Below, piece by piece: positions 1 through 64,000 of a stretch of DNA of 64,000 nt. The stretch spans positions 42,925 through 106,924 of the forward strand of contig MFRN01000035.1 of the NCBI GenBank assembly GCA_001784585.1, read 5' to 3'. This stretch comes from Candidatus Melainabacteria bacterium RIFCSPLOWO2_02_FULL_35_15. GTDB lineage: Bacteria > Cyanobacteriota > Vampirovibrionia > 2-02-FULL-35-15. The translations under genes were made by a program, and so were the position numbers. The first letter of the stretch is position 1; every line of letters starts with the position of its first letter. A model generated the notes under the pieces. That model had not been told where the DNA came from, made no database searches, and saw only the letters and a program-made list of their open reading frames with translations.

Positions 1-892
1 CTCTTAGTGCCTCTAAAGCAGCAGTAGTCAAATCATTTACTTCAATTAAACTACCACTGTCATCAGATGAAAACTCATCATTTATATCTGAATCAAGAGG
101 GACAAGAGCTTCAAATTCTTTTTCTGCTTCAACACTTACAACCCCTGCATCAACAGGATCAGTATCTGGTGCTGCCGAATCATCACCGGTAGTTTGTGCC
201 AGTAATTTTCTATTCTTCTTAGTAGTAGTATTGTTTGATGGAAGTTTCTGAGCTCTTACTTCTGTAAAGAATGCACCGTTATTACTTGTGGTTACTGATT
301 TATCTGAGATTTTATCTCCGCCTAAGTCTTCTACGGATACCACACCTGTTGTTTTTGTCTTAGCAGTACCTACAACAAGTGCCGGTGGTTCATATGTAAA
401 TGCATCGGTAGTAATGTTTAAGTCGCTGCCGTCAGATATTTTTAATTTATATTGATCACCGGGGAGTGAACTGGGTGAAACAGTAATTCCTGACTGGTTA
501 GTAATAGAAAATAAATTTACGACCAGGAACTTGCCGGATTTTTTCTTTAGTTTTTTGCTCTGTAATGTAACAGATTCAGCTGGTACTGTATAAGTTTTGG
601 TGGAGTCTACTGTTGAAGTTAAAGTAACAGTAAGTTTACTTACACCAGATTTTCTGACTTTAGCTAACTGATCCGGCAGAAGAGCTACGTTAGCATCATC
701 AGCCGTTGGTATTAAAACACTACCATATATAATAGCTTCTCCATCGTTACTTAGTACTTGTGTACTGCTTGTTTTTGGTTTTCCTTTCTTTCCTTTTGCT
801 GCATAACATTCCTGAGCAGTTAAACACTCAGAAGATAATAATGCAAGAACTAAAAATATCGAAATAAATTTTCTCACTGTTTTTCCTCCCAT
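1..892 (-). CDS. Secreted cysteine-rich surface protein, paralog of the 1129..4647 gene. Partial: the N-terminal ~297 codons are in the window and the C-terminal part runs off the window start.
   Basis: Reverse-strand translation from ATG (complement of 890-892) gives MGGKTVRKFISIFLVLALL... with a signal peptide. It is collinear with the N-terminal ~300 aa of the 1172-aa protein downstream. DNA at 200-890 is near-identical by eye to 3960-4647. No stop codon occurs before position 1. Confidence 0.75.
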   Translation of the reverse strand, partial: MGGKTVRKFISIFLVLALLSSECLTAQECYAAKGKKGKPKTSSTQVLSNDGEAIIYGSVLIPTADDANVALLPDQLAKVRKSGVSKLTVTLTSTVDSTKTYTVPAESVTLQSKKLKKKSGKFLVVNLFSITNQSGITVSPSSLPGDQYKLKISDGSDLNITTDAFTYEPPALVVGTAKTKTTGVVSVEDLGGDKISDKSVTTSNNGAFFTEVRAQKLPSNNTTTKKNRKLLAQTTGDDSAAPDTDPVDAGVVSVEAEKEFEALVPLDSDINDEFSSDDSGSLIEVNDLTTAALEALR

Positions 893-1060
893 AAAAAACT
901 AATCCCCGATAGTGTAAGATTACTAAGATTTCTCTACCCTCAGGTGGGACAAATATCACACTGGCTAGCCCTGAATTTTTTTCATTTACAGGTGATACAC
1001 GAATATTTATTGGAAAAAATTTATTTTGTTTAGGGATAAATGTTATTCCATAACCTTACA

Positions 1061-1110
1061 AATAAAAAAAAGCCCTTTATTTTTTATAAAGGGCTTTTAA
1101 TTTTTTTTCT
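1061..1110. terminator. Bidirectional rho-independent terminator between the two tandem paralogs
   Basis: Perfect 12-bp stem AAAGCCCTTTAT (1069-1080) / ATAAAGGGCTTT (1086-1097) with a 5-nt loop. It is flanked by A-runs upstream and T-runs downstream, so it forms a hairpin plus U-tract on either strand. It lies just 3' of the minus-strand gene ending at 1129. Confidence 0.7.
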
Positions 1111-1128
1111 TAGATTATTTTAATTAAC

Positions 1129-4100
1129 CTAAGGGCAGGGGCTTCCAGTGGGTTTACAAGTATTACTTGCACTGCAGAAGAAACTCCCTGCCGGACAATT
1201 TTGTCCGCCGCCTGAAGAAGGGCATGTAATTTGACATGTGCCATCTGGGCATTTAGTTTGCCCGGCTGGACACGGACAAGCAGCTAGTGTTGTCTGACAT
1301 GAGTTATCGGGACATCTTATCGGAGTAGCTTGTGGGCAAGGGCATGTAATCTGACATGTACCATCTGAGCATTTAGTTTGCCCGGCTGGACACGGACAAG
1401 CAGCCAGTGTTGTCTGACATGAGTTATCGGGACATCTTATCGGAGTAGCTTGTGGGCATGTATCTCCGCCACCGCCACTACTGCTTGTACTAGTGCATGT
1501 AATTTGACATGTGCCATCTGAGCATTTAGTTTGCCCGGCCGGACACGGACAAGCAGCCAGTGTTACCTGACATGAGTTATCAGGACACATGATTGGAGTA
1601 GCTTGTGGGCATGTACCGCCACTGCTTGTACTGGTGCACTCAAGCTGTGTCACTTTGCAGCTTCCATCAGGACATCTTATTGGAGTAGCTTGCGGGCATG
1701 TGCCGCCACTGCTTGTGCTTGCACACTCAAGCTGTGTTACTCTGCAGCTTCCATCAGGACATCTTATTGGAGTAGTTTGTGGACATGTACCGCCACTGCT
1801 TGTACTGGTGCACTCAAGCTGTGTCACTTTGCAGCTTCCATCAGGACATCTTATTGGAGTAGTTTGCGGGCATGTGCCGCCACTGCTTGTGCTTGCACAC
1901 TCAAGCTGTGTTACTCTGCAGCTTCCATCTGGACACTTGATTGGTTTGTCTTGTGGACATGTAGTTGATCCACATTCAGTTTGATTAAATACACACTTGC
2001 CATCAGGACACTTAAATTGTCCTAGTGGACATGCGCCACCACTGCTTGTGCTGGTGCACTCAAGCTGTGTTACTCTGCAGCTTCCATCTGGACACTTGAT
2101 TGGTTTGTCCGGTGGACAAGGACCACCGCCGATGCATTTTTGAGTAACAGGATCAAATTTCTGATCAGGTGGACATTCTCCTTTGCCACATTCTGCCTGA
2201 GAAGGTTTACATAAACCATCCGGACACTTTACAGGTTTATCTGGTGGGCATTGTCCACCGCCAAAGCCACCGCCAAAACATGGTTTACACTCTGGAGGAA
2301 TATCTCCAGTTGATCCGCCGAAACCAGAAGGTTGCGTACCGCCTGGCGTTTGTTCAAGAAGTTTTCTTACATATTGGCTGCATGAGGCAGGGCAATTGTC
2401 CTGGCCGCCTTTTCCTTTTTTACAACCTCCGCCTTCATCTCTGACAAGTCCTTGTCCAAATTTTTCACAAATTGGTAAACAAGCTTCTTGTCCATTTGAA
2501 AGTTTTCCTGGTTCATACTTATCAGGATCAGGGCATGATTTCTTACAACTTTCTACTGCAACATCAGTAGCAACCTTGTCAGAACCAAAATTAGCTGTTA
2601 AATCTTTACAAAGACAACTACGTAAGTCACCTCCAAGTGGAATTGGTCCAGGGCCACCAAATCCTCCCATACCACTACCAAAGCCGCCAAATTGTTGTGC
2701 AGCAAATGTTGTGCTTGTACAGCAACCTTTAGTAACTATGCCAGAACCAAAATCACAAACAGGCCTGCCACTTTTAGCGTCACATGTTTGATGGCACTTA
2801 CATACTTTACAATCCTGAGGAAATCCAAAACCGCCACCAGGGGCACCAGGACCACTGGGACCACCAGGGGTACCAGGACCGCCAGGGCCACCAGCAGTTG
2901 ATCCGCCAAATGTTTGTTCTAAGCCTGTAAATGAAGGTTTTCCAAACTGACTTTCACAATCTTTATGACAACGGGTTAGTACACAGAGTTGTCTGGCTAT
3001 GTCGTTTGGAGTAGTTGGCGCACTTTCACCAGGAGGAAAAAATCCACCCTGTAGTTTAGAAGGAACACAGAATTTTTTACCATTACCTGCATCACCAATA
3101 GCCCAGTCAGGACCAGGGTTTGTCGGGTCAGGAATACATTCAGAAGCTGGTACTCCGTCTTTTGCATCTATTTCAAAGCAGAATAAATCTCTTGGCGGTT
3201 TTTTTACAAAACATTGACCAGGGCCGCCCGGAGTGCTACCTGGTGACGGGCCAGATACTTGTGCTAATCGAGTTATTGGTCCTGGGCCAGCGGGGCCTCC
3301 TTGTGGGCCGCCACAAACACCAAATGGCTGAACACAATTTTTTAGAATGCTTGCAAACTTAGTACATTCTGGCGGAGGACAAACTGGTTTAGGACCTTTA
3401 GCATTTGGCAGTACAAACTTTTCATATACATCACAGGGACTGCCTTTTTCTTCTCCTTTGGTAGCATGCTTACAATAAACTTCTGCTATTTTTTCCAGAG
3501 GCAGTTTCTCAATGAATTCCTTTCCTTCAAAGTTACAAACACTAAAATATGTAGACTTAACATCATTTCCTAGTGCTGCATCAGGTTTATCACAACGATT
3601 TGCAAGCAATTTAACATCCGGACATGCAGCAGAAGGTGTAGGTAAACCACCACTGCTTGAAGTTGATGTGCCACCTGTAATATCATCTAATTTTTGTTTT
3701 ACTGCCTGATCGGCAATTTCGTTAAGTGCTTCTTCATCTCCTTCTGCTGCTGCTTTTAAATAATCGAGCTCTTGAGTCGTCTCTTCTGTTACTTCAATAG
3801 CTTCATTTTCTGAGATTGCTTCATTTGCGTCCGGGTCAGTGCTAAGAGGGACCAGTGCTTCTAGTTCTGCATCTTTATCCTCATCAATGTTTACAGCAAC
3901 AACTCCCGGTTCTGTATCATCTTCGAGTAAAGTATTACTTTCATCTTCAGTTTGTGCTGACAGTTTTCTATTCTTAGTAGTAGTAGTGTTTGAAGGAAGA
4001 TTTTTTGCCCTTACTTCTGTAAAGAATGCACCGTTATTACTTGTGATAACTGACTTATCTGAAATCATATCTCCTTCAAGATCTTCTACTGTTACTACAC

Positions 4101-4647
4101 CTGTTGATTTTGTCTTAGCAGTACCAACAACAAGTGCAGGCGGTTCATATGTAAATGAACTGGTAGTAATATTTATATCTTTTCCATCGGAAATTGTTAG
4201 TTTATATTGATCACCGGGAAGTGAACTGGGTGAAACAGTAATTCCTGACTGGTTAGTAATAGAAAATAAATTTACGACCAGGAACTTACCGGATTTTTTC
4301 TTTAGTTTTCTGTTCTGTACTGTAACTGACTCTGTAGGTACTGTATAAGTTTTTGTGGAGTCTAATGCTGAAGTTAAAGTAACAGTAAGTTTACTTACAC
4401 CAGATTTTCTGACTTTTGCCAACTGATTCGGTGGAAGAGCTACGTTAGCATCATCAGCTGTAGGTATTAAAATACTTCCATATATGGTTTGCTCACCATC
4501 GTTACTAAATACCTGAATGCTAGCTGATGTTTTACCTTTCTTCCCTTTTGCACTTGTTTCATTTGTCGTACAAAATTCAAAAGAAATAAAAGCAAGTGCC
4601 ACAACAAAAAATATCAAAATAAATTTTTTCACAGTTTTTCCTCCCAT
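1129..4647 (-). CDS. Large secreted cysteine-rich tandem-repeat protein (1172 aa). It has a signal peptide, two predicted beta-sandwich N-terminal modules, an acidic linker, a Gly/Pro low-complexity Cys-rich region, and C-terminal 29-aa and 40-aa Cys repeats.
   Basis: ORF track gives 1172 aa. The N-terminus MGGKTVKKFILIFFVVALAFISF is hydrophobic. The C-terminal half contains the unit CPDGSCRVTQLECTSTSSGGTCPQTTPIR repeated about 8 times, then CPCPAGQTKCSDGTCQIT-type units. An upstream RBS GGAGG is present at 4649-4660 (complement). Confidence 0.85.
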   Translation of the reverse strand: MGGKTVKKFILIFFVVALAFISFEFCTTNETSAKGKKGKTSASIQVFSNDGEQTIYGSILIPTADDANVALPPNQLAKVRKSGVSKLTVTLTSALDSTKTYTVPTESVTVQNRKLKKKSGKFLVVNLFSITNQSGITVSPSSLPGDQYKLTISDGKDINITTSSFTYEPPALVVGTAKTKSTGVVTVEDLEGDMISDKSVITSNNGAFFTEVRAKNLPSNTTTTKNRKLSAQTEDESNTLLEDDTEPGVVAVNIDEDKDAELEALVPLSTDPDANEAISENEAIEVTEETTQELDYLKAAAEGDEEALNEIADQAVKQKLDDITGGTSTSSSGGLPTPSAACPDVKLLANRCDKPDAALGNDVKSTYFSVCNFEGKEFIEKLPLEKIAEVYCKHATKGEEKGSPCDVYEKFVLPNAKGPKPVCPPPECTKFASILKNCVQPFGVCGGPQGGPAGPGPITRLAQVSGPSPGSTPGGPGQCFVKKPPRDLFCFEIDAKDGVPASECIPDPTNPGPDWAIGDAGNGKKFCVPSKLQGGFFPPGESAPTTPNDIARQLCVLTRCHKDCESQFGKPSFTGLEQTFGGSTAGGPGGPGTPGGPSGPGAPGGGFGFPQDCKVCKCHQTCDAKSGRPVCDFGSGIVTKGCCTSTTFAAQQFGGFGSGMGGFGGPGPIPLGGDLRSCLCKDLTANFGSDKVATDVAVESCKKSCPDPDKYEPGKLSNGQEACLPICEKFGQGLVRDEGGGCKKGKGGQDNCPASCSQYVRKLLEQTPGGTQPSGFGGSTGDIPPECKPCFGGGFGGGQCPPDKPVKCPDGLCKPSQAECGKGECPPDQKFDPVTQKCIGGGPCPPDKPIKCPDGSCRVTQLECTSTSSGGACPLGQFKCPDGKCVFNQTECGSTTCPQDKPIKCPDGSCRVTQLECASTSSGGTCPQTTPIRCPDGSCKVTQLECTSTSSGGTCPQTTPIRCPDGSCRVTQLECASTSSGGTCPQATPIRCPDGSCKVTQLECTSTSSGGTCPQATPIMCPDNSCQVTLAACPCPAGQTKCSDGTCQITCTSTSSSGGGGDTCPQATPIRCPDNSCQTTLAACPCPAGQTKCSDGTCQITCPCPQATPIRCPDNSCQTTLAACPCPAGQTKCPDGTCQITCPSSGGGQNCPAGSFFCSASNTCKPTGSPCP
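1200..2110. repeat. Coding tandem DNA repeats inside the 1129..4647 gene: about 3 units of 120 bp (roughly 1226-1585) followed by about 6 units of 87 bp (roughly 1594-2110).
   Basis: The 87-bp units alternate between two variants (gtaccgccactgcttgtactggtgcactcaagctgtgtcactttgcag versus gtgccgccactgcttgtgcttgcacactcaagctgtgttactctgcag), giving a 174-bp higher-order repeat. Units differ by only a few substitutions. Confidence 0.85.
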
Positions 4648-4934
4648 AAAGAAAATATCTTTTATAATGCTAACCTCTTAACTGCTAATAAGTGAAATAA
4701 ATGTCACACAAGATACATACTATATAACGCGACATAAATGCTAACGCATATTATGTCGCTATTTTATGGCGGATCTTCATTGGCGTTCGGGTTGTCGAAG
4801 GACAACCCTCACTTGTAACATTACTTAGGTCGCTGCGTATATATAAAGATTTTCATTATGAGGGATACAGATAATTACTAAAAAGTATTAATTTTTTTGT
4901 CAATTTTAGAAATAAAAGGAACAAAAGCTTACGC

Positions 4935-4940
4935 TATAAT
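4935..4940 (+). promoter_or_regulatory. Putative -10 box (TATAAT) for the RNase P RNA gene
   Basis: A perfect TATAAT lies 5-7 nt upstream of the inferred P1 5' end at 4945. No good -35 hexamer is present at 17-bp spacing. Confidence 0.4.
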
Positions 4941-4944
4941 ACAT

Positions 4945-5366
4945 ATGAAGTTCCTCAAGCAGTTACGTTTTATTTATACATTTTATGCCAGGTTATTGGT
5001 AAGGAAAAATCTTGAAGGGATTTCTCCGGTATAAAGAAATGAGGAAAGTCCGGGCTCCATAGGGCTGGTTGCTTCGTAATGCGAAGTGCACGTAAGTGTG
5101 AGGAAAGTGCCACAGAAATGAAGACCGCCCCGTGAGATAATTTCATATCTCACGGGGTAAGGGTGCAACGGTGAGGTAAGAGCTCACCAGATTTTGCGGT
5201 GACGCAAGAACTAGGTAAACCCCGCTGAAGGTGCAAGGATAAGGTATAGGATTGAATCACAGTGGCCCGCTGCTCAATTCTGCCAAAGCCGCTTGAGGGT
5301 ATTGGTGACAATACTCCCAGATAGATAACTGCATAAACAAAACCCGGCTTATGAGGAACTTCATTC
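4945..5366 (+). ncRNA. rnpB: RNase P RNA, bacterial type A (M1 RNA)
   Basis: Universal P4 motifs GAGGAAAGTCCGGGCTCCATAGGGC (5041-5065) and ACAAAACCCGGCTTA (5336-5351) are present. A 13-bp P1 stem is formed by ATGAAGTTCCTCA (4945-4957) and TGAGGAACTTCAT (5352-5364), followed by a T-tract. Internal GNRA-type and conserved regions include GTAAGAGCTCACCAG. Length is about 420 nt. Confidence 0.9.
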
Positions 5367-5420
5367 TTTTTAATAACTTCAGGTACTCCATCAGCAAACC
5401 GGGCAGTCTATATAAAGGTA

Positions 5421-5478
5421 GCTCTGAGGAGCAACGTCACCGCCGCCAGAGGCGAGGCGGCAAGAGCCACCCGAGTAA
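5421..5478 (+). repeat. GC-rich hairpin element in the leader of the Nit-family gene
   Basis: A 58-nt GC-rich stretch (gaggagcaacgtcaccgccgccagaggcgaggcggcaagagccacccgag) sits in otherwise AT-rich DNA. It contains the stem GCCGCC/GGCGGC with an agaggcga loop. Confidence 0.4.
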
Positions 5479-5483
5479 TAACT

Positions 5484-6362
5484 ATGAATAAACTTAAAGT
5501 TGCTGCAGCTCAGATGTCAAGCGGGAGCAATAAAGAAAAAAATCTGGCACAGGCAAAAAAATTAATAACTTTAGCTGTAAGAAAAAAAGCAAGGTTTATT
5601 GTTCTGCCGGAGGTTTTTAATTATCGCGGAAATTTAAATGAAGCAGTTAAATTTGCTGAATCTGTTCCGGGATATTCTACAGATCTCATTTCACGGCTTG
5701 CAAAAAAATATAAGATCTGGATTTTAATTGGCAGTATGTTAGAAACTGCAGGGGCAGGTCGTGCCGCTCGTAAAACGAGCGGGCCTCGCTCACAAAGTGG
5801 GCGGGACCTGCCCTTTAATACATCAGTTTTAATTAACCCAAATGGAAAAATTGTTACAAAATACAGAAAGATACATTTATTTGACATCAGGTTAAAAGGA
5901 AAAGAAATCCTGGAGTCAGGCAGAAATCAGGCTGGTAAAAATCCAAAGTTAGCAAAGATTGAAAATATAAAAGCAGGGTTGAGTATTTGTTATGATTTAA
6001 GATTCCCGGAACTGTATCGTCATTATTCCAGAGCTGGTGCAAAAATTATTTGTATTCCCTCATCTTTTACCAGGCTTACAGGTGAAGCTCACTGGCATAC
6101 ACTTATAAAAGCAAGAGCAATAGAAAATCTCTCTTATGTAATAGCACCGAATCAGGCTGGAATCGGATCAGGTGGAATCAAAACTTACGGACACAGTTTG
6201 ATCGTGGATCCGTGGGGAAAGATTTTAGCTGAAGGACCGGCAAACGGTGAAACTGTTATATTTGCTGATATTGATCTGGAATACCTGAAGCAAGTTAGAA
6301 AAAATTTACCGGCACTGGAACATAGAAAAATATTTTGTTTACGAAATACGAACGACGAATGA
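5484..6362 (+). CDS. Carbon-nitrogen hydrolase (nitrilase/Nit superfamily amidohydrolase)
   Basis: The catalytic triad context is present: FIVLPE (Glu), YRKIHLFD (Lys) and ICYDLRFPE (Cys). Length is 292 aa. Confidence 0.85.
   Translation: MNKLKVAAAQMSSGSNKEKNLAQAKKLITLAVRKKARFIVLPEVFNYRGNLNEAVKFAESVPGYSTDLISRLAKKYKIWILIGSMLETAGAGRAARKTSGPRSQSGRDLPFNTSVLINPNGKIVTKYRKIHLFDIRLKGKEILESGRNQAGKNPKLAKIENIKAGLSICYDLRFPELYRHYSRAGAKIICIPSSFTRLTGEAHWHTLIKARAIENLSYVIAPNQAGIGSGGIKTYGHSLIVDPWGKILAEGPANGETVIFADIDLEYLKQVRKNLPALEHRKIFCLRNTNDE
5752..5815. repeat. GC-rich palindromic element inserted in-frame within the Nit hydrolase CDS
   Basis: Sequence ggcaggtcgtgccgctcgtaaaacgagcgggcctcgctcacaaagtgggcgggacctgcc has the inverted repeats GGCAGGTC...GACCTGCC and GAGCG-ggcc-tCGCTC. 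It encodes about 15-17 extra residues (TAGAGRAARKTSGPRSQSGRD) between the conserved GSMxE and FNTS motifs, relative to the usual Nit-family spacing. Confidence 0.6.
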
Positions 6363-6384
6363 CAAATGACGATATAATAACCCT

Positions 6385-7398
6385 GTGCCAAAAAAACGTT
6401 TACTCTCAGGAATCCGCCCTACAGGCTCGCTGCACATAGGACATTATTTAGGTGTGCTTAGAAACTGGGCTAAGTTACAAAATGAGCATGAATGTTTTTA
6501 CTTCATAGCTGACTGGCATACACTAACTACAAAATACAAAGATACAAATGAACTTCAGGGAGATATTTTAGAAGTAGCAAAAGATATTCTGGCTGGCGGA
6601 ATCGATCCAAATAAATCTACTCTCTATGTTCAGTCTGCAATTCCTGAAGTAGCAGAACTTCACCTTCTTTTAAGTATGGTTACTTATCAAAACTGGATTC
6701 ATAGGGATCCTACTTTAAAAGATATGGTAAGGATGCTTGCTGAAGATGAAGAAAAAGCAAAAGAAGAAGTTACGTATGGGCTTTTGGGTTATGTGGTCTT
6801 ACAAACGTCAGACATTTTAGGTGTGCTTGGTGAGCTGGTTCCGGTAGGAAAAGATCAGGTGGCACATCTCGAACTGAGCCGCGACATAGCAAGAAGATTT
6901 AATTTTATTTATAAAACAGACTTGTTTCCAGAGCCAAAAGCACTGCTTACTGAAACCCCATCTGTACCTGGCATTGATGGAAGAAAAATGAGTAAGTCTT
7001 ATGAAAATGATATTAAGCTTGTGGACAGTGAAGAAGCTACATCTAAAAAAGTTTTACAGATGATTACAGATCCAAAAAAGATAAAGAGAACTGATGCGGG
7101 AGAGCCGAAAGATTGTCAGGTAGCATATAAACACTATGAAATATTTGCAGATAAAAAAATACTCGATATAGTTCAGGATGAATGCAAAGGGGCAAAAATT
7201 GGCTGTGTGGATTGTAAGAAAAGACTATCCGGGATAATGAACAATTATTTCTGTGAAATTAGAAAAAAAAGAACAGCATTTAAAAATGATAAAGATATCC
7301 TGGAAATATTAGATGCAGGGAATAAACGGGCAAGGCAAGTTGTAAGATACACACTGGAAAAAGTTAGAGATGTTATGAAACTCAGGACGTGGGGTTAA
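6385..7398 (+). CDS. trpS: Tryptophanyl-tRNA synthetase
   Basis: The class I HIGH motif (GSLHIGHYLG) and KMSKS motif (GRKMSKS) are present. Length of 337 aa is typical of TrpRS. Confidence 0.85.
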   Translation: MPKKRLLSGIRPTGSLHIGHYLGVLRNWAKLQNEHECFYFIADWHTLTTKYKDTNELQGDILEVAKDILAGGIDPNKSTLYVQSAIPEVAELHLLLSMVTYQNWIHRDPTLKDMVRMLAEDEEKAKEEVTYGLLGYVVLQTSDILGVLGELVPVGKDQVAHLELSRDIARRFNFIYKTDLFPEPKALLTETPSVPGIDGRKMSKSYENDIKLVDSEEATSKKVLQMITDPKKIKRTDAGEPKDCQVAYKHYEIFADKKILDIVQDECKGAKIGCVDCKKRLSGIMNNYFCEIRKKRTAFKNDKDILEILDAGNKRARQVVRYTLEKVRDVMKLRTWG

Positions 7399-7414
7399 CT
7401 GCTAAAATACTTTT

Positions 7415-8248
7415 ATGCCTTTTACAGAAGAAAAATTAAATGAACTAAAAGAAATTACAAAAGACTTACGCAGATCAATTTTAAAAATGACTCATGCAGC
7501 AGCTTCAGGCCATCCCGGAGGCTCACTTTCAGCAGTCGAGATTTTAACTGTTTTGTATTTTGCCATTATGAAATATGATGCTAGAAATCCAAACTGGAAT
7601 GAGCGGGATCGAATGGTAATCAGCAAAGGACATTCAACACCGCTTGTTTACTCCATTCTGGCAAAAGCAGGATATTATAAAGGCGATGATCTTCTGACTT
7701 TTAGGCAGCTTGGCTCTCCATATCAGGGACATATCGATAGACTGAAAGCTCCGGGAATTGAAACATCTACAGGATCTCTGGGTCATGGAACATCGTTTGC
7801 TGTAGGTGCAGCACTTGGATGCAGACTGGATAAATTAAATAACAGGATCTACCTGCTTCAAAGTGACGGTGAACTTCAGGAAGGTTCTAGCTGGGAAGCT
7901 ATTATGTCAGCCAGTCATTATCACCTCGGGAATTTAACAGCAATAGTGGATAGAAACAGAATTCAACTTGACGGCTGGACAGAAGAGACACTGGCACTGG
8001 AACCCATAAATAAAAAGTTTGAAGCATTTGGCTGGCATGTACAGGAAACAGATGGTCACAATTTAAATCAAATTTATGATGCAATTTTAAAAACACATGA
8101 AATCGGTCCTAAAGAAAATAAACCATGTGTAATTATTGCTCACACTGTAAAAGGAAAAGGTGTTTCGTTTATGGAGGATCAGGTGAAGTGGCATGGCATA
8201 GCGCCTAACGATGATGAGCTAAAGAAAGCACTTCAAGAACTAGGCTAA
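7415..8248 (+). CDS. Transketolase, N-terminal subunit (split transketolase)
   Basis: The TPP-binding N-terminal transketolase region is present (HAAASGHPGGSLS, GHST, GSLGHG). Length is 277 aa. Confidence 0.85.
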   Translation: MPFTEEKLNELKEITKDLRRSILKMTHAAASGHPGGSLSAVEILTVLYFAIMKYDARNPNWNERDRMVISKGHSTPLVYSILAKAGYYKGDDLLTFRQLGSPYQGHIDRLKAPGIETSTGSLGHGTSFAVGAALGCRLDKLNNRIYLLQSDGELQEGSSWEAIMSASHYHLGNLTAIVDRNRIQLDGWTEETLALEPINKKFEAFGWHVQETDGHNLNQIYDAILKTHEIGPKENKPCVIIAHTVKGKGVSFMEDQVKWHGIAPNDDELKKALQELG

Positions 8249-8268
8249 AGAAAAGGAGAAGTAAAGAC

Positions 8269-9303
8269 ATGCCATGGCATGTCTCAACAAATATGGGAGT
8301 AACTAAAGATATGCCATGGCATGTCTCAAATATGGGAGCAACTGTGACAGAAAAAAAAGAATCAATTGCAACAAGAGTTGCCTATGGAAAAGCACTCCTT
8401 GAGCTTGGGAAAGAAAATCCAAACATTGTAGTACTTGATGCAGATCTTTCCGGTTCTACGCAAACCAAATTCTTTGCGAAGGAATTTCCGGAAAGATTTT
8501 TTAATATGGGAATTGCAGAGCAAAACATGATAGGTGTTGCAGCCGGGTTATCAAGTACTGGCAAGATTCCTTTTGCAAGCAGCTTTGCAATGTTTGCATG
8601 TGGTCGTGCCTGGGAGTTTGTCAGAAACTCTGTTTGTCACAATATGTTTAATGTAAAAATTTGTGCAACACATGCAGGATTAACTGTAGGTGAAGATGGC
8701 GGCTCTCATCAGATTATTGAAGATCTGGCTATTATGAGGGCAATACCGCACATGACAGTTATTGTTCCTGCTGACGCTACTGAAGCAAAACTTGCTACAA
8801 GAGCTATTGCCAGCTTTTTTGGTCCTGTTTATATGAGACTTGGAAGATCAAATGTGCCGGTTTTATTTGATGAAAAAAAATTTGAGTTTAAAATCGGAAA
8901 AGCACAAATTATAAAAAGCGGGATTGATGTTTCTGTTTTTGCCTGCGGAGTAATGGTGAGCAGAGCTCTCTGGGCAGCTGAAATTTTGCAAAATGAAGGA
9001 ATAAGTACAGAGATTATAAATGTTTCTACTATTAAACCTCTTGATAAAGAAACTATTTTAGCCAGTGTACAAAAAACAGGTTGTGCAGTTACATGCGAAG
9101 AACATAATATCCATGGGGGACTTGGTGATGCTATTGCCTCTGTACTTACTGAAAATCATCCTATACCTATGAAAAAAACTGGTGTTATGGATCAATTCGG
9201 GCAAAGCGGAAAAAGTGATGAACTTCTTGTTCATTATGGATTAACTAAAGAAAAAATTGCTGAGGCTGCCAGAGAAGTTATTAAAAGGAAGTTAATAAAT
9301 TAG
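8269..9303 (+). CDS. Transketolase, C-terminal subunit (split transketolase). The start is ambiguous because of a 42-bp tandem duplication at the 5' end.
   Basis: Conserved motifs ATRVAYGKALLELG...VVLDADLSGST and the pyrimidine-binding/C-terminal domains are present. An RBS AAGGAGA lies upstream of ATG 8269. Alternative starts occur at 8311 and 8332. Confidence 0.85.
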   Translation: MPWHVSTNMGVTKDMPWHVSNMGATVTEKKESIATRVAYGKALLELGKENPNIVVLDADLSGSTQTKFFAKEFPERFFNMGIAEQNMIGVAAGLSSTGKIPFASSFAMFACGRAWEFVRNSVCHNMFNVKICATHAGLTVGEDGGSHQIIEDLAIMRAIPHMTVIVPADATEAKLATRAIASFFGPVYMRLGRSNVPVLFDEKKFEFKIGKAQIIKSGIDVSVFACGVMVSRALWAAEILQNEGISTEIINVSTIKPLDKETILASVQKTGCAVTCEEHNIHGGLGDAIASVLTENHPIPMKKTGVMDQFGQSGKSDELLVHYGLTKEKIAEAAREVIKRKLIN

Positions 9304-9362
9304 CCCTATTAATAAGTCATTAACCGTACGGTTTAACCGCATGGTATAATACTTATAAAATC

Positions 9363-9623
9363 ATGAATAAACGGATCGGAAAACAAAAAGCAAAAGAAAC
9401 ACTCCCGAAGCTCCTTGATATGGTTAATAAAGGGCTTGGACCAATTGAAATCATTGATCAAAAAAAAGATGAAGCAGTTGCATATCTGATTTCACCGGAA
9501 GATTATAAAAAGAAATCCAGGAAAAAATCGTACGCTGGATTTTTAAAAGGAAAGCTTATAGTTTCTCCTGATTTTGATGAACCAGACTGGGAACTCATTA
9601 GATTAATTGAGAAATCAGAATGA
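9363..9623 (+). CDS. Phd/YefM-family type II antitoxin
   Basis: 86 aa. The pattern IGKQKAKETLPKLLDMVNKGLGPIEIIDQKKDEAVAYLISPEDY matches the Phd/YefM fold consensus. It overlaps the downstream PIN gene by 4 bp. Confidence 0.65.
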   Translation: MNKRIGKQKAKETLPKLLDMVNKGLGPIEIIDQKKDEAVAYLISPEDYKKKSRKKSYAGFLKGKLIVSPDFDEPDWELIRLIEKSE

Positions 9624-10039
9624 AGCTTTTTGTAATAGACACAAATATTTATATAGACTACATGCTGAAAGGAACAAATTGCTTTTCAAAATTAGTAAAC
9701 CATTTCTTTAAATTACTTGAGGTAAAAGAATGTATATTTTATGTGCCTGCAATATGCTTTTGGGAAATCAGCAGAAAAATTATTACCGGCAAATTAACCA
9801 TGCAAAAAAAATCTCCAGAGGAAGCATTATGGTTAATGCAAAAACCATTAGATAATGTGGAGGATTTTAGGGATTTACCGCTTACCCGGAAAGCAGCAGC
9901 TTTAGCATCTGGTTTTAGAGCTAAGCTGCCAGATCCATTTGATCAATTAATAGTTGCTTCGGCACTGGATGCAAATTTGCCTTTAATTACAAAAGATCAA
10001 AACATGCAAAAATCAGGATTAATACAAACTGTTTGGTAG
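9620..10039 (+). CDS. vapC: PIN-domain ribonuclease toxin (VapC-like)
   Basis: 139 aa. The N-terminus FVIDTNIYIDY carries the first acidic residue. Further acidic residues occur in FWEIS, DPFDQLIVASA and ITKDQ at typical PIN spacing. It is translationally coupled to the antitoxin. Confidence 0.75.
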   Translation: MKLFVIDTNIYIDYMLKGTNCFSKLVNHFFKLLEVKECIFYVPAICFWEISRKIITGKLTMQKKSPEEALWLMQKPLDNVEDFRDLPLTRKAAALASGFRAKLPDPFDQLIVASALDANLPLITKDQNMQKSGLIQTVW

Positions 10040-10040
10040 T

Positions 10041-10108
10041 ATGGAAAAAGTAAAGAAAAAATTGCTGAGGCTGCAAAAGAAATGATTAGAAGAAAACTTA
10101 AAGATTAA
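10041..10108 (+). pseudogene. Displaced, diverged duplicate of the transketolase C-subunit 3' end (gene remnant)
   Basis: Sequence atggaaaaagtaaagaaaaaattgctgaggctgcaaaagaaatgattagaagaaaacttaaagattaa resembles 9237-9303 (ggattaactaaagaaaaaattgctgaggctgccagagaagttattaaaaggaagttaataaattag). A 23-nt exact core aaagaaaaaattgctgaggctgc is shared. It ends with an in-frame stop at 10106-10108. Confidence 0.7.
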
Positions 10109-10252
10109 ATTTCTTTTCAGGGAAAACTCTAAATATTCTCCTCCTTTTAAATGAATTCTTGAGGCTTTTTGATATCTCTGTATTTATACGGGTAAAAAAG
10201 AATTGATATAAGAAATAAAAAAAGAGGGGGTTGGCTAAATATTTAAAATCTT

Positions 10253-11533
10253 TTGCCAATAAAAAATAATATGCCAGAAGGAATAAGTCCATTAAGTGGA
10301 AGAGTCGAAGCAAGATTTGACAGAGTTTTAGAAAACAGAGCAAGAGACATAAGTTCTGGACGTAGATTTACACCCCTTGGAGGAAATTATTATCAGACAT
10401 ATGAATATGATCCGGATGTTAATGGACAATATTTAAGAAGAGAAAATGGACCGTATATTTACAACACAGGTACAGGTAGAGGAAATAGATATATTCCCGG
10501 ACATGACATAAATTCTGACGGTACATTTACAAGAACATATTTATTACCCAGATCGCAGGCACCTGCTATCTCATACTTAAGCAGGCAGGATGCAATCAGG
10601 CATTTAAGTTTGCTTGAAAATCCAGATGGTACTTTTCGCAGACATGGATTTGTAGGAACTTATACAACAAGAAATGACGGAACAGTTTTCTATGGAGGTG
10701 GTTACCATCCAAATAATGGCAGACGGGTAGATCTTCCTCCACAAACTTATATTAATGGCAGATGGTATGAAGGTGATATAAGACCAGGTTCTATTCCGCA
10801 GCCTGGAGTTGGAGAAGTACAACCACGACCTGGAGCCGGAGGAGTACAACCGCAGCCTGGAGTCGGCGGAGTACAGCCACGACCTGGAGCCGGAGGAGTA
10901 CAACCGCAGCCTGGAGTTGGAAGAATACAACCGCAGCTGCCAAGAATAGAAGTACCACCAATAACAGCAGGTACAAACGGAAGGATAGCTTTACCTCCTG
11001 GAGTACGACTAACAAGAATAACAGCACCTGGAGCAACAGCATGGACAGAACCAGGTTCATATGAATATCAAGGTGGATTTAAAATGAATAAAAATGGCAG
11101 CTATACATTTGCTCCTGGAGCAGATCCATATCGGGCAAGCGGAACATATACATTGAGAACAAATGATGGAAGAGAGTTTCAATTACAGGTAAACTCACCA
11201 CCGCCAATTTCACAACCGCTACCGGTGGCTTCACCATCACGGTTTGACATTCATCAGGATCTTCGTGCATATCTGAGAGCTCTTGCAGGGGATTTTGGAG
11301 AAGAGCAGGGAGAAATAGAATTTATTCTTTCACAACTGGAGCAGGCAGCTACTCCGGGAGATAATGATCTTACAGAATTAATTCGTAGAAGAGATCCTTC
11401 ATTAAGTCAGGTAGTTTTGAATTTAGAACAGCTTGCAGGAATTCATACCAGACGCGGAGAAGCAGATCTGGCAGATCGAGCTAAGCAGCTTGCACAGTTG
11501 ATCCGGCCTTATGTACCAATACTGCCAGCATGA
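10253..11533 (+). CDS. Hypothetical protein with Gly/Pro-rich 26-aa tandem repeats (GVQPQPGVGGVQPRPGAG) and a GC-richer Ala/Leu/Arg-rich C-terminal region
   Basis: ORF of 426 aa with a 78-bp DNA repeat at about 10801-10940. No signal peptide. No recognisable catalytic motif. Confidence 0.55.
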   Translation: MPIKNNMPEGISPLSGRVEARFDRVLENRARDISSGRRFTPLGGNYYQTYEYDPDVNGQYLRRENGPYIYNTGTGRGNRYIPGHDINSDGTFTRTYLLPRSQAPAISYLSRQDAIRHLSLLENPDGTFRRHGFVGTYTTRNDGTVFYGGGYHPNNGRRVDLPPQTYINGRWYEGDIRPGSIPQPGVGEVQPRPGAGGVQPQPGVGGVQPRPGAGGVQPQPGVGRIQPQLPRIEVPPITAGTNGRIALPPGVRLTRITAPGATAWTEPGSYEYQGGFKMNKNGSYTFAPGADPYRASGTYTLRTNDGREFQLQVNSPPPISQPLPVASPSRFDIHQDLRAYLRALAGDFGEEQGEIEFILSQLEQAATPGDNDLTELIRRRDPSLSQVVLNLEQLAGIHTRRGEADLADRAKQLAQLIRPYVPILPA

Positions 11534-11540
11534 CCAAATA

Positions 11541-12074
11541 CTAATCAAATTTTATGCTCACCTTATGTTTTTCAGCCCAGGCTTTAAAATTGTCTAGGTT
11601 ATCATTAAATTGACCATCAAAAATTCCCCTGTTTATATCTTCTATTAATTTCTGTGCCTCTTGTTTATTTCGTGGTGTGTCAAGATTAAGCAGTGCAAGC
11701 AGTTCTTTATAAACATTCACTAATTTTTTTGCAGCAGTAGCAGGATCAGAAAAAGCATCTGTTGGGAGTTGCAAATGAAATTGCTTTGTTTGAAGTTCTG
11801 AAAAAAATCGTACATAATCTTTTACTAAGTTTTTGAACGGAGCAAAAGTCCTTTTTAATTCTGCTATTTCTCTTTTACTCGCAAGTTGTGCCAAAACCGG
11901 TCCTGTAACTTCTCTATTATCCAGAAATAACAAAAATCGTTCTTTAGCAGGCTCTCCGTCCTCTATCAAAGCTTGTTGAGCAAAATGATTGGCAAGAGTC
12001 CGTCTGTCTTCTACTCTTACAGCGTTATTGTTTGTAATTCTTTTGATTGCTGATAGTAATATAGGGGAAATCAT
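11541..12074 (-). CDS. Hypothetical protein
   Basis: 177-aa ORF, convergent with the 10253 gene. No recognisable motif. Confidence 0.5.
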   Translation of the reverse strand: MISPILLSAIKRITNNNAVRVEDRRTLANHFAQQALIEDGEPAKERFLLFLDNREVTGPVLAQLASKREIAELKRTFAPFKNLVKDYVRFFSELQTKQFHLQLPTDAFSDPATAAKKLVNVYKELLALLNLDTPRNKQEAQKLIEDINRGIFDGQFNDNLDNFKAWAEKHKVSIKFD

Positions 12075-12146
12075 AGTGTTTAATTTAATGTTAAAGGAAA
12101 GATGAGTATAAAATCAACCGGCAAAAATTAAAATATAATAAAATTT

Positions 12147-13340
12147 ATGAACAATTTCTTAATAAACCAAACACAAACTTTTAGATTTACGGAAGAACAG
12201 GAATTATTAAGAAAAACAATTCGTGAAGTAGCAGAAGAAAACTTTAAGGAAAAAGCCAGAGAAACAGATAAAACTCATAAATTTCCAAGAGAAAATTTTA
12301 ACTTGCTTGCAAAACTTGGAATTACAGGACTTATAATTCCTGAGAAATACGGCGGGAGCGAACTGGATTATATTTCATATGTAATAGCTATTAAAGAAAT
12401 TGCCAGAGTATGTGCTGTAACCAGTGTTATTCTGGGTGTGCATTCATCACTTTGTTCAATGCCGATTGTTAAATTTGGTTCGGAATGTTTAAAAGAAAAA
12501 TATCTTAGAAAACTTGCCTGCGGAGAACTGCTTGGGGCGTATTGTTTATCTGAACCGGGAAGCGGATCTGATGCAGCAGCAATGCAGACAAAAGCAGAAG
12601 ATAAAGGAAGTTATTTTATATTAAATGGGACAAAAGCATGGATTACAAATGGTTCTGAAGCAGATGTTTATATTGTTTTTGCTCAAACAAATCCTGATTT
12701 GAAGCATAAAGGAATCACTGCTTTTATTTTAGAAAAAAATATACAGGGTGTGTCTTTTGGAAAGCTGGAAGATAAGTTAGGCATAAGAGCAAGTGCGACA
12801 TGTCAGATGCACCTGGATAATGTAAAAGTGCCAGAAGAAAATTTGCTTGGCAATATCGGTGACGGTTTTAAAATTGCAATGTCGACACTGGACAGAGGAA
12901 GGATTGGAATTGCTGCGCAGGCATTAGGCATTGCACAGGCCAGTTATGACCTCGCCAGCTCATATGCAAAAGCCAGAGAAGCGTTTGGGCAAAAAATAAT
13001 TAACTTCCAGGCTATACAGTTTATGCTTGTTGAAATCGCTACTGAAATTGAAGCAGGTCAGCTTCTTACCTGTCAGGCAGCAAACATGTATGATCTGGGT
13101 TTGAAATTTACACGTCAGGCGGCAGAAGCAAAACTATTTTGTAGTGAGCTTGCGTCAAAGGCTGCAAATAAAGCAGTGCAGATTTTAGGCGGTTATGGTT
13201 ATACGACAGAATATGATGCCCAGCGTTACTTAAGAGATGCAAAAATTACTGAGATTTATGAAGGAACTTCTGAGATTCAGAGAATAGTTATTGCAGAGAA
13301 TATAATTAAAACGGGACTTACGCATATGTCATCTAACTAA
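12147..13340 (+). CDS. Acyl-CoA dehydrogenase (short-chain/butyryl-CoA dehydrogenase-like)
   Basis: 397 aa. Motifs YCLSEPGSGSDAAAM and the C-terminal TEIYEGTSEIQR are typical of the ACAD family. Confidence 0.85.
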   Translation: MNNFLINQTQTFRFTEEQELLRKTIREVAEENFKEKARETDKTHKFPRENFNLLAKLGITGLIIPEKYGGSELDYISYVIAIKEIARVCAVTSVILGVHSSLCSMPIVKFGSECLKEKYLRKLACGELLGAYCLSEPGSGSDAAAMQTKAEDKGSYFILNGTKAWITNGSEADVYIVFAQTNPDLKHKGITAFILEKNIQGVSFGKLEDKLGIRASATCQMHLDNVKVPEENLLGNIGDGFKIAMSTLDRGRIGIAAQALGIAQASYDLASSYAKAREAFGQKIINFQAIQFMLVEIATEIEAGQLLTCQAANMYDLGLKFTRQAAEAKLFCSELASKAANKAVQILGGYGYTTEYDAQRYLRDAKITEIYEGTSEIQRIVIAENIIKTGLTHMSSN

Positions 13341-13352
13341 ACTGGCGCGTCA

Positions 13353-13413
13353 GTGGCAATGTATTATTTGCAACATCCGAGTGTAAGCGAGGTGAGCAAA
13401 AATACATTGCCAC
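13353..13413. terminator. Long hairpin between convergent genes (putative bidirectional terminator)
   Basis: Perfect 13-bp inverted repeat GTGGCAATGTATT (13353-13365) / AATACATTGCCAC (13401-13413) with a 35-nt loop. It lies between the acyl-CoA dehydrogenase stop (13340) and the hydrolase stop (13466). Confidence 0.4.
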
Positions 13414-13465
13414 GGTTAAACAGCCAGTTTTAAATATGCTAACTTTGTGTAAGTCCTGTAAAGAA

Positions 13466-14281
13466 CTAGGATGAAAATTTAGAAGACAGAAATAGTTCTC
13501 TTAAGGTGTCATAGTATTCATCTGTGAAATATTGTGTAAGACTGTTATGTCCTGCACCATTGAGTATAATTAACTTTTTAGGTTCATTTGCAGCATCATA
13601 TAATTCATATGCCCATTTTACAGGCGCCATTCTGTCAGCACTTCCATGGCTTATTAATACAGGCACATTAATTTTTTTAATTAGATCCTTTAAATTAAAC
13701 AAATCATTTTTAACGACAAAATTTGGAATTAACGGGAAATGATAATGTGCCAGCTCTGTAAATGTTGTGAAAGAACTTTGAATTACTACAGGACCTGTTT
13801 TAACCTTTCTGGCAAGTTCAAGAGCAGGAGCACCTCCCATAGAGCGTCCGTACAATGAGATATCTTCTGGTTTGTAACCTCTATTTTTGATGAGATAGTC
13901 ATACATTGCAAAAGCATCTAAAACAATTCCCTGAAAAGTCGGACTTCCTGTACTTTTTCCATAACCTCTATAATCTGCAATTAAAAAATTTATCGGAATC
14001 TTTTCCTGAATTCGAAGCGGTGCTGAATACCATTTACTTACATTAAAGTCATTACCGTGGAAAAAAATTGCTACTTTGTCTGAATGTTTATTTGCTATTA
14101 AAAGATATCCATGTAATGTTTCACCGTCAAAAGTTTTTATATAAACCTCTTCGTGATTAACACGGGAAAGTTGGTTCAGTGAATATAGTTTTTTACTTGG
14201 AGACAATAAAAGATAGTCTCGCAGGATATGCTGTAAATTCCAGAAGCTGGAGGGTGGTATTTTCCTTATTGTAAAGGTCAT
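13466..14281 (-). CDS. Alpha/beta-hydrolase fold protein
   Basis: 271 aa. A GxSxG nucleophile elbow (GRSMGG) is present, with downstream SHGSAD and GAGHN providing the acid and His residues. Confidence 0.7.
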   Translation of the reverse strand: MTFTIRKIPPSSFWNLQHILRDYLLLSPSKKLYSLNQLSRVNHEEVYIKTFDGETLHGYLLIANKHSDKVAIFFHGNDFNVSKWYSAPLRIQEKIPINFLIADYRGYGKSTGSPTFQGIVLDAFAMYDYLIKNRGYKPEDISLYGRSMGGAPALELARKVKTGPVVIQSSFTTFTELAHYHFPLIPNFVVKNDLFNLKDLIKKINVPVLISHGSADRMAPVKWAYELYDAANEPKKLIILNGAGHNSLTQYFTDEYYDTLRELFLSSKFSS

Positions 14282-14353
14282 AATCTGGCTGACTTGTTTT
14301 AATTACATGACATTTTACTATATACTTGTATGTTCAGAGAAAAATCAGTATAA

Positions 14354-15403
14354 ATGCAGTCAAACATTCAAAATTTTCAAACTACTACTGAAATGTCTTA
14401 TGTAAATAATGATCAGGTGAAAAATAAAGCTGAATTATTGTTTTCAAAGCTGAAAGAATATTTAAAATCAATTAAGCCGGATGAGTCTTTGTTTTTTAAC
14501 AAAGGTGAAACAGTGTATATTCCGGATATTCATGGAGATTTTGTACATTTAATAGTTACATTATATAAGCATGGTGTTTCAGACTCTGATTTAAGTTTAA
14601 AGAGAGATTTCAAATATATTTTCTTAGGTGATTTTTATGACAGGGCTCCGGATGCAGATGTAATTGATTTTTGGTTGAATCTCCAGATAAAAAATAGTCT
14701 TGAGATTTATAGATTAGCCGGAAATCATGAAATGGCTTTTCTGGAAAGAAATGAAAAAGGTTACCCTGTAATATTTCCTTCTCAGGATTCTATAATAGAT
14801 GCTTCCAGTAATTTTAGAATTACAGGAGATTTAATAAAGTCTGTTGCAGAAGGAAATATTCTGGCAGCATATTCTGATGAAAATATATTATATGTCCACA
14901 GCTACATAATTAACGATGACTACAAAGAATTAGGATTAGAAACCAATTCAAATGTTTTTGATTTTGCAACTGCTTTAAACCAGCGATTTAAACAACATGG
15001 ACAGAATGCATACAATCTTTTTTTAAATTGTAAAAAAGAAAAAAAATATAACTGGAAAGAAATAATCAAACCGTTTAAAGATGATCCTTTGTTTGATATT
15101 TACAAAGGGAAAAATGACATAAATACTTCTTTTGTCTGGCGAAGGACAGGCTTACCGGCTTTAAATATTTATCCGGCAGAGCTTGATGTGGAAATTCCTG
15201 ATGATGTTTATCAGATAGTCGGACATACACCTGTTTTTTTATTTAATATTCCACAGAATCAGCATTTTACATGTCCTTTTGTTTTATCATCAAAAACTGG
15301 TACAGGAAAAATTCAGTTTAGCGATGTAGGAATCGGATATTACTACAAGAAAGATGATTTTGAAAGACCGGAAGTTGTGATTAAGAGATTAATGGCTACC
15401 TAA
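14354..15403 (+). CDS. PPP-family metallophosphoesterase (Ser/Thr phosphatase/ApaH-like)
   Basis: 349 aa. Signature motifs PDIHGD, LGDFYDRAP (GDxxDRG) and AGNHE (GNHE) are present in canonical order. Confidence 0.75.
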   Translation: MQSNIQNFQTTTEMSYVNNDQVKNKAELLFSKLKEYLKSIKPDESLFFNKGETVYIPDIHGDFVHLIVTLYKHGVSDSDLSLKRDFKYIFLGDFYDRAPDADVIDFWLNLQIKNSLEIYRLAGNHEMAFLERNEKGYPVIFPSQDSIIDASSNFRITGDLIKSVAEGNILAAYSDENILYVHSYIINDDYKELGLETNSNVFDFATALNQRFKQHGQNAYNLFLNCKKEKKYNWKEIIKPFKDDPLFDIYKGKNDINTSFVWRRTGLPALNIYPAELDVEIPDDVYQIVGHTPVFLFNIPQNQHFTCPFVLSSKTGTGKIQFSDVGIGYYYKKDDFERPEVVIKRLMAT

Positions 15404-15762
15404 AAATAATTCCATTTTATCTGAAAACTAAGCAGCAAAGCCTTTTCAGCTTGTTTCATTTTTTCGTCTGATATCTTGCCTAATCTTTTAGCAAATCTGG
15501 CTATATCTGTTGTTTTGATTTGATTAAAAAGTGCCATTGATTTATTTCTCAAGCCACCTTCTCCTTTTTCTAATACAACTGCAAAAGGCCAGCTTTCTTT
15601 AATAGTACTTGTTACTGGTGCAATCATTGTAGTCTGTAGTGTTTCATTTATCAAATCACTTTGCATAACAAGGCATGGCCTGGTCTTTTTAATTTCTTTA
15701 CCAATTGCAGGATCTAAATTCACTATCCAGATCTCGCCACGTTTTGGTTTTATATCTGCCAC
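15400..15762 (-). CDS. mazF: MazF/PemK-family endoribonuclease toxin
   Basis: 120 aa. RGEIWIVNLDPAIGKEIKKTRPCLVMQSD...IAPVTS matches the MazF/PemK consensus. Confidence 0.8.
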   Translation of the reverse strand: MADIKPKRGEIWIVNLDPAIGKEIKKTRPCLVMQSDLINETLQTTMIAPVTSTIKESWPFAVVLEKGEGGLRNKSMALFNQIKTTDIARFAKRLGKISDEKMKQAEKALLLSFQIKWNYF

Positions 15763-15984
15763 CTATTCGTCTTCCAGTGTAATATCCCAGTCTTTCAGCT
15801 CGTCCCAAAGTTCTTTACATTCTTTCATGTCACAAACAGCCTTTTTAATTATCTTAGCTTCTTCTTCTTCTTTTGCTTTTCTAAGAGCTTCTGCTACAAA
15901 GGCTGCTTGATTTTCTTTGGATTGCAAATAAAGTACTAAGTCAACAGGTAAAGTAAAAGTTGCTTTTTTTGAATTTGAGTTCAT
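15763..15984 (-). CDS. Cognate antitoxin of the MazF-like toxin (small acidic C-terminus, RHH/MazE-like)
   Basis: 73 aa, immediately upstream and abutting the toxin gene. The C-terminus is acidic (ELWDELKDWDITLEDE). An upstream region at 16020-16060 carries the palindrome ACCATAT-taaag-ATATGGT and an ATATGGTTA direct repeat (putative operator). Confidence 0.6.
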   Translation of the reverse strand: MNSNSKKATFTLPVDLVLYLQSKENQAAFVAEALRKAKEEEEAKIIKKAVCDMKECKELWDELKDWDITLEDE

Positions 15985-16116
15985 ATTGATTCTGTCCTGG
16001 TTTTAAAACAATAATACTATACCATATTAAAGATATGGTTAAACTATATGGTTAATAATCTATTTAAAGGTATCCCTATAGTTTCTAACAATAAACCAGG
16101 TTGTGATTTTTTTAAT

Positions 16117-17169
16117 CTAAACACGGGTCATAGTCTTAATCTCATCACCAAAGAAAACTTTAGTTTGGTTATAAAGTTCTTTATCAACTGTTTTTAATGT
16201 ACCTACTGCATCTTTTACATCTACATCGACAATTTTATTTCCCTGAAGAGATACCATTCTTCCAAATTTTTTCTGGTGAACAAGATCCACTGCTTTTAAT
16301 CCATATCTTGTACCAAGTACCCTGTCAAAAGCAGTGGGAGAGCCGCCTCTTTGAATATGCCCGAGTGACATTGCTCGGGTTTCAAAATCTGTTTTTTCTT
16401 CAAGAGCCTTTGCAAGCCTGTCTCCAATCCCGCCAAGTTTTACATGTCCAAAAGCATCTTTTTCCTGACCTTTTAAAATTTCTTCATCTGAAAATTTTGC
16501 ACCTTCTGCAATTACAATTACCGCATAGCCTGCTTCTTTTTTCCTGAGTTTAATTGCTTCTGCAACCTTATTAATATCAAATGCTTCTTCAGGAATTAAA
16601 ATATAATCAGCAGCACCTGCAATTCCTCCCATAGTTGCTATCCATCCTGCATGACGGCCCATTACTTCAAGCACAAGAACACGATCATGCGACTTGGCTG
16701 TGGTGTGCAGCCTGTCTACTGCATCACAGACTATTGAAAGCGCAGTGTCAAAACCAAAAGTCTGATCTGTCGCATTCAGGTCATTATCAATTGTTTTTGG
16801 CACGCAAATAATAGGAGCCTTAAAATCCTTAAAGAGCTTATAAGCTACACCACAGGTATCTTCTCCGCCAACGGCAATCAATGCCTCTATTTTATTTAAC
16901 TTTAAGTTATCAATTACTTTTTGAGGGCCGCCCTCTGTTTTATAAGGGTTTGTACGGGAGCTTTTTATGATAGTCCCGCCCTGATTAAAAATTCCTTCAG
17001 CATCAGAAAGTGCAAGCGGCATTATTAAATTATTTATCGGACCTTTCCAGCCGTATAAATATCCAAAAACCTCATCCTCATATTTTTTAATTGCCTGAAA
17101 TAAAACTGCTCTGATAACGTTATTAAGCCCTGGACAATCACCACCCCCGGTTAAAATTGCTAAACGCAT
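16117..17169 (-). CDS. pfkA: 6-phosphofructokinase (ATP- or PPi-dependent)
   Basis: 350 aa. MRLAILTGGGDCPGLNNVIRAV, PKTIDNDL and MGRHAGW motifs are present. Confidence 0.85.
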   Translation of the reverse strand: MRLAILTGGGDCPGLNNVIRAVLFQAIKKYEDEVFGYLYGWKGPINNLIMPLALSDAEGIFNQGGTIIKSSRTNPYKTEGGPQKVIDNLKLNKIEALIAVGGEDTCGVAYKLFKDFKAPIICVPKTIDNDLNATDQTFGFDTALSIVCDAVDRLHTTAKSHDRVLVLEVMGRHAGWIATMGGIAGAADYILIPEEAFDINKVAEAIKLRKKEAGYAVIVIAEGAKFSDEEILKGQEKDAFGHVKLGGIGDRLAKALEEKTDFETRAMSLGHIQRGGSPTAFDRVLGTRYGLKAVDLVHQKKFGRMVSLQGNKIVDVDVKDAVGTLKTVDKELYNQTKVFFGDEIKTMTRV

Positions 17170-17302
17170 AAAACATCCTCCTTAAAACAAACGTTATATA
17201 TCATATCAAACCTATATGGGTTTTCTATGTTTCCCTTCTTAACCAGTTAACAATATAATATAGGGTACAATGTAGTTAGCTGTAGTTAATCGTAGTAAAA
17301 TC

Positions 17303-17719
17303 ATGGCAAAATCAAATCCAATAAATATCAGATTAGAATTACCGGTCCTGAATGAAATAAAAAATCTGGCCAAAGCTCTGCACCTTCCTTTGAGTATGGT
17401 GCTTAATAGGCTTATTGCTGAAGCTCTTAGAATGTTTCAGTGCCCGGGTATTATTTTTACAAATAGTCCTTCCGGCAGAAGGAGAGCTACAGTAGCTGGT
17501 TCCGGGCTTGACGTATGGGAAATGATAAGTATTTGTAAAAGTTATAACAAAAATTATAAGAAAGTTCTTAAAGATTATCCTTTAACTGAAATACAATTAA
17601 ATGCAGCTTTGAATTATTATGAGCATTATAAAAATGAGATTGATCAGGAAGTAAAACAAAATGATGAAGCTGAAGAGTTTGCAAGTTCAAGTAAATTAGT
17701 TACTAAGTTCAGTATTTAA
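17303..17719 (+). CDS. DUF433-family protein (putative antitoxin) with an N-terminal RHH-like segment
   Basis: 138 aa. PGIIFTNSPSGRRRATVAGSGLDVWEMI...YPLTEIQLNAALNYY matches the DUF433 consensus. Confidence 0.6.
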   Translation: MAKSNPINIRLELPVLNEIKNLAKALHLPLSMVLNRLIAEALRMFQCPGIIFTNSPSGRRRATVAGSGLDVWEMISICKSYNKNYKKVLKDYPLTEIQLNAALNYYEHYKNEIDQEVKQNDEAEEFASSSKLVTKFSI

Positions 17720-17721
17720 TC

Positions 17722-18075
17722 ATGAAGCTCTACCTTGACGAAAACATTTCACCACTTGTTGCTAAAAAACTTAGAGAAAAAGGATTTGATGTAATATCAG
17801 TGCACGAAAACAATACCCGGTCAAAAAGTGATATTGAACAGTTTGAACTTGCCATAAGAGAAAAAAGGGCCATAGTTACATATGATGTTATAGATTTTAC
17901 AGACTTAGCAAAAGGATATATTGCAAAGGTAAAACCGCATTCCGGGATAATTTTAGTAAGTAATAAAACCATTCCGCAGGGAAATTCGAAAAAACTTGCC
18001 GTTTCACTGGAAAAATTATTACACCATAAAGAAAAAGATTTTTTAGAGAACAGAATTGTGTATTTAACAAAATAA
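17722..18075 (+). CDS. DUF5615-family protein (Mut7-C/PIN-like putative toxin) paired with DUF433
   Basis: 117 aa. The N-terminus MKLYLDENISPLVAKKLREKGFDVISV matches DUF5615. The gene starts 3 bp after the DUF433 stop. Confidence 0.6.
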   Translation: MKLYLDENISPLVAKKLREKGFDVISVHENNTRSKSDIEQFELAIREKRAIVTYDVIDFTDLAKGYIAKVKPHSGIILVSNKTIPQGNSKKLAVSLEKLLHHKEKDFLENRIVYLTK

Positions 18076-19356
18076 GGTGTTGTCAAGCAGCCACTTCCAG
18101 AGAGGAATAAAACTGATTTTTGTCTTTTTTACTGTAACTTTTTTTTCGGTATCCCAGGTAATAATAGAAAGGTTTTTGCAATTAAGTTCTTCGCTGGCTT
18201 CTAAGAGAGAATTAATTTCTCTTTTTTCAGTATAAGGATCTTTAACATCATATGAAACCTGAATTAACTCTTTGATTTTTATACCTTTTTTCAACACAAA
18301 ATCAACTTCTTTTTGGTTTCTTGTTTTGTAATAAAAGAGATTCATATTAAGTTTACAACCTCTGTTTAAAAGTTCTATGAAGATTAGATTTTCAATAAGC
18401 TTGCCATAATTTTTAGAAGACTGAAATGCCTTTGCTTCAATAAAACCATTGTCAATCAGATAAATTTTCTTTGAGGCATTTATCTGTTCTTTTACTTTGT
18501 TTGAATATCTGTTCAGAGTAAAAGAAATATATGCTTCGCTTAAATATGATAGATAATTTTGAGCAGTATGTGTACTGTTAAAACCAAGAATATTTTTCAG
18601 CTTTGTATAACTTAACTCCTGACAAAAGTTTGATGCAGTATAGACGGACAGATCATACATTTTTTGTGTAAATCTTACATTGTATCTTTTAACTATATCT
18701 TTCAATAAAATAGCTTCATATAAAGTGTTTAAATATTGTTTTGGTTCAAAGTTTTTCAGAGTAACTTCAGGAAATCCTCCATGCAGGTTGTATTCACTTA
18801 AATAATTTAATATTTCACCTTTAATTTCAGGCAAATTAAATTCCTTTTTTGCAACAGAAACCTTTTTTGCAGTTAAAAATTCTCTAAAGCTGAATGGAAA
18901 TATTTCAACTGAAATATATCTTCCGGTTAATGATGTAGATAATTCTTTACTTAGCAGCTTTGCATTTGATCCGGTAAGAACGAGATTATAGCCCCTTCTC
19001 TGCAGCTTGTTTACAAACAGCTCCCAGTTTTTCAGGTTCTGGATTTCATCAAAAAAAATATATTTAGTCTTTCCATAAACTTCAACAAGACTTTTAATAA
19101 TTTCATCTGTATCAGTTACATCTAAAAGTTTTTCATCGTCAAAATTCAAATATGCAAAATTTGCATCTTCAAGTAAAAGAAAAGAGAAAACGGATTTCCC
19201 TGCTCTTCTTGGTCCTGTAATAACTTTAATCAAATCTGAAGAAAGATTTTTTTTAAACCCGGTGATTTTTTCCCGTTTTATAAAATCCTTTAAGAGTGTT
19301 TGTTCTTTTTCTTTTTTTTGTTGAAGTATGATTTCTTGTAGCATAGTATACTGCAC
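18064..19356 (-). CDS. AAA+ superfamily ATPase with C-terminal DUF4143 (COG1373-like)
   Basis: 430 aa. Walker A ITGPRRAGKS and Walker B IFFDEIQ are present. The domain organisation is typical of the ATPase/DUF4143 family. Confidence 0.7.
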   Translation of the reverse strand: MQYTMLQEIILQQKKEKEQTLLKDFIKREKITGFKKNLSSDLIKVITGPRRAGKSVFSFLLLEDANFAYLNFDDEKLLDVTDTDEIIKSLVEVYGKTKYIFFDEIQNLKNWELFVNKLQRRGYNLVLTGSNAKLLSKELSTSLTGRYISVEIFPFSFREFLTAKKVSVAKKEFNLPEIKGEILNYLSEYNLHGGFPEVTLKNFEPKQYLNTLYEAILLKDIVKRYNVRFTQKMYDLSVYTASNFCQELSYTKLKNILGFNSTHTAQNYLSYLSEAYISFTLNRYSNKVKEQINASKKIYLIDNGFIEAKAFQSSKNYGKLIENLIFIELLNRGCKLNMNLFYYKTRNQKEVDFVLKKGIKIKELIQVSYDVKDPYTEKREINSLLEASEELNCKNLSIITWDTEKKVTVKKTKISFIPLWKWLLDNTLFC

Positions 19357-19539
19357 AAAAATTGCCTTTTTTGTGCAGTATGATTAATTTAATGTATAAA
19401 AAGGAATAAGTCAAGCCAGGCTGGCTAAATTGTATAGTATAGTACTTTTACGAGTTGTTTAGGATGAATTTATGGGTCAGAATCCTCCACTACATCAAAA
19501 GGTTTAGATATACAGGGTTATCCCTGATTATATCATCAC

Positions 19540-19572
19540 TCAAAACAAAAACCCCTCTTTTTAGGAGGGGCT
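19540..19572 (-). terminator. Rho-independent terminator of the 19604..20179 gene
   Basis: On the minus strand the hairpin CCCCTC(C)-loop-GGAGGGG is followed by TTTTTGTTTTG. Confidence 0.6.
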
Positions 19573-19603
19573 TTTGCAAGGAGGAGGATGAGGAGTTTAT
19601 GTT

Positions 19604-20179
19604 TTAAACATTAACTCTCACGCCGTCAAGGAACCTGTGAAACTTATTTAGAAGTTCCAGAATCACTTCTTTATGACCATGAGTGCTGACTTCGCCATCC
19701 GGGTGTAGCCAGACAAGACCTTCTTTTATCTCATTATTTTCTGGAATCCATGCCTGAAAAATAATTCCGCCAATTTGTTTTTGATCTATGGAGTAAATAG
19801 ATCCTTCTTTCCCCATAACAGTGCTTATCCTGTTACCGTTTGGTCTTAGTTCTACAAAATGTTTTAAGTAACCTTCCTGATTATAAAAATAAATTATTTC
19901 TGTCTTGTCTTCCCTTACTTCGTGGCTTGATGGTAAACCGGTACTATCCTTTGAAATATGATAAAGTTTTGTACCGTTTGCTCTTTCTTCAATTGCTAAA
20001 CTCCTGCCTTCTTCATCTTTTGTAAAAACAATCTTTGTTCCCTCAGCAGTAGTCTTTATCTCGATTTTATTACCTTCCGGATCGCTTATATAAACTGACT
20101 CGCCGCTAAGATGCCTTAACTGAACCAATGCCGGCACTATTTCTGTTAATTCATTGGTATTTTTGCTTAATTCTATCAT
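19604..20179 (-). CDS. Hypothetical protein
   Basis: 191-aa ORF with its own terminator. No recognisable motif. Confidence 0.5.
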   Translation of the reverse strand: MIELSKNTNELTEIVPALVQLRHLSGESVYISDPEGNKIEIKTTAEGTKIVFTKDEEGRSLAIEERANGTKLYHISKDSTGLPSSHEVREDKTEIIYFYNQEGYLKHFVELRPNGNRISTVMGKEGSIYSIDQKQIGGIIFQAWIPENNEIKEGLVWLHPDGEVSTHGHKEVILELLNKFHRFLDGVRVNV

Positions 20180-20286
20180 TTATTTTTCCCCGTTTCTTCC
20201 TTCACTAAATATAAAGATCAAGTCAGGGTAATTTTGATAGTAAATAAAGCTAAGTTTTTTAAATAATACTTTTAACCAGTTCTTAA

Positions 20287-20317
20287 TGTTGCCAACATTA
20301 AAAAAAATTTATCTTTC
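20287..20317. repeat. 31-bp direct repeat, copy 1, flanking ORF6N cassette 1
   Basis: tgttgccaacattaaaaaaaatttatctttc is identical to 20926-20956. It contains the palindrome AATGTTG-c-CAACATT. Confidence 0.85.
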
Positions 20318-20324
20318 GATCAAT

Positions 20325-20831
20325 TTAAAAACCAATTCTTTTTCTTGATTTTACTTCAGGTTCTGTCAAACGTTTTATTGCCTCAAATACTATTTGAAAT
20401 TGGTTATCGTATTTTTTCTCTATCTCTTCAATCTTTTTTCTTAGGTCTTTATTACTTTCAATCATTTCCCGAAGCTTTGTGAAGGTTCTCATTATCTGAA
20501 TATTTACATTAATAGCCATTTCGCTGTTTAAAACAGTTGAGAGCATAGCAACACCCTGCTCGGTGAAAGCATATGGTAATGAAGTGGAATGTTTTAGTCT
20601 CTTGAACCGATCACAATTTGTGATCAGTTCATCCCTTTCATGTATAGTAAGCTGAAACATGAAATCTTCAGGGAAACGCTTAATATTTCTTTTAACTGAT
20701 TGATTTAAAGTTCTGGTTTCAACTTCATATAGGTTTGCCAGATCTACATCGATCATGACTTTTTTACCTCGTATTAAGAGAATCCTTTTTTCAATTTTTT
20801 CAACTGGTATTAAAGTTGTATTCATATTCAA
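20325..20831 (-). CDS. ORF6N-domain protein (phage/mobile-element-associated DNA-binding family)
   Basis: 168 aa. The VMIDVDLANLYEVETRTLNQSVKRNIKRFPEDFMFQLT and YAFTEQGVAMLS motifs are present. It is paralogous to 62474..63010. Confidence 0.7.
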   Translation of the reverse strand: MNMNTTLIPVEKIEKRILLIRGKKVMIDVDLANLYEVETRTLNQSVKRNIKRFPEDFMFQLTIHERDELITNCDRFKRLKHSTSLPYAFTEQGVAMLSTVLNSEMAINVNIQIMRTFTKLREMIESNKDLRKKIEEIEKKYDNQFQIVFEAIKRLTEPEVKSRKRIGF

Positions 20832-20908
20832 TTACTGATGCCTCTCTAGAGATAGCCACAATTTGTAACCAGTCCATTTTAGTCATAGTTAGATATTTAT
20901 GCAACTTT

Positions 20909-20923
20909 GTAACCCACGGTTAC
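20909..20923. promoter_or_regulatory. Palindromic putative operator GTAACC-CAC-GGTTAC upstream of the ORF6N gene. Imperfect copies lie at 20960-20974 and 20990-21004, and a half-site at 20865-20870.
   Basis: Perfect inverted hexamers GTAACC/GGTTAC separated by 3 nt. The same motif occurs upstream of the second ORF6N paralog at 63030-63044. Confidence 0.5.
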
Positions 20924-20925
20924 AT

Positions 20926-20956
20926 TGTTGCCAACATTAAAAAAAATTTATCTTTC
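20926..20956. repeat. 31-bp direct repeat, copy 2, flanking ORF6N cassette 1
   Basis: Identical to 20287-20317. Confidence 0.85.
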
Positions 20957-21085
20957 AATGTAACCTGCGGTATCAAAAGTATAACGAATGTAACTCTGGG
21001 TATCATATTACGAATTGCGAAAAGATCAAACATTCAGTAAATTATTTATTCACTTACGAGACAGTCCCCTGAAAGAAAAACCAAA

Positions 21086-22732
21086 ATGCAAAGCAATCTC
21101 ATTCGACTCGCAATACTCCTTGCCATGATACTTACAGTCACGACTCCTGTTGACTGTCATTCCAAAGATATATGGCGGTTTCTGTATCAGCCTCGTCAGC
21201 GGGTTGTAAAAACAATTGGCATATATAAAGATCAGATTTTCACTGGTACAGGAAATGGAGTTTTAGTCAGTAATGATAAAGGAAAAACATGGAATGATTT
21301 TGGTACAAATCAACTTTTAAAAGACAGCAGCGGTCTTTCATCTGTAAACTGGATTTATATTGACGGAGAAAATAAAAAGATTTATATTACTACAAATTTC
21401 GGTGCTTACTATTCTGATATAGCTAAGCCGGACTGGCACAGGTTCTTTGAAAATGTAAAAACTGAATCAAATGAAGTCAATTCTTTAACCGTAGATAAAA
21501 ATGAGGTCTACCTGAGTACTAATGACGGCTTTTGGATTTGTAACTTAAACCTTGGGAGCTGTGAAAGATTAAATCAGGGATTGGATCCCGATAATATTTC
21601 AGGAAACTTTCAGATTCTTTACGCATTAAAAATTAGTAATGAGTTGTATTTGGCAGCTTCAAACGGAATTTATAAACTTGATCACAGTAGAGCATCCTGG
21701 CACAATCTTTCGGAAGGAATCTACAGACTCCCTGACGGGAAAATAAATGCCAGGCATTTGCTTCTAAATAAAGGAAATATTTGGGCTGCATGCGGAACAG
21801 GTATTTATAAAAGTACAGATGGCGGGGAATTATGGAAAAATGTATCAGACGGAATCGGAAAAAATTCCGAAGGGTTTCAGGGAGCATTTTATCTTTTTCA
21901 ATCCGGAGATACTTTGTATTCTGCAACTGAAAATGGAATCTATTTTTATAGTGCAGAAAATGATTCATGGAATAATTTAACTTCTGGTATTAGAACGAAA
22001 GAAAATTCAAAAAATGTTTACTGGTTAGCACAGGTTGATAGTGATTTATATGCTGCTACTGATGAAGGCTTATTTGTTTTACAGGAACCAAAACAAGAAG
22101 AGCAAAATAGTAAATTAATCCTGAAAGGAAAAGTAGAAACTGATTTTGCAAACCTGGGAGAGCTGGAACCTGGTGTTATTGAAGTGCAAAAACAAGCATT
22201 AAAGTTTGCATCGTTACCTACAAATAATGATTATAAAAGATACAGACTGCAGGCAAGATTAAGAAATATTGTTCCAAGGCTTGGTGTAGATTTAAATACC
22301 ACAGGGACAAGTACAAATTATTATCAGATTGATAAAGGAATTTCAGCCAAGTCCTCGCTTAGTAATGATTTTAATGCAGATAAAACAAACAGATACCAGT
22401 ATGACGGAAGGGCATTTAAGCAGCTTTCAGTCCTGTGGAATACCAATCAGCTTTTTTATGATGATGAAATTAAAGATATATTGAGTCAGGCCAGATTAAC
22501 AGCAAATCTAAAAGAAAATCTTTTAGATGATGTAACCAGAATTTATTTTCAAAGAAGAAGACTGCAGCTGGAAAATTTAGTTTCTCCACCGAAAGATCAG
22601 ATAAGCAAGCTGTCTGCAGATCTTCAAATAGCTGAATTTACCGGTCAGCTTGACTCCAGGACAGGCGGCTGGTTTACAAAAGAAACTGAAAGAAGGAAAA
22701 GGCTGCAGGTAAATAATGCAAAATCACAATAA
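21086..22732 (+). CDS. Secreted beta-propeller protein with BNR/Asp-box-like repeats and a C-terminal coiled region
   Basis: 548 aa with a signal peptide MQSNLIRLAILLAMILTVTTPV. It carries repeated S/T-x-D-x-G-x-T/S-W motifs (SNDKGKTWND, STDGGELWKN, AENDSWNN, DHSRASWHN). Confidence 0.65.
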   Translation: MQSNLIRLAILLAMILTVTTPVDCHSKDIWRFLYQPRQRVVKTIGIYKDQIFTGTGNGVLVSNDKGKTWNDFGTNQLLKDSSGLSSVNWIYIDGENKKIYITTNFGAYYSDIAKPDWHRFFENVKTESNEVNSLTVDKNEVYLSTNDGFWICNLNLGSCERLNQGLDPDNISGNFQILYALKISNELYLAASNGIYKLDHSRASWHNLSEGIYRLPDGKINARHLLLNKGNIWAACGTGIYKSTDGGELWKNVSDGIGKNSEGFQGAFYLFQSGDTLYSATENGIYFYSAENDSWNNLTSGIRTKENSKNVYWLAQVDSDLYAATDEGLFVLQEPKQEEQNSKLILKGKVETDFANLGELEPGVIEVQKQALKFASLPTNNDYKRYRLQARLRNIVPRLGVDLNTTGTSTNYYQIDKGISAKSSLSNDFNADKTNRYQYDGRAFKQLSVLWNTNQLFYDDEIKDILSQARLTANLKENLLDDVTRIYFQRRRLQLENLVSPPKDQISKLSADLQIAEFTGQLDSRTGGWFTKETERRKRLQVNNAKSQ

Positions 22733-25133
22733 AATTATTTTTGTATTCCTTCTTTTGGTAGTAAGTTTTTTATTTTTGAAGGCACTGGCTTTTGTTATTC
22801 CCGATTTTGAAATTATTGGTAAAGATCCTGAAATTACAGAGATAGAAACAAATTTTCTGATCCCCGGGCAGAAGGTGAAAATTTACGGTAAAAACTTTTT
22901 TGAGACACCAAGATCTGCAAATAAAATCTGGATTAACAGTTATCCGGTCAGAGTTTTAAAAAGCGAAAAGAATTTTTTAGAAGTAATTGTTCCTAAGATT
23001 CCTCTCGGTAAGGGGAGGATAAGATTATATACAAATTATTTAGGATATAAAAGTAAAGAAACGTTTTACCCAAACGATAAAAGTAAATTAATAACAGTTA
23101 CATTTAATGGACCGGTACTTCAAAATACAGATACTGTTTCTGTAATCCCGGGCAGACGATTACTGATTTACGGAAAGTTTAATAAGAATAATCTGCTGTT
23201 TTGTAAAATTAATAATTATGAAATAAAATCAAAACCAGTCTCAGATGAAATTGTTGAGCTGTATCTGCCGGATTTATTACCACCGGGTCCATTTAGAATA
23301 AATTCTTTTTACAGGAAATATATTAAAGGCAGGGAATATATTGACTCTGCCCCTGGTAATAATTTGATTTTATTTAATGCGGAGAATGGCTTGCCGAACC
23401 GGATAAAAATAGTCTTACCGGAAAATAAACTTGATTCTGCCAATAAAGAATATCCTTACAGAGTTGAGTTAAGCTTTAGTAACTTTTTACAAACAGTCGA
23501 TATTACAAATTTTTCTAAGGTTGAATTAGCTTCCGGAGATGCATTTGATCTTGATACAGGAAAAAATATCCTGAGGCTTAAAAATACCGGATATGCTAAG
23601 TTAAAAGCTTCTTTTATATGGGTACCGGAAAATCTGCTCTTTAGTGATGAGATTACCGTTGTCTCTGAACTTCCCGGAAAACCTGATTTTGCAGAAGTTA
23701 TAATAAATGAGATTTTCCCGTTTCCCTCAGGTATTATTCCTGCTACTGATGCCAATATGAACGGTTTTGCAAGATCTGATGAAGATGAGTTTATTGAACT
23801 TAAAAATATTGCAAAGGAAAGATTCAATATTTCAGGATGTAGATTATTTACCGGAGAAAATAAAACAGCCTGTTATGAATTTTCTGAAAATACGGTTATT
23901 GAACCAGATAAATATTTGGTTGTTTTCGGAGAGCAGGCAAAGAATAAAAACCTGAATTTGATCAATACAGGAACTACTGTCGAATTTGTATGTGATGAGA
24001 TGACAATTGATTATACAGGCTACTCTCCGGGTAAAAGCGGTGATCCTTCCTGGCAAAGAAAAAGTGACTTAAGTGGTTTTGAAAAACATCCTGTTAGTTT
24101 GTTTTCTCCCGGAGGTCCACCGGCAAATTTAAATCAAAACACAACAGTACAAAATACTCCTGCACCTGCACCAGTCTTAATTACTGATTCAGTCAGTGAA
24201 TCTGTTCCGTTAACACTAAGAGAAATTTCAGTGTTACCTGTTGAATTGTTGTTTCAGGATCAAACTCCACAGCAGCTTTATGTAACCGGTGTGTATACAA
24301 ATGGAGAAAATAAAGAAATTACAAGTGAATCTGTTTACAAAATAACAGGTGGAGACAATGTAATTAAAGTTAATTCAGGCGGTCTTGTCTCCCCGTTTTC
24401 AAATGGTAGCGCCACAATAGAGATTGCATATCAGGATAAAACCATTGAAGTAATAGCAAATGTAAATCTTCTCAGCAAAGTTCAGCCTAAACAGCTGGTT
24501 ATAAATGAAGTGCTTGCAGCACCTACAGTTGATGTAAATAAGGATGGTATTTTTAAAAGCGATCAGGATGAATTTATTGAAGTGGTTAATATTTCCGGCG
24601 CAGCGTCAGATATAAGCGGATTACTTATTTCAGACAATACAAAGATTAGGCATACTGTACCTCCTGGTACTATTCTCCAAAACCTTGAATCTGTTGTAAT
24701 TTTTGGCGGAGGAAGTACAAATACTTTTTCTGATGTGCTTAAATCCCAGACTGCAAATACCGGAAGCCTGGGTTTAAACAATAGCGGAGCTGAGCAGGTT
24801 ACAGTTTCTACCAGTGACAATAAAATTATTGATCAGGTTTTATTTGATAACAATAATCTTCAGGGGGTTTCGCTAAATAGAACCGGTGATTTAAGTTTTA
24901 ATTTACTTAATCCACACGATAAGTTTTTAAAAGCTGTTGGCAAATATTCCCCGGGAATGAGAATTGACGGAACTTCTTTTACCTTATCTCCACAAGAAGG
25001 AGCAGATCTTTTAAAAGGTTCTTCATCTTCATCAAGCAGCTCATCATCGGGCAGTAGTTCTTCCAGCAGCAGTTCTTCCAGCAGCAGTTCTTCTGGTTCT
25101 GCTACATCATCTTCTTCCAGCAGCGGATTTTAA
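22716..25133 (+). CDS. Secreted/membrane-anchored protein with two lamin-tail domains (LTD), a Big_2-like Ig domain and a C-terminal poly-serine tail
   Basis: 805 aa with an N-terminal hydrophobic segment. LTD signatures IINEIFPFPSG...DEDEFIELKNI...ISGCRL and VINEVLAAPTVDVNKDG...DQDEFIEVVNISG...ISGLLISDN are present. The C-terminal ~50 residues are almost entirely Ser. It overlaps the upstream gene by 17 bp. Confidence 0.65.
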   Translation: MQNHNKIIFVFLLLVVSFLFLKALAFVIPDFEIIGKDPEITEIETNFLIPGQKVKIYGKNFFETPRSANKIWINSYPVRVLKSEKNFLEVIVPKIPLGKGRIRLYTNYLGYKSKETFYPNDKSKLITVTFNGPVLQNTDTVSVIPGRRLLIYGKFNKNNLLFCKINNYEIKSKPVSDEIVELYLPDLLPPGPFRINSFYRKYIKGREYIDSAPGNNLILFNAENGLPNRIKIVLPENKLDSANKEYPYRVELSFSNFLQTVDITNFSKVELASGDAFDLDTGKNILRLKNTGYAKLKASFIWVPENLLFSDEITVVSELPGKPDFAEVIINEIFPFPSGIIPATDANMNGFARSDEDEFIELKNIAKERFNISGCRLFTGENKTACYEFSENTVIEPDKYLVVFGEQAKNKNLNLINTGTTVEFVCDEMTIDYTGYSPGKSGDPSWQRKSDLSGFEKHPVSLFSPGGPPANLNQNTTVQNTPAPAPVLITDSVSESVPLTLREISVLPVELLFQDQTPQQLYVTGVYTNGENKEITSESVYKITGGDNVIKVNSGGLVSPFSNGSATIEIAYQDKTIEVIANVNLLSKVQPKQLVINEVLAAPTVDVNKDGIFKSDQDEFIEVVNISGAASDISGLLISDNTKIRHTVPPGTILQNLESVVIFGGGSTNTFSDVLKSQTANTGSLGLNNSGAEQVTVSTSDNKIIDQVLFDNNNLQGVSLNRTGDLSFNLLNPHDKFLKAVGKYSPGMRIDGTSFTLSPQEGADLLKGSSSSSSSSSSGSSSSSSSSSSSSSSGSATSSSSSSGF

Positions 25134-25322
25134 TTAATGAAGGTAATCCGGTTAGTCTAGTACAAATAGTTGATTTAAGTAGTAAACAGTACAAGCCCTG
25201 AATTGTTCAGGTTTACTTCTATATTTTTTTTGATTGAGTTTACCGAACATTGAATTAGGTCATCCTGGGATTTTTATCCCAGGAATAAATACCTAAGAAA
25301 CAGCAAAAACAAGGAGTATCTC

Positions 25323-25937
25323 ATGTTATATTACAGACCTTTACTTTTAATAGCACTTTTTCTTTTATTTAATATTAAACCCTCATTAGCAATGGTAAGT
25401 GATGCTTATCCTTTACCAGTACCAGTTTGTGGAGATGGAATTATAATTACTCCGGATGAAGGATGTGATGATGTAAACACTGTGTCTGGAGACGGTTGTT
25501 CAGAGACCTGCCAGGTTGAAACTTCTGCTCCGGTTTGTCCTAATGGAATAGTAGAATCAGATGAACAGTGCGATGATAATAATAATACTGAAGAAGACGG
25601 TTGTTCATCACTCTGTATCAGTGAAGTATGCGGTGATGGCACTCTTCAAAGTAGCCTCGGTGAAGAATGTGATGATGGAAATACTGTAAATGGAGATACA
25701 TGTACTTCTTTGTGTATAACTGATACAGACGGAGATGGAGCAGGCGATGTGGTTGATAACTGTCAAGGCGTTTCGAACCCGGATCAAGCAGATACAGATG
25801 GTGATAGTTTAGGTGATGCTTGTGATACTCCTCTGGTATCTGAATGTGGAAATAACCAGTTAGAACAACCAGAAGAATGTGATGATGGAAATCTTACAGA
25901 TGGTGATGGCTGCTCTTCAGCATGCCAGTGGGAATAA
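25323..25937 (+). CDS. Secreted cysteine-rich repeat protein (CxxDDGNxxxGDGCSxxC-type repeats) with thrombospondin type 3-like Ca-binding repeats
   Basis: 204 aa with a signal peptide. There are 4 copies of the C..GDG....E.CDDGN...GD.C...C unit. A D-rich DTDGDGAGDVVDNCQGVSNPDQADTDGDSLGDACD segment is present. Confidence 0.65.
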   Translation: MLYYRPLLLIALFLLFNIKPSLAMVSDAYPLPVPVCGDGIIITPDEGCDDVNTVSGDGCSETCQVETSAPVCPNGIVESDEQCDDNNNTEEDGCSSLCISEVCGDGTLQSSLGEECDDGNTVNGDTCTSLCITDTDGDGAGDVVDNCQGVSNPDQADTDGDSLGDACDTPLVSECGNNQLEQPEECDDGNLTDGDGCSSACQWE

Positions 25938-25938
25938 C

Positions 25939-28332
25939 TTAAATAATAAACTTCTCAAGCTTTAATTCAACCGGAGAATTTTCTGCGGCAAGCTCAAAGC
26001 CAGTAATTACTCTTGCCTGACCTCTAAGTAAGGTTCTCGAAAATTGCCGCAAAGCTTCTTCTGCAGAAATAATTCTTTGTTCAATATTATCAAGATTAGA
26101 TATTTCAGGATTTGAGTCATTTGCAATATCTTTTAACTCCTGTAAATTATTTCTTAGTGGTTGAACAGTCTGTGCACATCTGTTCTTTACCCGGTTATAC
26201 ATCCATTGCCAGCACTTAACAACATAACCTGAGTTTCGTCTGGCACCAGGATGATTTCCGGTAACATTTAAAGCAGGCATACCACCTGGTCTGTTAGCAG
26301 TTAAGAGCATTGCTATTTTTCCATTAGATGCAACAGTAGTTATAACTTCTGGTCCAATAATTTCTAAGGGAGAACATTGACGAAACGTAGGATATTCTGT
26401 AACCGGTAATTCAAGATCTCTGGCTGGAATAATCTTAAAATAGTCATCTCCAAAAATGTCTTTTAATTCATTTGTTAAACTGGAAGTTATCTCATTAGGA
26501 GTATCTGAAATCTGTCCCTGTGAAATTGCATAATGTGACCAAAGTGACCTAAAGCTATTTTGAAAATGTCCTACCACTCTGGTTTGCTCTCTCAATCCAT
26601 ATAAATGCCGGCTTAATGCAGCCCTGTCAATCTGACGATTAAAATACTCATCAAACATTCTTAAAACCCGATTTAATTCATCTTTCTGTGGATCATTTTT
26701 AAGTCTTGTTTGAAGGTCTGTTCTGAATAACCCAGCCTCTCTTCTTAATATTTCATCAGATGGCGGAGGCTCAATATATAAAGCCATTCTTTTAAAAACA
26801 GCCTTATTCCAGTTTCTAATTAAAGTATTAGCATCAAGTGAAGCATTTAAATCAACACACATTTCTTGTCTTGCCTGTTGGCAGGCATCAGGAAAGAATT
26901 TTATATAAAGATCAATAATATTATTCACCCTTCTTTTTAAATGCTGAACTCTTTCCTCTTCCAGGTGTGACAAATAAATATTTCTTCCGACTATTCCGGC
27001 AGGAATTAATACAGCAGCAATTCCTCCTGTAATCATTACAGTTTTATTAAAGAAGCGTCTACTAATAACCTTTTGTGCTTCGATCTCAGCCACCCTCAGA
27101 CATTCATTTTCTAAAGCAGTTTTGCATATTGTTAGAACTTTTTCTTTAGTCTTTGCACAGATATCGTCAACAGTAATTTTTGGTGATATATCAGTTTTAC
27201 CGCTTTCAGAATTGCCAGATCTTCTTAAACTTACTGAAGTGCCCTGATTAGGCAAGTCATTTGTTTGTGTCTTGGTTTTTAGTTCTCCTTTTTTATCTGT
27301 AATTTTATAATTACCGGAAATCTTTTGCATACTTTTCCGGCGCTGGTCATGAGCCTTTGCCATATCTGCCTTTAACTTATTACTTAACTCGTTTCTGATT
27401 TCAGCTAATTTACTTAGTAAGAAATTTTGTTCATGTTCTTCAATGCCAAGTATTTTTCTGGCATTTTCAATCTTAGCTCTTTGAACTATTTCAGGTAAAA
27501 CACGCATTGCAGCAAGAAGGGTTTCCGGTGAATTTTTAATTTCATGGAGCAGATAATCAATAAATCTGTTATATTTACGGTCTGTAGAACCATTTACTTC
27601 CTGTACTTTTGCCGTACTTAAAGTATGCACTAATACTCTTTGCCCGTTTCCTAAGTAGCTAAGCAGTTTTTCTACTGCTTCATTATCCTTACTTCTCATC
27701 TTATTCAGAAATTTCAAAACATTTCTGCTGACTGTCAGCTCACAGGGAGTCCCTGGACAATTTTGAGGACCCAGCAAATCTTTTGTTAAATCCTGAGGCA
27801 GAGAGTCTAGTCCTTCAGCTACGAACTCTAAAAATAATTCTTCTCCGTTAACACACAGGTTTTTTCTAAAAGCTTCTATATATGCGGTTGTATCTCCATG
27901 AAAAATCTCATCAATAACAGTTTCTCTTTCTTCCACAATTTTTTTTGCTTCTTTATGTGTACCTTGCGGATATTTAAAGTTTCCTATCTTACTTTTATCC
28001 AGGATTCCTTTAAGAAAATCTTTTCCATCAAGAAATCCAATGCTATGTAATGCATTCTTTTCTAATCGCTCTACTAAGGTTTGCTCTGATTTTGCATCTC
28101 TCCAAAAACCATACAAAGGTATATCTAACAAGTAACTAAGTTTTGTTCTGCTGCCTGGAGCATCAACCAGTCTGGTTCTAAATAATTTAGACAATTCAGT
28201 GCTGTTGCCAGGTTCAGTACATGATCCATCGTTAGCAGGGATATTAACTGAAGTATTATCAGCACTCTCAACAGGTCTTTTCCAAATAAAAGGCGTACAA
28301 ATAGTTTTAAATACTTTTTTAACTAAAGACAT
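25939..28332 (-). CDS. Large hypothetical protein (797 aa) with no recognisable domain and one central hydrophobic segment
   Basis: Long uninterrupted ORF, divergent from the Ser/Thr kinase gene. Central TM-like segment VMITGGIAAVLIPAGIVG. Confidence 0.55.
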   Translation of the reverse strand: MSLVKKVFKTICTPFIWKRPVESADNTSVNIPANDGSCTEPGNSTELSKLFRTRLVDAPGSRTKLSYLLDIPLYGFWRDAKSEQTLVERLEKNALHSIGFLDGKDFLKGILDKSKIGNFKYPQGTHKEAKKIVEERETVIDEIFHGDTTAYIEAFRKNLCVNGEELFLEFVAEGLDSLPQDLTKDLLGPQNCPGTPCELTVSRNVLKFLNKMRSKDNEAVEKLLSYLGNGQRVLVHTLSTAKVQEVNGSTDRKYNRFIDYLLHEIKNSPETLLAAMRVLPEIVQRAKIENARKILGIEEHEQNFLLSKLAEIRNELSNKLKADMAKAHDQRRKSMQKISGNYKITDKKGELKTKTQTNDLPNQGTSVSLRRSGNSESGKTDISPKITVDDICAKTKEKVLTICKTALENECLRVAEIEAQKVISRRFFNKTVMITGGIAAVLIPAGIVGRNIYLSHLEEERVQHLKRRVNNIIDLYIKFFPDACQQARQEMCVDLNASLDANTLIRNWNKAVFKRMALYIEPPPSDEILRREAGLFRTDLQTRLKNDPQKDELNRVLRMFDEYFNRQIDRAALSRHLYGLREQTRVVGHFQNSFRSLWSHYAISQGQISDTPNEITSSLTNELKDIFGDDYFKIIPARDLELPVTEYPTFRQCSPLEIIGPEVITTVASNGKIAMLLTANRPGGMPALNVTGNHPGARRNSGYVVKCWQWMYNRVKNRCAQTVQPLRNNLQELKDIANDSNPEISNLDNIEQRIISAEEALRQFSRTLLRGQARVITGFELAAENSPVELKLEKFII

Positions 28333-28570
28333 AGTGATCCAAAAAGTGTTAAATCATAAATTCAGGTGATCTTACTTAGATTACCAAAACAAAATATGTA
28401 ACTAAAGTAGCTGAGATTAAAAAAAAATTAATATATTCATAAATGTTACGAAATAAGGTTAATAAAAGTGATCCAATAAGCTACAGGTTAAGAAATTAAG
28501 TTAAGAAACAAAGCTAATTCTTTAAATAAATTTCTTAAATGATTTATACTTGTAAACTATTAGAGGACTT

Positions 28571-29725
28571 ATGGGTGACTCGTTAACAATAAAACCAGTG
28601 CTGGCAAACGGGCCAACTGCAAAACTTTCTGGTCCGCCAGATAATGGACAAAAAGAAACAGTCCCGCCAATAAACAATCAGGCTGCTATAATTCCTCTAT
28701 TAGAAAGATCGGGGGTTCCAACAAGTGCTTATGTACCGTCTCCCGATACAACAAGTGATTTTCTTCTAGTCTCAGATTCAGGCAAGGTTTTTACTATGCC
28801 AGTTTTTCCAAATGGAAAAGAAATTTCCGGAATAAAAGGAAATTACACTATTATTGAAAGAGTTGGAATTGGCGGAGTAGGAGAAGTATATAAAGCAAAA
28901 AACAATGATACCGGAGAATTTGCGGCTGTAAAAGTAGTAAGCCTGGAAAACCGGCACAACCCTGTAGTGGTTGCACGTTTTCTTAAAGAGATTGAAATAA
29001 CAAACAGACTACAGCACCCCGGTATAATAAGGATTATAGATCTGGAAAAAACAGATGGCAAAAATGATCAGGAACATCCGCCTTGTTTTTTAGTAATGCC
29101 ATATATTGAGGGCGGGTCGCTTGAGCAGGAATTAAAAAAGAATCACAAAATAAATCCAATTGATGTAGTGAAAATTGCTATTGGAATTTCTGATGCTTTA
29201 GATCATGCGCACAGACAAAGGCCTTCAATATTACATCGTGATATTAAACCAGGAAATATTATGCTCGATGATAAAGGTAATCCAATTCTTGTAGATTTTA
29301 ATATTGGTTCAATTGAAGATGCCTCTACAATAAATCCAACTGGTCAGGAACTGCCCAAAACATATCATTATATGTCGCCTGAACAAGCCAGAGGTATTGG
29401 GAAAGAGCAATTACCTCCTGCTACAGATCTGTTTTCTTTAGGATCTACAATGTTTCATTTAGTAACCGGAGAGTATCCTTTTACCGGAGATAAGCCTGGA
29501 ATAGTATCAACCAGAATTCAGGATCCTTTTGATTATCCAAAATTGCCTCATGAAATTAATCCAGAGGTACCTCTGGAATTAAGTGTACTAATTATGGATA
29601 TTATGGCTAAGGATTACCAGGATAGAGAAGATATGTTTCCCCAGGGAGCTCTTAGTGTTAAACAAAGATTATGCTGGATACTAAGCGATATGGAAAAAGA
29701 TAAATCAACTAGCGTAGCAGCTTAA
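28571..29725 (+). CDS. Hanks-type Ser/Thr protein kinase with an ~90-aa N-terminal extension
   Basis: 384 aa. Gly-loop GIGGVGEVYKA, VAIK-like AVKVV, catalytic loop HRDIKPGNIML, DFN in place of DFG, and MSPEQ (APE-like) are present. Confidence 0.8.
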   Translation: MGDSLTIKPVLANGPTAKLSGPPDNGQKETVPPINNQAAIIPLLERSGVPTSAYVPSPDTTSDFLLVSDSGKVFTMPVFPNGKEISGIKGNYTIIERVGIGGVGEVYKAKNNDTGEFAAVKVVSLENRHNPVVVARFLKEIEITNRLQHPGIIRIIDLEKTDGKNDQEHPPCFLVMPYIEGGSLEQELKKNHKINPIDVVKIAIGISDALDHAHRQRPSILHRDIKPGNIMLDDKGNPILVDFNIGSIEDASTINPTGQELPKTYHYMSPEQARGIGKEQLPPATDLFSLGSTMFHLVTGEYPFTGDKPGIVSTRIQDPFDYPKLPHEINPEVPLELSVLIMDIMAKDYQDREDMFPQGALSVKQRLCWILSDMEKDKSTSVAA

Positions 29726-29849
29726 TTTTATGGGCAGTAGAGGTGTTCGCACCAGCATACTTAATTACAAAGAGCATTTGTTTATTCTGTGATTATAGGG
29801 AAATTATTTAAACAAAGGAAAAAGTTAAGACAGTTTTTGACAAGGTTTT

Positions 29850-31004
29850 CTATTTAAAAATCTTATTTATTCCATCTTGCCAATAATAGCATTGTATACC
29901 ATCAATTAACTTAGATTTTTTATCTTTGGATAAAACAAGCGCTTCAGATTTAGAAATGTCATTTATAAATTGCTTTAAAGTTTTAACTGCTCTATCATCA
30001 ATATTATCACTAGATTTTATCTCAATAAGCAGAGTTGTTTTACCAGGTCTCTCAACAATAAGATCAATTTCAGCATGATCTTTTGTTAGCAAGTATGAGA
30101 GTTTAAAATCCTTTTTAAAATATAGATTTAGTCTGTAAATTTCAGAAATAACCCAGTGTTCAAAAGATTTTCCATAAGCGTAAGTGTTTGGTAAGACGGT
30201 TTGAGTTAAAGTATTACATAGTGCTCTTTTAACTCCAGAATCAAAAAAGTAAAATTTAGGACTTTGACGTTGCTGTTTTCTGATAGACTTATGATAAGGT
30301 TCTAACAAAAACCCAAGTAATGTATCTTCTAAAATTTGATAGTAAGATTGGACTGTTTTAGTATCAGCTCCAACATCGCGTGCAATGTTAGTAAAATTAA
30401 CAATTTCACAATTGGATTGTGCTGAAATTTCTAAAAATTTTCTAAAAGGATCTAACTTTCTAATTATATGCTCTGCCCATATTTCTTCCTTTAAATAGGT
30501 TTGAGCATAGCTTCGCAGATATTCTTGCTTTTCTTTATCTGCTTTCAAATGAAAAATTTCTGGTAAACTACCCCAGTTTAAACAATGATTTAAATCAAAT
30601 TCTTTCTTTAGCTCAAGTGAGGTCATGGGATGCATGTAATTTACAAAAGCTCTTCCTGCTAATAAATTTGCACTTCCATATTTTAATTTTCTTGCACTTG
30701 AGCCGGTTAAAGCAAACCTTATATTTGTTGTTTCAATAAGGTGATGAACAATATCTAAAAGTTTAGGTACTTTTTGAACTTCATCGATAACAACCCAAGA
30801 TATCTTTTCCTTTGACATAATTTGTTCTTTAAAACTATTAGGTCGCTTTGAAAGTTCATCTTCTAGCTGTGGATCCAGCAAATCAAACCATAAAGTATTT
30901 TTTTTTGCAAAGAGCTGTTTTAAGAAGGTGGATTTTCCAGTGCCTCTTGCTCCAAAAAGAAAGAAGCTTCTTGATAAAGTTGGTTTGATTAGTCGTTGGA
31001 ACAT
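29850..31004 (-). CDS. AAA+ superfamily ATPase with DUF4143 (paralog of 18064..19356)
   Basis: 384 aa. Walker A LFGARGTGKSTF and Walker B VVIDEVQ are present. Domain order matches the other copy. Confidence 0.7.
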   Translation of the reverse strand: MFQRLIKPTLSRSFFLFGARGTGKSTFLKQLFAKKNTLWFDLLDPQLEDELSKRPNSFKEQIMSKEKISWVVIDEVQKVPKLLDIVHHLIETTNIRFALTGSSARKLKYGSANLLAGRAFVNYMHPMTSLELKKEFDLNHCLNWGSLPEIFHLKADKEKQEYLRSYAQTYLKEEIWAEHIIRKLDPFRKFLEISAQSNCEIVNFTNIARDVGADTKTVQSYYQILEDTLLGFLLEPYHKSIRKQQRQSPKFYFFDSGVKRALCNTLTQTVLPNTYAYGKSFEHWVISEIYRLNLYFKKDFKLSYLLTKDHAEIDLIVERPGKTTLLIEIKSSDNIDDRAVKTLKQFINDISKSEALVLSKDKKSKLIDGIQCYYWQDGINKIFK

Positions 31005-31113
31005 GCTCCATAAGTATCGGATAAATATGGAGTATTGTCAAGCATCAATTTACATTTTAAATCAGCGTTTTGCATGGTATAATGCTGTCATAGACAACGA
31101 TTTATAGGGTAAA

Positions 31114-31293
31114 ATGTATAAACGAGAAATAAAAGCCAGCGCTAATCCTTCTTTAAGCAGTTTGAAAGGATTAAAATCATTTTTAGATATTGATTCAAAA
31201 GCAAAACTAATCTGTGCTTCCCGTGTAACAAAAAGATATGTAGATAGTGGCATTACGTTTATTCCATGGCAGGAACTGTTTGAGCTTTTATAA
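31114..31293 (+). CDS. Small hypothetical ORF (59 aa), not in the supplied ORF track
   Basis: An extended -10 TGgTATAAT lies at 31075-31083 and an AGGG RBS about 7 nt before ATG 31114. It translates to MYKREIKASANPSLSSLKGLKSFLDIDSKAKLICASRVTKRYVDSGITFIPWQELFELL. It overlaps the opposite-strand 63-aa track ORF. Confidence 0.25.
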   Translation: MYKREIKASANPSLSSLKGLKSFLDIDSKAKLICASRVTKRYVDSGITFIPWQELFELL

Positions 31294-31346
31294 AATTGAT
31301 AATGATTCTTCTTTATGTTGGCAATAAAAGCTTATCCAGACTTGTA

Positions 31347-32909
31347 TTAACCATACTCCTTAAAGTTCTTTTCAAACATTTCCATTAGTTCTTTTGCTTT
31401 TTTATCATAAGCAGCAGGATCTTTCCAGGTGTTTTTTGGCTGTAAAATTTCAGCAGGTACTCCCGGGCATAAAACAGGAATATTAACTCCGAAAATAGGA
31501 TCTGTTTTAGTTTCAATATTTTTTAAACTGCCGTCAAGAACTGCTTTTATCATGGCTCGTGTAAGAGGAAGCTTCATTCTGCTTCCTGTGCCATATGGTC
31601 CGCCGCTCCAGCCTGTATTTATAAGCCAGACATCAACACTGTGGTTTTTAATTTTCTCACCCAGAAGTTTTGCATAGATCTGCGGGTGAAGAGCCATAAA
31701 AGGCCCTCCAAAACAAGGACTGAATGTAGCCTGTGGCTCGGTAATCCCACGTTCAGTTCCGGCTACTTTTGCAGTATAACCAGAAATAAAGTGATACATT
31801 GCCTGCTCAAATGTAAGCTTTGAAATGGGGGGGAGTACTCCGAATGCATCACAGGTAAGCATAATTATATTTTTTGGATGACCGGCTGTTCCTTTTAATG
31901 TCATATTTGGAATAAATGAAACAGGATAGGAGCCTCTTGTATTTTCAGTAATTGAATCACTGTTTAAGTCTATTTCCCGTGTAAGAGGATCTATGACTAC
32001 ATTTTCAAGCATAGTGCCAAACCGCTTTGTGGTTTCATAAATCTCCGGTTCTGTTTTTTCTGAAAGTTTTATTACTTTTGCATAACAGCCGCCTTCAAAA
32101 TTAAATACACCGTGATCACTCCAGCCGTGCTCGTCATCACCAATTAAGGTTCTGTCAGGATCGGCAGAAAGAGTAGTTTTCCCGGTTCCTGATAAACCAA
32201 AAAATATTGCTGTGTCGTTTTCATCTTTTCCGTAATTTGCTGATGCATGCATGGGCATTATGCCTTTTTGTGGAAGGAGATAGTTCATAACTGAGAACAT
32301 GGATTTTTTAATTTCACCGGCATAAGATGTCCCGCCAATTAAAATTAATTTTTCCTTAAAGTTTAAAACAATAAATGTACCTGAGTTAGTGCCATGAACT
32401 TTAGGATCAGCATTTAAAGAAGGTGCATGTAAAACAGTAAACTCAGGAGTAAAGTTTTCAAGTTTCTTTAGATCATTTTCCTGAATAAACATAGTACCTG
32501 CAAAAAATGCTCCGATAGCACGTTCTGATATTATCCGTAAGGTTATTCTGTACCTGTCATCTGCTCCTACATAACAATCTTTAACAAATAAATCTTTTCT
32601 TTGCAAGTGTTCAAGAATAAGTTTTTTAAGTTGGATAAATTTTTCTTCATCAATTGGCTGGTTAATTTTTCCCCACCAGACTTTATCAGCAGTCACCGAA
32701 TCTTTAACGATGAACTTATCTTTTGGGGATCGTCCGGTAAATGGGGAGGTGTTTACTACTATGGGACCATATTTACCAGTCAGTCCTTCGTTTCTGTTTA
32801 TAGCTTCTTCATATAATGCTGGTGTTGAAAGATTCCAGTAAATTTTTCCGTGAGGCTTAACTCCAAAACTTTCTAAACTTTTATTTTTTTCTATTAATGT
32901 TGATTTCAT
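31347..32909 (-). CDS. pckA: Phosphoenolpyruvate carboxykinase (ATP)
   Basis: Motifs FTGRSPKDKFIV, GGTSYAGEIKKS and the kinase-1a FFGLSGTGKTTLS are present. The track ORF starts at 32957, but by homology the start is probably the internal Met MKSTLIEK at 32909. Confidence 0.85.
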   Translation of the reverse strand: MKSTLIEKNKSLESFGVKPHGKIYWNLSTPALYEEAINRNEGLTGKYGPIVVNTSPFTGRSPKDKFIVKDSVTADKVWWGKINQPIDEEKFIQLKKLILEHLQRKDLFVKDCYVGADDRYRITLRIISERAIGAFFAGTMFIQENDLKKLENFTPEFTVLHAPSLNADPKVHGTNSGTFIVLNFKEKLILIGGTSYAGEIKKSMFSVMNYLLPQKGIMPMHASANYGKDENDTAIFFGLSGTGKTTLSADPDRTLIGDDEHGWSDHGVFNFEGGCYAKVIKLSEKTEPEIYETTKRFGTMLENVVIDPLTREIDLNSDSITENTRGSYPVSFIPNMTLKGTAGHPKNIIMLTCDAFGVLPPISKLTFEQAMYHFISGYTAKVAGTERGITEPQATFSPCFGGPFMALHPQIYAKLLGEKIKNHSVDVWLINTGWSGGPYGTGSRMKLPLTRAMIKAVLDGSLKNIETKTDPIFGVNIPVLCPGVPAEILQPKNTWKDPAAYDKKAKELMEMFEKNFKEYG

Positions 32910-32964
32910 ATGTTTCTCCCTGAACATATTTAATATTATAACTAAAAATGCTATCATTTTAAAT

Positions 32965-34209
32965 ATGCCGATTCTTGTTCAAAAATTTGGTGGTACATCT
33001 GTTCGGGACGCTATTTGTATAAAGCGTGTAGCAAAAATTTCCACTGATGCACAAAAAGCTGGCTATCAAGTAGTAGTAGTAGTCTCTGCTATGGGAGATA
33101 CCACTGATAATTTAATTGATCTCGCCTGTGACGTTACACACAAACCAGATCCCAGAGAATATGATCTCTTACTTTCTACAGGCGAACAAATCAGTATTCC
33201 TCTTGTAGCAATGGCTATTCATGCACTTAGTACTAAAGCTATCTCACAGACAGGGTTACAGGTAGGAATAATGACTGAAGACAGGCATGGTAAAGCACGA
33301 ATAACAGAAATTAAAACAGCAAAAATAAAAAAATATTTGTCAGAAGGAAATATTGTAGTAGTAGCTGGTTTTCAGGGAATTAGCGAATCAACCGGAGAAA
33401 TTACTACACTTGGTCGCGGAGGATCAGATACTACTGCAGTAGCACTTGCAGTAGCACTTGGAGCTGAGCGTTGTGATATTTATACAGATGTGGAAGGAGT
33501 GTTTACAACTGATCCTGAAATAGTAAAGGATGCTACAAGATTAAAATATATTTCATATGAAGAAATGCTTGAGCTGGCAAGCTTAGGAGCAGGGATATTA
33601 CATCCAAGATCTGTAGAAATTGCTAAAAATTATAATATGCCTATGCGGGTTAGGAGTAGCTTTAAACCCCAGGATGAGGGTACACTAATAAAAGGAGTTA
33701 AAGAAATGGAGTTAAATAATCCTGTGAGCGGAGTTGCATTAGATGAATCTCAGGCAAGAATAGCAATAACTGGTGTACCTGATAAACCAGGTATTGCAGC
33801 AAAAGTTTTTGAATCTCTGGCTAAAAAAAATATCAGCGTTGATATGATCGTCCAATCCACAAGCAAAGATGGAATAAATGAAATAGCATTTACTGTAGAT
33901 AAAGATACTGTAGATGAGTCCACAAAAGCTACAAAAGAAATTGCAAAAGATATAAGTGCCACTGGTGTAACGGCTGATACAAATATTGCAAAGGTTTCAA
34001 TAGTCGGTGCTGGAATGATAGGCCGTCCAGGTATTGCAGCAGCCATGTTTAAAGCTCTTGCAGATTCAGGTATAAATATTCAGATGATTTCAACCAGTGA
34101 AATAAAAGTCAGTTGTGTTATAGATGCAAAAGATGGAGATAAAGCAATTCGTGCTATTCACAAAGTATTTGAACTGGACAAACTAAATAAAGAAAGGCAG
34201 AAGGTTTAA
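32965..34209 (+). CDS. lysC: Aspartate kinase
   Basis: 414 aa. The N-terminus ILVQKFGGTSV is present, with two C-terminal ACT domains. Confidence 0.85.
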   Translation: MPILVQKFGGTSVRDAICIKRVAKISTDAQKAGYQVVVVVSAMGDTTDNLIDLACDVTHKPDPREYDLLLSTGEQISIPLVAMAIHALSTKAISQTGLQVGIMTEDRHGKARITEIKTAKIKKYLSEGNIVVVAGFQGISESTGEITTLGRGGSDTTAVALAVALGAERCDIYTDVEGVFTTDPEIVKDATRLKYISYEEMLELASLGAGILHPRSVEIAKNYNMPMRVRSSFKPQDEGTLIKGVKEMELNNPVSGVALDESQARIAITGVPDKPGIAAKVFESLAKKNISVDMIVQSTSKDGINEIAFTVDKDTVDESTKATKEIAKDISATGVTADTNIAKVSIVGAGMIGRPGIAAAMFKALADSGINIQMISTSEIKVSCVIDAKDGDKAIRAIHKVFELDKLNKERQKV

Positions 34210-34327
34210 TAATATTAGGAAAGGTGGATAAGTTTTCCCATTTGTCTTTCCAGGATTTAATAACAATCGGATATTTCTTCCCCCATTGCTCATGAGTACA
34301 AGCTCCAGCAAGATAAAAAATTTGTAA

Positions 34328-35314
34328 CTAAGAAACTATAATCAAATTTCTTGTCCTTTTCTCAACCCATTCTTTATTATTTTTATACCAGTTAATTGTT
34401 TCATCCAGTGCTTCTTCAAAATTATATTTCTTTTTCCAGCCAAGTTTCGTTTGAATCTTTGTAGAATCCATTGCATATCTTCTGTCATGTCCTGGCCTGT
34501 CTTTTACAAAATTAATTAAACTTTCTGGTTTGTTAAGTCTCTTAAGTATAGATTTTGTAAGCTGTAAATTATTTAATTCACAGCTTCCACCGACGTTATA
34601 GACTTCACCAGTTTGCCCTTTTTCTAAAACCAGTTTTATTGCTTGGCAAAAATCATTTACATAAATCCAGTCTCTTACATTTAAACCATCGCCATAAACA
34701 GGTACTTTTTTATCCTCCAGGGCAAGTGAAATAAAATATGGAATTACTTTTTCAGGGTATTGGTATGGACCGAAATTATTTGAACACCTTATTATTAGCG
34801 AGTTTAAATTATAAGTTTCATGATATGCCCTGACTAAGTGATCTGCCCCTGCTTTACTGGCTGAGTAGGGGCTGTTAGGCTTTATAGGACTTTCTTCAGT
34901 GAACTTATGAGGTATTTCTATAGAACCGTAAACCTCATCTGTACTGATTTGTATATATTTATTCAGGTTTTGTTTTAAAGCTGCTTCTAAAAGCACATGT
35001 GTTCCCACAATATTTGTATCGATAAATGGCTGTGCTGAATGAATGCTTCTGTCTACATGGGTTTCAGCAGCAAAGTTTATTATACAGTCAGGGTTATATT
35101 TTTTTATTAGGCTTTCAATAAAATCATAGTCCTGAATATTGCCTTTAAAATACTGATAATTTTTTCTGCCTTCAATATCTTTCAGATTATCTAATCCACC
35201 AGCATAAGTTTGGGCATCAATGTTTGTAATAAATAAATCATTGCCACAAGACAAAATATACCTGATGAAATTAGATCCGATGAATCCTAGTCCGCCTGTT
35301 ACAATGATGTGCAT
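34328..35314 (-). CDS. rfbB: dTDP-glucose 4,6-dehydratase-like NAD-dependent sugar dehydratase/epimerase
   Basis: 328 aa. Rossmann GGLGFIGSNF and catalytic YSASKAGADHLVRAY are present. Confidence 0.75.
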   Translation of the reverse strand: MHIIVTGGLGFIGSNFIRYILSCGNDLFITNIDAQTYAGGLDNLKDIEGRKNYQYFKGNIQDYDFIESLIKKYNPDCIINFAAETHVDRSIHSAQPFIDTNIVGTHVLLEAALKQNLNKYIQISTDEVYGSIEIPHKFTEESPIKPNSPYSASKAGADHLVRAYHETYNLNSLIIRCSNNFGPYQYPEKVIPYFISLALEDKKVPVYGDGLNVRDWIYVNDFCQAIKLVLEKGQTGEVYNVGGSCELNNLQLTKSILKRLNKPESLINFVKDRPGHDRRYAMDSTKIQTKLGWKKKYNFEEALDETINWYKNNKEWVEKRTRNLIIVS

Positions 35315-36399
35315 TTAGTGTCATCTCCTATAACATATTTTATCTTTAGCTTTCTGATTCCGTTTAATTCTTCCGGATTCATTCTTGCAAACCTAACCTC
35401 TACATTTTTCCCCAGAACACTGTCTGTAATAGATGGAGGTAGATTTATAAGTTTGGTTTGATCACGGATTATTGAGTTTTCAATCTTTATATTTTCCATA
35501 TAAACACTATTACCAATGCTGACATAAGGGCCGATTTTACAGTGTTTCACCATAGAGCCTCTGGCAATAATTACTGGTCCGGTAATCTCCGAATCTTCAA
35601 TAATTACACCTTCTTCTATGATAATCTTTCCTTTGATTTTTACTGAGTCATTCATTTTTGAATCAATACAATTTGAGATACCATTAAGCAATGCCTGGTT
35701 ACCTTTTAACATATTTTCCGGGGTCCCGATATCATACCACCAGCTTTTTATAAGATAGTATTCTACCGGCCTATCTTGCTGAATTAAAAAATCTACTGCA
35801 TCAGTGATTTCAAGTTCATTTCTGTAACTTGGTTTTATATTTGCAATAGCGTAAAAGATTGAAGGTCGAAAAAAATAAATTCCACTAAGACAGAGATTTG
35901 ACTTAGGCTCCTGGGGCTTTTCAACAAGTTTTAAAACTTTTCCGTTTGATATTTCTGCTATTCCATAGGCTCTTGGATCTTCTATTTCTTTTAAGAGAAC
36001 CAGGCTCTCTGGTTTGTTTTTTATAAATTGTTCATGTGCTTTTTTTAGTTCACCTTTATTGATTAAAATATCTCCTAAAAACATTAGAAACGGAGCATCA
36101 TTCATATGCATGCTTGTAAGCTGGACTGCATGTGCTAACCCAAGAGGCTTGTCCTGAAAAACAAAATCAAACTGAAAATATTTTGAATGTTCTGAGTTTA
36201 TTAATTCTTCTCTGACTTTATGTCCGTATTCTTCACTTACCACTATACAAACTAATTTTACAGGTGTTTCTTCTTTTATTAAATCCAGAATGTGAAAAAG
36301 AGTTGGTCTGTTTGCTACAGGTAAAAGTTGTTTTGTAGTTGTATTTGTAAGCGGTGCTAATCTTTGTCCTGAGCCACCGCTTAGTATTACTGCTTTCAT
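35299..36399 (-). CDS. Sugar-1-phosphate nucleotidyltransferase (glucose-1-phosphate thymidylyl/uridylyltransferase-like) with a C-terminal left-handed beta-helix
   Basis: 366 aa. The N-terminus MKAVILSGGSGQRLAPLTNTTTKQLLPV is present. C-terminal hexapeptide repeats follow. Confidence 0.75.
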   Translation of the reverse strand: MKAVILSGGSGQRLAPLTNTTTKQLLPVANRPTLFHILDLIKEETPVKLVCIVVSEEYGHKVREELINSEHSKYFQFDFVFQDKPLGLAHAVQLTSMHMNDAPFLMFLGDILINKGELKKAHEQFIKNKPESLVLLKEIEDPRAYGIAEISNGKVLKLVEKPQEPKSNLCLSGIYFFRPSIFYAIANIKPSYRNELEITDAVDFLIQQDRPVEYYLIKSWWYDIGTPENMLKGNQALLNGISNCIDSKMNDSVKIKGKIIIEEGVIIEDSEITGPVIIARGSMVKHCKIGPYVSIGNSVYMENIKIENSIIRDQTKLINLPPSITDSVLGKNVEVRFARMNPEELNGIRKLKIKYVIGDDTKCTSL

Positions 36400-36453
36400 A
36401 GTTATAAATATACAATGTAATACGAATGATCTGTGTTAAATCATCTTAGCAAT

Positions 36454-37296
36454 TCAATCGATTTTTTTCGCAACCACGAAATGCCCTATGGTATCTCTTA
36501 GGCTTCCAAATAACTGATCCAGGGTTAAAAAAAGTATATTGATAATTGGTATAAGGATAATTGCTAATAAGATTAACGGTGATTTGTAAACAGCGTACAT
36601 AATACTTTTCCCAAGATCTTCTGATTTTTTTCCTGATAAAAGATTAAAAATATTTTTTACATGATTTAAATCAAAAAGTAAAATCATTGCATTACACAAT
36701 GCCTGACCGACTAAAGCAAAAGATCTCCCGATTCCATTCATATAAATAATTTCAAATCCTAATTCGCTAATTTTTTCTTTTAAGATATACTTTGTAAAGC
36801 GGAGATAGTCATGTGGTTCTTCATGCAGATGCCAGTACTGGGGGATTGAGATTATAAAAATCCCATTGATTTTTAAAATTCTTTTAAATTCTTTTAATAC
36901 CTCAAATGGCTCTGAAACATGTTCAAGAACTGAGAACGAAATTATAGTGTCAATCGAATTATTTAAAGCACTTATCTCAGGAAGTTCAGACAGATAATCA
37001 TATTTAACATTTTCTTTAGCTGCTTCCGGATGTTCATGTTTTAAATATTGTTCTATATGTTGCAAAAAATAATTTTGAAACGGAGACGAACCGCATCCCA
37101 CATCCAGAAGTATTCCTTTGGAATATGAAGCATTTTTTTTAATTTCTTTTATCAGATAATAATAAGAAAGAAAACAATAGTTAAATATAGAAAGATTAAT
37201 TTTATTGCTTTGCCTGAGAGCATTTTCTCTCAGGTTTTCTATTACTTGTTTGGGTTTTTCTTTTGTAAGTGGCATAGAAATTAGGTTTAACAGCAT
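36454..37296 (-). CDS. Class I SAM-dependent methyltransferase
   Basis: 280 aa with motif I LLDVGCGSSPF. Confidence 0.6.
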   Translation of the reverse strand: MLLNLISMPLTKEKPKQVIENLRENALRQSNKINLSIFNYCFLSYYYLIKEIKKNASYSKGILLDVGCGSSPFQNYFLQHIEQYLKHEHPEAAKENVKYDYLSELPEISALNNSIDTIISFSVLEHVSEPFEVLKEFKRILKINGIFIISIPQYWHLHEEPHDYLRFTKYILKEKISELGFEIIYMNGIGRSFALVGQALCNAMILLFDLNHVKNIFNLLSGKKSEDLGKSIMYAVYKSPLILLAIILIPIINILFLTLDQLFGSLRDTIGHFVVAKKID

Positions 37297-37386
37297 TTAT
37301 TTTATCATTAATGCTATATGTCATTGTGAGCAAAAGCGGGCAATCTCACAACACTGACACTGTCTGTCAGATTAAATCCTGGTTTT

Positions 37387-38193
37387 TCAAATATACACAA
37401 ATAAACACCTGTCTAATTTAGCATAATCTTTTATAATTTCAAAATTATTAAAGCCATTTTTTCTCAGGAGAAATTTTAAATCGCTGACAAGCAGCGGGTC
37501 AATTTCAAATGCTAATAGTTTTATATCACAACATTTTTTTACTAATTCAACAATCCTCTTGTAATAAATCAAACCTGTTTTATTTTCTTTTGATCCATGT
37601 AATGCAATCTTTGGTTCATGAAGACAGATTTCTGGTTTTAATTTTTGCATTTCATTTAGTTTTACATAGGGAGGATTTGAAATAATTAAATCGAATTTTC
37701 GGCTTTGCAATAATTTTTCAAAACATTTGGAAAAAATATCACAAATTTTAAAATCAATTTTATCTTCTACATAATTTAATCTTGCGTTTTCACAAGCCAA
37801 ATCAATTATTTCTTTTTCAATGTCTATGGCTGTGATTTGTATATTAGGTATTAGTTTTGCCAAAGCAATTGCAATAATCCCTGAACCAGTGCCGATATCA
37901 AGAGCTACTATTTCCGGCTGGGCATACTTCTGTAATTTTTTTATTGTCTCTTCTGTCAAAATTTCTGTTTCTGGCCTTGGAATTAAAACCTTTTTATTCA
38001 CCTTAACTTCAAAATCCATAAAATACGCTTTGCCAAGAATATATTGAACAGGAATTCTTTTCTTAATTCTTTCTTTTACAAGCAATTTTATTTTTTCTTT
38101 ATCCTTAATCTCGGACTCAAGAATTGATATTTCTTTTTTTGCTTCGTTTTCTTCAATGCCGGCAACAATCAGTTCATTAATAAGGTTTTTCAT
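37387..38193 (-). CDS. prmC: Release-factor glutamine N5-methyltransferase (HemK/PrmC family)
   Basis: 268 aa. ALDIGTGSGIIAIALA and the NPPY motif (ISNPPYV) are present. Confidence 0.75.
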   Translation of the reverse strand: MKNLINELIVAGIEENEAKKEISILESEIKDKEKIKLLVKERIKKRIPVQYILGKAYFMDFEVKVNKKVLIPRPETEILTEETIKKLQKYAQPEIVALDIGTGSGIIAIALAKLIPNIQITAIDIEKEIIDLACENARLNYVEDKIDFKICDIFSKCFEKLLQSRKFDLIISNPPYVKLNEMQKLKPEICLHEPKIALHGSKENKTGLIYYKRIVELVKKCCDIKLLAFEIDPLLVSDLKFLLRKNGFNNFEIIKDYAKLDRCLFVYI

Positions 38194-38879
38194 TATTTTC
38201 TAACCAAAATTACAAAATGGTCATCATAAGGATCGTCCAAATTTTTTCTTATTGCTTTAATTTCAGTATGTGAAAGCTCTATGTGCCTGTTTGTATGAAG
38301 CTTTTTAAATAATGATACAGAGCAAAGGTGAAAACCGATTTTTTTAAGCAGCTTTTTAACATAAAAATCTCTATAACCCCATGTCTTAATACCTATTTTA
38401 CTGATGTATTGCTGCTTCGGACTTTTGCCATCGTAATCAGTAGAACTTAAATTATCAAATAAAGTAAAAGCAAAATATCCTCCGGACTTTAATATCTTTT
38501 TTATATTAAAAATTACTTTATCCGGATCTTTTGCATAGTCCATGACACCTGAGCTAATTACAAAATCAAATTTTTCCCTTCCAAATTTTTTAACCAGGCT
38601 TACATCCTGGCTCATCTTAAATACTTTGAATTTTGCTTTACATCTGGATTTCAAAAAAACTTTTGCTTCTTTAAGAGAAGCTTCATTTATATCAAATCCA
38701 ATAATATTTAAATAAGGTTGTTTTTTAAGTAAATATTTTGTTACCCCGCCTTTTCCAATGCCTATTTCAAGAATGGTATTATTCTTTTTAATTTTGTTTA
38801 AAATTAATCTTGCTACGGGTTTCTGTCCGCACCAGTAAGTTTCATCTGGTATCCTATATTTTTTATTTAATGCGCCCAA
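38193..38879 (-). CDS. Class I SAM-dependent methyltransferase
   Basis: 228 aa with motif I LEIGIGKGGVTKYL. Confidence 0.55.
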   Translation of the reverse strand: MGALNKKYRIPDETYWCGQKPVARLILNKIKKNNTILEIGIGKGGVTKYLLKKQPYLNIIGFDINEASLKEAKVFLKSRCKAKFKVFKMSQDVSLVKKFGREKFDFVISSGVMDYAKDPDKVIFNIKKILKSGGYFAFTLFDNLSSTDYDGKSPKQQYISKIGIKTWGYRDFYVKKLLKKIGFHLCSVSLFKKLHTNRHIELSHTEIKAIRKNLDDPYDDHFVILVRK

Positions 38880-39228
38880 AATCGTCCTCTAATCTAACGA
38901 TATCGTCTTCACCAAAATACGTTCCAGTTTGAACTTCAATTACCTCGGCAGTATCACCTCCGATATTTTCTATTCTGTGAAGTATTCCAATCGGCACAGA
39001 AATGGTTTCACCATAAGAATAAATTTTTTCATGTTTATCAACAGTAATTTTTAATTCCCCTTTAACAACTGTCCAGGTTTCATTTCTTTTATTATGATAT
39101 TGAAGACTAAATCTCTTTTTTGGATTTATTATCAGTTTTTTTACCTTGTACTTTGCCTCATTAAGTAAAATGACATATCCACCCCATGGACGCTCTTCTA
39201 ACTTTAGTAATTCATTTAATTTACTCAT
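38863..39228 (-). CDS. Cupin-domain protein (mannose-6-phosphate isomerase type II C-terminal-like)
   Basis: 121 aa. The small barrel motifs WGGYVIL and LQYHNKRNETWTVVKGEL are present. Confidence 0.55.
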   Translation of the reverse strand: MSKLNELLKLEERPWGGYVILLNEAKYKVKKLIINPKKRFSLQYHNKRNETWTVVKGELKITVDKHEKIYSYGETISVPIGILHRIENIGGDTAEVIEVQTGTYFGEDDIVRLEDDFGRIK

Positions 39229-39269
39229 TTAAATAATTGTAGCGCATGTTAGAATTCGCCATATAGTTT

Positions 39270-40421
39270 ATGGATAGGATATACGACTGCATTATCGTTG
39301 GCGCAGGACCTGCTGGTGGAGCAGCTGCTTATCACCTGGCAAAAGATGGACATAAAGTTTTAGTTATTGAAAAAGAATCTCTCCCCCGCTATAAACCATG
39401 CGGCGGGGGAGTATCGCCAGTTATTAGAAAATGGTTTGATTTTGATTTTAGTCCTGTTATTTCTCAAAAGATAAGAGCTTTTAGATATACATGGTGCGGA
39501 GATGATCCTGTAGATATCGAACTTAAATTAAAAGAACCTCTCTGGATGGTAAGAAGAAATGAATTTGATTTTTATATTATTAAACAGGCACAAAAACTTG
39601 GCGCTGAGTTACAGGATAAGACCGAAGTGATTGGGATTCAATTCAAAGATAATCTCTGGCATGTTGAGGCAATTCATGAATTGCCTCAGCAAATAAGAGT
39701 TGAAAAAGCTTTTTACTTAATTGCCTGTGATGGAGCTAAAGGTCCAATAGCTAATTTTTTAGGTTTTAAAAACAGAAAACATATTATCGGCGGCGCTATT
39801 GAAGCTGAAGCTTCTGTAAAAGTTAATAATAGTTCAACAGCTCATTTTGAATTTGGAATGGTAAAAAACGGTTATCTCTGGAATTTTCCAAAAATCGACG
39901 GATATTCTTTAGGAATAGGAATATTTAAAAACAATCAAAAACAAAATTTAAAATCCATTGTAAGTAAATATTCAAAAATATTTGATATTGATTTTAATAC
40001 TACAAAACAATACGGGCATCCGATTTCACTTTGGAGCGGGAATCAAATACTTCACACCAAAAATGAAAGAGCTATTCTGGCTGGTGAGGCTGCTTGTGTA
40101 GTCGATCCGCTTACTGCAGAAGGAATCAGACCATCAATCTTTACAGGACTAAAAGCTGCAGAAGCTGTAAGTAAAGCACTTTCAGAAGATACCTCTGCTA
40201 TTAAAAATTACACAAAAATTATCCATAAAGAAATTGGCACTGATATGAAGATAGCAAATAATTTATCGAAAATACTGTACAGATTCCCAGATATTTGCTA
40301 TAAAAAAATTTTAAAAAGACAGTCAGCTACAAATATAATGGCAAAAATTTTATGCGGAGAGATGAGATATAGTGATATTAAAAAAGAGACCTTTGAACAT
40401 TTGACTAAAATGTTTTTTTAA
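39270..40421 (+). CDS. FAD-dependent oxidoreductase of the geranylgeranyl reductase family
   Basis: 383 aa. The N-terminal dinucleotide fold YDCIIVGAGPAGGAAAYHLAKDGHKVLVIEKE is present. Confidence 0.65.
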   Translation: MDRIYDCIIVGAGPAGGAAAYHLAKDGHKVLVIEKESLPRYKPCGGGVSPVIRKWFDFDFSPVISQKIRAFRYTWCGDDPVDIELKLKEPLWMVRRNEFDFYIIKQAQKLGAELQDKTEVIGIQFKDNLWHVEAIHELPQQIRVEKAFYLIACDGAKGPIANFLGFKNRKHIIGGAIEAEASVKVNNSSTAHFEFGMVKNGYLWNFPKIDGYSLGIGIFKNNQKQNLKSIVSKYSKIFDIDFNTTKQYGHPISLWSGNQILHTKNERAILAGEAACVVDPLTAEGIRPSIFTGLKAAEAVSKALSEDTSAIKNYTKIIHKEIGTDMKIANNLSKILYRFPDICYKKILKRQSATNIMAKILCGEMRYSDIKKETFEHLTKMFF

Positions 40422-41344
40422 GCTGTTTGAAAAACATCCTTATATAAATTTGTTTTCTCAACAATATCTTTTAATCTCTTATTCCAGTTATCTAACTCCA
40501 TTCTCAGTAAAGAATTACCAAGCAATAACCACAGGAGTTTTAAATAAATCGAGCCTTCATCAATTTCAAGTGTGTTCTCAATAACAATTTCATTTTCACA
40601 TGGTAAGATTGCCCAGGTATTTATGCCGTTTAAAATCGGGTTAGAGAATGAGATTTCAATCTTATTTGATTCATTTTTGTTTATCCTGCACTGAAAACTG
40701 CCTAAGAGTGGCAGGGTAAAAGTGAATTCATTTTTTCCATTTAAAAGATCGATTTTTATAAAGGGGGATAACCAGAGAGAGAACTTATTTAAATCCTGAA
40801 ATAATGAATTAATTTCATTTATGTCGGCTTCAATCATTATGTAGCTTCTGATGGCAAAAAGATCCTTAAAGTTATTTTTTTTCTGATTTGAAGTTAATTG
40901 TAAATTCTTATATAAAACATTCTTAAATCTAAAATGTTTTATCAAGGCCTCAATATAAAAGAAAAGGGAGAGAATCAGGCTAAGCGCAGGTAAATTAAAG
41001 TGGTTATATAAAGAAAAATCAAACTTTTCTCTCAGCAGGGTACTATTTTCACCATCATCTATAAAATATATTGTTTGTGTTCCTTTTATTAGTCCGCTTA
41101 AATCAAAAACAATTTTTTTATCAGGAATTATTTCTTTTACAGTTACAAAAAACTGAAGTAAATCAAGAAAGGCACATTTTAGTGAAAAACATGTGTTTGT
41201 ATCGATATTTAAATTTGGTGATTGAAAATTTTCAATTGTAAAAAACGGAGAAACACATTTCTTAAAAGTACTAATCTCCAGGAAGTATTTAAAAACCTCT
41301 TTTTGAGGGAGTTCCATCCTTGAAAAAATGTCAATAGTAGCCAT
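40418..41344 (-). CDS. Hypothetical protein
   Basis: 308-aa ORF. No recognisable motif. Confidence 0.45.
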   Translation of the reverse strand: MATIDIFSRMELPQKEVFKYFLEISTFKKCVSPFFTIENFQSPNLNIDTNTCFSLKCAFLDLLQFFVTVKEIIPDKKIVFDLSGLIKGTQTIYFIDDGENSTLLREKFDFSLYNHFNLPALSLILSLFFYIEALIKHFRFKNVLYKNLQLTSNQKKNNFKDLFAIRSYIMIEADINEINSLFQDLNKFSLWLSPFIKIDLLNGKNEFTFTLPLLGSFQCRINKNESNKIEISFSNPILNGINTWAILPCENEIVIENTLEIDEGSIYLKLLWLLLGNSLLRMELDNWNKRLKDIVEKTNLYKDVFQTA

Positions 41345-41542
41345 AAAGCATTATCTTAAGACATTAATTATATTATTACGCTAATAAATCCAGTGTAAAA
41401 CATAACTTTCGTAAGAAATATTAGAAAAATTTAATGTGTTAAGAAAAATATTTACGGCAATTTGAACAATTCTTTATTAACCTATACTGTGTAGCTTCTG
41501 TTCTTGTTTAAAAGGATCTGAGTTTATCTTAGGCTATAAAAC

Positions 41543-42472
41543 ATGCACAAGTATTTTATAAAAAAAGAAAAAAGATTCTGGACAAATTTTGTTAACAATT
41601 TAATGAGTCAAATATTTTTTCTTAGTGCATTTATAGCAGTAGTCTCGCTGTTCTTAATAACAATTTATGTCTTTTATAACGGTATTCAGATATTTAAAAC
41701 AGTTCCTGTAAAAGATTTTATTTTTGGATCTGAATGGGAACCGGTAACCAGAAAACTTTTTGGTATATTCCCGATGATTATTACTTCATTTTATGTAACT
41801 ATAGGTGCATTAATATTAAGTGCACCATTAGGAATAGCCTGTGCTGTTTTTCTGGCTGAAATTGCACCTTTATATGCACAGCAAATTATAAGGCCCGCTG
41901 TCCAGCTTTTAGCAGGAATACCATCAGTAATTTTTGGGCTTTTTGGATTAGCATTTATAGTTCCTTTGATTCAAACTTTTACTGAAGTTGCAGGGCTTTC
42001 AATTTTAGCTGCAATAATTATTCTTTCCATAATGATTTTACCTACAATAATCAGTATTTCCGAGGATGCTATCAGAGCTGTTCCAAAAGAATTAAAAGAA
42101 AGCAGCATTGCACTTGGTACTACAAAATGGCAGACAATTTATGGGGCCATTCTGCCAGCAAGCTCATCAGGATTAATGACAGCAACTGCTCTTTCACTGG
42201 GAAGGGCCTTTGGTGAAGCCATGGCAGTAAAGATGATAATTGGAAATACCCAGACAATGCCTGATTTTTCTCCTGATACATTATTTGGACTCTTAAGTCT
42301 GGCGAGGACACTAACCACAAATATAATTGGTGACATTGAATATGCTGTACCTGGACCACATTTACAGTCTTTATTTGCAACAGGAGCAATATTATTTGTT
42401 TTTATTATTCTTACAAACACGGTTTATTATTTATTTCTGAAAAAAGCTTATGGTGTAAGAAGGGCACAATAA
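41543..42472 (+). CDS. pstC: Phosphate ABC transporter permease PstC
   Basis: 309 aa with multiple TM segments. The EAA-like loop KELKESSIALGTTKWQTIYGAILP is present. Confidence 0.8.
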   Translation: MHKYFIKKEKRFWTNFVNNLMSQIFFLSAFIAVVSLFLITIYVFYNGIQIFKTVPVKDFIFGSEWEPVTRKLFGIFPMIITSFYVTIGALILSAPLGIACAVFLAEIAPLYAQQIIRPAVQLLAGIPSVIFGLFGLAFIVPLIQTFTEVAGLSILAAIIILSIMILPTIISISEDAIRAVPKELKESSIALGTTKWQTIYGAILPASSSGLMTATALSLGRAFGEAMAVKMIIGNTQTMPDFSPDTLFGLLSLARTLTTNIIGDIEYAVPGPHLQSLFATGAILFVFIILTNTVYYLFLKKAYGVRRAQ

Positions 42473-42475
42473 TTT

Positions 42476-43372
42476 ATGAAGATTGAATTTGAAAAGGGAA
42501 ATGTAGCAAAAATTCAAATGGAGCAAAATATTGCTCTTGGCACATTGTGGTTTTCCGGATGGTTAATTGTAGCAGTGCTCATTTTTATTATTGGTTATAT
42601 TTTTTATTTTGGTTTACCGACTGCTCTGTCTTTTCAATATTTATTTACTCCTCCTGAAGGTGGCAGATATGATACAGGAGGAATTTTATATCAATCCATT
42701 GCAACACTTTATTTAATTTTTGGCGCAATACTAGTAGCAGCACCAATTGGAATATTTGCAGCAATTTATCTTACAGAGTATGCGCCACAAAACACTATTA
42801 CAAAGTTAATAGGATTTGCAATTGAAAATCTGGCAGGCATTCCTTCTATTATTTATGGGCTTTTTGGCCTGGCATTTTTTGTAATATTTTTAAAATTTGA
42901 ATATTCATTGTTTGCAGGTGCACTGACAGTAGCTATAATGGTTTTACCTGTAATAATCAGGACATCAGAAGAAGCGTTGCTTTCAGTACCACAAAGGCTA
43001 AGGCAGAGCAGTTTAGCTCTTGGTGTAAACAAATGGCAGACAATTTCAAACGTAGTTTTACCATCTGCATTCCCGGGAATACTTACCGGCATTTTGCTTA
43101 GTATTGGAAGAATAATCGGTGAGTCAGCCATTTTAATCCTTGCAGCAGGAGGAAGCATTACAGCCATGCCAAGTCTTTTATCAAGTGATTATCCGTTTTT
43201 TCTGCCGGACTCAGCCAGAACTTTAGCTGTTCATCTTTATTACCAGGCGACAAGTTACGATTCACGGGGAAAAGCTTTTGCTACAGGTGTAGTTCTGATT
43301 TTCATAATATTGTTTTTAAACTTCAGTATTAATCAAATTTCAAAGAGTTACAGAAAAAGGTTTGTAAGATAG
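42476..43372 (+). CDS. pstA: Phosphate ABC transporter permease PstA
   Basis: 298 aa. The EAA-like loop RLRQSSLALGVNKWQTISNVVLP is present. It lies directly downstream of pstC. Confidence 0.8.
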   Translation: MKIEFEKGNVAKIQMEQNIALGTLWFSGWLIVAVLIFIIGYIFYFGLPTALSFQYLFTPPEGGRYDTGGILYQSIATLYLIFGAILVAAPIGIFAAIYLTEYAPQNTITKLIGFAIENLAGIPSIIYGLFGLAFFVIFLKFEYSLFAGALTVAIMVLPVIIRTSEEALLSVPQRLRQSSLALGVNKWQTISNVVLPSAFPGILTGILLSIGRIIGESAILILAAGGSITAMPSLLSSDYPFFLPDSARTLAVHLYYQATSYDSRGKAFATGVVLIFIILFLNFSINQISKSYRKRFVR

Positions 43373-43446
43373 CGATAGCCCTAATAGAGGCGTGATTAAT
43401 TACGTTTCTAGTAGGGTACATTTAAATCATATAATCCTAAAATGAG

Positions 43447-43884
43447 GTGACTGCCATGCGTGCTAAAGACGTTATGAATACTGAGATTTTTGTTTTGCAT
43501 GAAACTGATGATATACTCCAGGCTTCAAATTTTATGAAGAAGGAAAGAATTAGAAATCTGCCTGTGGTAGATGAAAGAAACAAATTAATCGGATTAGTTA
43601 CTCTTAGAGAAATAGTAGATGCTTTAGCTAATGGAAAAAAGAATATAACAATAGGTGACATAATGATTAGAGAAGTTAAAGCTATCGGGCCGGATACACC
43701 GCTAAAAGGTGCTATTGAGGTAATGATTATAAATAAGTTTGGAAGTATGCCTGTCGTAGACAGTAACAGAAAACTTTTAGGTATGATATCTGAGCTGGAT
43801 TTACTAAAGAAGCTTTATTCTATGTCCGATATGCCTGACGATTTTTACAGAGCTGAAGAAAAGAAAAAAAGTTTTCAGTTTTAA
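43447..43884 (+). CDS. CBS-domain pair protein
   Basis: 145 aa with two CBS motifs (NLPVVDERNKLIGLVT and SMPVVDSNRKLLGMIS). Confidence 0.7.
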   Translation: MTAMRAKDVMNTEIFVLHETDDILQASNFMKKERIRNLPVVDERNKLIGLVTLREIVDALANGKKNITIGDIMIREVKAIGPDTPLKGAIEVMIINKFGSMPVVDSNRKLLGMISELDLLKKLYSMSDMPDDFYRAEEKKKSFQF

Positions 43885-43888
43885 CTTT

Positions 43889-44761
43889 TTATTTTAATGC
43901 CTCAACCCCGCCTACAATTTCTGAAAGCTCCTGTGTAATTGCAGCCTGGCGGGCTTTGTTATAGACAATAGTGAGTTTATCAATTAACTCTTTTGCATTT
44001 TTTGTAGCATTTGACATGGCATTCATACGGCTGGCTAACTCACTACATGATGCTTCAAGCAGTGCATGATAAATAATGTTACTTAAATACAAAGGAAGTA
44101 AACTGCCAAGGACCATATCTAATGTCGGTTCAAATAAAATCTCTGAAGGTTGCTTATTTCCGGAAGAAGTATCCGGAATAATCGGCAAAAACTGTTTTGT
44201 ATAAACTTCATTTCTAAGCATAGAAATAAAATCTGTCCCGATTATTTCTACCTGATCAACTGTTTTATTTAAAAAAGCATTTTCAGCACTTCCTGCTATA
44301 AGATTTGCCAGTTCAATATTTGGAATAGCAGGTAACTGAGTAAAATTATCCAGTATTTCCACTCTAGTTCTCTTAAAAAAATTATTTGCTTTGTTTCCAA
44401 TTGTAATTAATTTTAGTTTTACTCCGGATTTTTCAAGTTCAATAATCCTTCGCATAGCTTTTTTAAGAATGTTTGTGTTATAGCTGCCACATAAGCCTCT
44501 GTCAGAACTAATTACAATAATTCCAACAGATTTTACCAGTCTTTCACGCATTAGAGGAATTTCATTTTTGTCAAGTGAAGAAATAGAAACTACTGCTTTA
44601 TGTATAAAGTTAATAATTTGCTGGGTATATGGCCTTGAATTTAAAACCCTGATCTGCGCTCTTCTTACTTTACTTGCAGCAACAAGTTTCATTGCCTGAG
44701 TAATTTTTTGGGTACTCTTTATTGATTTAATTCTTACTTTTATATGTTTTAGGTTAGGCAT
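43889..44761 (-). CDS. atpG: F-type ATP synthase gamma subunit
   Basis: 290 aa. The N-terminus MPNLKHIKVRIKSIKSTQKITQAMKLVAASKVRRAQ and the C-terminal QELSEIVGG are typical of AtpG. Confidence 0.85.
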   Translation of the reverse strand: MPNLKHIKVRIKSIKSTQKITQAMKLVAASKVRRAQIRVLNSRPYTQQIINFIHKAVVSISSLDKNEIPLMRERLVKSVGIIVISSDRGLCGSYNTNILKKAMRRIIELEKSGVKLKLITIGNKANNFFKRTRVEILDNFTQLPAIPNIELANLIAGSAENAFLNKTVDQVEIIGTDFISMLRNEVYTKQFLPIIPDTSSGNKQPSEILFEPTLDMVLGSLLPLYLSNIIYHALLEASCSELASRMNAMSNATKNAKELIDKLTIVYNKARQAAITQELSEIVGGVEALK

Positions 44762-44773
44762 ATTTTTCTATCC

Positions 44774-44804
44774 GCAACACAATTTTCTAATAAAATTGTG
44801 TTGC
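44774..44804. promoter_or_regulatory. Perfect 12-bp inverted repeat immediately upstream of the atpG start codon
   Basis: GCAACACAATTT (44774-44785) - 7-nt spacer - AAATTGTGTTGC (44793-44804), 13 nt upstream of the ATG on the minus strand. A second hairpin, GGTTTTGCCGA/TCGGACAAAACC, lies at 44846-44873. Confidence 0.4.
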
Positions 44805-44970
44805 TTTGCAGAGTGCTCCTAGTCTACTTAATTTATCGTCATCCAGGTTTTGCCGAACAAGTCGGACAAAACCTTTCTCTGTTAATTTTGTTATTCCAGT
44901 CAGGTTACATACTATTTTTTCCTTGTTAATATTAACATAACAATATGTTATAAAATAATCCTGTAATTGT

Positions 44971-46113
44971 ATGAACTTAATTAAATCAAATTTTTTCTTT
45001 TTCTGTTTTATGTTTCTTGCTTCATGTTTCTTTTCTTCTGTCCTGTCCCAAATAAATGAAACCACAATTGACCCTGCAAAAAAATATGAGGATTTAATTA
45101 AATCTCAAGATGCTCCTAAAATTCAGGAACCTGTTGTCACCCCCCACGCTCAGTCTGCTGCAGAAGAAAAACAGGATGAATTAATTTTACTTCTGCCAAA
45201 ACTTGATCCAGCTTTATATACCGACTGGAATACACCGGATAAGCCTGTTATATGGACAGAGGGAAATCCTGCTTTGGATTTTTCACAGGGAAATCAGGAA
45301 TTATTTAATGAATTAAAATTAGAAAAAATTTTAAAGCAAACTTATACAAAAGAAAATCATATTGTTGATGTGTTAATTTATAAGTTTAAGGATTTCACAG
45401 GAGCATACAGTGCTTATACAGTACTACATAGCGGTGCTACTACAAAATTAAAAGTAGGGAAAAATGCAAGTGAATCAGATAAACTTGTTAATTTCTGGAG
45501 GGGAAATTACTTTATTGACATCCACACAAATGCTGAAAATGACAGTGTTGCAAAAGAATTTATTATTCTTGCAAGCCAGGATATTTCAAAAAATCTACAA
45601 ACAGAGCAAATGCCTCCTGTTGTAGCCATCCAGCTCCCTGCTTTAAACAGAGTTCAGGGAACTGAAAAATATTGTCTTGGTTCTGTATGTTGTAAAAAAT
45701 ATTTCACCGGGAATACAATAGATTTTGATCTTTTCAATCTTAGTGAATCAGGAGGAATCATAACTGCGCAGTACCAGGAAGATAATTCAAAAGATAAGGA
45801 AAGAATATCTCTTATTCTTTCCCGGTATATTACAAAAGAAAGTGCACAAGCAGTATTTGCTTCCTTTAAAGAATATTTTGAAAAGCAAAAGCTGGCAAAC
45901 AAAGAAATGGAGATTGATTTTGATATTGATGATTCAACCTTAAAAATTAAAAATCAGAAAAATAACTATACAATGTTAAAACAAAGGGGGAATCTACTGG
46001 CTATTGCATATAACATAATGAACAAAAAATCAGGCAAGCAGGTACTGGCACTGATCCCATGGCCTATAGAAATTGCAAAACCGATAAATACTATTACTGA
46101 TACTGAGAAATAA
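44971..46113 (+). CDS. Secreted hypothetical protein
   Basis: 380 aa with signal peptide MNLIKSNFFFFCFMFLASCFFSSVLSQ. Confidence 0.55.
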   Translation: MNLIKSNFFFFCFMFLASCFFSSVLSQINETTIDPAKKYEDLIKSQDAPKIQEPVVTPHAQSAAEEKQDELILLLPKLDPALYTDWNTPDKPVIWTEGNPALDFSQGNQELFNELKLEKILKQTYTKENHIVDVLIYKFKDFTGAYSAYTVLHSGATTKLKVGKNASESDKLVNFWRGNYFIDIHTNAENDSVAKEFIILASQDISKNLQTEQMPPVVAIQLPALNRVQGTEKYCLGSVCCKKYFTGNTIDFDLFNLSESGGIITAQYQEDNSKDKERISLILSRYITKESAQAVFASFKEYFEKQKLANKEMEIDFDIDDSTLKIKNQKNNYTMLKQRGNLLAIAYNIMNKKSGKQVLALIPWPIEIAKPINTITDTEK

Positions 46114-46136
46114 GGTACAATTTAAAAAGATAAGAA

Positions 46137-47993
46137 ATGACATTAACAGAAGAAAAAAAAGAAAAAAAAATAGAAACTCTGGAAGAGGCCACTATAAGAT
46201 TTGCAGGTGATTCCGGGGATGGAATGCAGTTAACCGGCGGACAGTTTACAAATGCCACAGCAATTGTAGGTAATGATTTAAGCACATTGCCTGACTTTCC
46301 GGCAGAAATCAGGGCACCGGCTGGATCACTTGCAGGAGTAAGTGCATTTCAAATTCACTTTAGCAGTAAAGAAATTCATACACCGGGAGATATTCTTGAT
46401 GTGCTTGTAGCTATGAACCCCGCTGCACTTAAAACAAGTTTAAAAGATTTAAAACCAGGTGGAATGCTTATAGTAAACACAGATGCATTTACTGAAACAA
46501 ACTTAAAAAAAGCAGGCTATGAAGAAAATCCCCTTGAAGCTGAAATAAATCAAAAATATCAGGTTTTTCCAATTGAAATTTCCAGGCTTACCCAGCTTGC
46601 TCTTGAAGACATGAATCTTCCGGGAAAAGTAGTCGATCGTTCAAAGAATTTGTTTGCTCTTGGTCTTATGTACTGGCTTTATACCAGACCTATGGATACT
46701 ACTATTGACTGGTTAAAGAAAAAATTTTCAAAAGATCCTGTGATTTTAGAAGCAAACTTAAAAGTGTTAAAAGCCGGATATCATTATGGTGAAACTACTG
46801 AAACATTTATTTCAAATTATGAAATAAAACATGCAAAACTTCTTCCTGGCAAATACAGAAATATAACCGGAAATGAGGCTACTGTTTTAGGTTTAGTTGC
46901 TGCACATGAGTTAACTGGTTTAACAATGTTTTTGGGCAGTTATCCTATTACTCCTGCCAGTGATATTTTGCATGAACTTTCAAAATATAAAAACTTGGGA
47001 ATAAGGACATTTCAGGCCGAAGATGAGATAGCTGCTATCGGAGCTGCTATTGGAGCAAGTTTTGCAGGTGGACTTGGTGTTACTACCACCAGCGGTCCTG
47101 GGATTTGCTTAAAATCAGAATTTACAGGACTGGCTATTAAAACAGAATTACCGCTGATTATTTGTGATATTCAAAGGGGAGGGCCAAGCACCGGATTACC
47201 TACAAAGACAGAACAGGGAGATTTGTTACAAGTAATGTTTGGCAGAACCTCTGAAAGTCCTATCCCAATTCTTGCAGCAGCAACTCCTGGTGATTGTTTT
47301 GAAACTATGATTGAAGCTGTAAGAATTGCAGTAAAGTATATGACACCTGTATTTTTTATGTCCGATGGTTATCTGGCTAATGGTTCAGAACCATGGAGAA
47401 TCCCTCAGATAAATACCCTTCCAAAAATTGAAGTTAAATTCAGAAAAGAAGCTGATGGCTTTTATCCCTACCTTCGCAATCCGGATACCTTAGCCAGGCC
47501 ATGGGCGCTACCAGGAACACCAGGACTAGAGCATGTAATCACAGGGGTTGAGACAGAACAAATCACAGGAAAAATCTGTTATGATCCACAAAACCATGAT
47601 GCAATGATAAAAATCCGTGCAAAGAGAATTGCACAGATTGAAAATGATATCCCGGACATAAAAACTATATTCGGAGAATCAAAAGGAGATTTATTAATCC
47701 TGGGATGGGGAAGCACCTTAGGTTCTATAAATGCTGCCTGTGAACAACTTTTAAAACAAGGATATAAAGTAGCAAACGCTCACTTAAGATACTTAAACCC
47801 TTTTCCAAAAAATCTTGGTGAGTTCTTAAAAAACTATAAAAAGATTTTAATTCCTGAAATTAATCTTGGACAATTACGATTATTAATAAGAGCTAAATAT
47901 TTAATTGATGCACAGGGATTTAACATAGTAGGTGGTCAGCCGCTTAAAGTTAACGGTATAGTCGAAGCTGCCACAAAGTTATTAAAAGCATAG
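46137..47993 (+). CDS. 2-oxoacid:ferredoxin oxidoreductase, fused gamma/alpha subunit
   Basis: 618 aa. The N-terminal gamma-like region GDSGDGMQLTGGQF precedes the alpha catalytic domain. It is adjacent to the TPP-binding beta subunit. Confidence 0.8.
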   Translation: MTLTEEKKEKKIETLEEATIRFAGDSGDGMQLTGGQFTNATAIVGNDLSTLPDFPAEIRAPAGSLAGVSAFQIHFSSKEIHTPGDILDVLVAMNPAALKTSLKDLKPGGMLIVNTDAFTETNLKKAGYEENPLEAEINQKYQVFPIEISRLTQLALEDMNLPGKVVDRSKNLFALGLMYWLYTRPMDTTIDWLKKKFSKDPVILEANLKVLKAGYHYGETTETFISNYEIKHAKLLPGKYRNITGNEATVLGLVAAHELTGLTMFLGSYPITPASDILHELSKYKNLGIRTFQAEDEIAAIGAAIGASFAGGLGVTTTSGPGICLKSEFTGLAIKTELPLIICDIQRGGPSTGLPTKTEQGDLLQVMFGRTSESPIPILAAATPGDCFETMIEAVRIAVKYMTPVFFMSDGYLANGSEPWRIPQINTLPKIEVKFRKEADGFYPYLRNPDTLARPWALPGTPGLEHVITGVETEQITGKICYDPQNHDAMIKIRAKRIAQIENDIPDIKTIFGESKGDLLILGWGSTLGSINAACEQLLKQGYKVANAHLRYLNPFPKNLGEFLKNYKKILIPEINLGQLRLLIRAKYLIDAQGFNIVGGQPLKVNGIVEAATKLLKA

Positions 47994-48004
47994 CAGGATA
48001 AAAT

Positions 48005-49042
48005 ATGGCAATAAGTAATCAATCGCAATACACAAAAGCAGACTTTGAATCAGCAAACGATATTCGCTGGTGCCCGGGATGTGGCGACTATGCGATTTTA
48101 TCTGCTGTTCAAGGTGTGGTGCCAGCACTTGGTATTCCAAAAGAAAAATTTGTTTTTATATCCGGCATTGGCTGTTCAAGCAGATTTCCACATTATATGA
48201 GTTGTTATGGTTTTCATACTATTCATGGAAGAGCACTTACTGTAGCTACAGGAGTTAAGTCAATAAACCCGGATCTCTCAGTCTGGGTAATTACCGGCGA
48301 TGGAGACGGACTTAGCATAGGCGGAAATCACCTTATACATGCTATACGCAGAAATCAGGATTTTAAAATTCTTTTATTTAACAACAGAATCTATGGTTTA
48401 ACAAAAGGGCAGTATTCTCCTACATCTGAACTTGGAAAGAAAACAAAATCCACTCCATACGGTTCGATCGATAATCCTATTAATCCTGCTTCTGTAGCAA
48501 TTGCCAGTGGTGCTACTTTTGTAGCAAGAACAGTTGATAAAAATGTCAAACACATGATGGAGGTTTTAAAGAAAGCAGCAGCACATAAAGGAACAGCGTT
48601 TATTGAAATCTACCAGAACTGTTTAGTTTTTAATGATAATGCATTTGAAGGCTTTACCAAGAAAGATGTTAAAGATGATCACTCTGTATACATCGAACAT
48701 GGTAAGCCACTTATCTTTGGAAAAAATCATGACAAAGCAATTAAACTAAATGGTTTTCATCCTGAAGTAATTAATGCTGCAAATGGAAATATAAAAGAAA
48801 CACTTGTTCATAATGAGCATGCTGATGACCGGGGACTGGCTTATGTGCTTGGTCAGATGGGTGTGGAAAACGAAGGACTTCCGGTAGCATTTGGAGTCTT
48901 AAGACAAATTGAGCAGCCTACCTATCAGGAGCGTTTATTTGAACAGGAAAAATTAGCAAAAGAAAAAAGTTTAAGTGGTGGCTTGCCGCAGCAAACCCTT
49001 GAACAAATTTTAAATGCAGGTGATACGTGGATGGTAAAATAA
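48005..49042 (+). CDS. 2-oxoacid:ferredoxin oxidoreductase, beta (TPP-binding) subunit
   Basis: 345 aa. The N-terminal Cys cluster WCPGCGDY and the TPP motif GDGDG...N are present. Confidence 0.8.
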   Translation: MAISNQSQYTKADFESANDIRWCPGCGDYAILSAVQGVVPALGIPKEKFVFISGIGCSSRFPHYMSCYGFHTIHGRALTVATGVKSINPDLSVWVITGDGDGLSIGGNHLIHAIRRNQDFKILLFNNRIYGLTKGQYSPTSELGKKTKSTPYGSIDNPINPASVAIASGATFVARTVDKNVKHMMEVLKKAAAHKGTAFIEIYQNCLVFNDNAFEGFTKKDVKDDHSVYIEHGKPLIFGKNHDKAIKLNGFHPEVINAANGNIKETLVHNEHADDRGLAYVLGQMGVENEGLPVAFGVLRQIEQPTYQERLFEQEKLAKEKSLSGGLPQQTLEQILNAGDTWMVK

Positions 49043-51126
49043 AAATTTTAAAATCACTCCGAAATATTTTATTCATAATTCTTTTTTTAATAAGTCAGGG
49101 AATCTTTTTTAAATCTCAGGCAGCCTTTGATATTCGTGGTGTAGAATTATTTAAAGACAATACTATTTGTATAACCAGAGCAGGCAGTACAACGCCTGAA
49201 GGATTAAATCTCTCAAATTTCACAGTTACTACTGAAAGCGTTCAGTCAAAAATCAGCTCAAGCGGTTCACTGTGTGCACCTCCTCCGTTTTTTACCGGTG
49301 GAACAATATTAACTACTATAAGTGGAATAAAGACTCAGGCTGATCCTACAGTACAAAGCCTGGGAAGGGGAATTTTAATTTCAGAAATTGCAGGTACAGA
49401 TGGTTTATCAAGCTCCGGAGATCCGTCAGGATTCAGCTCGCTGGTTACCAGATTAGGTGGTTTGACATCAACAATATTTGAAATCAGTCTGCCTGATGGT
49501 TGCGATGTAATAGATGACGATGATGATATAGCAGGTTCAAGCAGTGACCTTTCCACTATTAATGACTTTTCATTTCCAACCTGCCACTCTACTACAGGTT
49601 TAACCGTAGCCTGTAATGCAATCAGTAATTTACTAACAGCAGCTACCGGATTAGCTCAAGCTACCAGCACAAGCCCGGCAAAAATTCGCTTCACGATTTC
49701 AGAATTTAATAGTTTTGCAGATGCCAGTATGATTGATTCGATTTTAATCAGACTAGATTCTCAGGATATTTTTTGTCCAAACAATACAGGGAATTTTTTG
49801 ACAGTAACTATAGCTGCAAAAAATGCAATTAACAATCCAACTGTTACAGAAATAATTGGCAGTGCAAATATTGGCACCCCCATGCAGGCTGCAAAACTTT
49901 CTTATGCTACTGAAACTGTTACTTCAGTTAAAGGAGAAATATCTACAAACGAAACAGGAGTTACTCCGGCTTTAGCAGGCAGTACTACTACAGCAAATAC
50001 AGTACAAATAGAAGAGCTTAATAACGAATCAATCCCTGTAGGCGGTCAATCATCACCTACTATAATAAATCCATCAGTTGCCACTTCTACCGCAAATAAT
50101 GCAGTTAATATCTGGCTTATTCCTTCTGTCTCAAGTTTATTTTCTGCTCCACCTGTAACCAGTGACATTACTTTTTCTGATAATTCATTTGTAGTCAGTG
50201 CAGCGCCTTATATTGTCATGAACAATACGGACGATTCAAATGCTCCGTTTGGAACTCTTGTAATTCCCATCAGGCAAAACTCTTCAGGAAGTGATCCTGC
50301 CACAGTAAAAACTACCATTAAAATTAATAACCTTATTCTAAACAGTGATGCTGCAGCATTAAAAGATAGTACTGTATCGCTTTCTTTTTTTGAACCTGTT
50401 TCAGGAGCTATAGTAAACACACCCGGAACTTTATCTATACTAAGTTCTGCTACAAGTTTAACTAATCCGCGGAATTTTTCTTCTTTTGCACCATTGTCCA
50501 CAAGAGCAGTTGCACAGAATGCAATAATCGATGGTGCTGCAAATGATGGAACCGGAGCAAATCAGGTAATAACCAATGCTGACATAGCTGCATTAACTGC
50601 CAGAGATACAGTACTTGGAACTCCGCAGATTACAGATTTTACAAAGATAATTTCTTCTGTAACTACAGTTGACCCAAGCAAAGTTAATATCACAAATTCC
50701 AACTCTGTTTTAACAATTACAGGCGATAAAGGGGCTTCAATTGGTGGAGCCAAAATTAAAATAGATTCACCTGCAGGCAGTGAAGCTGCTTCTTTTGATT
50801 CTGTAACTGTTACAAGTAAGAGTGACGGATCATTTAATGCAAAACTTAAAGCAGACTTTTCAAAAGGTGCTGTAACTGTTAATTTAAAACAAACTGTAAG
50901 TACTACAGACAGCAAAACTACTACAAAATCAGTTTTACAAGAAGGAAGCAGTTCTTCATGTGAAAAAACTGTCTGTGGATGCACAAATACAAACTGCACA
51001 CCAAATATAACCTCTGTTTTAACATTTGTCGAAAATAACGGTGGCTTAGCTCAGATAGTAACCAGTGGCGGGGCATTGCTTCAGGAAATAATTACTTCTG
51101 CAAAGAAGGCACTAGGATTAAGTTAA
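49027..51126 (+). CDS. Secreted Ser/Thr-rich low-complexity protein (putative surface protein)
   Basis: 699 aa with a signal peptide. It is S/T/A/N-rich throughout. It overlaps the OFOR beta gene by 16 bp and abuts glmS. Confidence 0.55.
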   Translation: MDGKIKILKSLRNILFIILFLISQGIFFKSQAAFDIRGVELFKDNTICITRAGSTTPEGLNLSNFTVTTESVQSKISSSGSLCAPPPFFTGGTILTTISGIKTQADPTVQSLGRGILISEIAGTDGLSSSGDPSGFSSLVTRLGGLTSTIFEISLPDGCDVIDDDDDIAGSSSDLSTINDFSFPTCHSTTGLTVACNAISNLLTAATGLAQATSTSPAKIRFTISEFNSFADASMIDSILIRLDSQDIFCPNNTGNFLTVTIAAKNAINNPTVTEIIGSANIGTPMQAAKLSYATETVTSVKGEISTNETGVTPALAGSTTTANTVQIEELNNESIPVGGQSSPTIINPSVATSTANNAVNIWLIPSVSSLFSAPPVTSDITFSDNSFVVSAAPYIVMNNTDDSNAPFGTLVIPIRQNSSGSDPATVKTTIKINNLILNSDAAALKDSTVSLSFFEPVSGAIVNTPGTLSILSSATSLTNPRNFSSFAPLSTRAVAQNAIIDGAANDGTGANQVITNADIAALTARDTVLGTPQITDFTKIISSVTTVDPSKVNITNSNSVLTITGDKGASIGGAKIKIDSPAGSEAASFDSVTVTSKSDGSFNAKLKADFSKGAVTVNLKQTVSTTDSKTTTKSVLQEGSSSSCEKTVCGCTNTNCTPNITSVLTFVENNGGLAQIVTSGGALLQEIITSAKKALGLS

Positions 51127-51129
51127 AAA

Positions 51130-52983
51130 ATGTGCGGAATTATAGGATACGTTGGAGATAAAGAAATTGTACCCCTTTTACTTAAAGGTCTTCAGTGTCT
51201 TGAGTATCGTGGGTATGATTCAGCAGGAATTGCAATTCATAGAGGACATAATTTAAATGTCATTAAAACAATTGGAAAAATTTCAAATTTAGAAGAAGTT
51301 ATAAAAAATAAAACTGAATATAATGGAAAAAACGGTCATATTAATTGTGGAATAGGACACACCAGATGGGCGACTCATGGAGAGCCATCTGATGTAAATG
51401 CACATCCACATTTTGACACTGAAGAAAAAATAGCAGTTGTCCACAATGGAATAATTAGAAATTATCAGGAAATAAAAGAGAAATTAACACATCACGGCCT
51501 TACTTTTGTAACCCAGACTGATACTGAAGTAATAGTTCAGCTAATAAGCCGGAACTTAAAGAAAACAAAGTCTGCCGTGGAAGCTATTTCCAAATCTGTA
51601 AACGAACTTGAAGGCAGTTACGCAATTGCTATTTTATTTAAAGGTGAATCAGACAAAATATATGCTGTTCGTAAAGAAGCGCCTCTTGTAATTGGAATAG
51701 GAAATGGTGAAAACTTTGTAGCCAGTGATATTCCTACTTTATCCCAGTTTGTAGATAAAGTTATAAGACTTAATGACAATGAAATTACAATCGTTACAAA
51801 AAACAATGTTGAATTTTATAACTTAAGCGGAGAAAAAATAAAAAAAGAACCGCAAATAATAACAAAGACAAAAGATATTCTGGATAAAAAAGGATTTAAG
51901 CATTATCTGGCCAAAGAAATAAACGAACAAGCTGAAGTTATTTCAAATCTTTTAAAAGATTTTTTACCTGGCGCAGGAAAACCTGTTCAGTTTGATTGCT
52001 TAAAATTTGATCCGTCATTTTTAAAAAATATAGATCGGGTTTTAATCCTGGCCTGTGGAACTGCTTACCATGCCGGATTAACAGCTAAATATATTCTGGA
52101 AACTTTAACTTCAATTCCTGTTGAGGTTCAGTTTTCAAGTGAATTTATAACTGCAAGTCCGCTATTAACAAAAAAATCTCTTGTAATAGGGATAAGCCAA
52201 TCCGGTGAAACAGCAGATACACTGGCTGCCATAAAAAAAGCAGTTTCAACAGGTGCTACATTATTAGGGATTACAAACAGGGCAGATTCAGCACTGGCTG
52301 ACTTGGCAAAAGAACATTTAATTCTTAGTAAAGCAGGTGTTGAAATAAGTGTAGCTGCTACCAAAACATTTACTGCACAGCTCACTGTATTGTATTTGCT
52401 GGCTGTTTATATTTCAGAAGTTCAAGGATTGAGAAGAGCAGAGATTCAATCAATTAAACAAGAACTTAGAGAACTGCCGCAGCTTGTTGATCAAGCACTG
52501 CTTAGAGCAGAATACTATCAGGAACAGATTATAAAATATGCAAACAAACGTGATTTTGTTTTTATAGGTCGTGGGGTAAATTATCCTATTGCACTTGAAG
52601 CTGCCTTAAAACTAAAAGAACTAAGTTATATCCATGCCAGTGGTTACGCATCAGGTGAAATGAAACACGGGCCAATTGCAGTCCTTGACCCGAATGTACC
52701 TGTAGTTTCAATTTGTGTCCCTGGAGAAACCTATGATCGTGTTATTCAAAACAGTCTTGAAGCCAAAAGCAGAAAAGCTCCAATGATTGCAGTAGCAGTA
52801 GATGGAGATAAAAAAGCTGACAGTATCTTTGACACTGTTTTGCACATTCCGCAGATTTCAGAAATTATAAGCCCGTTTCTAGTAGTAATTCCACTTCAAT
52901 TTTTAGCTTATTACATAGCAGAAGCTCTCGGGCAGGATATTGATCAACCGAGGAATTTGGCGAAGTCAGTGACGGTAGAGTAA
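51130..52983 (+). CDS. glmS: Glutamine--fructose-6-phosphate aminotransferase
   Basis: 617 aa. The N-terminal nucleophile MCGIIGY is present, with two SIS domains and a C-terminal KSVTVE. Confidence 0.9.
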   Translation: MCGIIGYVGDKEIVPLLLKGLQCLEYRGYDSAGIAIHRGHNLNVIKTIGKISNLEEVIKNKTEYNGKNGHINCGIGHTRWATHGEPSDVNAHPHFDTEEKIAVVHNGIIRNYQEIKEKLTHHGLTFVTQTDTEVIVQLISRNLKKTKSAVEAISKSVNELEGSYAIAILFKGESDKIYAVRKEAPLVIGIGNGENFVASDIPTLSQFVDKVIRLNDNEITIVTKNNVEFYNLSGEKIKKEPQIITKTKDILDKKGFKHYLAKEINEQAEVISNLLKDFLPGAGKPVQFDCLKFDPSFLKNIDRVLILACGTAYHAGLTAKYILETLTSIPVEVQFSSEFITASPLLTKKSLVIGISQSGETADTLAAIKKAVSTGATLLGITNRADSALADLAKEHLILSKAGVEISVAATKTFTAQLTVLYLLAVYISEVQGLRRAEIQSIKQELRELPQLVDQALLRAEYYQEQIIKYANKRDFVFIGRGVNYPIALEAALKLKELSYIHASGYASGEMKHGPIAVLDPNVPVVSICVPGETYDRVIQNSLEAKSRKAPMIAVAVDGDKKADSIFDTVLHIPQISEIISPFLVVIPLQFLAYYIAEALGQDIDQPRNLAKSVTVE

Positions 52984-53004
52984 ACAGTAAGATATAATAT
53001 TCTT

Positions 53005-54054
53005 ATGTTCAATGACCTTTTACTAAAAGCCTTAAATAAAGAAATTGTCCCGCGCCCGCCTGTCTGGTTAATGAGACAGGCTGGAAGATATTTACCTGAA
53101 TATCAGAAAATCAGATCGCAGGTTAGCTTTTTAGATCTCTGTAATAATTCCGAACTTGCAGCAGAAGTCAGCCTTCAGCCATATGAAAGATTTAAAATGG
53201 ATGCTGTAATTGTCTTTTCAGATATTTTACTTCCAGTTCAAAAGATGGGATTAGAGTTAGAGTTCACTGATGAGGGTCCCAGGATTAATAATTTAATTTC
53301 AAATATTTCTGATATTAAAAAACTTCAAATCCCGATGGCAAATGAAGAAACCTATCCTACATTAACTGCCATAAATATGCTTAGAAAAGAAGTCGGCGAA
53401 AAGATTCCAGTTATCGGGTTTAGCGGGGCTCCATGGACTTTGTTTTGTTATATGATGGAAGGTTACAGTTCAAATAATTTTAACAAAGCAAAAACATTTC
53501 TTTATACAAATTCACAGGCATCACATCAGCTTTTAAATAAAATCACAAATACACTGTTTCTTTATCTGACTATGCAGGTAAATTCCGGCGCACATGTTCT
53601 TCAGATATTTGACACATGGGCAGGAGTCTTATCACAGGAAGATTACAGAACCTTTGCACTTCCATACCTAAGGCAATTAATCAGCGATTTAATGCCACTT
53701 AAAGTCCCGATTATTCTATATACAAATAACTCTCACCATCTGTTATCGAAAATTTCCACCTTAAAGATTGCTGCACTAAGTCTGGACTGGAGATGTAACC
53801 TCCAGGAAGTCAGGGATAGTTTTGGTACAAGTCTTGGCTTGCAGGGAAATTTAGATCCGGGGATTTTACTTACGAATCAGACAATAGTTCGTGAAAAAAC
53901 AAAAGCCCTGATTCAGTCCATTAAAAACTGGCAGACAGGTTATATTTGTAATCTTGGGCATGGTATTTTACCTCAAACCCCCGTTGAAAATGTACACGCT
54001 ATGTTAGATACAGTTTTTGAAATTGCAAATGAACCAGCTTATGTTAACCAGTGA
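53005..54054 (+). CDS. hemE: Uroporphyrinogen decarboxylase
   Basis: 349 aa. The N-terminal PPVWLMRQAGRYLPEY motif is present. Confidence 0.85.
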   Translation: MFNDLLLKALNKEIVPRPPVWLMRQAGRYLPEYQKIRSQVSFLDLCNNSELAAEVSLQPYERFKMDAVIVFSDILLPVQKMGLELEFTDEGPRINNLISNISDIKKLQIPMANEETYPTLTAINMLRKEVGEKIPVIGFSGAPWTLFCYMMEGYSSNNFNKAKTFLYTNSQASHQLLNKITNTLFLYLTMQVNSGAHVLQIFDTWAGVLSQEDYRTFALPYLRQLISDLMPLKVPIILYTNNSHHLLSKISTLKIAALSLDWRCNLQEVRDSFGTSLGLQGNLDPGILLTNQTIVREKTKALIQSIKNWQTGYICNLGHGILPQTPVENVHAMLDTVFEIANEPAYVNQ

Positions 54055-55408
54055 TTTATTAGAAAAATATTCTGTAAATGTCCCACGCTATACAAGCTAT
54101 CCACCAGCACCAGAATGGTCAGAAGATTTTAAAGCAGAAGATTTTTTATGTGCAAATGACCTGGCAAATAAAAATAAAACCCCTGTTTCTCTTTATTTTC
54201 ATCTTCCGTTTTGTGAAAGCCGGTGTTACTTTTGTGCATGTAATGTGGTAATTAGTAAAAAAAAATCCATTGTAAACACTTACCTGGAACATATTAAAAA
54301 AGAAATTTCCAGCCTGGGAAACCTGATAAATCAAAATAGATCTGTAGAACAAATTCACTTTGGAGGAGGGACACCAACCTATTTTAATCCGGATGAATTA
54401 AAAGAGTTATTTAATGCAATAAAAGGAAACTTTAATATTTCAAAAACATGTGAAGCCGGGGTAGAAGTAGACCCACGAGTAACTACATTCGATCATCTGA
54501 AAACATTGTCAGAGCTTGGTTTTAACAGGATTAGTATGGGCATTCAGGATTTTGATCCAAGAGTTCAGGAGACTATTAACCGCATTCAGTCATTTGAAGA
54601 AACAAAAAAAATATTTGAATATTCAAGGAATCTGGGTTTTGAATCTATCAATGCAGATTTAATTTACGGTTTACCTTTTCAGACAATAGATCGTTTTAAA
54701 AGAACTATTGATCTGATTTTTCAGTTAGATCCGGAGCGAATAGCATTCTTTCATTACGCTCATTTGCCACAGCTTTTAAATCATCAGGATAAATTCATCC
54801 CGGGAAATATTCTGCCATCCTCATCTGAGAAAATAGAAATTTTTCAATATGCTGTTAAAACATTAACTGATAACGGTTATGTTTTTATAGGCTTGGATCA
54901 CTTTGCAAAACCACATGATGAATTAACACAAGCCAGGAAAAACAAAACACTTCACAGAAACTTTCAGGGTTATACGACTAAGTCAGGGTGTGACTTATAC
55001 GGACTTGGAATTACTGCTATAAGTAATGTCCAGAATACCCTTTCCCAGAATATAAAAAAAATAAATCCATACTATGAAACAATTGATTTTAATAAAATGC
55101 CTCTATTTAGAGGATTTGTATTAAATAATGATGACCTCTTAAGAAGAGAAATAATAATGAAAATTCTCTGCCATGGAATTATTATAAAATCTGAGATAGA
55201 AGAGAAATATGATATTAATTTTGACAGGTATTTTGCATTTGAAATAAAGAAATTAAAAGAATTAGAAAAAGACAGACTGATTCTCAATTCTAAAATTATT
55301 GAAGTAACAAGTTCAGGACAATATTTCTTAAGAAATATTGCCTGTATATTTGATTATTATTTACAAAGGAAAGATGGAAAACAAAAGGTTTATTCAAAAT
55401 CAATATAA
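54017..55408 (+). CDS. hemN: Oxygen-independent coproporphyrinogen III oxidase (radical SAM)
   Basis: 463 aa. The radical-SAM cluster CESRCYFCAC and the HemN C-terminal domain are present. Confidence 0.8.
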   Translation: MKLQMNQLMLTSDLLEKYSVNVPRYTSYPPAPEWSEDFKAEDFLCANDLANKNKTPVSLYFHLPFCESRCYFCACNVVISKKKSIVNTYLEHIKKEISSLGNLINQNRSVEQIHFGGGTPTYFNPDELKELFNAIKGNFNISKTCEAGVEVDPRVTTFDHLKTLSELGFNRISMGIQDFDPRVQETINRIQSFEETKKIFEYSRNLGFESINADLIYGLPFQTIDRFKRTIDLIFQLDPERIAFFHYAHLPQLLNHQDKFIPGNILPSSSEKIEIFQYAVKTLTDNGYVFIGLDHFAKPHDELTQARKNKTLHRNFQGYTTKSGCDLYGLGITAISNVQNTLSQNIKKINPYYETIDFNKMPLFRGFVLNNDDLLRREIIMKILCHGIIIKSEIEEKYDINFDRYFAFEIKKLKELEKDRLILNSKIIEVTSSGQYFLRNIACIFDYYLQRKDGKQKVYSKSI

Positions 55409-56408
55409 AATTGCAGTTCTCCTTGTCAATTTCGGAGGCCCTGACAGTTTACGCTCAGTAAAACCATTTCTTTATAATTTATTTTCCGATCCAACAGTAC
55501 TAAACTTTCCATTTATAAATCTATACAGAAGCCCTTTTGCCTGGCTAATCTCAAATATAAGAGACCGGGCTTCCAGAAAAATGTATAAAAGAATTGGTGG
55601 TATGAGTCCATTAATTCCTATAACCTATCTTCAGGCTGAAAAACTTCAAAATTTGTTTGGTAAAAATGAGCTTCCCGTTGATGTATTTATTGGTTTTCGT
55701 TATTGTAAACCCTTTATTGAAGACACTTTAAATGAAATATCTTCAGGTAAATATGAAAAACTGGTTATACTTCCTTTATATCCGCAATACTCATACACTA
55801 CAACTGGTTCTGTAGAGCTAATCATAGAGAGATGGTTAAAAAGAAATGACTTAAATAGTACAAAATTACACTTCATAAAACAGTGGCACACTGATGAAGA
55901 TTATATTGAATCGTATGCAAGACTAATCAACAATTCACTTTTAAACCTGGATTTGCGAAGTACAGAAATAATTTTCAGTGCACATAGCATTCCTGTTTTT
56001 AACATAGAAAACAAAGACCCATATCAAAAACAAATCATTGAAACTGCCAATTTAATAATTACTAAACTAGGCTGGAAAAAAAAATGGCACATTGGTTACC
56101 AGAGCAAGCTTGGTCCTGTAACATGGCTTGAACCATCTACCGGTAGGGTAATAGAACAAATAGCTCAAAGAAATAAAAATACAAACATATTAGTAGTGCC
56201 TGTTAGCTTTGTATGTGAACATGTAGAAACCATTTTTGAAATCGGAGTGTTATATAAAGAAATAGCAAATAAGCTTGAGATCAAGACATTTGCACGGATA
56301 CCAGCCTTAAACACTGACAAATATTTAATACAAGCCTTGTATAATCAAGTAGTTGGTTGTCTGGAAAATAATAATGTAAGCATCAAAAACTTGCTACTTT
56401 TAAAATAA
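55374..56408 (+). CDS. hemH: Ferrochelatase
   Basis: The N-terminus IAVLLVNFGGPDS is typical. The start is placed at ATG 55374, which has an AAGGAAAG RBS, rather than the track start 55338. Confidence 0.75.
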   Translation: MENKRFIQNQYKIAVLLVNFGGPDSLRSVKPFLYNLFSDPTVLNFPFINLYRSPFAWLISNIRDRASRKMYKRIGGMSPLIPITYLQAEKLQNLFGKNELPVDVFIGFRYCKPFIEDTLNEISSGKYEKLVILPLYPQYSYTTTGSVELIIERWLKRNDLNSTKLHFIKQWHTDEDYIESYARLINNSLLNLDLRSTEIIFSAHSIPVFNIENKDPYQKQIIETANLIITKLGWKKKWHIGYQSKLGPVTWLEPSTGRVIEQIAQRNKNTNILVVPVSFVCEHVETIFEIGVLYKEIANKLEIKTFARIPALNTDKYLIQALYNQVVGCLENNNVSIKNLLLLK

Positions 56409-56420
56409 ATTTCTTACGAA

Positions 56421-64000: not shown

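Follow-up and report, generated by a model that had tools for sequence, protein, structure and literature searches.

What kind of protein is encoded by two adjacent and closely similar genes of an uncultured bacterium, one of which ends in a long series of cysteine-rich repeats? The cell surface of the Melainabacteria (Vampirovibrionia), which form the non-photosynthetic sister group of cyanobacteria, is to our knowledge almost entirely uncharacterized. The two genes lie at one end of a 64,000-nucleotide stretch of a Candidatus Melainabacteria metagenome-assembled genome (MAG), the whole of which is called the window below. A sequence-only reading of this DNA had proposed that they are tandem paralogs for secreted proteins that change by repeat expansion and contraction and by gene conversion.

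Our analysis indicates that the two proteins belong to a family that is small and lineage-restricted and whose members are exported and very large. This family is notable for a confidently modelled Cys-rich core that lacks a Pfam or PDB counterpart, for its association with a DsbA-like gene, and for a four-Cys mini-module that recurs throughout unannotated proteins from contigs that are probably eukaryotic. In addition, two repeat-driven processes, namely unit gain and loss and gene conversion between paralogs, are seen here in compact form in an uncultured bacterium. Should the proteins act as adhesins on the surface, they would be candidates for a role in contact with other cells or prey, and if they do not, the family still merits a Pfam entry and a structure.

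Tandem paralogous genes on one strand

Gene A (1129..4647, reverse strand) is a complete open reading frame of 1172 codons whose product is identical, by exact-sequence look-up, to NCBI OGI13234.1, listed as 'hypothetical protein A3I68_02270' from a Candidatus Melainabacteria MAG. Gene B begins with an ATG at position 892 and its frame leaves the window at position 1, such that translation of the 5' part (1..892, reverse strand) yields 297 codons. A near-identical contig, L002, matches this fragment with 0 amino acid mismatches across a 292-amino acid overlap and lengthens gene B to at least 963 amino acids before terminating within the gene's own 42-bp repeats. The longer copy has the same architecture as gene A, except that C-terminal 42-bp GGQFGPGGFGPNTS repeats replace the Cys units.

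By blastn, positions 216-898 and 3971-4654 align with 84.0% identity over 695 bp (E=0), and the best 300-bp block of the two genes is 87% identical. The proteins share 68% identity over 305 amino acids and 85% over residues 36-230. Thus, the strong N-terminal similarity described in the sequence-only reading is evident, although its estimate of about 90% DNA identity was slightly high. With both genes adjacent, on the reverse strand and similar in DNA and protein, their description as tandem paralogs holds. A terminator-like hairpin with a 13-bp stem followed by a T run (1068..1098, reverse strand; consensus scan only) sits ~30 bp past the gene A stop, and its location between A and B suggests that these genes are probably separate transcripts. 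A scan of the window with the family profile returned no members beyond A and B, and no tRNA genes were found in the window.

A conserved N-terminal region and a Cys-rich core precede the repeats

Residues 1-810 of gene A were modelled with AF2 by using a 48-sequence alignment (pLDDT 77, pTM 0.69), which yields a confident core and disordered Gly/Pro loops. A signal peptide is predicted at residues 1-33 (4549..4647, reverse strand) by direct reading of the sequence and by an AF2 helix at residues 7-25. It comprises an n-region with KTVKK and a hydrophobic core at residues 9-23, and signal peptidase I is likely to cleave between TSA and KG. A33 and K34 are invariant across the family alignment, and a Lys-rich stretch after the predicted signal peptide is kept across the family. 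Cys26 was considered as a lipoprotein attachment site and rejected, as it lies outside any lipobox and is retained by just 1 of 44 sequences.

The beta-sandwich region that follows (residues ~42-215; 4003..4524, reverse strand) was delimited by the AF2 model and by invariant columns. It is the most conserved portion of the family, with pLDDT values of 89-97 over residues 41-220, and Foldseek searches against the PDB and BFVD yield only weak matches to tandem Ig-like folds (E 4e-3 to 0.1). Both the sequence and the model are consistent with the signal peptide and beta-sandwich N-terminus proposed earlier.

The next two regions were read differently from sequence alone. Residues 246-324 (3676..3912, reverse strand), previously called an acidic linker, are largely modelled as folded, with two strands and three helices and AF2 block means of 76-95 over residues 241-320. 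Similarly, what had been described as a collagen-like Gly/Pro region studded with Cys is instead a conserved folded domain, a Cys-rich alpha/beta core at residues ~342-791 (2275..3624, reverse strand) supported by AF2 and by Cys conservation. Of the 37 Cys in residues 1-810, 30 are shared by 70% or more of the family members. This core has no PDB match by fold or profile and no Pfam match.

The Gly/Pro runs correspond to three short loops with pLDDT<50 (all on the reverse strand): loop 1 within the core at residues 446-478 (3214..3312), where homologs carry a Q/G/P-rich or acidic loop; loop 2 at residues 576-608 (2824..2922); and the Gly-rich loop 3 at residues 650-663 (2659..2700). Loop 2, where TRF reports periods of 9, 18 and 27 at 2833-2894, is the origin of the collagen-like signal. 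Gene A does have short Gly-X-Pro-like runs resembling the collagen repeat (PF01391), for example GGPGGPGTPGGPSGPGAPGGG at residues ~583-603. However, the longest run comprises ~7 triplets with an interruption, has no Pfam match and resides in a disordered loop inside a folded domain, and homologs are acidic or Q-rich there. The collagen-like reading was therefore rejected.

The C-terminal array consists of amplified four-Cys units

A regular-expression parse of residues 800-1172 (1132..2250, reverse strand) resolves an array of 10 units with the pattern CPxxxPx[KR]CPD[GN]xCx6C (spacing C-x6/7-C-x4-C-x6-C). Three of the 10 units are followed by a shorter half-unit, CPAGQTKCxDGTCQITC (C-x6-C-x4-C-x3-C), to form a 40-amino acid repeat. 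The unit is a four-Cys mini-module of 21 amino acids, CPxxxPxKCxDGxCx6C. Gene A encodes 93 Cys (7.9% of residues), 57 of them in residues 806-1172, and the Cys content of the array reaches ~15%.

TRF and a repeat-family search reveal the corresponding DNA repeats, which agree with the 87-bp and 120-bp periods and the 174-bp higher-order repeat noted previously. The 87-bp repeats and their 174-bp organization span 1579..1963 (reverse strand), with 4.2 copies of 87 bp at 1579-1944 (88% matches) and 2.2 copies of 174 bp (93% matches). Because copies located 174 bp apart are 97% identical and 87-bp neighbors are 88% identical, the higher-order repeat is real. The 120-bp repeats, which encode the 40-amino acid double units, span 1218..1610 (reverse strand), with 2.0 copies at 1218-1458 (96% matches; the two are 96-97% alike) and a third at 1491-1610 (90%). 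The gene A array thus consists of a 21-amino acid, four-Cys unit whose DNA has undergone recent amplification.

An AF2 model of full-length gene A based on seven sequences is confident only in the first N-terminal domain, and the array has pLDDT<40. The Cys units have no match in Pfam, NCBIfam or the PDB, in line with the sequence-only reading, which did not recognize them as any described repeat family. The sole Pfam or NCBIfam signal for A and B is a sub-threshold, low-complexity match to CD24, and neither the repeat array nor the family profile gave a match when searched against PDB sequences.

Copy number differs between near-identical assemblies

Global alignment of 5.2 kb of the window with L002 reveals ~10 SNPs and two indels, one of 159 bp and one of 87 bp, that keep the frame and fall inside the array; there is no other structural difference in this interval. 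The 159-bp segment (1960..2118, reverse strand; also seen in the protein parse), which carries 53 codons and two units, is present in the window and absent from L002. In turn, L002 carries one additional 87-bp unit at about 1852. The comparison is at the assembly level only, between a MAG contig and one short-read metagenome contig (prefix k141). As judged from these two short-read assemblies (n=2), near-identical populations differ by the gain and loss of whole array units, which is the repeat-number variation that had been anticipated.

A technical origin for these differences, with 87- or 174-bp units collapsed or mis-joined at a locus that is in fact invariant, is a substantial concern that we nevertheless consider unlikely to be correct. 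Units that are 88-97% identical are easily misassembled, one of the only two alleles available comes from a short-read metagenome contig, and the gene B contig stops inside its 42-bp repeats, which is common assembly behavior. However, both differences are exactly unit-sized, are in frame and leave the Cys patterns intact. The 159-bp segment also holds the distinctive unit CPLGQFKCPDGKCVFNQTEC, which is not a near-identical repeat and whose removal by collapse is unlikely. Furthermore, other family members have tandem repeats of 27-78 bp of their own and have amplified units themselves (P0019 and P0028 among them), and these independent amplifications indicate that arrays do change over time.

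The N-terminal regions of A and B appear homogenized by gene conversion

The similarity of A and B is distributed unevenly. In codons 61-180 of gene A, a comparison with the homolog P0002 yields 54 sites at which A and B agree and P0002 differs, and 12 at which B and P0002 agree and A differs. The pattern is reversed in codons 211-450, where the corresponding counts are 51 and 170 (Fisher p=7e-18). Synonymous divergence follows the same trend. Over residues 36-230, dS(A,B) is 0.44 vs 0.94 for dS(B,P0002), whereas over residues 231-445 dS(A,B) is 1.07-1.28 vs 0.52-0.57 for dS(B,P0002). Distances among six sequences likewise place A and B as mutual closest relatives in codons 61-180, whereas in codons 211-450 gene B groups with its orthologs and gene A is the outlier.

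Site patterns, dS and distances thus delimit a tract in which the two paralogs resemble each other more than either resembles its orthologs, flanked by sequence with the opposite pattern. This conversion tract covers gene A codons ~61-180 (4108..4467, reverse strand), with its gene B partner at ~353-712. These findings argue, as the sequence-only reading had suspected, that gene conversion has homogenized A and B across their N-terminal region, and that the remainder represents two old paralog lineages.

A small family often located next to a DsbA-like gene

Family membership was assessed with profile A1, which comprises, in order, the signal peptide, the N-terminal beta-sandwich region and the ~30-Cys core. 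Gene A has this domain order and scores 1299 bits (positions 2-966); the gene B fragment scores 451 bits and the L002 copy of gene B 1016 bits (positions 2-847). Among 1.84 billion representatives there are 71 matches at E<1e-3 and 55 clusters at E<1e-10, and the family-profile scan yields 13 further loci. Among contigs from one genome per species, the matches come from one Melainabacteria MAG only, at two loci. The named genomes with family members are the window MAG and one species-representative genome, both Candidatus Melainabacteria. Close relatives were not found in JGI metagenomes, the family has no match in Pfam, NCBIfam or the PDB, and literature searches for Melainabacteria cysteine-rich proteins, CPDGSC or Vampirovibrionia secreted disulfide proteins returned nothing relevant.

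Family proteins are 1000-2200 amino acids long, and every full-length member has the same base: a signal peptide, the beta-sandwich region, a small strand/helix subdomain and a ~450-amino acid alpha/beta core with ~30 conserved Cys. Inserts of low complexity, specific to particular lineages, occupy the loops of the core. Members differ in their C-terminal part, which comprises four-Cys arrays, G/P/Q repeats, DUF4215, fn3, Laminin_G_3 or CBM_14. Tandem pairs of family genes also occur at three other loci (L007, L013 and L014).

At 7 of the ~17 loci with usable upstream sequence (L003, L007, L013, L014, L017, L019 and L022), family genes have upstream of them, in divergent orientation, a DsbA-like gene with a CPFC motif; there is none in this window. 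Shared synteny of related genomes, and not a functional link, may account for this association. No neighbor of family genes other than DsbA proved to be conserved, and in the reference Melainabacteria MAG the two family copies have unrelated upstream neighbors.

Proposed function and alternative explanations

We favor, with moderate confidence, the explanation that A and B are tandem paralogs in a small, uncharacterized family of large, Sec-exported, disulfide-rich proteins that have their base in the envelope and a variable array serving as a surface adhesin or matrix stalk. The Cys residues would form disulfides after export, a view that accords with the presence of a dedicated DsbA-like oxidoreductase at many family loci. 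The conserved base might anchor the protein at or in the cell envelope, and the variable C-terminal array would serve, in a surface adhesin or matrix protein, as a rigid, protease-resistant stalk or as the part that binds ligands. Length and composition of the array would vary through unequal recombination. We infer a surface or adhesin function from these features. Searches of gene A for lipoprotein, autotransporter, T9SS C-terminal domain, PEP-CTERM and LPXTG signals returned no Pfam or NCBIfam match or lipobox, and its C-terminus (...CKPTGSPCP) carries no known sorting motif by eye. Because no anchor or outer-membrane secretion signal was found in a diderm, the protein could stay in the periplasm.

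Two other readings interpret the Cys residues differently. The proteins might be structural rather than adhesive, with intermolecular disulfides forming a sheath, cyst-like wall or extracellular matrix made elastic by the G/P(/Q) loops and the GPGG-type repeats of gene B. This possibility is the less probable one, though it accounts for the high Cys content and the conserved 30-Cys core, the G/P/Q low-complexity loops, the GGQFGPGGFGPNTS or QGFPQGQPQ repeats at the C-termini of gene B and P0002, the several family copies per genome and the fact that Pfam recognizes no ligand-binding domain in A and B. It is harder to reconcile with members that end in typical binding domains (Laminin_G_3, CBM_14 and fn3), and with the even Cys spacing of the units, which suggests disulfides within modules. 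That the Cys are thiolate ligands of a metallothionein-like periplasmic protein seems highly improbable. Despite the Cys content of gene A, overall and in its array, the signal peptide and the recurrent DsbA neighbor favor oxidized Cys, and small disulfide modules typically show such regular spacing of four Cys, with conserved Pro, Asp and Gly between them. In addition, the array lacks dense CxC/CC clusters, with a single CPC after each of the last three units, and neither the size of 1000-2200 amino acids nor a folded core fits such a protein.

Occurrence of the 21-amino acid unit outside the family raises a further possibility. The unit recurs in other family members, and the same consensus, CP-x3-P-[IVY]-[KR]-C-[PS]-D-G-[ST]-C-[VA]-x-[ST]-x2-[DE]-C, is found in 34 outside proteins (P0074-P0107; phmmer E to 1.5e-38), with matching position-by-position preferences. 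The P0079 cluster among them is widespread, and ~190 unit sequences were collected in all. These proteins consist almost wholly of units (13-15% Cys), lack the family N-terminal region and Cys-rich core, and have no Pfam domain. Their contigs are probably eukaryotic: on one of them, gene calls are sparse and half of a NECAP/DUF1681 domain is encoded, which would fit a eukaryotic gene split by introns. The unit might therefore have been acquired from or donated to eukaryotes, with the family attaching to eukaryotic prey or hosts. Vampirovibrio, within this wider lineage, is an algal predator, and some members carry CBM_14 (peritrophin-A) or Laminin_G_3. We regard this scenario as improbable, since short Cys-rich motifs can converge, the window MAG has no documented predatory or host-associated lifestyle, and the data give no direction of transfer. 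Similarly speculative is its fullest version, in which the core is a new disulfide-rich fold, the unit is an undescribed mini-module shared by Melainabacteria and protists through horizontal transfer, and the proteins are fast-evolving adhesins that attach to eukaryotic cells.

Resemblance to known modules and surface proteins

Our preferred reading, of exported disulfide-rich proteins with a variable array, invites comparison with known modules. The gene A unit shares the spacing C-x6/7-C-x4-C-x6-C with the N-terminal lobe of the LDL-receptor class A (LA) module (PF00057), as well as a local motif, a hydrophobic residue and then K/R-C-x-D/N-G-x-C-[VI]; unit CPLGQFKCPDGKCVFNQTEC has exactly the LA spacing. 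However, the unit has four Cys rather than six and ends at the fourth, without the C-terminal lobe and DxSDE calcium cage of LA modules. Ldl_recept_a yields no match for gene A at E<=1, and none for the array or the outside repeat proteins at E<=10. An hhalign comparison of the unit with LA modules gives a probability of 39.6% over 15 in-register columns, an indicative value obtained with LA sequences entered by hand. On sequence criteria, the relationship thus appears to be one of resemblance, not membership. Apicomplexan 'cysteine repeat modular proteins' were also considered and dropped: their repeats are described as GCC2/GCC3 domains (PMC9843837), which would show in Pfam.

Further parallels concern mode of change. 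Streptococcal alpha C/Rib and Neisseria Opa/pilS-type proteins are surface repeat proteins that vary by unequal recombination and by gene conversion between paralogs. A and B share with these systems in-frame tandem repeats that vary in number among nearly identical strains, and tandem or multiple paralogs with a conversion tract. There is no sequence or domain relationship, and unlike these examples, the repeats of A and B are disulfide mini-modules in a diderm, non-pathogen lineage.

DUF4215 (PF13948) is likewise a Cys-rich repeat of exported bacterial proteins. Its consensus, CGDG...EECDDGN, differs from the gene A unit, and Pfam yields no match in A and B. The domain is present at the C-terminus of three family members. 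Separately, DUF4215 occurs in another secreted protein of the window, at 25323-25937.

Tandem paralogs and an amplified repeat array

Gene A (window 4647..1129, minus strand) is an ORF of 1172 aa whose product matches NCBI OGI13234.1 exactly, a Candidatus Melainabacteria MAG protein encoded on a contig of 117,779 bp, and gene B starts on the same strand with an ATG at 892 and remains open for 297 codons to the window end. A terminator-like hairpin with a 13-bp stem (1068-1098) lies between them. The TrpRS encoded nearby also belongs to a Melainabacteria MAG. A 695-bp blastn alignment (E=0) pairs 216-898 with 3971-4654 at 84.0% identity; it begins a few bases 5' of the start codon and extends to around codon 230, and the best ungapped 300 bp reach 87%. 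The strong similarity described in the earlier sequence-only reading is therefore real, and its figure of about 90% was slightly high. The two proteins are 68% identical over 305 aa and 85% identical over residues 36-230.

The repeats reported for gene A were likewise recovered by Tandem Repeats Finder: a 120-bp repeat at 1218-1458 (2.0 copies, 96% matches) and an 87-bp repeat at 1579-1944 (4.2 copies, 88% matches), the latter array also being detected with a 174-bp period (2.2 copies, 93% matches). Because copies at a distance of 174 bp are 97% identical, versus 88% for 87-bp neighbours, the proposed 174-bp higher-order repeat is real. Residues 800-1172 of the protein consist of ten 21-aa, four-Cys units with the pattern CP-x3-P-x-[KR]-C-P-D-[GN]-x-C-x6-C, including a variant, CPLGQFKCPDGKCVFNQTEC, whose first loop is C-x6-C. 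Most units are separated by TSTSSGG-type spacers. Three are each followed by a shorter half-unit, CPAGQTKCxDGTCQITC, and this pairing of unit with half-unit accounts for the 40-aa (120-bp) repeat.

Contig L002, which comes from another sample and carries the same A-B pair, was globally aligned with the window over 5.2 kb. The sequences differ at about 10 single bases and have exactly two structural differences, which are in frame and lie inside the gene A array. L002 lacks two units found in the window (1960-2118; 159 bp, 53 codons) and has one extra 87-bp unit at about window 1852, such that the protein has ten units in the window versus nine in L002. These near-identical contigs thus differ by unit-sized lengths, as had been predicted, and the amplification of the unit in gene A is recent. 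The comparison involves two assemblies, at least one of which (L002, name prefix k141) looks short-read, and the rival reading is that the copy-number difference is an assembly artefact.

Probable gene conversion between genes A and B

In a related genome, the syntenic position is occupied by a single-copy family member, P0002, which adjoins CN-hydrolase, TrpRS and transketolase genes. For gene A residues 231-335 and 336-445, dS between A and B is 1.28 and 1.07, versus 0.52 and 0.57 between B and P0002. Across residues 231-445, B is far nearer to P0002 than to A, and the A/B split therefore predates speciation. For residues 36-230 the order is reversed, with a dS of 0.44 between A and B and 0.94 between B and P0002.

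Three-way site patterns give the same reversal. In codons 61-180, sites at which A and B agree against P0002 outnumber those at which B and P0002 agree against A by 54 to 12, whereas in codons 211-450 the balance is 51 to 170 (p=7e-18, Fisher's exact test); the signal becomes mixed past codon 450. The picture was unchanged when distances were extended with three additional family loci (L010, L015 and L003). Over codons 240-400, B clusters tightly with P0002 and L010 (p-distances 0.11-0.22), and A is 0.42-0.45 from all three. Over codons 61-180, A and B differ by 0.10 (third positions 0.17), and B differs from its orthologs by 0.16-0.22.

These sequence comparisons are most simply read as gene conversion between the tandem paralogs after speciation, over a tract of at least about 360 bp. 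A formal alternative is that the rest of gene A was replaced by a divergent family member, which would likewise be recombination among paralogs. The reversal in dS, the site patterns and the distances with added loci all bear out the inter-paralog gene conversion that had been suggested.

A conserved base with a variable C-terminus

From an alignment of seven sequences, AlphaFold2 resolved no more than the first N-terminal domain of gene A, but 48 aligned sequences gave a model of residues 1-810 with a mean pLDDT of 77 and a pTM of 0.69. This model contains a signal-peptide helix (residues 7-25), a beta-sandwich region (~42-215; pLDDT 89-97), two strands plus three helices (246-324) and an alpha/beta domain (about 342-791; most 10-residue blocks 80-96) interrupted by disordered Gly/Pro loops at 446-478, 576-608 and 650-663. 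The corresponding loops are Q/G/P-rich in P0002 and acidic in another member, P0003. Within residues 1-810, 30 of the 37 Cys residues are conserved at a level of 70% or more across the family, many of them at 95-100%. This conservation, together with the disordered and variable loops, indicates that the region previously called collagen-like and studded with Cys is a conserved, folded Cys-rich core whose Gly/Pro runs are loops. Similarly, much of the supposed acidic linker (246-324) is predicted to form strands and helices. The sequence-only reading was thus correct in its observation and upheld in its evolutionary predictions, and its domain labels are in need of correction.

A33 is invariant in a five-sequence alignment and K34 in a seven-sequence alignment, and signal peptidase likely cleaves between TSA and KG. 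A lipobox at Cys26 was rejected, given that this residue is unconserved across the family and lies outside any lipobox.

A profile of five members, searched against 1.84 billion cluster representatives, matched 71 proteins at E<1e-3, of which 55 also passed E<1e-10 and 39 passed E<1e-30, and word-based searches recovered few relatives only. Among contigs representing one genome per species, the two most conserved peptide patterns matched at two distinct loci and solely in Candidatus Melainabacteria bacterium RIFCSPHIGHO2_02_FULL_34_12; thirteen further family loci were found in metagenomes. Full-length members are mostly 1000-2200 aa. Pfam assigns no domain over the shared part of any member, the family profile has no match in the PDB sequence set, and genes A and B match neither Pfam nor NCBIfam.

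The C-terminal parts differ by member and include DUF4215, fn3, Laminin_G_3 and CBM_14, among others. B-type members carry Gln/Pro/Gly-rich tandem repeats in place of the Cys units. For example, P0002 (L001 10001-13042) ends in QGFPQGQPQ repeats (27 bp, 8.8 copies) and has 36-bp repeats in its core-domain loops, and gene B ends in 42-bp GGQFGPGGFGPNTS repeats (L002 6990-7137), within which the L002 contig stops. Other family genes have their own DNA-level tandem repeats of 27-78 bp. These findings establish a small, lineage-restricted family with a constant base (signal peptide, beta-sandwich region and 30-Cys core) and a variable C-terminus. An exported, repeat-bearing family evolving by unequal recombination and paralog conversion is a familiar kind of thing.

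The four-Cys unit beyond gene A

Nine other family members contain the unit, in one to eight copies each, and higher-order amplifications of two units have arisen independently among them, as in P0019. A search with the gene A array also returned 34 unannotated proteins outside the family (P0074-P0107; loci L008 and L009) that consist almost entirely of this unit, with 13-15% Cys and phmmer E-values as low as 1.5e-38. Their position preferences are those of the family units: P2, P6, [IVY]7, [KR]8, [PS]10, D11, G12, [ST]13, [VA]15 and [DE]20. Pfam left these repeat units unmatched even at E<=10, two of the proteins having a flanking EGF-like domain only, and a PDB sequence search with the gene A array gave no match. 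The contigs of the outside proteins look eukaryotic; one has sparse gene calls and a NECAP/DUF1681 domain of which only half is present, a pattern to be expected where introns split a eukaryotic gene. The P0079 cluster has 68 members, individual ones being recorded on as many as 41 contigs, which reach 145 kb in length, and its source organism is therefore common.

In spacing and in the x-D-G-x-C-[VI] motif, the unit is similar to the N-terminal lobe of LDL-receptor class A (LA) modules. However, it is without their fifth and sixth Cys and their calcium cage, and hhalign of the units against seven LA modules gave a probability of only 39.6% over 15 in-register columns. On sequence grounds, this appears to be a resemblance and not membership. 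In agreement with the earlier failure to recognise the Cys units, the 21-aa unit, like the family and its Cys-rich core, is undescribed in the domain and structure libraries and the literature covered.

Neighbouring genes and possible function

At seven loci, a gene for a DsbA-like thioredoxin-fold protein (CPFC motif, ~240 aa, own signal peptide) lies directly upstream of, and divergent from, the family gene: L003 9014-9763, L007 3122-3865, L013 3090-3821, L014 4883-5623, L017 5024-5782, L019 3624-4361 and L022 458-1186, all on the minus strand. None is found within the window. An FKBP-type isomerase gene is also near the family gene in L003 and L007; comparison of family loci revealed no other conserved neighbour. 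Tandem family gene pairs occur in the window/L002, L007, L013 and L014.

The Cys residues would be oxidised after Sec export, as suggested by the signal peptide, by the regularity of the Cys spacing and by the neighbouring DsbA-like gene. If so, the protein might be an adhesin or matrix component that is associated with the envelope or extracellular, its C-terminal array providing a variable stalk or binding region. It is in this sense that we infer a surface protein, as the earlier reading suggested from the architecture. Rival readings are a structural matrix protein, a metal-binding protein and, with the unit shared by proteins on eukaryotic-looking contigs, a eukaryote-derived interaction module.

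Other features of the window

The apparently "empty" 830-bp stretch 5' of gene A is occupied by bacterial class A RNase P RNA (5013-5367, plus strand; 202.8 bits, full-length model match). The remaining window is ordinary bacterial chromosome, with genes for CN-hydrolase, TrpRS, split transketolase, acyl-CoA dehydrogenase, PEPCK, PFK, GAPDH and 2-oxoacid:ferredoxin oxidoreductase. The gene for the C-terminal half of transketolase has a 42-bp tandem repeat at its start (8255-8343, 2.2 copies), which yields a duplicated MPWHVS... N-terminus. A second small secreted Cys-rich protein (25323-25937, plus strand) is 204 aa long with a Cys content of 7.9%; it combines a thrombospondin type-3 repeat with four DUF4215 repeats, and its gene is preceded by those for a sortilin/BNR-like propeller protein (21086-22732) and an LTD-domain protein (22716-25133). 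Two AAA_14 plus DUF4143 ATPase genes (18064-19356 and 29850-31004, both minus strand) are <12 kb apart. Finally, an AdoCbl-II (cobalamin) riboswitch (57879-57953, plus strand; 47.9 bits) lies just 5' of an ORF with no Pfam match (57989-59734).

What the first reader, a model, noticed from the sequence alone, without database searches (positions are those of the whole stretch)
5752..5815. GC-rich palindromic element inserted in-frame inside a Nit-family hydrolase gene
Within an AT-rich CDS, about 64 nt have high GC and strong dyad symmetry (GGCAGGTC...GACCTGCC and GAGCGggccTCGCTC). They add roughly 15-17 residues (TAGAGRAARKTSGPRSQSGRD) in the loop between the conserved GSxxE and (Y/F)NTS motifs, relative to the usual spacing in this enzyme family. 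The reading frame and catalytic residues are intact. This resembles the in-frame palindromic-element insertions described in Rickettsia (RPEs), but in a different lineage. A second GC-rich hairpin lies just upstream in the leader (5421-5478).
Basis: partly seen in the sequence, partly recalled or inferred. Interest (0 to 1): 0.6.

Follow-up and report, generated by a model that had tools for sequence, protein, structure and literature searches.

The report
Nested palindromic DNA elements inside a gene
A 62-base GC-rich hairpin-forming insert sits in frame in a surface loop of a Melainabacteria Nit hydrolase gene; it is made of two nested small palindromic repeat elements that also occur in other genes, spacers and RNase P RNA of related genomes, much like Rickettsia's in-frame palindromic elements.

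Summary
Window 5752-5813 is a 62-nt segment of GC 0.68 in a 35% GC genome. It folds into a three-way junction (RNA -44.3 kcal/mol, z -6.0). It lies in frame in the CN_hydrolase gene 5484-6362 and lengthens a loop that is 5 residues in the shortest relatives to 22 residues.

The insert is a composite. The outer part (T1) is a 24-nt palindrome headed by GTAG, degenerate here to GCAG. The same arms occur as a simple hairpin in orthologues and in unrelated intergenic sites of related genomes. The inner 42 nt (T2, CCGCC...GGCGG) is a second module. In relatives T2 sits exactly at the tip of three different T1 palindromes in three different genes.

The window holds a second in-frame T1, in a geranylgeranyl-reductase gene (39663-39690). 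It also holds T1 copies in the transketolase spacer and a weak T1+T2-like composite in the Nit leader.

AlphaFold gives pLDDT below 50 for the insert, so it is probably a tolerated disordered loop. The catalytic residues are conserved.

The closest known kinds are GTAG-tagged REPs (intragenic cases are published), Rickettsia RPEs and cyanobacterial SDRs. Genome-wide copy number and a RAYT transposase could not be tested. Verdict: a new member of a known kind, in a phylum where I found no published description, with clear two-tier nesting.

The parts
5484..6362 (+). Host gene: Nit-type carbon-nitrogen hydrolase (292 aa), intact reading frame
   Evidence: ORF. Pfam PF00795 at E 2.2e-64. 100% identical to a protein that NCBI names as from a Candidatus Melainabacteria MAG. 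PDB relatives are 1EMS, 2W1V and 1F89.
5748..5751 (+). Degenerate head of the outer element (T1): GCAG, where orthologues L082 and L083 have GTAG
   Evidence: Loop DNA table. The GTAG head is seen on the same palindrome in L082, L083, L003, L169 and L081.
5752..5760 (+). T1 5' arm, GGGCAGGTC
   Evidence: The same arm forms a simple hairpin in L082 (GGGCAGGTCGTGACCTGCCC).
5761..5762 (+). Remnant of the original T1 loop (GT)
   Evidence: Comparison with the simple hairpin in L082. The placement is ambiguous by a base or two.
5763..5804 (-). Inner element (T2), 42 nt with CCGCC...GGCGG termini, forming two hairpins (5764-5782 and 5786-5804). It is in reverse orientation relative to the copies in L081 and L172.
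   Evidence: Fold. Alignment A3 with the T2 copies in L172 (geranylgeranyl-reductase and methyltransferase genes) and L081 (Nit). Similarity scores against shuffles. No other copy in the window.
5805..5813 (+). T1 3' arm, GACCTGCCC. Its last codon, CCC, encodes the conserved Pro of the PFNTS motif.
5417..5471 (.). Leader segment between RNase P RNA and the Nit start. It has a weak outer stem GGTAGCTCT/AGAGCCACC (8 of 9 positions complementary) around a T2-like core CCGCCAGAGGCGAGGCGGC (5443-5461). Probably a decayed composite of the same plan.
   Evidence: The GC-rich leader has no counterpart in the four relatives aligned; L081 and L088 carry a 28-nt GTAG palindrome immediately 3' of RNase P RNA. 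15/16 nt match to T2. DNA fold z -2.0 and -2.5. RNA fold not significant.
39663..39690 (+). Second in-frame palindrome in this genome: GTTGAGGCAATTCATGAATTGCCTCAGC in the geranylgeranyl-reductase family gene 39270-40421 (peptide VEAIHELPQ)
   Evidence: 25 of the 29 aligned homologues lack it; the four that carry it are the window's own protein, a 99%-identical protein (P0122), and P0123 and P0128, where a further nested insert sits inside it. Its 18-nt core is identical to the in-frame insert in the acyl-CoA dehydrogenase gene of L169. L172 has T2 inserted at its exact centre. DNA fold z -4.3.
8261..8326 (+). Two tandem T1 copies (GTAA/CTAA + AGAYATGCCATGGCATGTCT) in the spacer between the two transketolase subunit genes
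   Evidence: The same T1 core is found in L085 (spacer) and in a methyltransferase ORF of L172, there with T2 nested inside it.
4789..4812 (-). T1-format element, GTGA + GGGTTGTCCTTCGACAACCC, intergenic upstream of RNase P RNA
   Evidence: 2 tagged hairpins in the window against 0.0 in 30 shuffles.

Best explanation
The insert is selfish or neutral repeat DNA, not part of the ancestral enzyme.

Step 1, shown by comparison. An ancestor of this Melainabacteria sub-clade acquired a 24-28-nt REP-like palindrome (T1) in the DNA that encodes a beta-hairpin turn of the Nit hydrolase. T1 has the format GT[AG][AG] head plus a 20-nt perfect palindrome, often followed by a CTAC tail.

Step 2, shown by comparison. 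A second GC-rich hairpin module (T2) was copied into the very tip of that palindrome. T2 is 30-42 nt with CCGCC...GGCGG ends.

Step 3, inferred. Both elements probably spread through single-stranded hairpin DNA. The agent would be either an HUH/Y1 (RAYT or IS200-like) transposase acting in trans, or template switching or gene conversion between copies. Hairpin tips and a few permissive sites are the preferred landing places. Homologous recombination between alleles then shuffles which variant sits at a site.

Step 4, inferred from the pattern. Only copies that keep the frame, carry no stop codon and fall in tolerant loops survive inside genes.

In the protein, the 62 nt are read through as a disordered loop of 22 residues rich in Gly, Arg, Ser and Ala. 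In the mRNA they form a very stable three-way junction that may slow ribosomes or affect mRNA stability. Nothing indicates that this has been selected for.
For: Insert specific to the lineage.

Simple-hairpin precursor state in orthologue L082, and decayed or partly deleted remnants in L001/L170, L087 and L171.

Dispersal of T1:
- GTAGGGGCAGGATTTATCCTGCCC is identical at two non-homologous intergenic sites (L003 upstream of Nit; L169 transketolase spacer). A type-A copy also lies in the L081 transketolase spacer.
- GTA[AG]GGGCTTGCC[AG]TGGCAAGCCC occurs in the Nit loop of L089 and in the transketolase spacer of L003.
- The GGAGACGCGATTAATCGCGTCTC core occurs twice in one genome (L171): once in the RNase P RNA hairpin and once in a decarboxylase ORF.

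Statistics: 22 GT[AG][AG]-tagged 8-bp hairpins in 95.6 kb of related loci against 0.2 in shuffles, and 2 against 0.0 in the window.

Other in-frame insertions, verified by protein alignment:
- L170 phosphoesterase-like gene, +9 aa; L169 acyl-CoA dehydrogenase, +6 aa.
- Window geranylgeranyl reductase, about +6 aa.
- L172 methyltransferase, +12 aa, absent from the otherwise nearly identical window orthologue.

Nesting: the T2 copy in L172 sits exactly at the symmetry centre of the palindrome that is uninterrupted in the window. Four full T2 copies (in three genes) and the truncated leader core align.

The AlphaFold model has pLDDT below 50 for residues 91-106, between strands 79-87 and 111-117.

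Published precedent: intragenic GTAG- and CGTC-tagged REPs and REPs inserted within palindromes (PMC3733652); RPEs (PMC10969869).
Against: The complete 62-mer, and each of its inner hairpins, are single-copy in the 64-kb window.

The window's copy has GCAG rather than GTAG as its head.

No GTAG-tagged hairpin with 10-nt arms was found in the window. The window is much poorer in these elements than some relatives.

No Y1/HUH transposase was found among 20 small or medium ORFs of the window, nor in the Pfam lists of the fetched loci.

Genome-wide copy number is unknown, because the rest of this MAG could not be reached.

Within one genome the T1 cores differ a good deal from each other, unlike classical REP families, which have one consensus.

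Different palindromes at the same codon position in close relatives can also arise from allelic recombination, or conceivably from local hairpin genesis.
Confidence: 0.72

Rival explanations
1. Local de novo hairpin genesis. The palindromes arise in place, by replication template switching or snap-back synthesis in a mutation-tolerant loop, and are kept perfect by quasi-palindrome correction. There is no mobility and no element family.
For: - Zero-spacer perfect 30-nt palindromes in the Nit loop of L003 and L088 differ only by changes compensated on both arms.
- Other variants of the loop are AT-rich tandem repeats (L002, L084, L085) or a hairpin whose arms are themselves tandem repeats (L086), which suggests a locally unstable site.
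- The 3' arm of several palindromes overlaps native codons (K-P-F).
- The basal-loop sequence of L090 already contains GGGCAG.
- Type B was seen only in this loop.
Against: - Identical or near-identical 18-24-nt palindromes and 20-nt T2 segments occur at non-homologous loci.
- The format is uniform: a 4-nt GT[AG][AG] head plus a 20-nt palindrome, about 100-fold above shuffles.
- The same core occurs twice in one genome (L171).
Confidence: 0.12
2. A selected RNA (or single-stranded DNA) structure inside the coding sequence. It could be a processing or stability determinant, a translational pause site for co-translational folding, or a protein-binding hairpin. On this view the structure is maintained by selection and the sequence is free to vary.
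For: - Very strong fold on the sense strand (z -6.0), better than on the antisense strand.
- The two G-T pairs in hairpin 2 are wobble pairs only on the sense strand.
- Changes compensated on both arms occur between orthologues.
- Many T1 copies lie just 3' of genes, where REPs are thought to act on transcripts (PMC3733652).
Against: - Many close orthologues have no hairpin at all (5-residue loop). Others have decayed arms (L001/L170, L087, L171) or AT-rich repeats in its place.
- No terminator-like site was called at the element, and no Rfam family matches at E up to 1.
- T1 palindromes are perfect Watson-Crick palindromes on both strands, which points to the DNA level rather than to RNA selection.
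- T2 is tolerated in both orientations.
Confidence: 0.08
3. Protein-level adaptation. The extra Gly/Arg/Ser-rich loop was selected for a new property of the enzyme, such as an interaction surface or oligomerisation, and the DNA palindromy is incidental to its origin.
For: - The frame is kept in all 109 homologues whose loop could be extracted, whatever the insert.
- Inserts are often basic.
Against: - Loop sequences are unrelated between close relatives. T2 in opposite orientations gives RAARKTSGPRSQSG in one and PATGEARLQSER in the other.
- The loop is predicted to be disordered.
- The same DNA elements occur in non-coding spacers and in RNase P RNA.
Confidence: 0.05

Closest known systems
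GTAG-tagged REP elements (repetitive extragenic palindromes, REPINs) and their intragenic copies (Di Nocera et al. 2013, PMC3733652)
   Same: - A short (20-40 bp) GC-rich stem-loop with a GTAG-type tetranucleotide at one end.
- A stem of about 9-10 bp and a very short loop, and sub-families that differ by complementary stem changes.
- Preferred position just 3' of genes.
- Occasional in-frame copies inside genes that encode known proteins.
- REPs inserted within other palindromes are described, and the class is reported in Cyanobacteria, the sister lineage.
   Different: - In many copies here the head is itself paired with a CTAC tail, giving perfect 28-nt palindromes. Published REPs have an unpaired tag.
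- Cores within one genome are heterogeneous.
- No RAYT was found, and copy number per genome is unknown.
- The window's own Nit copy has a mutated head (GCAG).
- A distinct second-tier module (T2) colonises the hairpin tips.
Rickettsia palindromic elements (RPEs)
   Same: Palindromic repeats inserted in frame into unrelated housekeeping genes and translated as extra peptide segments, compatible with fold and function (PMC10969869; PMC3733652).
   Different: - RPEs are about 100-150 bp and each family encodes a conserved peptide. Here the units are 24-42 nt and the peptides vary with core and orientation.
- The host phylum differs: Melainabacteria (Vampirovibrionia) against Alphaproteobacteria.
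- There is no sequence similarity.
Small dispersed repeats (SDR4-6) of Nostoc and other cyanobacteria (Elhai et al. 2008, Genome Res 18:1484). The paper was not readable here and is cited through PMC4390886; the rest is from my own knowledge.
   Same: Very small (21-27 nt) hairpin-capable repeat modules that insert into each other and at precise positions inside palindromes. SDR5 inserts between nucleotides 3 and 4 of HIP1. The host phylum is related.
   Different: No sequence relationship was tested. In-frame coding insertions are not the defining feature of SDRs.
Short tandemly repeated repetitive (STRR) sequences in helix P12 of cyanobacterial RNase P RNA (Vioque 1997, NAR; from my own knowledge)
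   Same: Repeat elements are tolerated inside the same peripheral helix of RNase P RNA where L169 and L171 carry T1-like palindromes.
   Different: STRRs are tandem heptamers, not palindromes. This bears only on the side observation, not on the Nit insert.

Membership tests
GTAG-tagged REP family | Short (20-40 bp) GC-rich palindromic stem-loop | tested here: met
   T1 is a 9-10-bp stem with a 0-4-nt loop. In the window the Nit copy has a 9-bp outer stem.
GTAG-tagged REP family | GTAG (or GYRG-type) tetranucleotide at one end of the stem-loop | tested here: inconclusive
   Met in orthologues and in dispersed copies (GTAG, GTAA, GTGG). The window's Nit copy has GCAG, which fits the published degenerate form GYAG, and its geranylgeranyl-reductase copy has GTTG. 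In many copies the head pairs with a CTAC tail instead of being unpaired.
GTAG-tagged REP family | Many dispersed copies in one genome (tens to thousands) | not testable with these tools
   Only 64 kb of this genome is available. It holds about 5 T1-format elements. Related loci hold 22 tagged strand-hits (about 15 elements) in 95.6 kb against 0.2 expected, but all of those loci come from the neighbourhood of one gene.
GTAG-tagged REP family | Association with a RAYT (Y1/HUH tyrosine transposase) gene flanked by REPs | tested here: inconclusive
   No Y1_Tnp hit among 20 ORFs of the window, nor in the Pfam lists of about 115 kb of related loci. Whole genomes were not searched.
Rickettsia palindromic elements (RPE) | Palindromic repeat inserted in frame in protein-coding genes, with the host ORF kept intact | tested here: met
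   Nit. Geranylgeranyl reductase. Three further genes in relatives.
Rickettsia palindromic elements (RPE) | Element of about 100-150 bp that belongs to one of the RPE sequence families and encodes a conserved peptide | tested here: not met
   The units are 24-42 nt. The peptides differ with core and orientation. The organism is a Melainabacteria MAG. This works like an RPE but is not a member.
Cyanobacterial SDR elements (Elhai 2008) | Match to the SDR4, SDR5 or SDR6 consensus sequences | not tested
   The paper and its consensus sequences could not be read. Only the behaviour is comparable: nesting, and precise insertion within a palindrome.
Known structured RNA family (Rfam) | Covariance-model match | tested here: not met
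   No match at E up to 1 in 5370-5870. At gathering thresholds the window matches only RNase P RNA and an AdoCbl-II riboswitch.

The most novel reading that the evidence does not exclude
These Melainabacteria may harbour an active two-tier hairpin system. On this reading, T2 modules specifically target the tips of T1 palindromes, and T1 and T2 cassettes turn over at fixed hot spots: the Nit loop, the transketolase spacer, the rnpB 3' end and RNase P helix P12. The mechanism would not be RAYT transposition. It could be cleavage of hairpin tips followed by templated repair. The system would act as a natural generator of length and sequence diversity in protein surface loops and in the peripheral helices of RNAs.
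Probability: 0.15. Interest if true: 0.7.

Novelty: new member of a known kind. Interest (0 to 1): 0.45.

Why it matters
In-frame palindromic repeats are the textbook oddity of Rickettsia, and they have been noted for REPs in a few Proteobacteria and Verrucomicrobia. Finding the same phenomenon in Melainabacteria, the non-photosynthetic sister group of Cyanobacteria, extends it to another phylum. The two-tier nesting is clean, and insertions differ between alleles that are about 95% identical.

This gives material for studying how such elements move, because the empty, T1-only and T1+T2 states of one site all exist in public data. It also gives material for studying how proteins and RNase P RNA tolerate the inserts.

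There is a practical side too. These inserts inflate loop lengths, create spurious start-codon calls (as in the transketolase spacer) and can mislead alignment-based annotation of MAGs.

Tried and rejected
- Looked for further copies of the 62-mer and of each inner hairpin in the window, with up to 3 mismatches. None was found.
- Tested the leader segment as a copy of the Nit element. The pairwise similarity is not significant. Only a 16-nt T2-like core matches.
- Looked for GTAG-tagged hairpins with 10-nt arms in the window. None was found. A relaxed head and 8-bp arms gave 2.
- Considered a known RNA (ribozyme, riboswitch, tRNA-like). There is no Rfam or ARAGORN hit at the site.
- Considered an intragenic terminator. 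None was called at the element.
- The hairpin at 39381-39411 (CTCCCCCGC..GCGGGGGAG) looked like another insert, but it lies in what I recognise as the native PRYKPCGGG motif of the reductase, so I took it to be a chance hairpin (the motif's conservation was not shown in the alignment excerpt).
- GC-rich islands at 2808-2921, 10793-10928, 47464-47552 and 59873-59940 are Gly/Pro-rich coding repeats or ordinary coding sequence, not hairpins.
- The genome contigs and metagenome-contig scans with the Nit protein returned mostly distant Proteobacteria. Only 3 and 2 Melainabacteria loci came back, and the window's own genome was not recovered, so no genome-wide census was possible.
- A neighbour-joining tree of 109 Nit homologues shows loop types scattered across the tree. 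I first read this as repeated insertion, but a mosaic divergent tract of about 180 nt around the loop in L088 shows that allelic recombination can produce the same pattern. I therefore do not use the tree as evidence for mobility.
- A simple flip of the loop region between the window and L081 does not fit, because the 'GT' loop remnant keeps its sequence while T2 changes side. This is left unresolved.
Full report
**1. What is there**

The window is AT-rich (mean GC 0.352; sd of 60-nt windows 0.078). It comes from a Melainabacteria MAG: the protein encoded at 5484-6362 is 100% identical to a protein that NCBI names as from 'Candidatus Melainabacteria bacterium RIFCSPLOWO2_02_FULL...'. That ORF is a carbon-nitrogen hydrolase of the Nit type (PF00795, E 2e-64). 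Its nearest solved relatives are NitFhit 1EMS, Nit2 2W1V and yeast 1F89.

At 5752-5813 the sequence is GGGCAGGTC-GT-[42 nt]-GACCTGCCC. The 9+9 inverted repeat occurs once in the window and never in 100 shuffles. Local GC peaks at 0.68.

The 78 nt around the site fold into a three-way junction, an outer stem plus two 8-bp hairpins:
- As RNA on the sense strand: -44.3 kcal/mol, z -5.97.
- As RNA on the antisense strand: z -4.43.
- As DNA: z -6.4 and -5.2.

No Rfam family matches, and the simple scan called no terminator-like site at the element.

The segment is in frame and free of stop codons. K129 and C169 are invariant and E43 nearly invariant in the alignment; together they are the Glu-Lys-Cys catalytic triad of the nitrilase superfamily, an assignment from my knowledge of the family.

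**2. It is an insertion, in a hypervariable loop**

I aligned 27 homologues and extracted the loop from 109. The stretch between GSxxE and PFNTS is 5-7 residues (for example KSKNK or KAKSK) in many Melainabacteria relatives and in the more distant homologues. Against the solved Nit proteins the insert is almost entirely gapped. The window has 22 residues there.

An AlphaFold2 model (mean pLDDT 83) has pLDDT below 50 for residues 91-106. It places them between strands 79-87 and 111-117. This fits a disordered turn extension.

**3. The outer part is a GTAG-headed palindrome (T1) that is dispersed**

I obtained DNA of the loop from 16 orthologous loci.

- L082 has just GTAG-GGGCAGGTC-GT-GACCTGCCC, a simple hairpin that encodes VGAGRDLP.
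- L083, L169, L087 and L001/L170 have variants or decayed versions of it.
- L171 keeps only the 5' half.
- The window and L081 have the same arms with extra DNA in the tip.

The same element occurs elsewhere:
- GTAGGGGCAGGATTTATCCTGCCC is identical in L003 (between an upstream ORF and Nit) and in L169 (between the two transketolase genes).
- L081 has GTAGGGGCAAGGTCATGACCTGCCC in its transketolase spacer.

More generally, the related loci are full of elements with one format: a GT[AG][AG] head, a 20-nt perfect palindrome, and often a CTAC tail that makes a 28-nt perfect palindrome. There are 22 strand-hits in 95.6 kb against 0.2 in shuffles. The window has 2 against 0.0.

Sub-families recur at unrelated places:
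- GTA[AG]GGGCTTGCC[AG]TGGCAAGCCC is in the Nit loop of L089 and in the transketolase spacer of L003.
- (G)TAGAGACG... is in three different ORFs.
- The same family also lies inside a peripheral hairpin of RNase P RNA, which I take to be P12, in L169 and L171. L171 carries the same core in its RNase P RNA and in a decarboxylase ORF.

**4. In-frame copies in other genes**

Protein alignments show clean in-frame insertions that coincide with palindromes:
- L170, a phosphoesterase-like gene: +9 aa.
- L169, acyl-CoA dehydrogenase: +6 aa, AGAIHELP.
- The window itself: the geranylgeranyl-reductase family gene 39270-40421 carries GTTGAGGCAATTCATGAATTGCCTCAGC at 39663-39690. This encodes VEAIHELPQ. 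Twenty-five of the 29 aligned homologues lack it; the carriers are the window's own protein, a 99%-identical protein, and P0123 and P0128. Its 18-nt core is identical to the L169 dehydrogenase insert.

**5. The inner part is a second module (T2) that lands on hairpin tips**

L172 encodes a reductase 91% identical to the window's. It has the same palindrome with 30 nt inserted exactly at its centre: GAGGCAATTC|CCGCCATAGGCGAGGCTCGCCAAGGGCGGC|ATGAATTGCCTC.

- The first 21 nt of that insert match the start of the interior of the L081 Nit element at 20 of 21 positions.
- A third copy sits in the tip of yet another T1 (core AGACATGCC, the type found in the window's transketolase spacer). That T1 lies inside a methyltransferase ORF of L172 and adds 12 residues before the LDIGTGSG motif. 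The window's orthologue, nearly identical outside the insert, has neither element.
- The 42-nt interior of the window's Nit element aligns with these copies in reverse orientation. Both ends and the GCGAGGC.CGCTCG core are conserved (alignment A3). Scores are 34 reversed and 26 forward, against 12.4 +/- 4.8 for shuffles.
- The window's leader segment (5417-5471) carries a truncated T2-like core that matches at 15 of 16 positions. It lies between weakly complementary GTAG-type arms, and its fold is only marginal. This GC-rich leader has no counterpart in the four relatives aligned. L081 and L088 have a 28-nt GTAG palindrome immediately 3' of RNase P RNA.

**6. Interpretation**

The finding is a composite of two nested small palindromic repeats, tolerated in frame in a surface loop. 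Three things are shown:
- the insert is lineage-specific;
- both modules recur at non-homologous loci;
- nesting occurs at the exact symmetry centre.

Presence or absence also differs between otherwise nearly identical genes.

The rest is inferred. I propose mobility through single-stranded hairpin DNA, by analogy with REP/RAYT and IS200/IS605 biology. I found no Y1 transposase, but I could examine only about 180 kb (and the locus gene lists).

The scattered distribution of loop types on a Nit tree is not independent evidence for mobility. L088 shows a divergent tract of about 180 nt around the loop inside a gene that is otherwise 92-98% identical. Allelic recombination therefore moves the variants around.

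Rivals:
- Purely local hairpin genesis explains the zero-spacer palindromes and their doubly compensated differences (L003 against L088). It does not explain identical modules at different loci.
- A selected mRNA structure is contradicted by the many orthologues that have no hairpin or a decayed one, and by T2 being tolerated in both orientations.

**7. Comparison with known systems**

GTAG-tagged REPs match in size, head, stem and loop format, position 3' of genes, complementary sub-family variation, occurrence within other palindromes and occasional in-frame intragenic copies. They are reported in Cyanobacteria (PMC3733652). Two defining features could not be established: high copy number per genome and linkage to a RAYT gene.

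The elements here are far smaller and unrelated in sequence, so they work like RPEs but are not members.

Cyanobacterial SDRs share the nesting and the precise insertion within a palindrome. I could not compare them at the sequence level.

A full-text search found no description of palindromic repeats in Melainabacteria.

**8. Verdict**

It is a new member of a known kind: REP- or RPE-like in-frame palindromic elements. It has a neat two-tier nested architecture and sits in a new phylum.

Interest is moderate. The phenomenon is known, but the naturally occurring empty, T1 and T1+T2 states make the mechanism testable.

Noticed in passing
window 5013-5367 (+); hairpin 5128-5157; L169 2923-2958; L171 9043-9074; L087 about 385-484; L003 about 2179-2188: Bacterial class A RNase P RNA lies immediately upstream of the Nit gene. 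One of its peripheral hairpins (after GUGCCACAGAAA..GACCG; probably P12) is hypervariable. It is a 30-nt perfect hairpin in the window and 10 nt in L003. L087 has a 100-nt insert there, and L169 and L171 carry T1-family palindromes (TAGAGACGCGATTAATCG..).
   Followed up: partly
window 8261-8330: The spacer between the transketolase N- and C-subunit genes holds a tandem duplication of about 42 nt. Each unit carries a 20-nt palindrome, AGA[CT]ATGCCATGGCATGTCT. The mechanical ORF 8269-9303 starts inside it (MPWHVS..MPWHVS). The real start is probably the downstream ATGGGAGCAACTGTG. Relatives carry different palindromes at this spot, or none (L170 has a 4-nt spacer).
   Followed up: partly
window 39663-39690: In-frame 28-nt palindrome (VEAIHELPQ) in the geranylgeranyl-reductase family gene. 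Twenty-five of 29 aligned homologues lack it. P0123 and P0128 have it with a further 10-11-residue nested insert.
   Followed up: yes
window 57879-57953 (+): AdoCbl-II (cobalamin) riboswitch, 47.9 bits, upstream of ORF 57989-59734.
   Followed up: no
window 1129-4647 (-): A 1172-residue protein whose C-terminal half consists of many Cys-rich repeats (CPDGSC(R/K)VTQLEC..TSTSSGG), preceded by Gly/Pro-rich low-complexity regions that account for the GC-rich islands at 2808-2921 and 3193-3341.
   Followed up: no
window 10782-10945: GC-rich tandem coding repeat (PGVGGVQPQ / RPGAGGVQPQ) in ORF 10253-11533. It is a direct repeat, not a hairpin.
   Followed up: no
window 10550-10571, 29558-29579, 37213-37234, 53055-53084: Further 20-30-nt GC-containing near-perfect palindromes inside ORFs. 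As a class, 20-22-nt palindromes give 44 strand-hits against 17.6 +/- 5.6 in shuffles. I did not check whether these four are insertions relative to homologues.
   Followed up: no
window 9363-10039, 15400-15762, 17722-18075, 20325-20831, 62474-63010: Several toxin-antitoxin-type genes (Phd/PIN pair, MazF/PemK, DUF5615/PIN_10) and two ORF6N-domain proteins.
   Followed up: no
Nit gene: window 5484-6362 against L081 and L088: The alleles are mosaics. L088 drops to 59-77% identity for about 180 nt around the loop inside a gene that is otherwise 92-98% identical. The window has its own divergent 60-nt tract near alignment column 540. This indicates frequent homologous recombination among these populations.
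   Followed up: partly
L003 2437-2955, L170 9399-10004, L171 9402-9992; absent from the window, L081, L085, L087 and L088: An ORF of about 200 residues lies between RNase P RNA and Nit in some relatives but is missing in the window's sub-clade. In L003 and L089 that ORF itself carries an in-frame T1 palindrome (DRDVARNVST), with changes between the two loci compensated on both arms.
   Followed up: partly

Follow-up and report, generated by a model that had tools for sequence, protein, structure and literature searches.

A toxin-antitoxin cassette between two diverged copies of a transketolase gene end in a Melainabacteria genome, and its possible arrival by host recombination

The window, which is the whole 64,000-nucleotide stretch of DNA analysed here, comes from a groundwater Melainabacteria genome. 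Its forward strand carries tktC (8269-9303), encoding the C-terminal subunit of transketolase (Pfam Transket_pyr, 1.4e-46, and Transketolase_C, 5.2e-33). The true start of the gene is likely position 8332 (MGATV...), where the proteins of relatives and the NCBI annotation begin, and a 42-nt tandem duplication (8259-8329) is present at its 5' end. The gene is followed by a toxin-antitoxin cassette, behind which lies a second, diverged copy of the tktC 3' end.

The spacer between the two copies (9304-10039, 736 bp) holds only a promoter-to-stop Phd-like/VapC operon, whose two open reading frames, the only ones there, overlap by 4 nt (ATGA). The first (9363-9623, forward strand) codes for an 86-aa antitoxin with a Phd/YefM-like N-terminus and a VapB-like C-terminus, which scores under the cut-offs of both Pfam PhdYeFM_antitox (E 3.2e-4, 20.9 bits, cut-off 29.8) and NCBIfam TA_VapB (26.7 bits, cut-off 60). 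The second is vapC (9620-10039, forward strand), encoding a VapC-type PIN-domain toxin of 139 aa that exceeds the Pfam PIN cut-off (34.2 against 23.6 bits). Residues D7, E49, D105, D108 and D126 of the toxin are invariant in 10 homologues, and its distant plasmid homologues carry the VapC annotation. The genes are preceded on the same strand by a leader (9304-9362), in which family conservation starts near ATTAAT (9309) in an alignment of six cassettes from four contexts. The leader contains the palindrome AACCGTACGGTT (9322-9333), then TTTAACCG, and TGGTATAAT (9342-9350); the palindrome is kept ahead of TATAAT in all six cassettes. By analogy with the autoregulation of type II systems it is a putative operator, at which the antitoxin-toxin complex would repress its own promoter. 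Judged from its genes, the insert is a self-contained type II toxin-antitoxin operon with its own conserved leader and with the acidic residues of the toxin intact. As in other members of the family, the VapC RNase would arrest growth once the labile antitoxin is lost, which would make the cassette hard to lose, and the cassette may have a role in phage defence.

The proximal copy of the repeat (9235-9303, TAT GGA ... TAG, forward strand) comprises the last 22 codons and the stop codon of tktC, and encodes its functional tail, YGLTKEKIAEAAREVIKRKLIN. The distal copy (10040-10108, same strand), identical to it at 54 of 69 positions without gaps, begins at the base directly 3' of the vapC stop codon TAG (10037-10039), is in frame with vapC and is followed by ATTTCTTTTCAGGG.... 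It retains, like the proximal copy, an open frame of 22 codons plus stop, reading YGKSKEKIAEAAKEMIRRKLKD, and is a non-coding relic of a tktC 3' end. The two share an exact core of 24 nt (9246-9269 and 10051-10074, forward strand; TAAAGAAAAAATTGCTGAGGCTGC). Outside the repeat edges the similarity ends (28/90 upstream, 29/90 downstream). These edges coincide with those of the cassette on both sides, the repeat lying 0 nt from the family-conserved sequence on the right and about 5 nt from it on the left. The original prediction had recognised the repeat, the exact core and a spacer holding just the antitoxin and toxin genes; its coordinates were one to two bases off, its core was one base short (23 nt) and its spacer one base long (737 bp).

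The low-complexity coincidence that the original prediction named as a possible refutation is excluded, since the tktC end has a next-best ungapped match of 37/69 when both strands of the whole window are scanned, and the best chance match in second-order Markov simulations of the window (n=40) never exceeded 40/69; in a blastn-short self-comparison of the window the repeat pair has E = 2e-9. An assembly artefact is likewise ruled out, as seven samples, each independent of the others (ENA, JGI, Logan), yielded eight contigs that share the arrangement and differ by no more than one substitution over 9101-10400. Fold and terminator scans found no terminator, promoter or stable RNA fold in the relic, and a functional role for it was dropped. 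The region 10020-10200 showed no folding advantage over shuffled sequence (z = 0.95); the tktC relic occupies the place after vapC where an integron cassette would have its attC site, no such imperfect palindrome was found 3' of the cargo, and an integron gene cassette was rejected. No inverted terminal repeats were found at the cassette.

In close relatives (at least 90% aa identity), tktC adjoins an acyl-CoA dehydrogenase gene with no insert between them, so that the comparison with orthologous loci suggested by the original prediction did yield empty sites, and the insert is therefore lineage-specific. In L173, L174 and L175 (protein P0153, in the same 90%-identity cluster as the window protein), 18 nt separate the tktC stop codon from the start of the dehydrogenase gene, a 21-nt gap follows tktC on the contig with P0156, and L002, L003 and L093 also have a single tktC end and then the dehydrogenase gene. 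In the window, two lineage-specific hypothetical genes follow the relic instead of the dehydrogenase gene, which implies at least one further event at this junction; close relatives lack the whole stretch from tktC to the dehydrogenase gene (2.84 kb). The motif TTCTTTT is common to the downstream flank of the relic and the native tktC-dehydrogenase spacer of L173. On the contig with P0155 (ENA ERZ27297570, 1303 nt) a gene begins 58 nt past the tktC stop codon, compared with 59 nt for the antitoxin gene in the window. No locus in a donor state, with an A-type tktC (the type of the proximal tail, described below) directly followed by the cassette, was seen. The empty-site loci examined contain no tandem 69-nt duplication without a cassette, and no repeats surround the other inserts at the same junction (L094, L001 and the two hypothetical genes of the window).

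The cassette family occurs in at least three other genomic contexts, with VapC homologues of 61-80% identity. One lies between gltX and hisI in L089 and L091 (L092 has the same gltX side), another between a methyltransferase gene and a GT4 gene in L177 (with the GT4 neighbour recurring in L090), and the homologue P0023 lies in a fourth context. The antitoxin-toxin pair is kept together in L089-L092 and L177, and the family is mobile as a promoter-to-stop unit. Neither flanking repeats nor tktC-like sequence was present at either end of the five homologous cassette loci for which DNA was available. Two ORF6N cassettes in the window (PADLOC PDC-S05; at the DUF4127-gap junction and in the 20.2-21.0 kb spacer) have repeats unrelated to that of the tktC end, and the lack of tktC-like sequence or repeats at the cassettes elsewhere, together with these unrelated repeats, indicates that there is no element-specific att site. 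The analogy with classic integrative elements drawn in the original prediction accordingly finds no support. Its description of a sub-kilobase cassette without integrase held: the precomputed Pfam hits for all genes in the roughly 6 kb to each side list no recombinase family. The parallel that it saw with the ORF6N cassettes extends to flanking target repeats, and to the position at a gene 3' end in just one of the two, the other being intergenic. A palindrome common to the toxin-antitoxin and ORF6N cassettes was rejected, the spacing being different and the counts not above chance.

A search of phage records and viral contigs yielded no relative of the VapC toxin, and the exact palindrome motif of the leader does not occur in the viral contigs. 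Plasmid homologues, on cyanobacterial and Burkholderiaceae plasmids, are distant (29-36% identity), and a phage or plasmid vector was discarded on these grounds. Flanking repeats were also absent around a MazEF-like pair and around 26 ORF6N homologues in viral contigs; given the five toxin-antitoxin cassettes without them as well, such repeats are not a general trait of these gene families.

The origin of the two gene ends was addressed by comparing them with the tktC ends of 72 relatives, in which tail amino acids 13-22 form the variable half. In this half the proximal tail is nearest to P0155 (8/10) and belongs to the common A type. The relic, designated B type, is identical to P0280 at nine and to P0167 at eight of the ten positions, and to the 70 other relatives at six or fewer. 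These two B-lineage proteins come from full-length tktC genes on two independent Logan contigs, of 2283 nt (P0280) and 1770 nt (P0167); with the C-terminal 150 aa of tktC as the query, mostly fragments were returned. Over the whole tail the relic shares 19/22 residues with the functional tail of P0280. It carries the rare M15 (2/73 tails) and R17 (7/73 tails), and has lysine where leucine is near-invariant (70/72 relatives). The B tail is composed of YGLT, the core and a relic-like right half; across about five protein characters, the proximal copy combines the B-like T4 with an A-type right half, and the relic combines the A-like S4 with a B-type right half, a pattern that would suit reciprocal hybrids of a donor and a resident allele such as a Campbell-type single crossover leaves. 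These protein comparisons, which for the B lineage draw on two short metagenomic contigs, point to two different alleles rather than one sequence duplicated and decayed, in agreement with the one resident and one supplied gene end of the original prediction. Since the flanking copies match two different related lineages, the cassette probably arrived by recombination via the gene end, without an integrase.

Across 915 nt of tktC, no invariant run among the window, L173, L176 and L093 is longer than a 23-nt part of the core. The core had been considered as the mark of a crossover or gene conversion, and is more simply the most conserved stretch of the gene; it does not testify to a crossover site. 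Two functional alleles would be expected to show just such a combination of perfect core and diverged flanks, given that the core is where relatives are most conserved, and a clean run of this length has P = 0.014 under uniform decay.

The rest of the gene suggests a composite history. With core amino acids counted from ATRVAYGK, the window protein differs from P0167 and P0280 at just 1-2 of the 101 residues 113-213 and at 7-8 residues over 1-213, against 16 and 13, respectively, of the 76 residues 214-289 (Fisher p = 7e-6 and 4e-4). S149, K171, S184 and A204 are common to the window and the B lineage and absent from all eight other close relatives compared. A triplet max-chi2 breakpoint test was marginal (p 0.05-0.5), and the C-terminal region changes at about twice the rate of the rest in every pair compared. 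The 3' part of the window gene is at an ordinary distance from A-type relatives. As the simplest account of this pattern, we infer that an A-type 3' segment entered a B-type background along with the cassette. This foreign stretch of tktC may extend about 300 nt upstream of the repeat; from the difference counts with P0167 and P0280, the imported part would be 9007-9303 (forward strand), with its left breakpoint between about 8794 and 9007. A foreign segment of this possible extent fits homologous better than site-specific recombination. A sliding DNA comparison showed no donor-like discontinuity, as the available relatives include neither the donor nor a member of the B lineage.

With middling confidence, we propose that host recombination, anchored in tktC, brought in the cassette along with a foreign 3' end of the gene, and that the resident end, now displaced, is in decay. 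The cassette would have entered on DNA of a related Melainabacteria lineage that already had it directly downstream of tktC. No recombinase of its own would have been used; host homologous recombination would have paired the tktC 3' region of the donor with the resident gene. By one route, a circle carrying the tktC end and the cassette would have entered through one crossover within the conserved core (Campbell type). By the other, a linear fragment would have recombined homologously upstream in tktC (about 8794 to 9007), its far side joining 69 nt before the resident stop codon, either illegitimately or through a relic already present in the donor. Both routes would leave the same scar, in which the gene ends in the A-type tail of the donor and the resident B-type tail, pushed downstream of vapC and untranslated, has begun to decay (L3K at the near-invariant leucine, T4S and N13K). 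The junction of a circle would read from the vapC TAG through one copy of the tktC end into CCCTATTAAT, and an excision junction would be tktC with a hybrid tail and no cassette.

In-place insertion with a 69-nt target duplication, in which the copies were initially identical and the distal one decayed neutrally, seems unlikely. It was first favoured on codon position and polarity. In its favour, the locus combines repeats of more than 30 bp with the absence of a mobility gene and with relatives that have an empty site, as published descriptions of such events require. Of the 15 differences, polarised with L173, L176 and L093, the four assigned to the proximal copy are all silent, and seven of the eight in the relic are replacements. 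The differences are spread 4/5/6 across codon positions, compared with about 70% at position 3 in orthologues (P = 0.005 and 0.015). The polarity of these changes was counted against the displacement of a resident allele, as it also fits the decay of an in-place duplicate. To account for the B tail, whose composition is exactly that given above, this explanation adds that the B lineage would later have lost the cassette by recombination between the repeats, leaving a hybrid tail with the left of the proximal copy and the right of the relic. In-place duplication was demoted after the full-length tktC search, in which the right half of the relic turned up as a functional tail type of a sister lineage. 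It predicts a B lineage that resembles the window up to the repeat, yet 13-16 of 76 residues differ just upstream; it also leaves five replacements in the right ten codons of the relic and none in the eight core codons (P = 0.014 for so long a run without change under uniform decay), and a decayed tail would have to return to service in a housekeeping enzyme. The tail characters require 10 steps under either model.

The mirror image of the allele displacement proposed above appears improbable. Here the window would be natively A-type, and a B-lineage donor with the repeat structure already in place would have supplied the cassette and the B-type relic, perhaps along with the two hypothetical genes, by way of an illegitimate left join at the tktC stop codon. 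It would accommodate the 2.84 kb missing in close relatives, the contiguity of the relic with the two hypothetical genes and the ordinary distance of the tktC 3' part from A-type relatives. It leaves unexplained, however, why the central 100 aa of tktC are near-identical to the B lineage and unlike all A-type relatives, for which a second, separate B import would be needed, and the TTCTTTT next to the relic matches the native spacer of L173.

Integrase-mediated integrative elements insert at the 3' ends of genes, among them tRNA genes, fda and guaA, and rebuild these ends. They resemble the present locus in their 3'-end integration, in the element-borne copy that restores the gene and in the displaced partial copy at the far end; the locus differs from them in having no integrase, no family-conserved att sequence and a size of 0.7 kb instead of tens of kb. 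That the cassette is the remnant of an integrase-bearing prophage or ICE at the tktC 3' end, with the repeats as attL and attR and the rest deleted, is very improbable. Such rebuilding of gene ends is well known and the identical core with diverged arms would suit it, but no integrase or recombinase gene is listed within the roughly 6 kb on either side, family members elsewhere lack such an att sequence, no relative of the toxin was found in phage records or viral contigs and no exact match to the palindrome in viral contigs, and random deletion would not trim the repeats so exactly to the cassette. Least probable of all is a tandem duplication of the gene end with a later chance landing of the cassette at the junction, since, even though the duplication at 8259-8329 attests to such events in this gene, the cassette would have had to land on the junction with single-base precision at either edge and the copies match different alleles.

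The processes likely to be involved, long target duplication and homology-anchored displacement, are known, and the locus would be a variation on them. Long target duplication (Gene 259:99, 2000; Furuta, Abe & Kobayashi 2010, PMC2853133) also concerns gene-sized selfish or defence units without a mobility gene, with direct repeats above 30 bp that are present once at the empty site and often span a stop or start codon, leaving the target gene intact. It has been published for restriction-modification units and not for toxin-antitoxin pairs; identity among its repeats and the empty site is 93-100%, against 78% between the two repeats described here, which match different alleles, and breakage of DNA by the cargo has been proposed as its cause, whereas VapC is an RNase. 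Measured against Furuta 2010, the locus has 69-nt repeats around a 736-bp insert (below 20 kb and without a mobility gene) and a single copy at empty sites, and departs from the near-identity of repeats derived from one target (54/69; A-type against B-type).

Homology-facilitated illegitimate recombination (de Vries & Wackernagel 2002; Prudhomme et al. 2002) likewise uses a conserved upstream gene part as the anchor and brings in a new module. For T6SS, Rhs and CDI loci, a homology-anchored insertion that shifts the resident 3' end downstream has been proposed, and in their displacement arrays the resident 3' end is orphaned as it would be here (Kirchberger et al. 2017, PMC5361080). There, a new toxin tip is encoded by the incoming 3' end, and a useful immunity gene stays with the displaced piece; at the tktC locus the gene codes for a housekeeping enzyme, its new tail is equivalent in function and an unrelated toxin-antitoxin operon is the passenger. 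Single crossovers of circles carrying part of the target leave 109-950-bp duplications that flank the insert (Amarir-Bouhram et al. 2011, PMC3240628), and such Campbell-type crossovers share with the present locus the direct duplication on both sides and the lack of a site-specific recombinase. That case is a laboratory plasmid with longer homology; here the shared segment would measure 69 nt, of which 24 nt form the identical core, and no circle was seen. Chromosomal type II toxin-antitoxin islets such as ccdO157 (Van Melderen & Saavedra De Bast 2009, PMC2654758) are also lone, variably present pairs between housekeeping genes, and the islet passages of that review do not mention a flanking duplicate of the neighbouring gene end.

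It is conceivable, though doubtful, that the small defence and addiction modules of this genome form an integrase-free class whose attachment site is the borrowed end of a neighbouring gene or a spacer, and which loop out via the repeats and re-enter by host recombination at the same locus. If so, three members of the class would lie within 64 kb, namely the Phd/VapC pair and both ORF6N genes, and each re-entry would supply a working gene end. [quoted passage not shown]

The movement of solitary toxin-antitoxin and single-gene defence modules from chromosome to chromosome without a mobility gene is poorly understood, and this locus offers a concrete, testable route, in which a module sits beside a conserved housekeeping gene and the end of that gene serves as the homology handle. 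Such a handle would give entry into related genomes while the gene stays intact and the old end remains as a datable scar. If the route is general, it would link long target duplications of restriction-modification units, the orphan 3' ends of Rhs, CDI and T6SS loci and the toxin-antitoxin islets, and a short cassette between two allelic copies of a gene end would be a signature of recently acquired defence genes in uncultured phyla.

The last 22 codons and the stop of tktC, the gene of the transketolase C-terminal subunit (9235-9303), are found again at 10040-10108, the first base of this distal copy being the base directly after the vapC stop codon. The two copies align without gaps at 54/69 identical positions, with a longest exact run of 24 nt, and in both the frame stays open and closes with a stop codon at the matching position; the similarity ends at both edges of the repeat. 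The runner-up match to the 69-mer in the window reaches 37/69, and matches in simulated windows did not exceed 40/69, which excludes chance similarity. Seven independent samples yielded eight contigs with this arrangement, and no more than one substitution occurs across 1.3 kb. The two-copy structure is genuine, and the original prediction that the tktC 3' end reappears after vapC is borne out, its coordinates being shifted by only one or two bases and corrected here. Neither a terminator nor a stable fold was found in the distal copy (the relic). It shares the vapC reading frame (10037-10108), and the toxin would gain 22 residues if the vapC TAG were read through; the shared frame, a 1 in 3 chance, is probably a coincidence.

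The 736-bp spacer between the copies carries two overlapping plus-strand genes (9363-9623 and 9620-10039, the latter vapC), preceded by a 59-nt leader (9304-9362) with the perfect palindrome AACCGTACGGTT and a TATAAT box. The 86-aa antitoxin gives weak Phd/YefM and VapB signals, and the 139-aa toxin contains a PIN domain scoring over the Pfam cut-off, with acidic residues that are invariant among homologues. In an alignment of six cassettes, the sequence conserved in the family starts a few bases past the end of tktC and finishes precisely with the vapC stop codon. No recombinase families are listed within about 6 kb of the cassette, in agreement with the description of a sub-kilobase insert without an integrase.

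The tails of 72 relatives were taken from a full-length tktC search. The variable half of the relic is identical at 9/10 positions to P0280 and at 8/10 to P0167, which are full-length tktC proteins from independent contigs, and at no more than 6/10 to the tails of all other relatives; the rare residues M15 and R17 are common to the relic and these two proteins. The nearest tail to the proximal copy is that of P0155, another relative (8/10). The odd residues of the relic therefore belong to a real, functional tail type, 'B', distinct from the common 'A' type. Decay seems to account only for L3K (at a position that is Leu in 70/72 relatives), T4S and N13K. The 24-nt core is the longest run of tktC that does not vary among relatives, so two alleles would be expected to match perfectly there and to diverge on either side. 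In these comparisons, made with protein sequences only, the window and the B lineage differ at only 1-2 of the 101 residues of core aa 113-213 and have in common four residue states that all eight other close relatives in the comparison lack, whereas in aa 214-289 the difference is 13-16 of 76 residues, as distant as any pair. In every pair compared the C-terminal region has evolved faster, and a triplet breakpoint test for the mosaic was marginal. On the simplest account, a B-type genome acquired the cassette along with an A-type 3' segment of tktC, and the final 69 nt of its own gene remained downstream. Supply of a gene end and displacement of the native one, as originally proposed, is the best-supported reading.

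Alternatively, a long target could have been duplicated in place and one copy could then have decayed, a class described for restriction-modification units (PMC2853133). The differences between the copies are spread 4/5/6 over the three codon positions, whereas those between orthologues fall mostly (about 70%) at the third, and after polarisation by three relatives the proximal copy shows four silent changes and the relic 7/8 replacements. This spread and asymmetry first favoured in-place duplication with decay, a reading revised in the light of the tail comparison. It requires that the B tail arose as a hybrid on excision, leaves unexplained how far the sequences diverge immediately before the repeat, and is considered unlikely.

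In relatives of this groundwater Melainabacteria genome, an acyl-CoA dehydrogenase gene directly follows tktC; in the window it starts at 12147, which makes the toxin-antitoxin pair, the relic and two hypothetical genes lineage-specific. Comparison with orthologous loci lacking the pair, a check proposed at the outset, found empty sites at the related loci L002, L003 and L093 (81-88% aa identity), at L173-L175 (18-nt spacer; in the 90% cluster of the window protein) and on the P0156 contig (21-nt spacer). The junction is an insertion hotspot (the window, L094, L001 and L176), and other relatives carry different small inserts there, none with repeats. The inserts include an antitoxin-like small ORF in L094 (4476-4771; AF2212/DUF104 resemblance by eye only), a minus-strand gene unrelated to those of the window in L001 (1205-1915), and a minus-strand gene fragment without similarity to them in L176 (2249-2359). 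The two unannotatable genes of the window occupy 10253-12074, and one contains 27-nt Pro/Gly-rich tandem repeats, varying in copy number among strain contigs. A 34-nt repeat flanks tktC and the dehydrogenase gene in L093 (1375-1408 and 3631-3664); it resembles an intergenic repeat element of the short palindromic kind, GTCATTGCGAGGAGCG...GCAATGAC, has ordinary genes between its copies, and is not the scar of a cassette.

VapC homologues (61-80% identity), all paired with a cognate antitoxin, were found in other genomic contexts: between gltX and hisI (L089, L091; L092 has the gltX side in common), between methyltransferase and GT4 genes (L177; L090 has the same GT4 neighbour), and in a fourth context (P0023). 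The leader is common to all five loci with DNA, and after vapC each homologous cassette reaches within a few bases of the end of the neighbouring gene. The cassette is mobile as one unit. Flanking repeats and tktC-like sequence are absent at all five loci, which rules out a conserved att site carried by the element.

Two ORF6N genes in the window match the PADLOC candidate PDC-S05 (about 1e-60), a candidate defence family, each in a cassette of about 0.6 kb between 34-nt direct repeats. The first cassette (20287-20959; minus-strand gene 20325-20831, 2.7e-62) lies in a divergent intergenic spacer between repeats 20287-20320 and 20926-20959 (33/34 identical). The second (62435-63102; minus-strand gene 62474-63010, 1.7e-59) lies at the 3' end of a DUF4127 gene, and its repeats, unrelated to those of the first, are 30/34 identical with a 23-nt exact core. 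Its proximal repeat is the DUF4127 gene end, ..WQRAFEVEINY*, and the distal relic reads ..WQRAFEVEIRVV*, its stop abutting that of the convergent gap gene, the same architecture as in the toxin-antitoxin cassette. Such repeat pairs are rare, only about seven loci having any in 1.1 Mb of other loci, and 26 ORF6N homologues examined in viral contigs have none around them. Each of the two genes in the window is preceded by a perfect palindrome, GTAACCcacGGTTAC (20909-20923) and GTAACCtagGGTTAC (63030-63044). Two degenerate extra palindrome copies just beyond the right repeat of the first cassette (20960-21005) may be traces of an earlier insertion or of a preferred target.

Other features of the window include a MazE/MazF-like pair directly after the pfk stop (15400-16060), without flanking repeats. 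Its leader contains AACCATATAGTTTAACC (16037-16053), a near-match to the predicted Phd/VapC operator AACCGTACGGTTTAACC; the folds of the MazE-like and Phd-like antitoxins look different despite these similar motifs. Adjoining this insertion, a hydrolase gene and a 349-aa gene (13466-15403) form a two-gene block that is inverted in comparison with L173, L093 and L003, and its breakpoints showed no inverted repeats. The tktN-tktC spacer contains a 42-nt tandem duplication (8259-8329, 93% identical), the first copy with a perfect 18-nt palindrome GACATGCCATGGCATGTC (8266-8283) that is imperfect in the second; it makes the tktC ORF apparently 21 codons longer than from the start of relatives, MGATV (8332). 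A 714-nt direct repeat (191-898 and 3949-4653, 83% identical) was rejected as a cassette, being the N-terminal region of two tandem paralogous Cys-rich repeat proteins.

The analogy to classic integrative elements drawn in the original prediction is not supported, and insertion most likely proceeded via host recombination with borrowed homology rather than by an integrase-like system. Recombination anchored on tktC homology could have brought the cassette in by a single crossover with a circle carrying the tktC end and the cassette, or from a linear fragment that crossed over homologously on its upstream side and was joined 69 nt short of the resident stop codon. The two putative routes have precedents: single crossovers in E. 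coli yielded flanking duplications of 109-950 bp (PMC3240628), and for T6SS, Rhs and CDI loci it has been proposed that insertion anchored by homology displaces the resident 3' ends (PMC5361080). The locus is a new variant of processes that are already known.

Follow-up and report, generated by a model that had tools for sequence, protein, structure and literature searches.

Toxin-antitoxin pairs and candidate defence genes at the gene junctions of a conserved housekeeping block in a Melainabacteria genome

Results

The region from 9.3 to 21 kb of the window (the whole 64-kb stretch of DNA analysed here) is probably a conserved housekeeping block that gained accessory cassettes at its gene junctions and retained them as an old accessory or defence islet. 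The window stems from a groundwater Melainabacteria MAG, a member of a little-studied, non-photosynthetic sister lineage of the cyanobacteria, and the comparison covered these 64 kb and, for each relative, 10 kb on either side of the locus. Cargo would have accumulated in this lineage at five consecutive junctions of the tightly packed block: a VapBC-type pair and two inserted genes between tktC and ACAD, a relocated hydrolase between ACAD and the phosphatase gene, MazEF between the phosphatase gene and PFK, an RHH-DUF433/DUF5615 pair and a PDC-S01 ATPase between PFK and hyp191, and an ORF6N/PDC-S05 gene between hyp191 and hyp548. The first-pass annotation had placed three type II toxin-antitoxin (TA) pairs and an ATPase here, and ORFs were found at exactly these positions, with PIN, MazF, DUF5615 and AAA_14+DUF4143 domains all well above the Pfam thresholds. 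The ORF6N gene, the two inserted genes at 10253-12074 and the relocation of the hydrolase had been overlooked.

Gene order in related species

In relatives, the block has the compact order trpS-tktN-tktC-ACAD-phosphatase-hydrolase-PFK-hyp191-hyp548, and the PFK of the window is 79-90% identical to that of related species. Six of these species (L002, L003, L090, L091, L092 and L093) carry none of the three pairs, and their core genes abut or overlap, convergent gene overlaps of 4-20 bp being the norm in the core block. Because these six species lack the pairs and the modules vary between species, we read the pairs as accessory insertions. This synteny comparison agrees with the earlier suggestion of compact insertions next to core genes, as does the footprint of the Phd/PIN cassette described below. 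ACAD, the alpha/beta hydrolase and PFK were rightly named as core genes. As to the proposed PPP phosphatase, the gene has a DxH...GDxxDR...GNHE signature (residues 58-126) and matches the PHROG NinI-like Ser/Thr phosphatase (E 1.2e-5), but it has no Pfam match.

13466..14281 (-): alpha/beta hydrolase, between ACAD and the phosphatase gene

This hydrolase lies between the phosphatase gene and PFK in relatives, so that it has been relocated in the window. It is 48-54% identical to every orthologue, whereas L001 and L090 share 75% identity in this protein.

A VapBC-type pair with an insertion footprint

9235..9303 (+): functional tktC 3' end, the left direct-repeat copy beside the Phd/PIN cassette
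9363..9623 (+): pair 1 antitoxin, 86 aa, with a weakly Phd/YefM-like N-terminus and a VapB/DUF2281-like C-terminus
9620..10039 (+): pair 1 toxin, 139 aa, PIN-domain, VapC-type (Pfam PIN)
10040..10108 (+): tktC 3'-end remnant encoding YGKSKEKIAEAAKEMIRRKLKD*, beginning at the first base past the PIN stop codon

Pair 1 resembles VapBC type II modules in that a small 5' antitoxin gene overlaps a PIN gene of about 140 aa by 4 bp (ATGA). The toxin scored 34.2 bits against PF01850 (cut-off 23.6), and the canonical acidic catalytic residues of PIN are kept (D7, E49, D105/D108 and D126), all five being invariant across 13 homologues. Like VapBC modules, the pair relocates between loci as a unit; it is kept in L176, L177 and L178, always with the antitoxin gene 5' and the 4-bp overlap, in other contexts. 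It differs from them in its antitoxin, which falls below every family threshold: 20.9 bits against Pfam PhdYeFM (E 3.2e-4, cut-off 29.8), E 2.7e-3 against Pfam DUF2281, and E 5.8e-6, also below the cut-off, against NCBIfam TA_VapB. A profile of four sequences found no PDB relative of the antitoxin, no solved relative was detectable by sequence, and the AF2 model of the antitoxin, built from a single sequence (pLDDT 45), was unusable.

The cassette is bracketed by two copies of the tktC 3' end, a direct repeat of 68 nt (family D2 of the repeat search) with 79% identity and a spacing of 805 nt. Compared with the tktC 3' ends of relatives, the remnant matches at 23/23 in L090, 28/31 in L003 and 27/30 in L002. 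Judging from these sequences, the duplicated end is the insertion footprint of the Phd/PIN cassette; no such footprint was found at the other two TA cassettes.

A MazEF pair

15400..15762 (-): pair 2 toxin, 120 aa, predicted MazF/PemK endoribonuclease family (Pfam PemK_toxin)
15763..15984 (-): pair 2 antitoxin, 73 aa, MazE-like by position and weak profile match

The pair 2 toxin scored 105 bits against PF02452 (PemK_toxin) and matched the PDB structure of MazF9 (6kyt) at E 8.6e-16, B. subtilis EndoA and Kid matching as well. As in MazEF/PemIK systems, the MazF domain can be aligned over its full length with M. tuberculosis MazF9 and B. subtilis EndoA, and the antitoxin gene lies directly 5' of the toxin gene and abuts it. 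The difference again lies in the antitoxin, which is only faintly MazE-like (24.6 bits against NCBIfam TA_MazE_antitoxin, cut-off 65), had no match in Pfam or the PDB, and, from its sequence, looks RHH-like rather than AbrB-like. The antitoxin names given earlier therefore stand in part: "Phd" and "MazE" are below threshold, whereas DUF433 holds by family profile and by its model match to 2GA1.

A DUF433/DUF5615 pair

17303..17719 (+): pair 3 antitoxin, 138 aa, with an RHH-like N-terminal part joined to a DUF433/COG2442 domain
17722..18075 (+): pair 3 toxin, 117 aa, predicted, DUF5615 (PIN-like; Pfam)

A direct scan of the pair 3 antitoxin against DUF433 gave only E 0.038. Its family profile matched PDB 2GA1 (DUF433) at E 1.7e-7, two of its homologues (P0015 and P0019) contain PF04255, and the AF2 model (pLDDT 85) had 2GA1 as its best Foldseek match with probability 1.0, the modelled N-terminus matching the RHH proteins CopG, Arc and CdbA. 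The DUF433 domain is thus confirmed only by family profile and structure model. The toxin scored 74.5 bits against DUF5615 and 32.5 bits against PIN_10 in Pfam, and D6, E7, D37, D55 and D58 are invariant among four orthologues.

To our knowledge, the PIN-COG2442/DUF433 family, which this pair resembles, is still only a predicted TA family. The prediction, with enrichment in cyanobacteria, was made by Makarova, Wolf and Koonin (2009, PMC2701414; see also PMC4963859), and Synechocystis has many copies (PMC4963859). Likeness lies in the DUF433 antitoxin gene 5' of a PIN-like nuclease gene, in the conservation of the pair in at least three chromosomal contexts and in the lineage, the family being typical of cyanobacteria and their relatives. 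In L170, L173, L175 and L183 the DUF5615 gene is always 3' of the DUF433 gene, in L170 at the PFK locus, in L175 and L183 at the rplQ-DHO_dh locus, and in L173 in a further context. The pair differs from the described family in its toxin, which falls in the DUF5615 branch of the PIN-like domains, and in the extra N-terminal RHH-like domain of the antitoxin, whereas winged-HTH fusions were described for the family (PMC2701414).

Taken by their families, each of the three pairs would be a conventional type II TA module, in which a small gene for a DNA-binding antitoxin is translationally coupled to the gene for a ribonuclease-type toxin. The toxins (PIN, MazF and PIN-like DUF5615) would cleave RNA and arrest growth once the labile antitoxin is lost.

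Further cargo

10253..11533 (+): inserted gene, 426 aa, with Pro/Gly-rich 9-aa repeats
11541..12074 (-): inserted gene, 177 aa, between tktC and ACAD
18064..19356 (-): AAA_14+DUF4143 ATPase, PADLOC candidate PDC-S01, convergent with the DUF5615 gene
20287..20320 (.): left direct-repeat copy of the ORF6N cassette, 34 nt
20325..20831 (-): ORF6N-domain gene, PADLOC candidate PDC-S05, between hyp191 and hyp548
20926..20959 (.): right direct-repeat copy of the ORF6N cassette, 34 nt

The 426-aa gene has a GC content of 0.45 versus about 0.33-0.39 in its flanks, contains a 27-nt tandem repeat whose copy number differs between strains, had no Pfam, PADLOC or PHROG match and was not found in any relative. 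The 177-aa gene had no family match and was not found in relatives, in which ACAD directly adjoins or overlaps tktC.

The ATPase scored 121.9 bits against AAA_14 and 86.5 bits against DUF4143 in Pfam, and 366 bits against PADLOC PDC-S01 (PDLC04787). It was not found at the same site in relatives, and among the near-identical contigs L081 and L084 have it split by the loss of 1 bp at 19058. The 12 bp shared with the DUF5615 gene (18064-18075), pointed out in the first-pass annotation, are real, and they are unremarkable since such convergent overlaps are usual in the block. That DUF433/DUF5615 and the overlapping ATPase form one three-gene system is scarcely probable. The pair adjoins an ATPase of this kind in two contexts, the window and L175, but these two ATPases are only 37% identical, against 70% for the antitoxins, and their orientation differs. 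Moreover, no ATPase accompanies the pair in L170 and L173, some strains have a decaying ATPase beside an intact pair, and one more adjacency among three to four other contexts would arise by chance in roughly 18% of cases (a rough estimate), because the AAA_14-DUF4143 family is common, with two copies in the 64-kb window.

The ORF6N gene scored 110 bits against Pfam ORF6N and 208 bits against PADLOC PDC-S05, and matched a PHROG anti-repressor; it was not found between hyp191 and hyp548 in relatives. The repeat that brackets it (family D4 of the repeat search) is 97% identical, with a spacing of 639 nt.

The PDC-S01 ATPase, the ORF6N/PDC-S05 gene and the TA pairs could have been brought together as abortive-infection-type anti-phage genes of the sort that gather in defence islands, forming a functional defence islet and being more than selfish addiction cassettes. 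We regard this as possible, if on balance unlikely, and it is compatible with the accumulation of cassettes at junctions, the two not being exclusive. The strong PADLOC matches of single-gene cassettes adjoining TA modules speak for it, as do similar neighbourhoods elsewhere: L175 has DUF433/DUF5615 adjoining AAA_14-DUF4143, L179 has AAA_14-DUF4143, small ORFs and ORF6N, and L180 has HEPN/NTP_transf_2 adjoining ORF6N. In one study (10.1101/2024.09.26.614923), E. coli gained protection against T7, T5 and T4 from a representative of PDC-S05, but the representative of PDC-S01 that was tested was not one of the systems that protected. Most PDCs have yet to be validated (PMC12988326). The window copy of PDC-S01 is, in addition, a frameshifted pseudogene in part of the population.

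Age and history of the insertions

Between species, identity in the DNA flanking the cassettes is about 80%. Nine contigs from different samples, which are more than 99.8% identical, all have the three pairs in fixed and intact form. Since the insertions thus extend across the species and are in part shared with sister species, they are old rather than ongoing. L001 has MazEF and L170 has DUF433/DUF5615 at the same junctions as the window, and the divergence of these shared pairs is similar to that of flanking genes.

The pairs might instead be stable old content, with MazEF, DUF433/DUF5615 and possibly Phd/PIN ancestral at their junctions and deleted in most descendants. For two of the three pairs, ancestral presence followed by repeated loss is an equally good history; as an account of the locus we consider stable old content unlikely. 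The identical junctions in L001 and L170 are in its favour, as are the 70-83% amino acid identity of the shared pairs (PFK 88%, other neighbours 50-56%; MazE of L001 77% identical to that of the window), the conserved spacer between MazE and PFK (43/45 nt identical between the window and L001), and the fixation of the pairs in the species. Likewise, PFK beside MazEF has a uniform nucleotide identity of about 80% to all relatives, with no visible recombination tract. However, at least three independent and precise deletions of MazEF would have been needed, every one of them leaving core genes that abut or overlap again, because the PFK tree, a weak single-gene tree, groups the window with L170 and L091, and L001 with L090. 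Phd/PIN, furthermore, has its insertion footprint and occupies other loci in relatives; like DUF433/DUF5615, it is found elsewhere as an intact two-gene unit in unrelated contexts. Finally, unrelated cargo lies at the same junctions in other lineages, namely a PFK paralogue, a gene for a 260-aa secreted protein, a 244-aa ORF, a CopG-like orphan, and a 920-aa plus pentapeptide pair, the tktC-ACAD, hydrolase-PFK and PFK-hyp191 junctions each having two to four different cargos across nine lineages.

Density of the cassettes

The three pairs lie within 8 kb of the 64-kb window, for which random placement gives an uncorrected P of about 0.04-0.05 in a region picked post hoc, for looking dense; their clustering within the window is only marginal. 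A generally TA-rich genome, like many genomes related to cyanobacteria, in which three pairs fell together by accident is nevertheless distinctly improbable. Synechocystis, with dozens of type II TA loci (PMC4963859), illustrates how rich a genome can be, but here five consecutive junctions are altered while the trpS-tktN and tktN-tktC junctions and that between hyp548 and the next gene are untouched in all relatives, and other lineages show independent variation at the altered junctions. Of the "preferred landing area" suggested earlier, the accessory insertions and varied cargo remain; the density, at P about 0.05 in one window, is marginal and the insertions are ancient.

Discussion

The region is a small accessory or defence islet that varies over evolutionary time and not a currently active landing pad, because the insertions are old, being present throughout the species and in part in sister species too. 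An integrase-mediated island or an integron cassette was rejected: no tRNA genes were found in the window, and no integrase or transposase domains in the ORFs from 6.3 to 22.7 kb. The cassettes would thus have arrived without a resident integrase or transposase, most likely through recombination of imported DNA, either illegitimate or assisted by homology, as has been proposed for hotspots without mobile elements, and would then have been retained through addiction, anti-phage benefit or both. A homologous-recombination route is without direct support, since no recombination tract is visible in PFK beside MazEF.

The "minimal mobile elements" of Neisseria are a comparable known kind of cargo locus. 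Horizontal gene transfer is concentrated in hotspots, many of them without mobile elements (Oliveira et al. 2017, PMC5635113). The locus resembles these in its varied cargo between the same core genes among related genomes, in having no integrase or transposase and, as in defence islands, in cargo that is mostly TA and defence-type genes. In contrast to such hotspots, its cargo is spread over five adjacent junctions in an operon-like block rather than one interval, turnover is slow with cargo fixed in the species, and no flanking recombination signal was found.

Accessory genes are known to gather preferentially in a limited number of chromosomal gaps; the locus is a small instance of this and adds no new kind of system. 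It offers a small-scale view of TA and candidate defence genes that have wedged themselves between tightly coupled housekeeping operons and even into them, with one datable insertion scar preserved. Its main value lies in annotated examples, the RHH-DUF433/DUF5615 pair and the PDC-S01 and PDC-S05 copies, and it may hint at the way in which small cassettes are inserted when no mobility genes are present. In this respect, three cassettes lie between long direct duplications of target sequence, a 68-nt one at Phd/PIN and a 34-nt one at each of two ORF6N genes, whose cassettes are about 635 bp each. At two of the three cassettes, the duplicated sequence rebuilds the 3' end of the gene beside it. 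An undescribed, integrase-free insertion of one- or two-gene cassettes, with long target duplications that keep the target gene intact, is a very doubtful reading; if true, it would make the ORF6N cassettes candidate minimal mobile units.

Variable junctions in a housekeeping block

The first-pass annotation had placed three toxin-antitoxin (TA) pairs and a DUF4143 ATPase within 10 kb of housekeeping genes, and had suggested that this region is a preferred landing area. The ORF map of the window reproduced the coordinates of all genes, including the 12 bp (18064-18075) that the convergent DUF5615 and ATPase genes have in common, and the labels acyl-CoA dehydrogenase (ACAD), alpha/beta hydrolase and PFK were confirmed. 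The genes of the pairs and their neighbours are:

9363-9623, + strand: antitoxin of the Phd/PIN pair
9620-10039, + strand: PIN toxin (Pfam 34.2 bits, cut-off 23.6)
15400-15762, - strand: PemK/MazF toxin (Pfam 105 bits)
15763-15984, - strand: MazE-like antitoxin
17303-17719, + strand: DUF433 antitoxin
17722-18075, + strand: DUF5615 toxin (Pfam 74.5 bits; also PIN_10, 32.5 bits)
18064-19356, - strand: ATPase with AAA_14 and DUF4143 domains (Pfam 121.9 and 86.5 bits)
20325-20831, - strand: ORF6N gene

Synteny with relatives, which the annotation had proposed as a check, showed that the modules are variable. The comparison covered the loci L002, L003, L090 and L091, and the partial loci L092 and L093. 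All of these lack the three pairs, and also the 426-aa gene, the 177-aa gene, the ATPase and the ORF6N gene. Their gene order is trpS-tktN-tktC-ACAD-phosphatase-hydrolase-PFK-hyp191-hyp548, in a compact block in which neighbours abut or overlap (tktC/ACAD 0-17 bp, PFK/hydrolase 0-5 bp), and the convergent hydrolase and phosphatase genes overlap by 4-20 bp. The window differs from this block at five consecutive junctions, listed below, and the junctions to either side are unchanged.

Content of the altered junctions in the window
tktC-ACAD: Phd/PIN pair and two unknown genes, 2.8 kb
ACAD-phosphatase: relocated hydrolase
phosphatase-PFK: MazEF
PFK-hyp191: DUF433/DUF5615 pair and ATPase
hyp191-hyp548: ORF6N gene

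The hydrolase gene (13466-14281), which lies between phosphatase and PFK in all relatives, is found between ACAD and phosphatase in the window, with its strand kept. It is also unusually divergent, with 48-54% identity to all orthologues versus 75% between those of L001, another relative, and L090. In other lineages these slots hold other cargo:

L003 11152-12243 and L092 1676-2764: second PFK paralogue (45% identical) directly after PFK, at the junction that holds MazEF in the window
L091: 260-aa secreted protein
L003: 244-aa ORF
L002 9702-9902: 66-aa CopG-antitoxin-like orphan ORF in the PFK-hyp191 slot, with a weak BrnA-like match (E 0.004)
L170, a further relative: 920-aa protein and pentapeptide-repeat protein

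The orphan ORF in L002 may be the remnant of another TA module at this junction. Aligning the PFK-hyp191 junction across relatives in search of the insertion point was uninformative; the shared terminator after hyp191 alone aligns. The ACAD of locus L179 was rejected as a marker of the same locus, since at 36% identity it is a paralogue. In L003 the trpS orthologue (19051-20292; 413 aa) aligns to the window protein as two separate stretches, residues 3-113 and 123-336, with approximately 250 nt between them, which suggests an in-frame insertion in the L003 lineage.

As accessory cassettes with lateral mobility, the pairs have been inserted beside core genes, in a stretch that has varied repeatedly within the family. 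To this extent the first-pass reading holds, but the clustering inside the window (P about 0.05) does not establish a statistically 'preferred' landing area. Transferred genes are known to concentrate in few core-gene intervals, many of them without mobile elements (PMC5635113). In 2009 a TA role was predicted for pairs of PIN and COG2442/DUF433, which reach their greatest abundance in cyanobacteria and Chloroflexi (PMC2701414), with many in Synechocystis (PMC4963859). The locus is a small Melainabacteria instance of both, although it differs from the described hotspots in that its cargo occupies five neighbouring junctions within what look like operons, and in its slow turnover.

Toxin and antitoxin families

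Residues D7, E49, D105, D108 and D126 are invariant in the PIN toxin family, and D6, E7, D37, D55 and D58 in the DUF5615 family; MazF can be aligned over its whole length with MazF9 of M. tuberculosis and EndoA of B. subtilis. Searching solved structures by sequence gave no match for the PIN toxin, DUF5615, ATPase, MazE-like and Phd-like proteins. The antitoxin of the PIN pair is weakly Phd-like (Pfam 20.9 bits versus a cut-off of 29.8) and resembles VapB/DUF2281 at its C-terminus; a four-sequence profile found no solved relative, and the AF2 model, made from the single sequence without an alignment, was unusable (pLDDT 45). The NCBIfam MazE model, whose cut-off is 65, gave the MazE-like protein 24.6 bits. 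The direct DUF433 match of the 17303-17719 antitoxin was marginal (E 0.038), and a profile built from 20 homologues matched the DUF433 structure PDB 2GA1 (E 1.7e-7), which was also the best fold match (probability 1.0) of its AF2 model (pLDDT 85). In the fold search the N-terminal ~45 residues were matched by the RHH proteins CopG, Arc and CdbA. The profile and model thus bear out the DUF433 label and, together with the RHH matches, predict an RHH-DUF433 fusion.

The 'PPP phosphatase' (349 aa) had no match in a Pfam search. This motif-based label is nevertheless reasonable, because residues 58-126 bear DxH...GDxxDR...GNHE and the protein matches a PHROG NinI-like Ser/Thr phosphatase (E 1.2e-5). 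Promoter and terminator scans found no enrichment over shuffles. The window also contains a class A RNase P RNA (5013-5367; Rfam 203 bits) and an AdoCbl-II riboswitch (57879-57953; Rfam 48 bits).

Sharing, age and mobility of the pairs

The PFK of the window is 79-90% identical to PFK genes of Melainabacteria/Caenarcanales MAGs. MazEF is also present in L001 at the same junction (MazF 83%, MazE 77% identical), where 43 of the 45 nt of the MazE-PFK spacer are the same. The DUF433/DUF5615 pair recurs in L170 in the same PFK-proximal position (71% and 74% identical; PFK 88%). A neighbour-joining tree of PFK placed the window beside L170 and L091 and paired L001 with L090, weakly and on one gene; on this tree MazEF would have been lost several times or gained more than once. 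Import of MazEF by homologous recombination from an L001-like donor was unsupported: PFK shows no recombination tract, its sliding-window nucleotide identity is flat at ~80% to all relatives, and its 3' end adjoining MazE has more identity with L090 (87%) than with L001 (75%). Since no such tract is visible, and flanking DNA is only ~80% identical between species, the events behind the patchy sharing are old.

In locus L173 the RHH-DUF433/DUF5615 pair also occurs, with an acetyltransferase on one side and a beta-eliminating lyase on the other, and in L175 and L183 it lies downstream of rplQ-DHO_dh. The 86-aa/PIN pair separates gltX from hisI in L176, and adjoins hisI in L178 and a glycosyltransferase in L177. 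Because each pair recurs in unrelated neighbourhoods, each is a self-contained unit, with a history of residence at several sites in the chromosome. An AAA_14-DUF4143 gene adjoins DUF433/DUF5615 in L175 too, 37% identical and in a different orientation, and no such gene occurs at the L170 and L173 loci; the adjacency and 12-bp overlap in the window were treated as incidental.

Insertion footprints and ORF6N cassettes

The Phd/PIN cassette is flanked by a 68-nt direct repeat, and the ATPase and ORF6N genes were recognized by PADLOC as the candidate defence classes PDC-S01 (366 bits) and PDC-S05 (208 bits), each with a second member in the window:

9235-9303: left repeat copy, the working tktC 3' end
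10040-10108: right repeat copy, starting directly past the PIN stop codon
20287-20959: ORF6N cassette 1, ~635 bp, 34-nt direct repeat (97% identical, spacing 639 nt)
29850-31004: second PDC-S01 gene (AAA_14 and DUF4143, 384 aa), between unrelated genes
62435-63102: ORF6N cassette 2, ~635 bp, 34-nt direct repeat (88% identical, spacing 634 nt)
62474-63010: second PDC-S05 (ORF6N) gene

The right copy of the 68-nt repeat still encodes YGKSKEKIAEAAKEMIRRKLKD followed by a stop codon. As it matches the tktC 3' ends of relatives, the Phd/PIN pair entered at the extreme end of tktC, duplicating the gene end, and the 21% divergence between the copies (79% identity) argues for the age of this insertion. 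No convincing flanking direct repeats were found at MazEF, DUF433/DUF5615 with the ATPase, or the second ATPase, nor at the homologous cassettes in L170, L173 and L175-L178. The region showed no integrase or transposase, and the 64-kb window no tRNA genes.

The two ORF6N genes share 52% identity, and the repeats of their cassettes are unrelated in sequence; that of cassette 2 is the 3' end of the adjoining DUF4127 gene. Flanking by direct repeats was rejected as a general ORF6N trait, since among the other ORF6N loci only L179 has one (17 nt) and L180-L182 have none. The palindrome TGTAACC-N3-GGTTACA matches three times in the window (0.16 expected), at 20908-20924, 20959-20975 and 63029-63045, all upstream of the two ORF6N genes. 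It was rejected as an ORF6N-specific operator or att site, as it adjoins an unrelated small membrane-protein ORF near PFK in L091 (11446-11460) and L092 (511-531), and is absent from L179-L182; it may be a shared operator.

PDC-S01 has been described as the fusion of an ATPase with a PD-(D/E)xK domain, a very common, unvalidated class (PMC12988326). In one study E. coli was protected by a representative of PDC-S05, and the PDC-S01 representative tested did not figure in the list of protective systems (10.1101/2024.09.26.614923). All the systems at the locus belong to known kinds, and their insertion is ancient and has reached fixation. The long target duplications around three cassettes, both ORF6N genes included, are the sole lead with some novelty, and did not generalize in the few other ORF6N loci checked.

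Variation within the population

Nine contigs from different metagenomes matched the window at more than 99.8% identity, with gene order unchanged and all three pairs intact. Among the genes of the pairs DUF5615 alone had changed, by one synonymous substitution and by I57V. In two of the nine (L081 and L084) a 1-bp deletion at 19058 splits the ATPase gene into ORFs of 103 and 256 aa; decay of this gene thus affects a part of the population, and the adjoining TA pair stays intact. The near-identical contigs also differ in the copy number of a 27-nt repeat in the 426-aa gene (10253-11533), of which L081 and L083 have lost 27 bp. This tandem repeat (10796-10957) encodes PG(V/A)GGVQP(Q/R) units; the gene has a high GC content (0.45), and assemblies break at the repeat.
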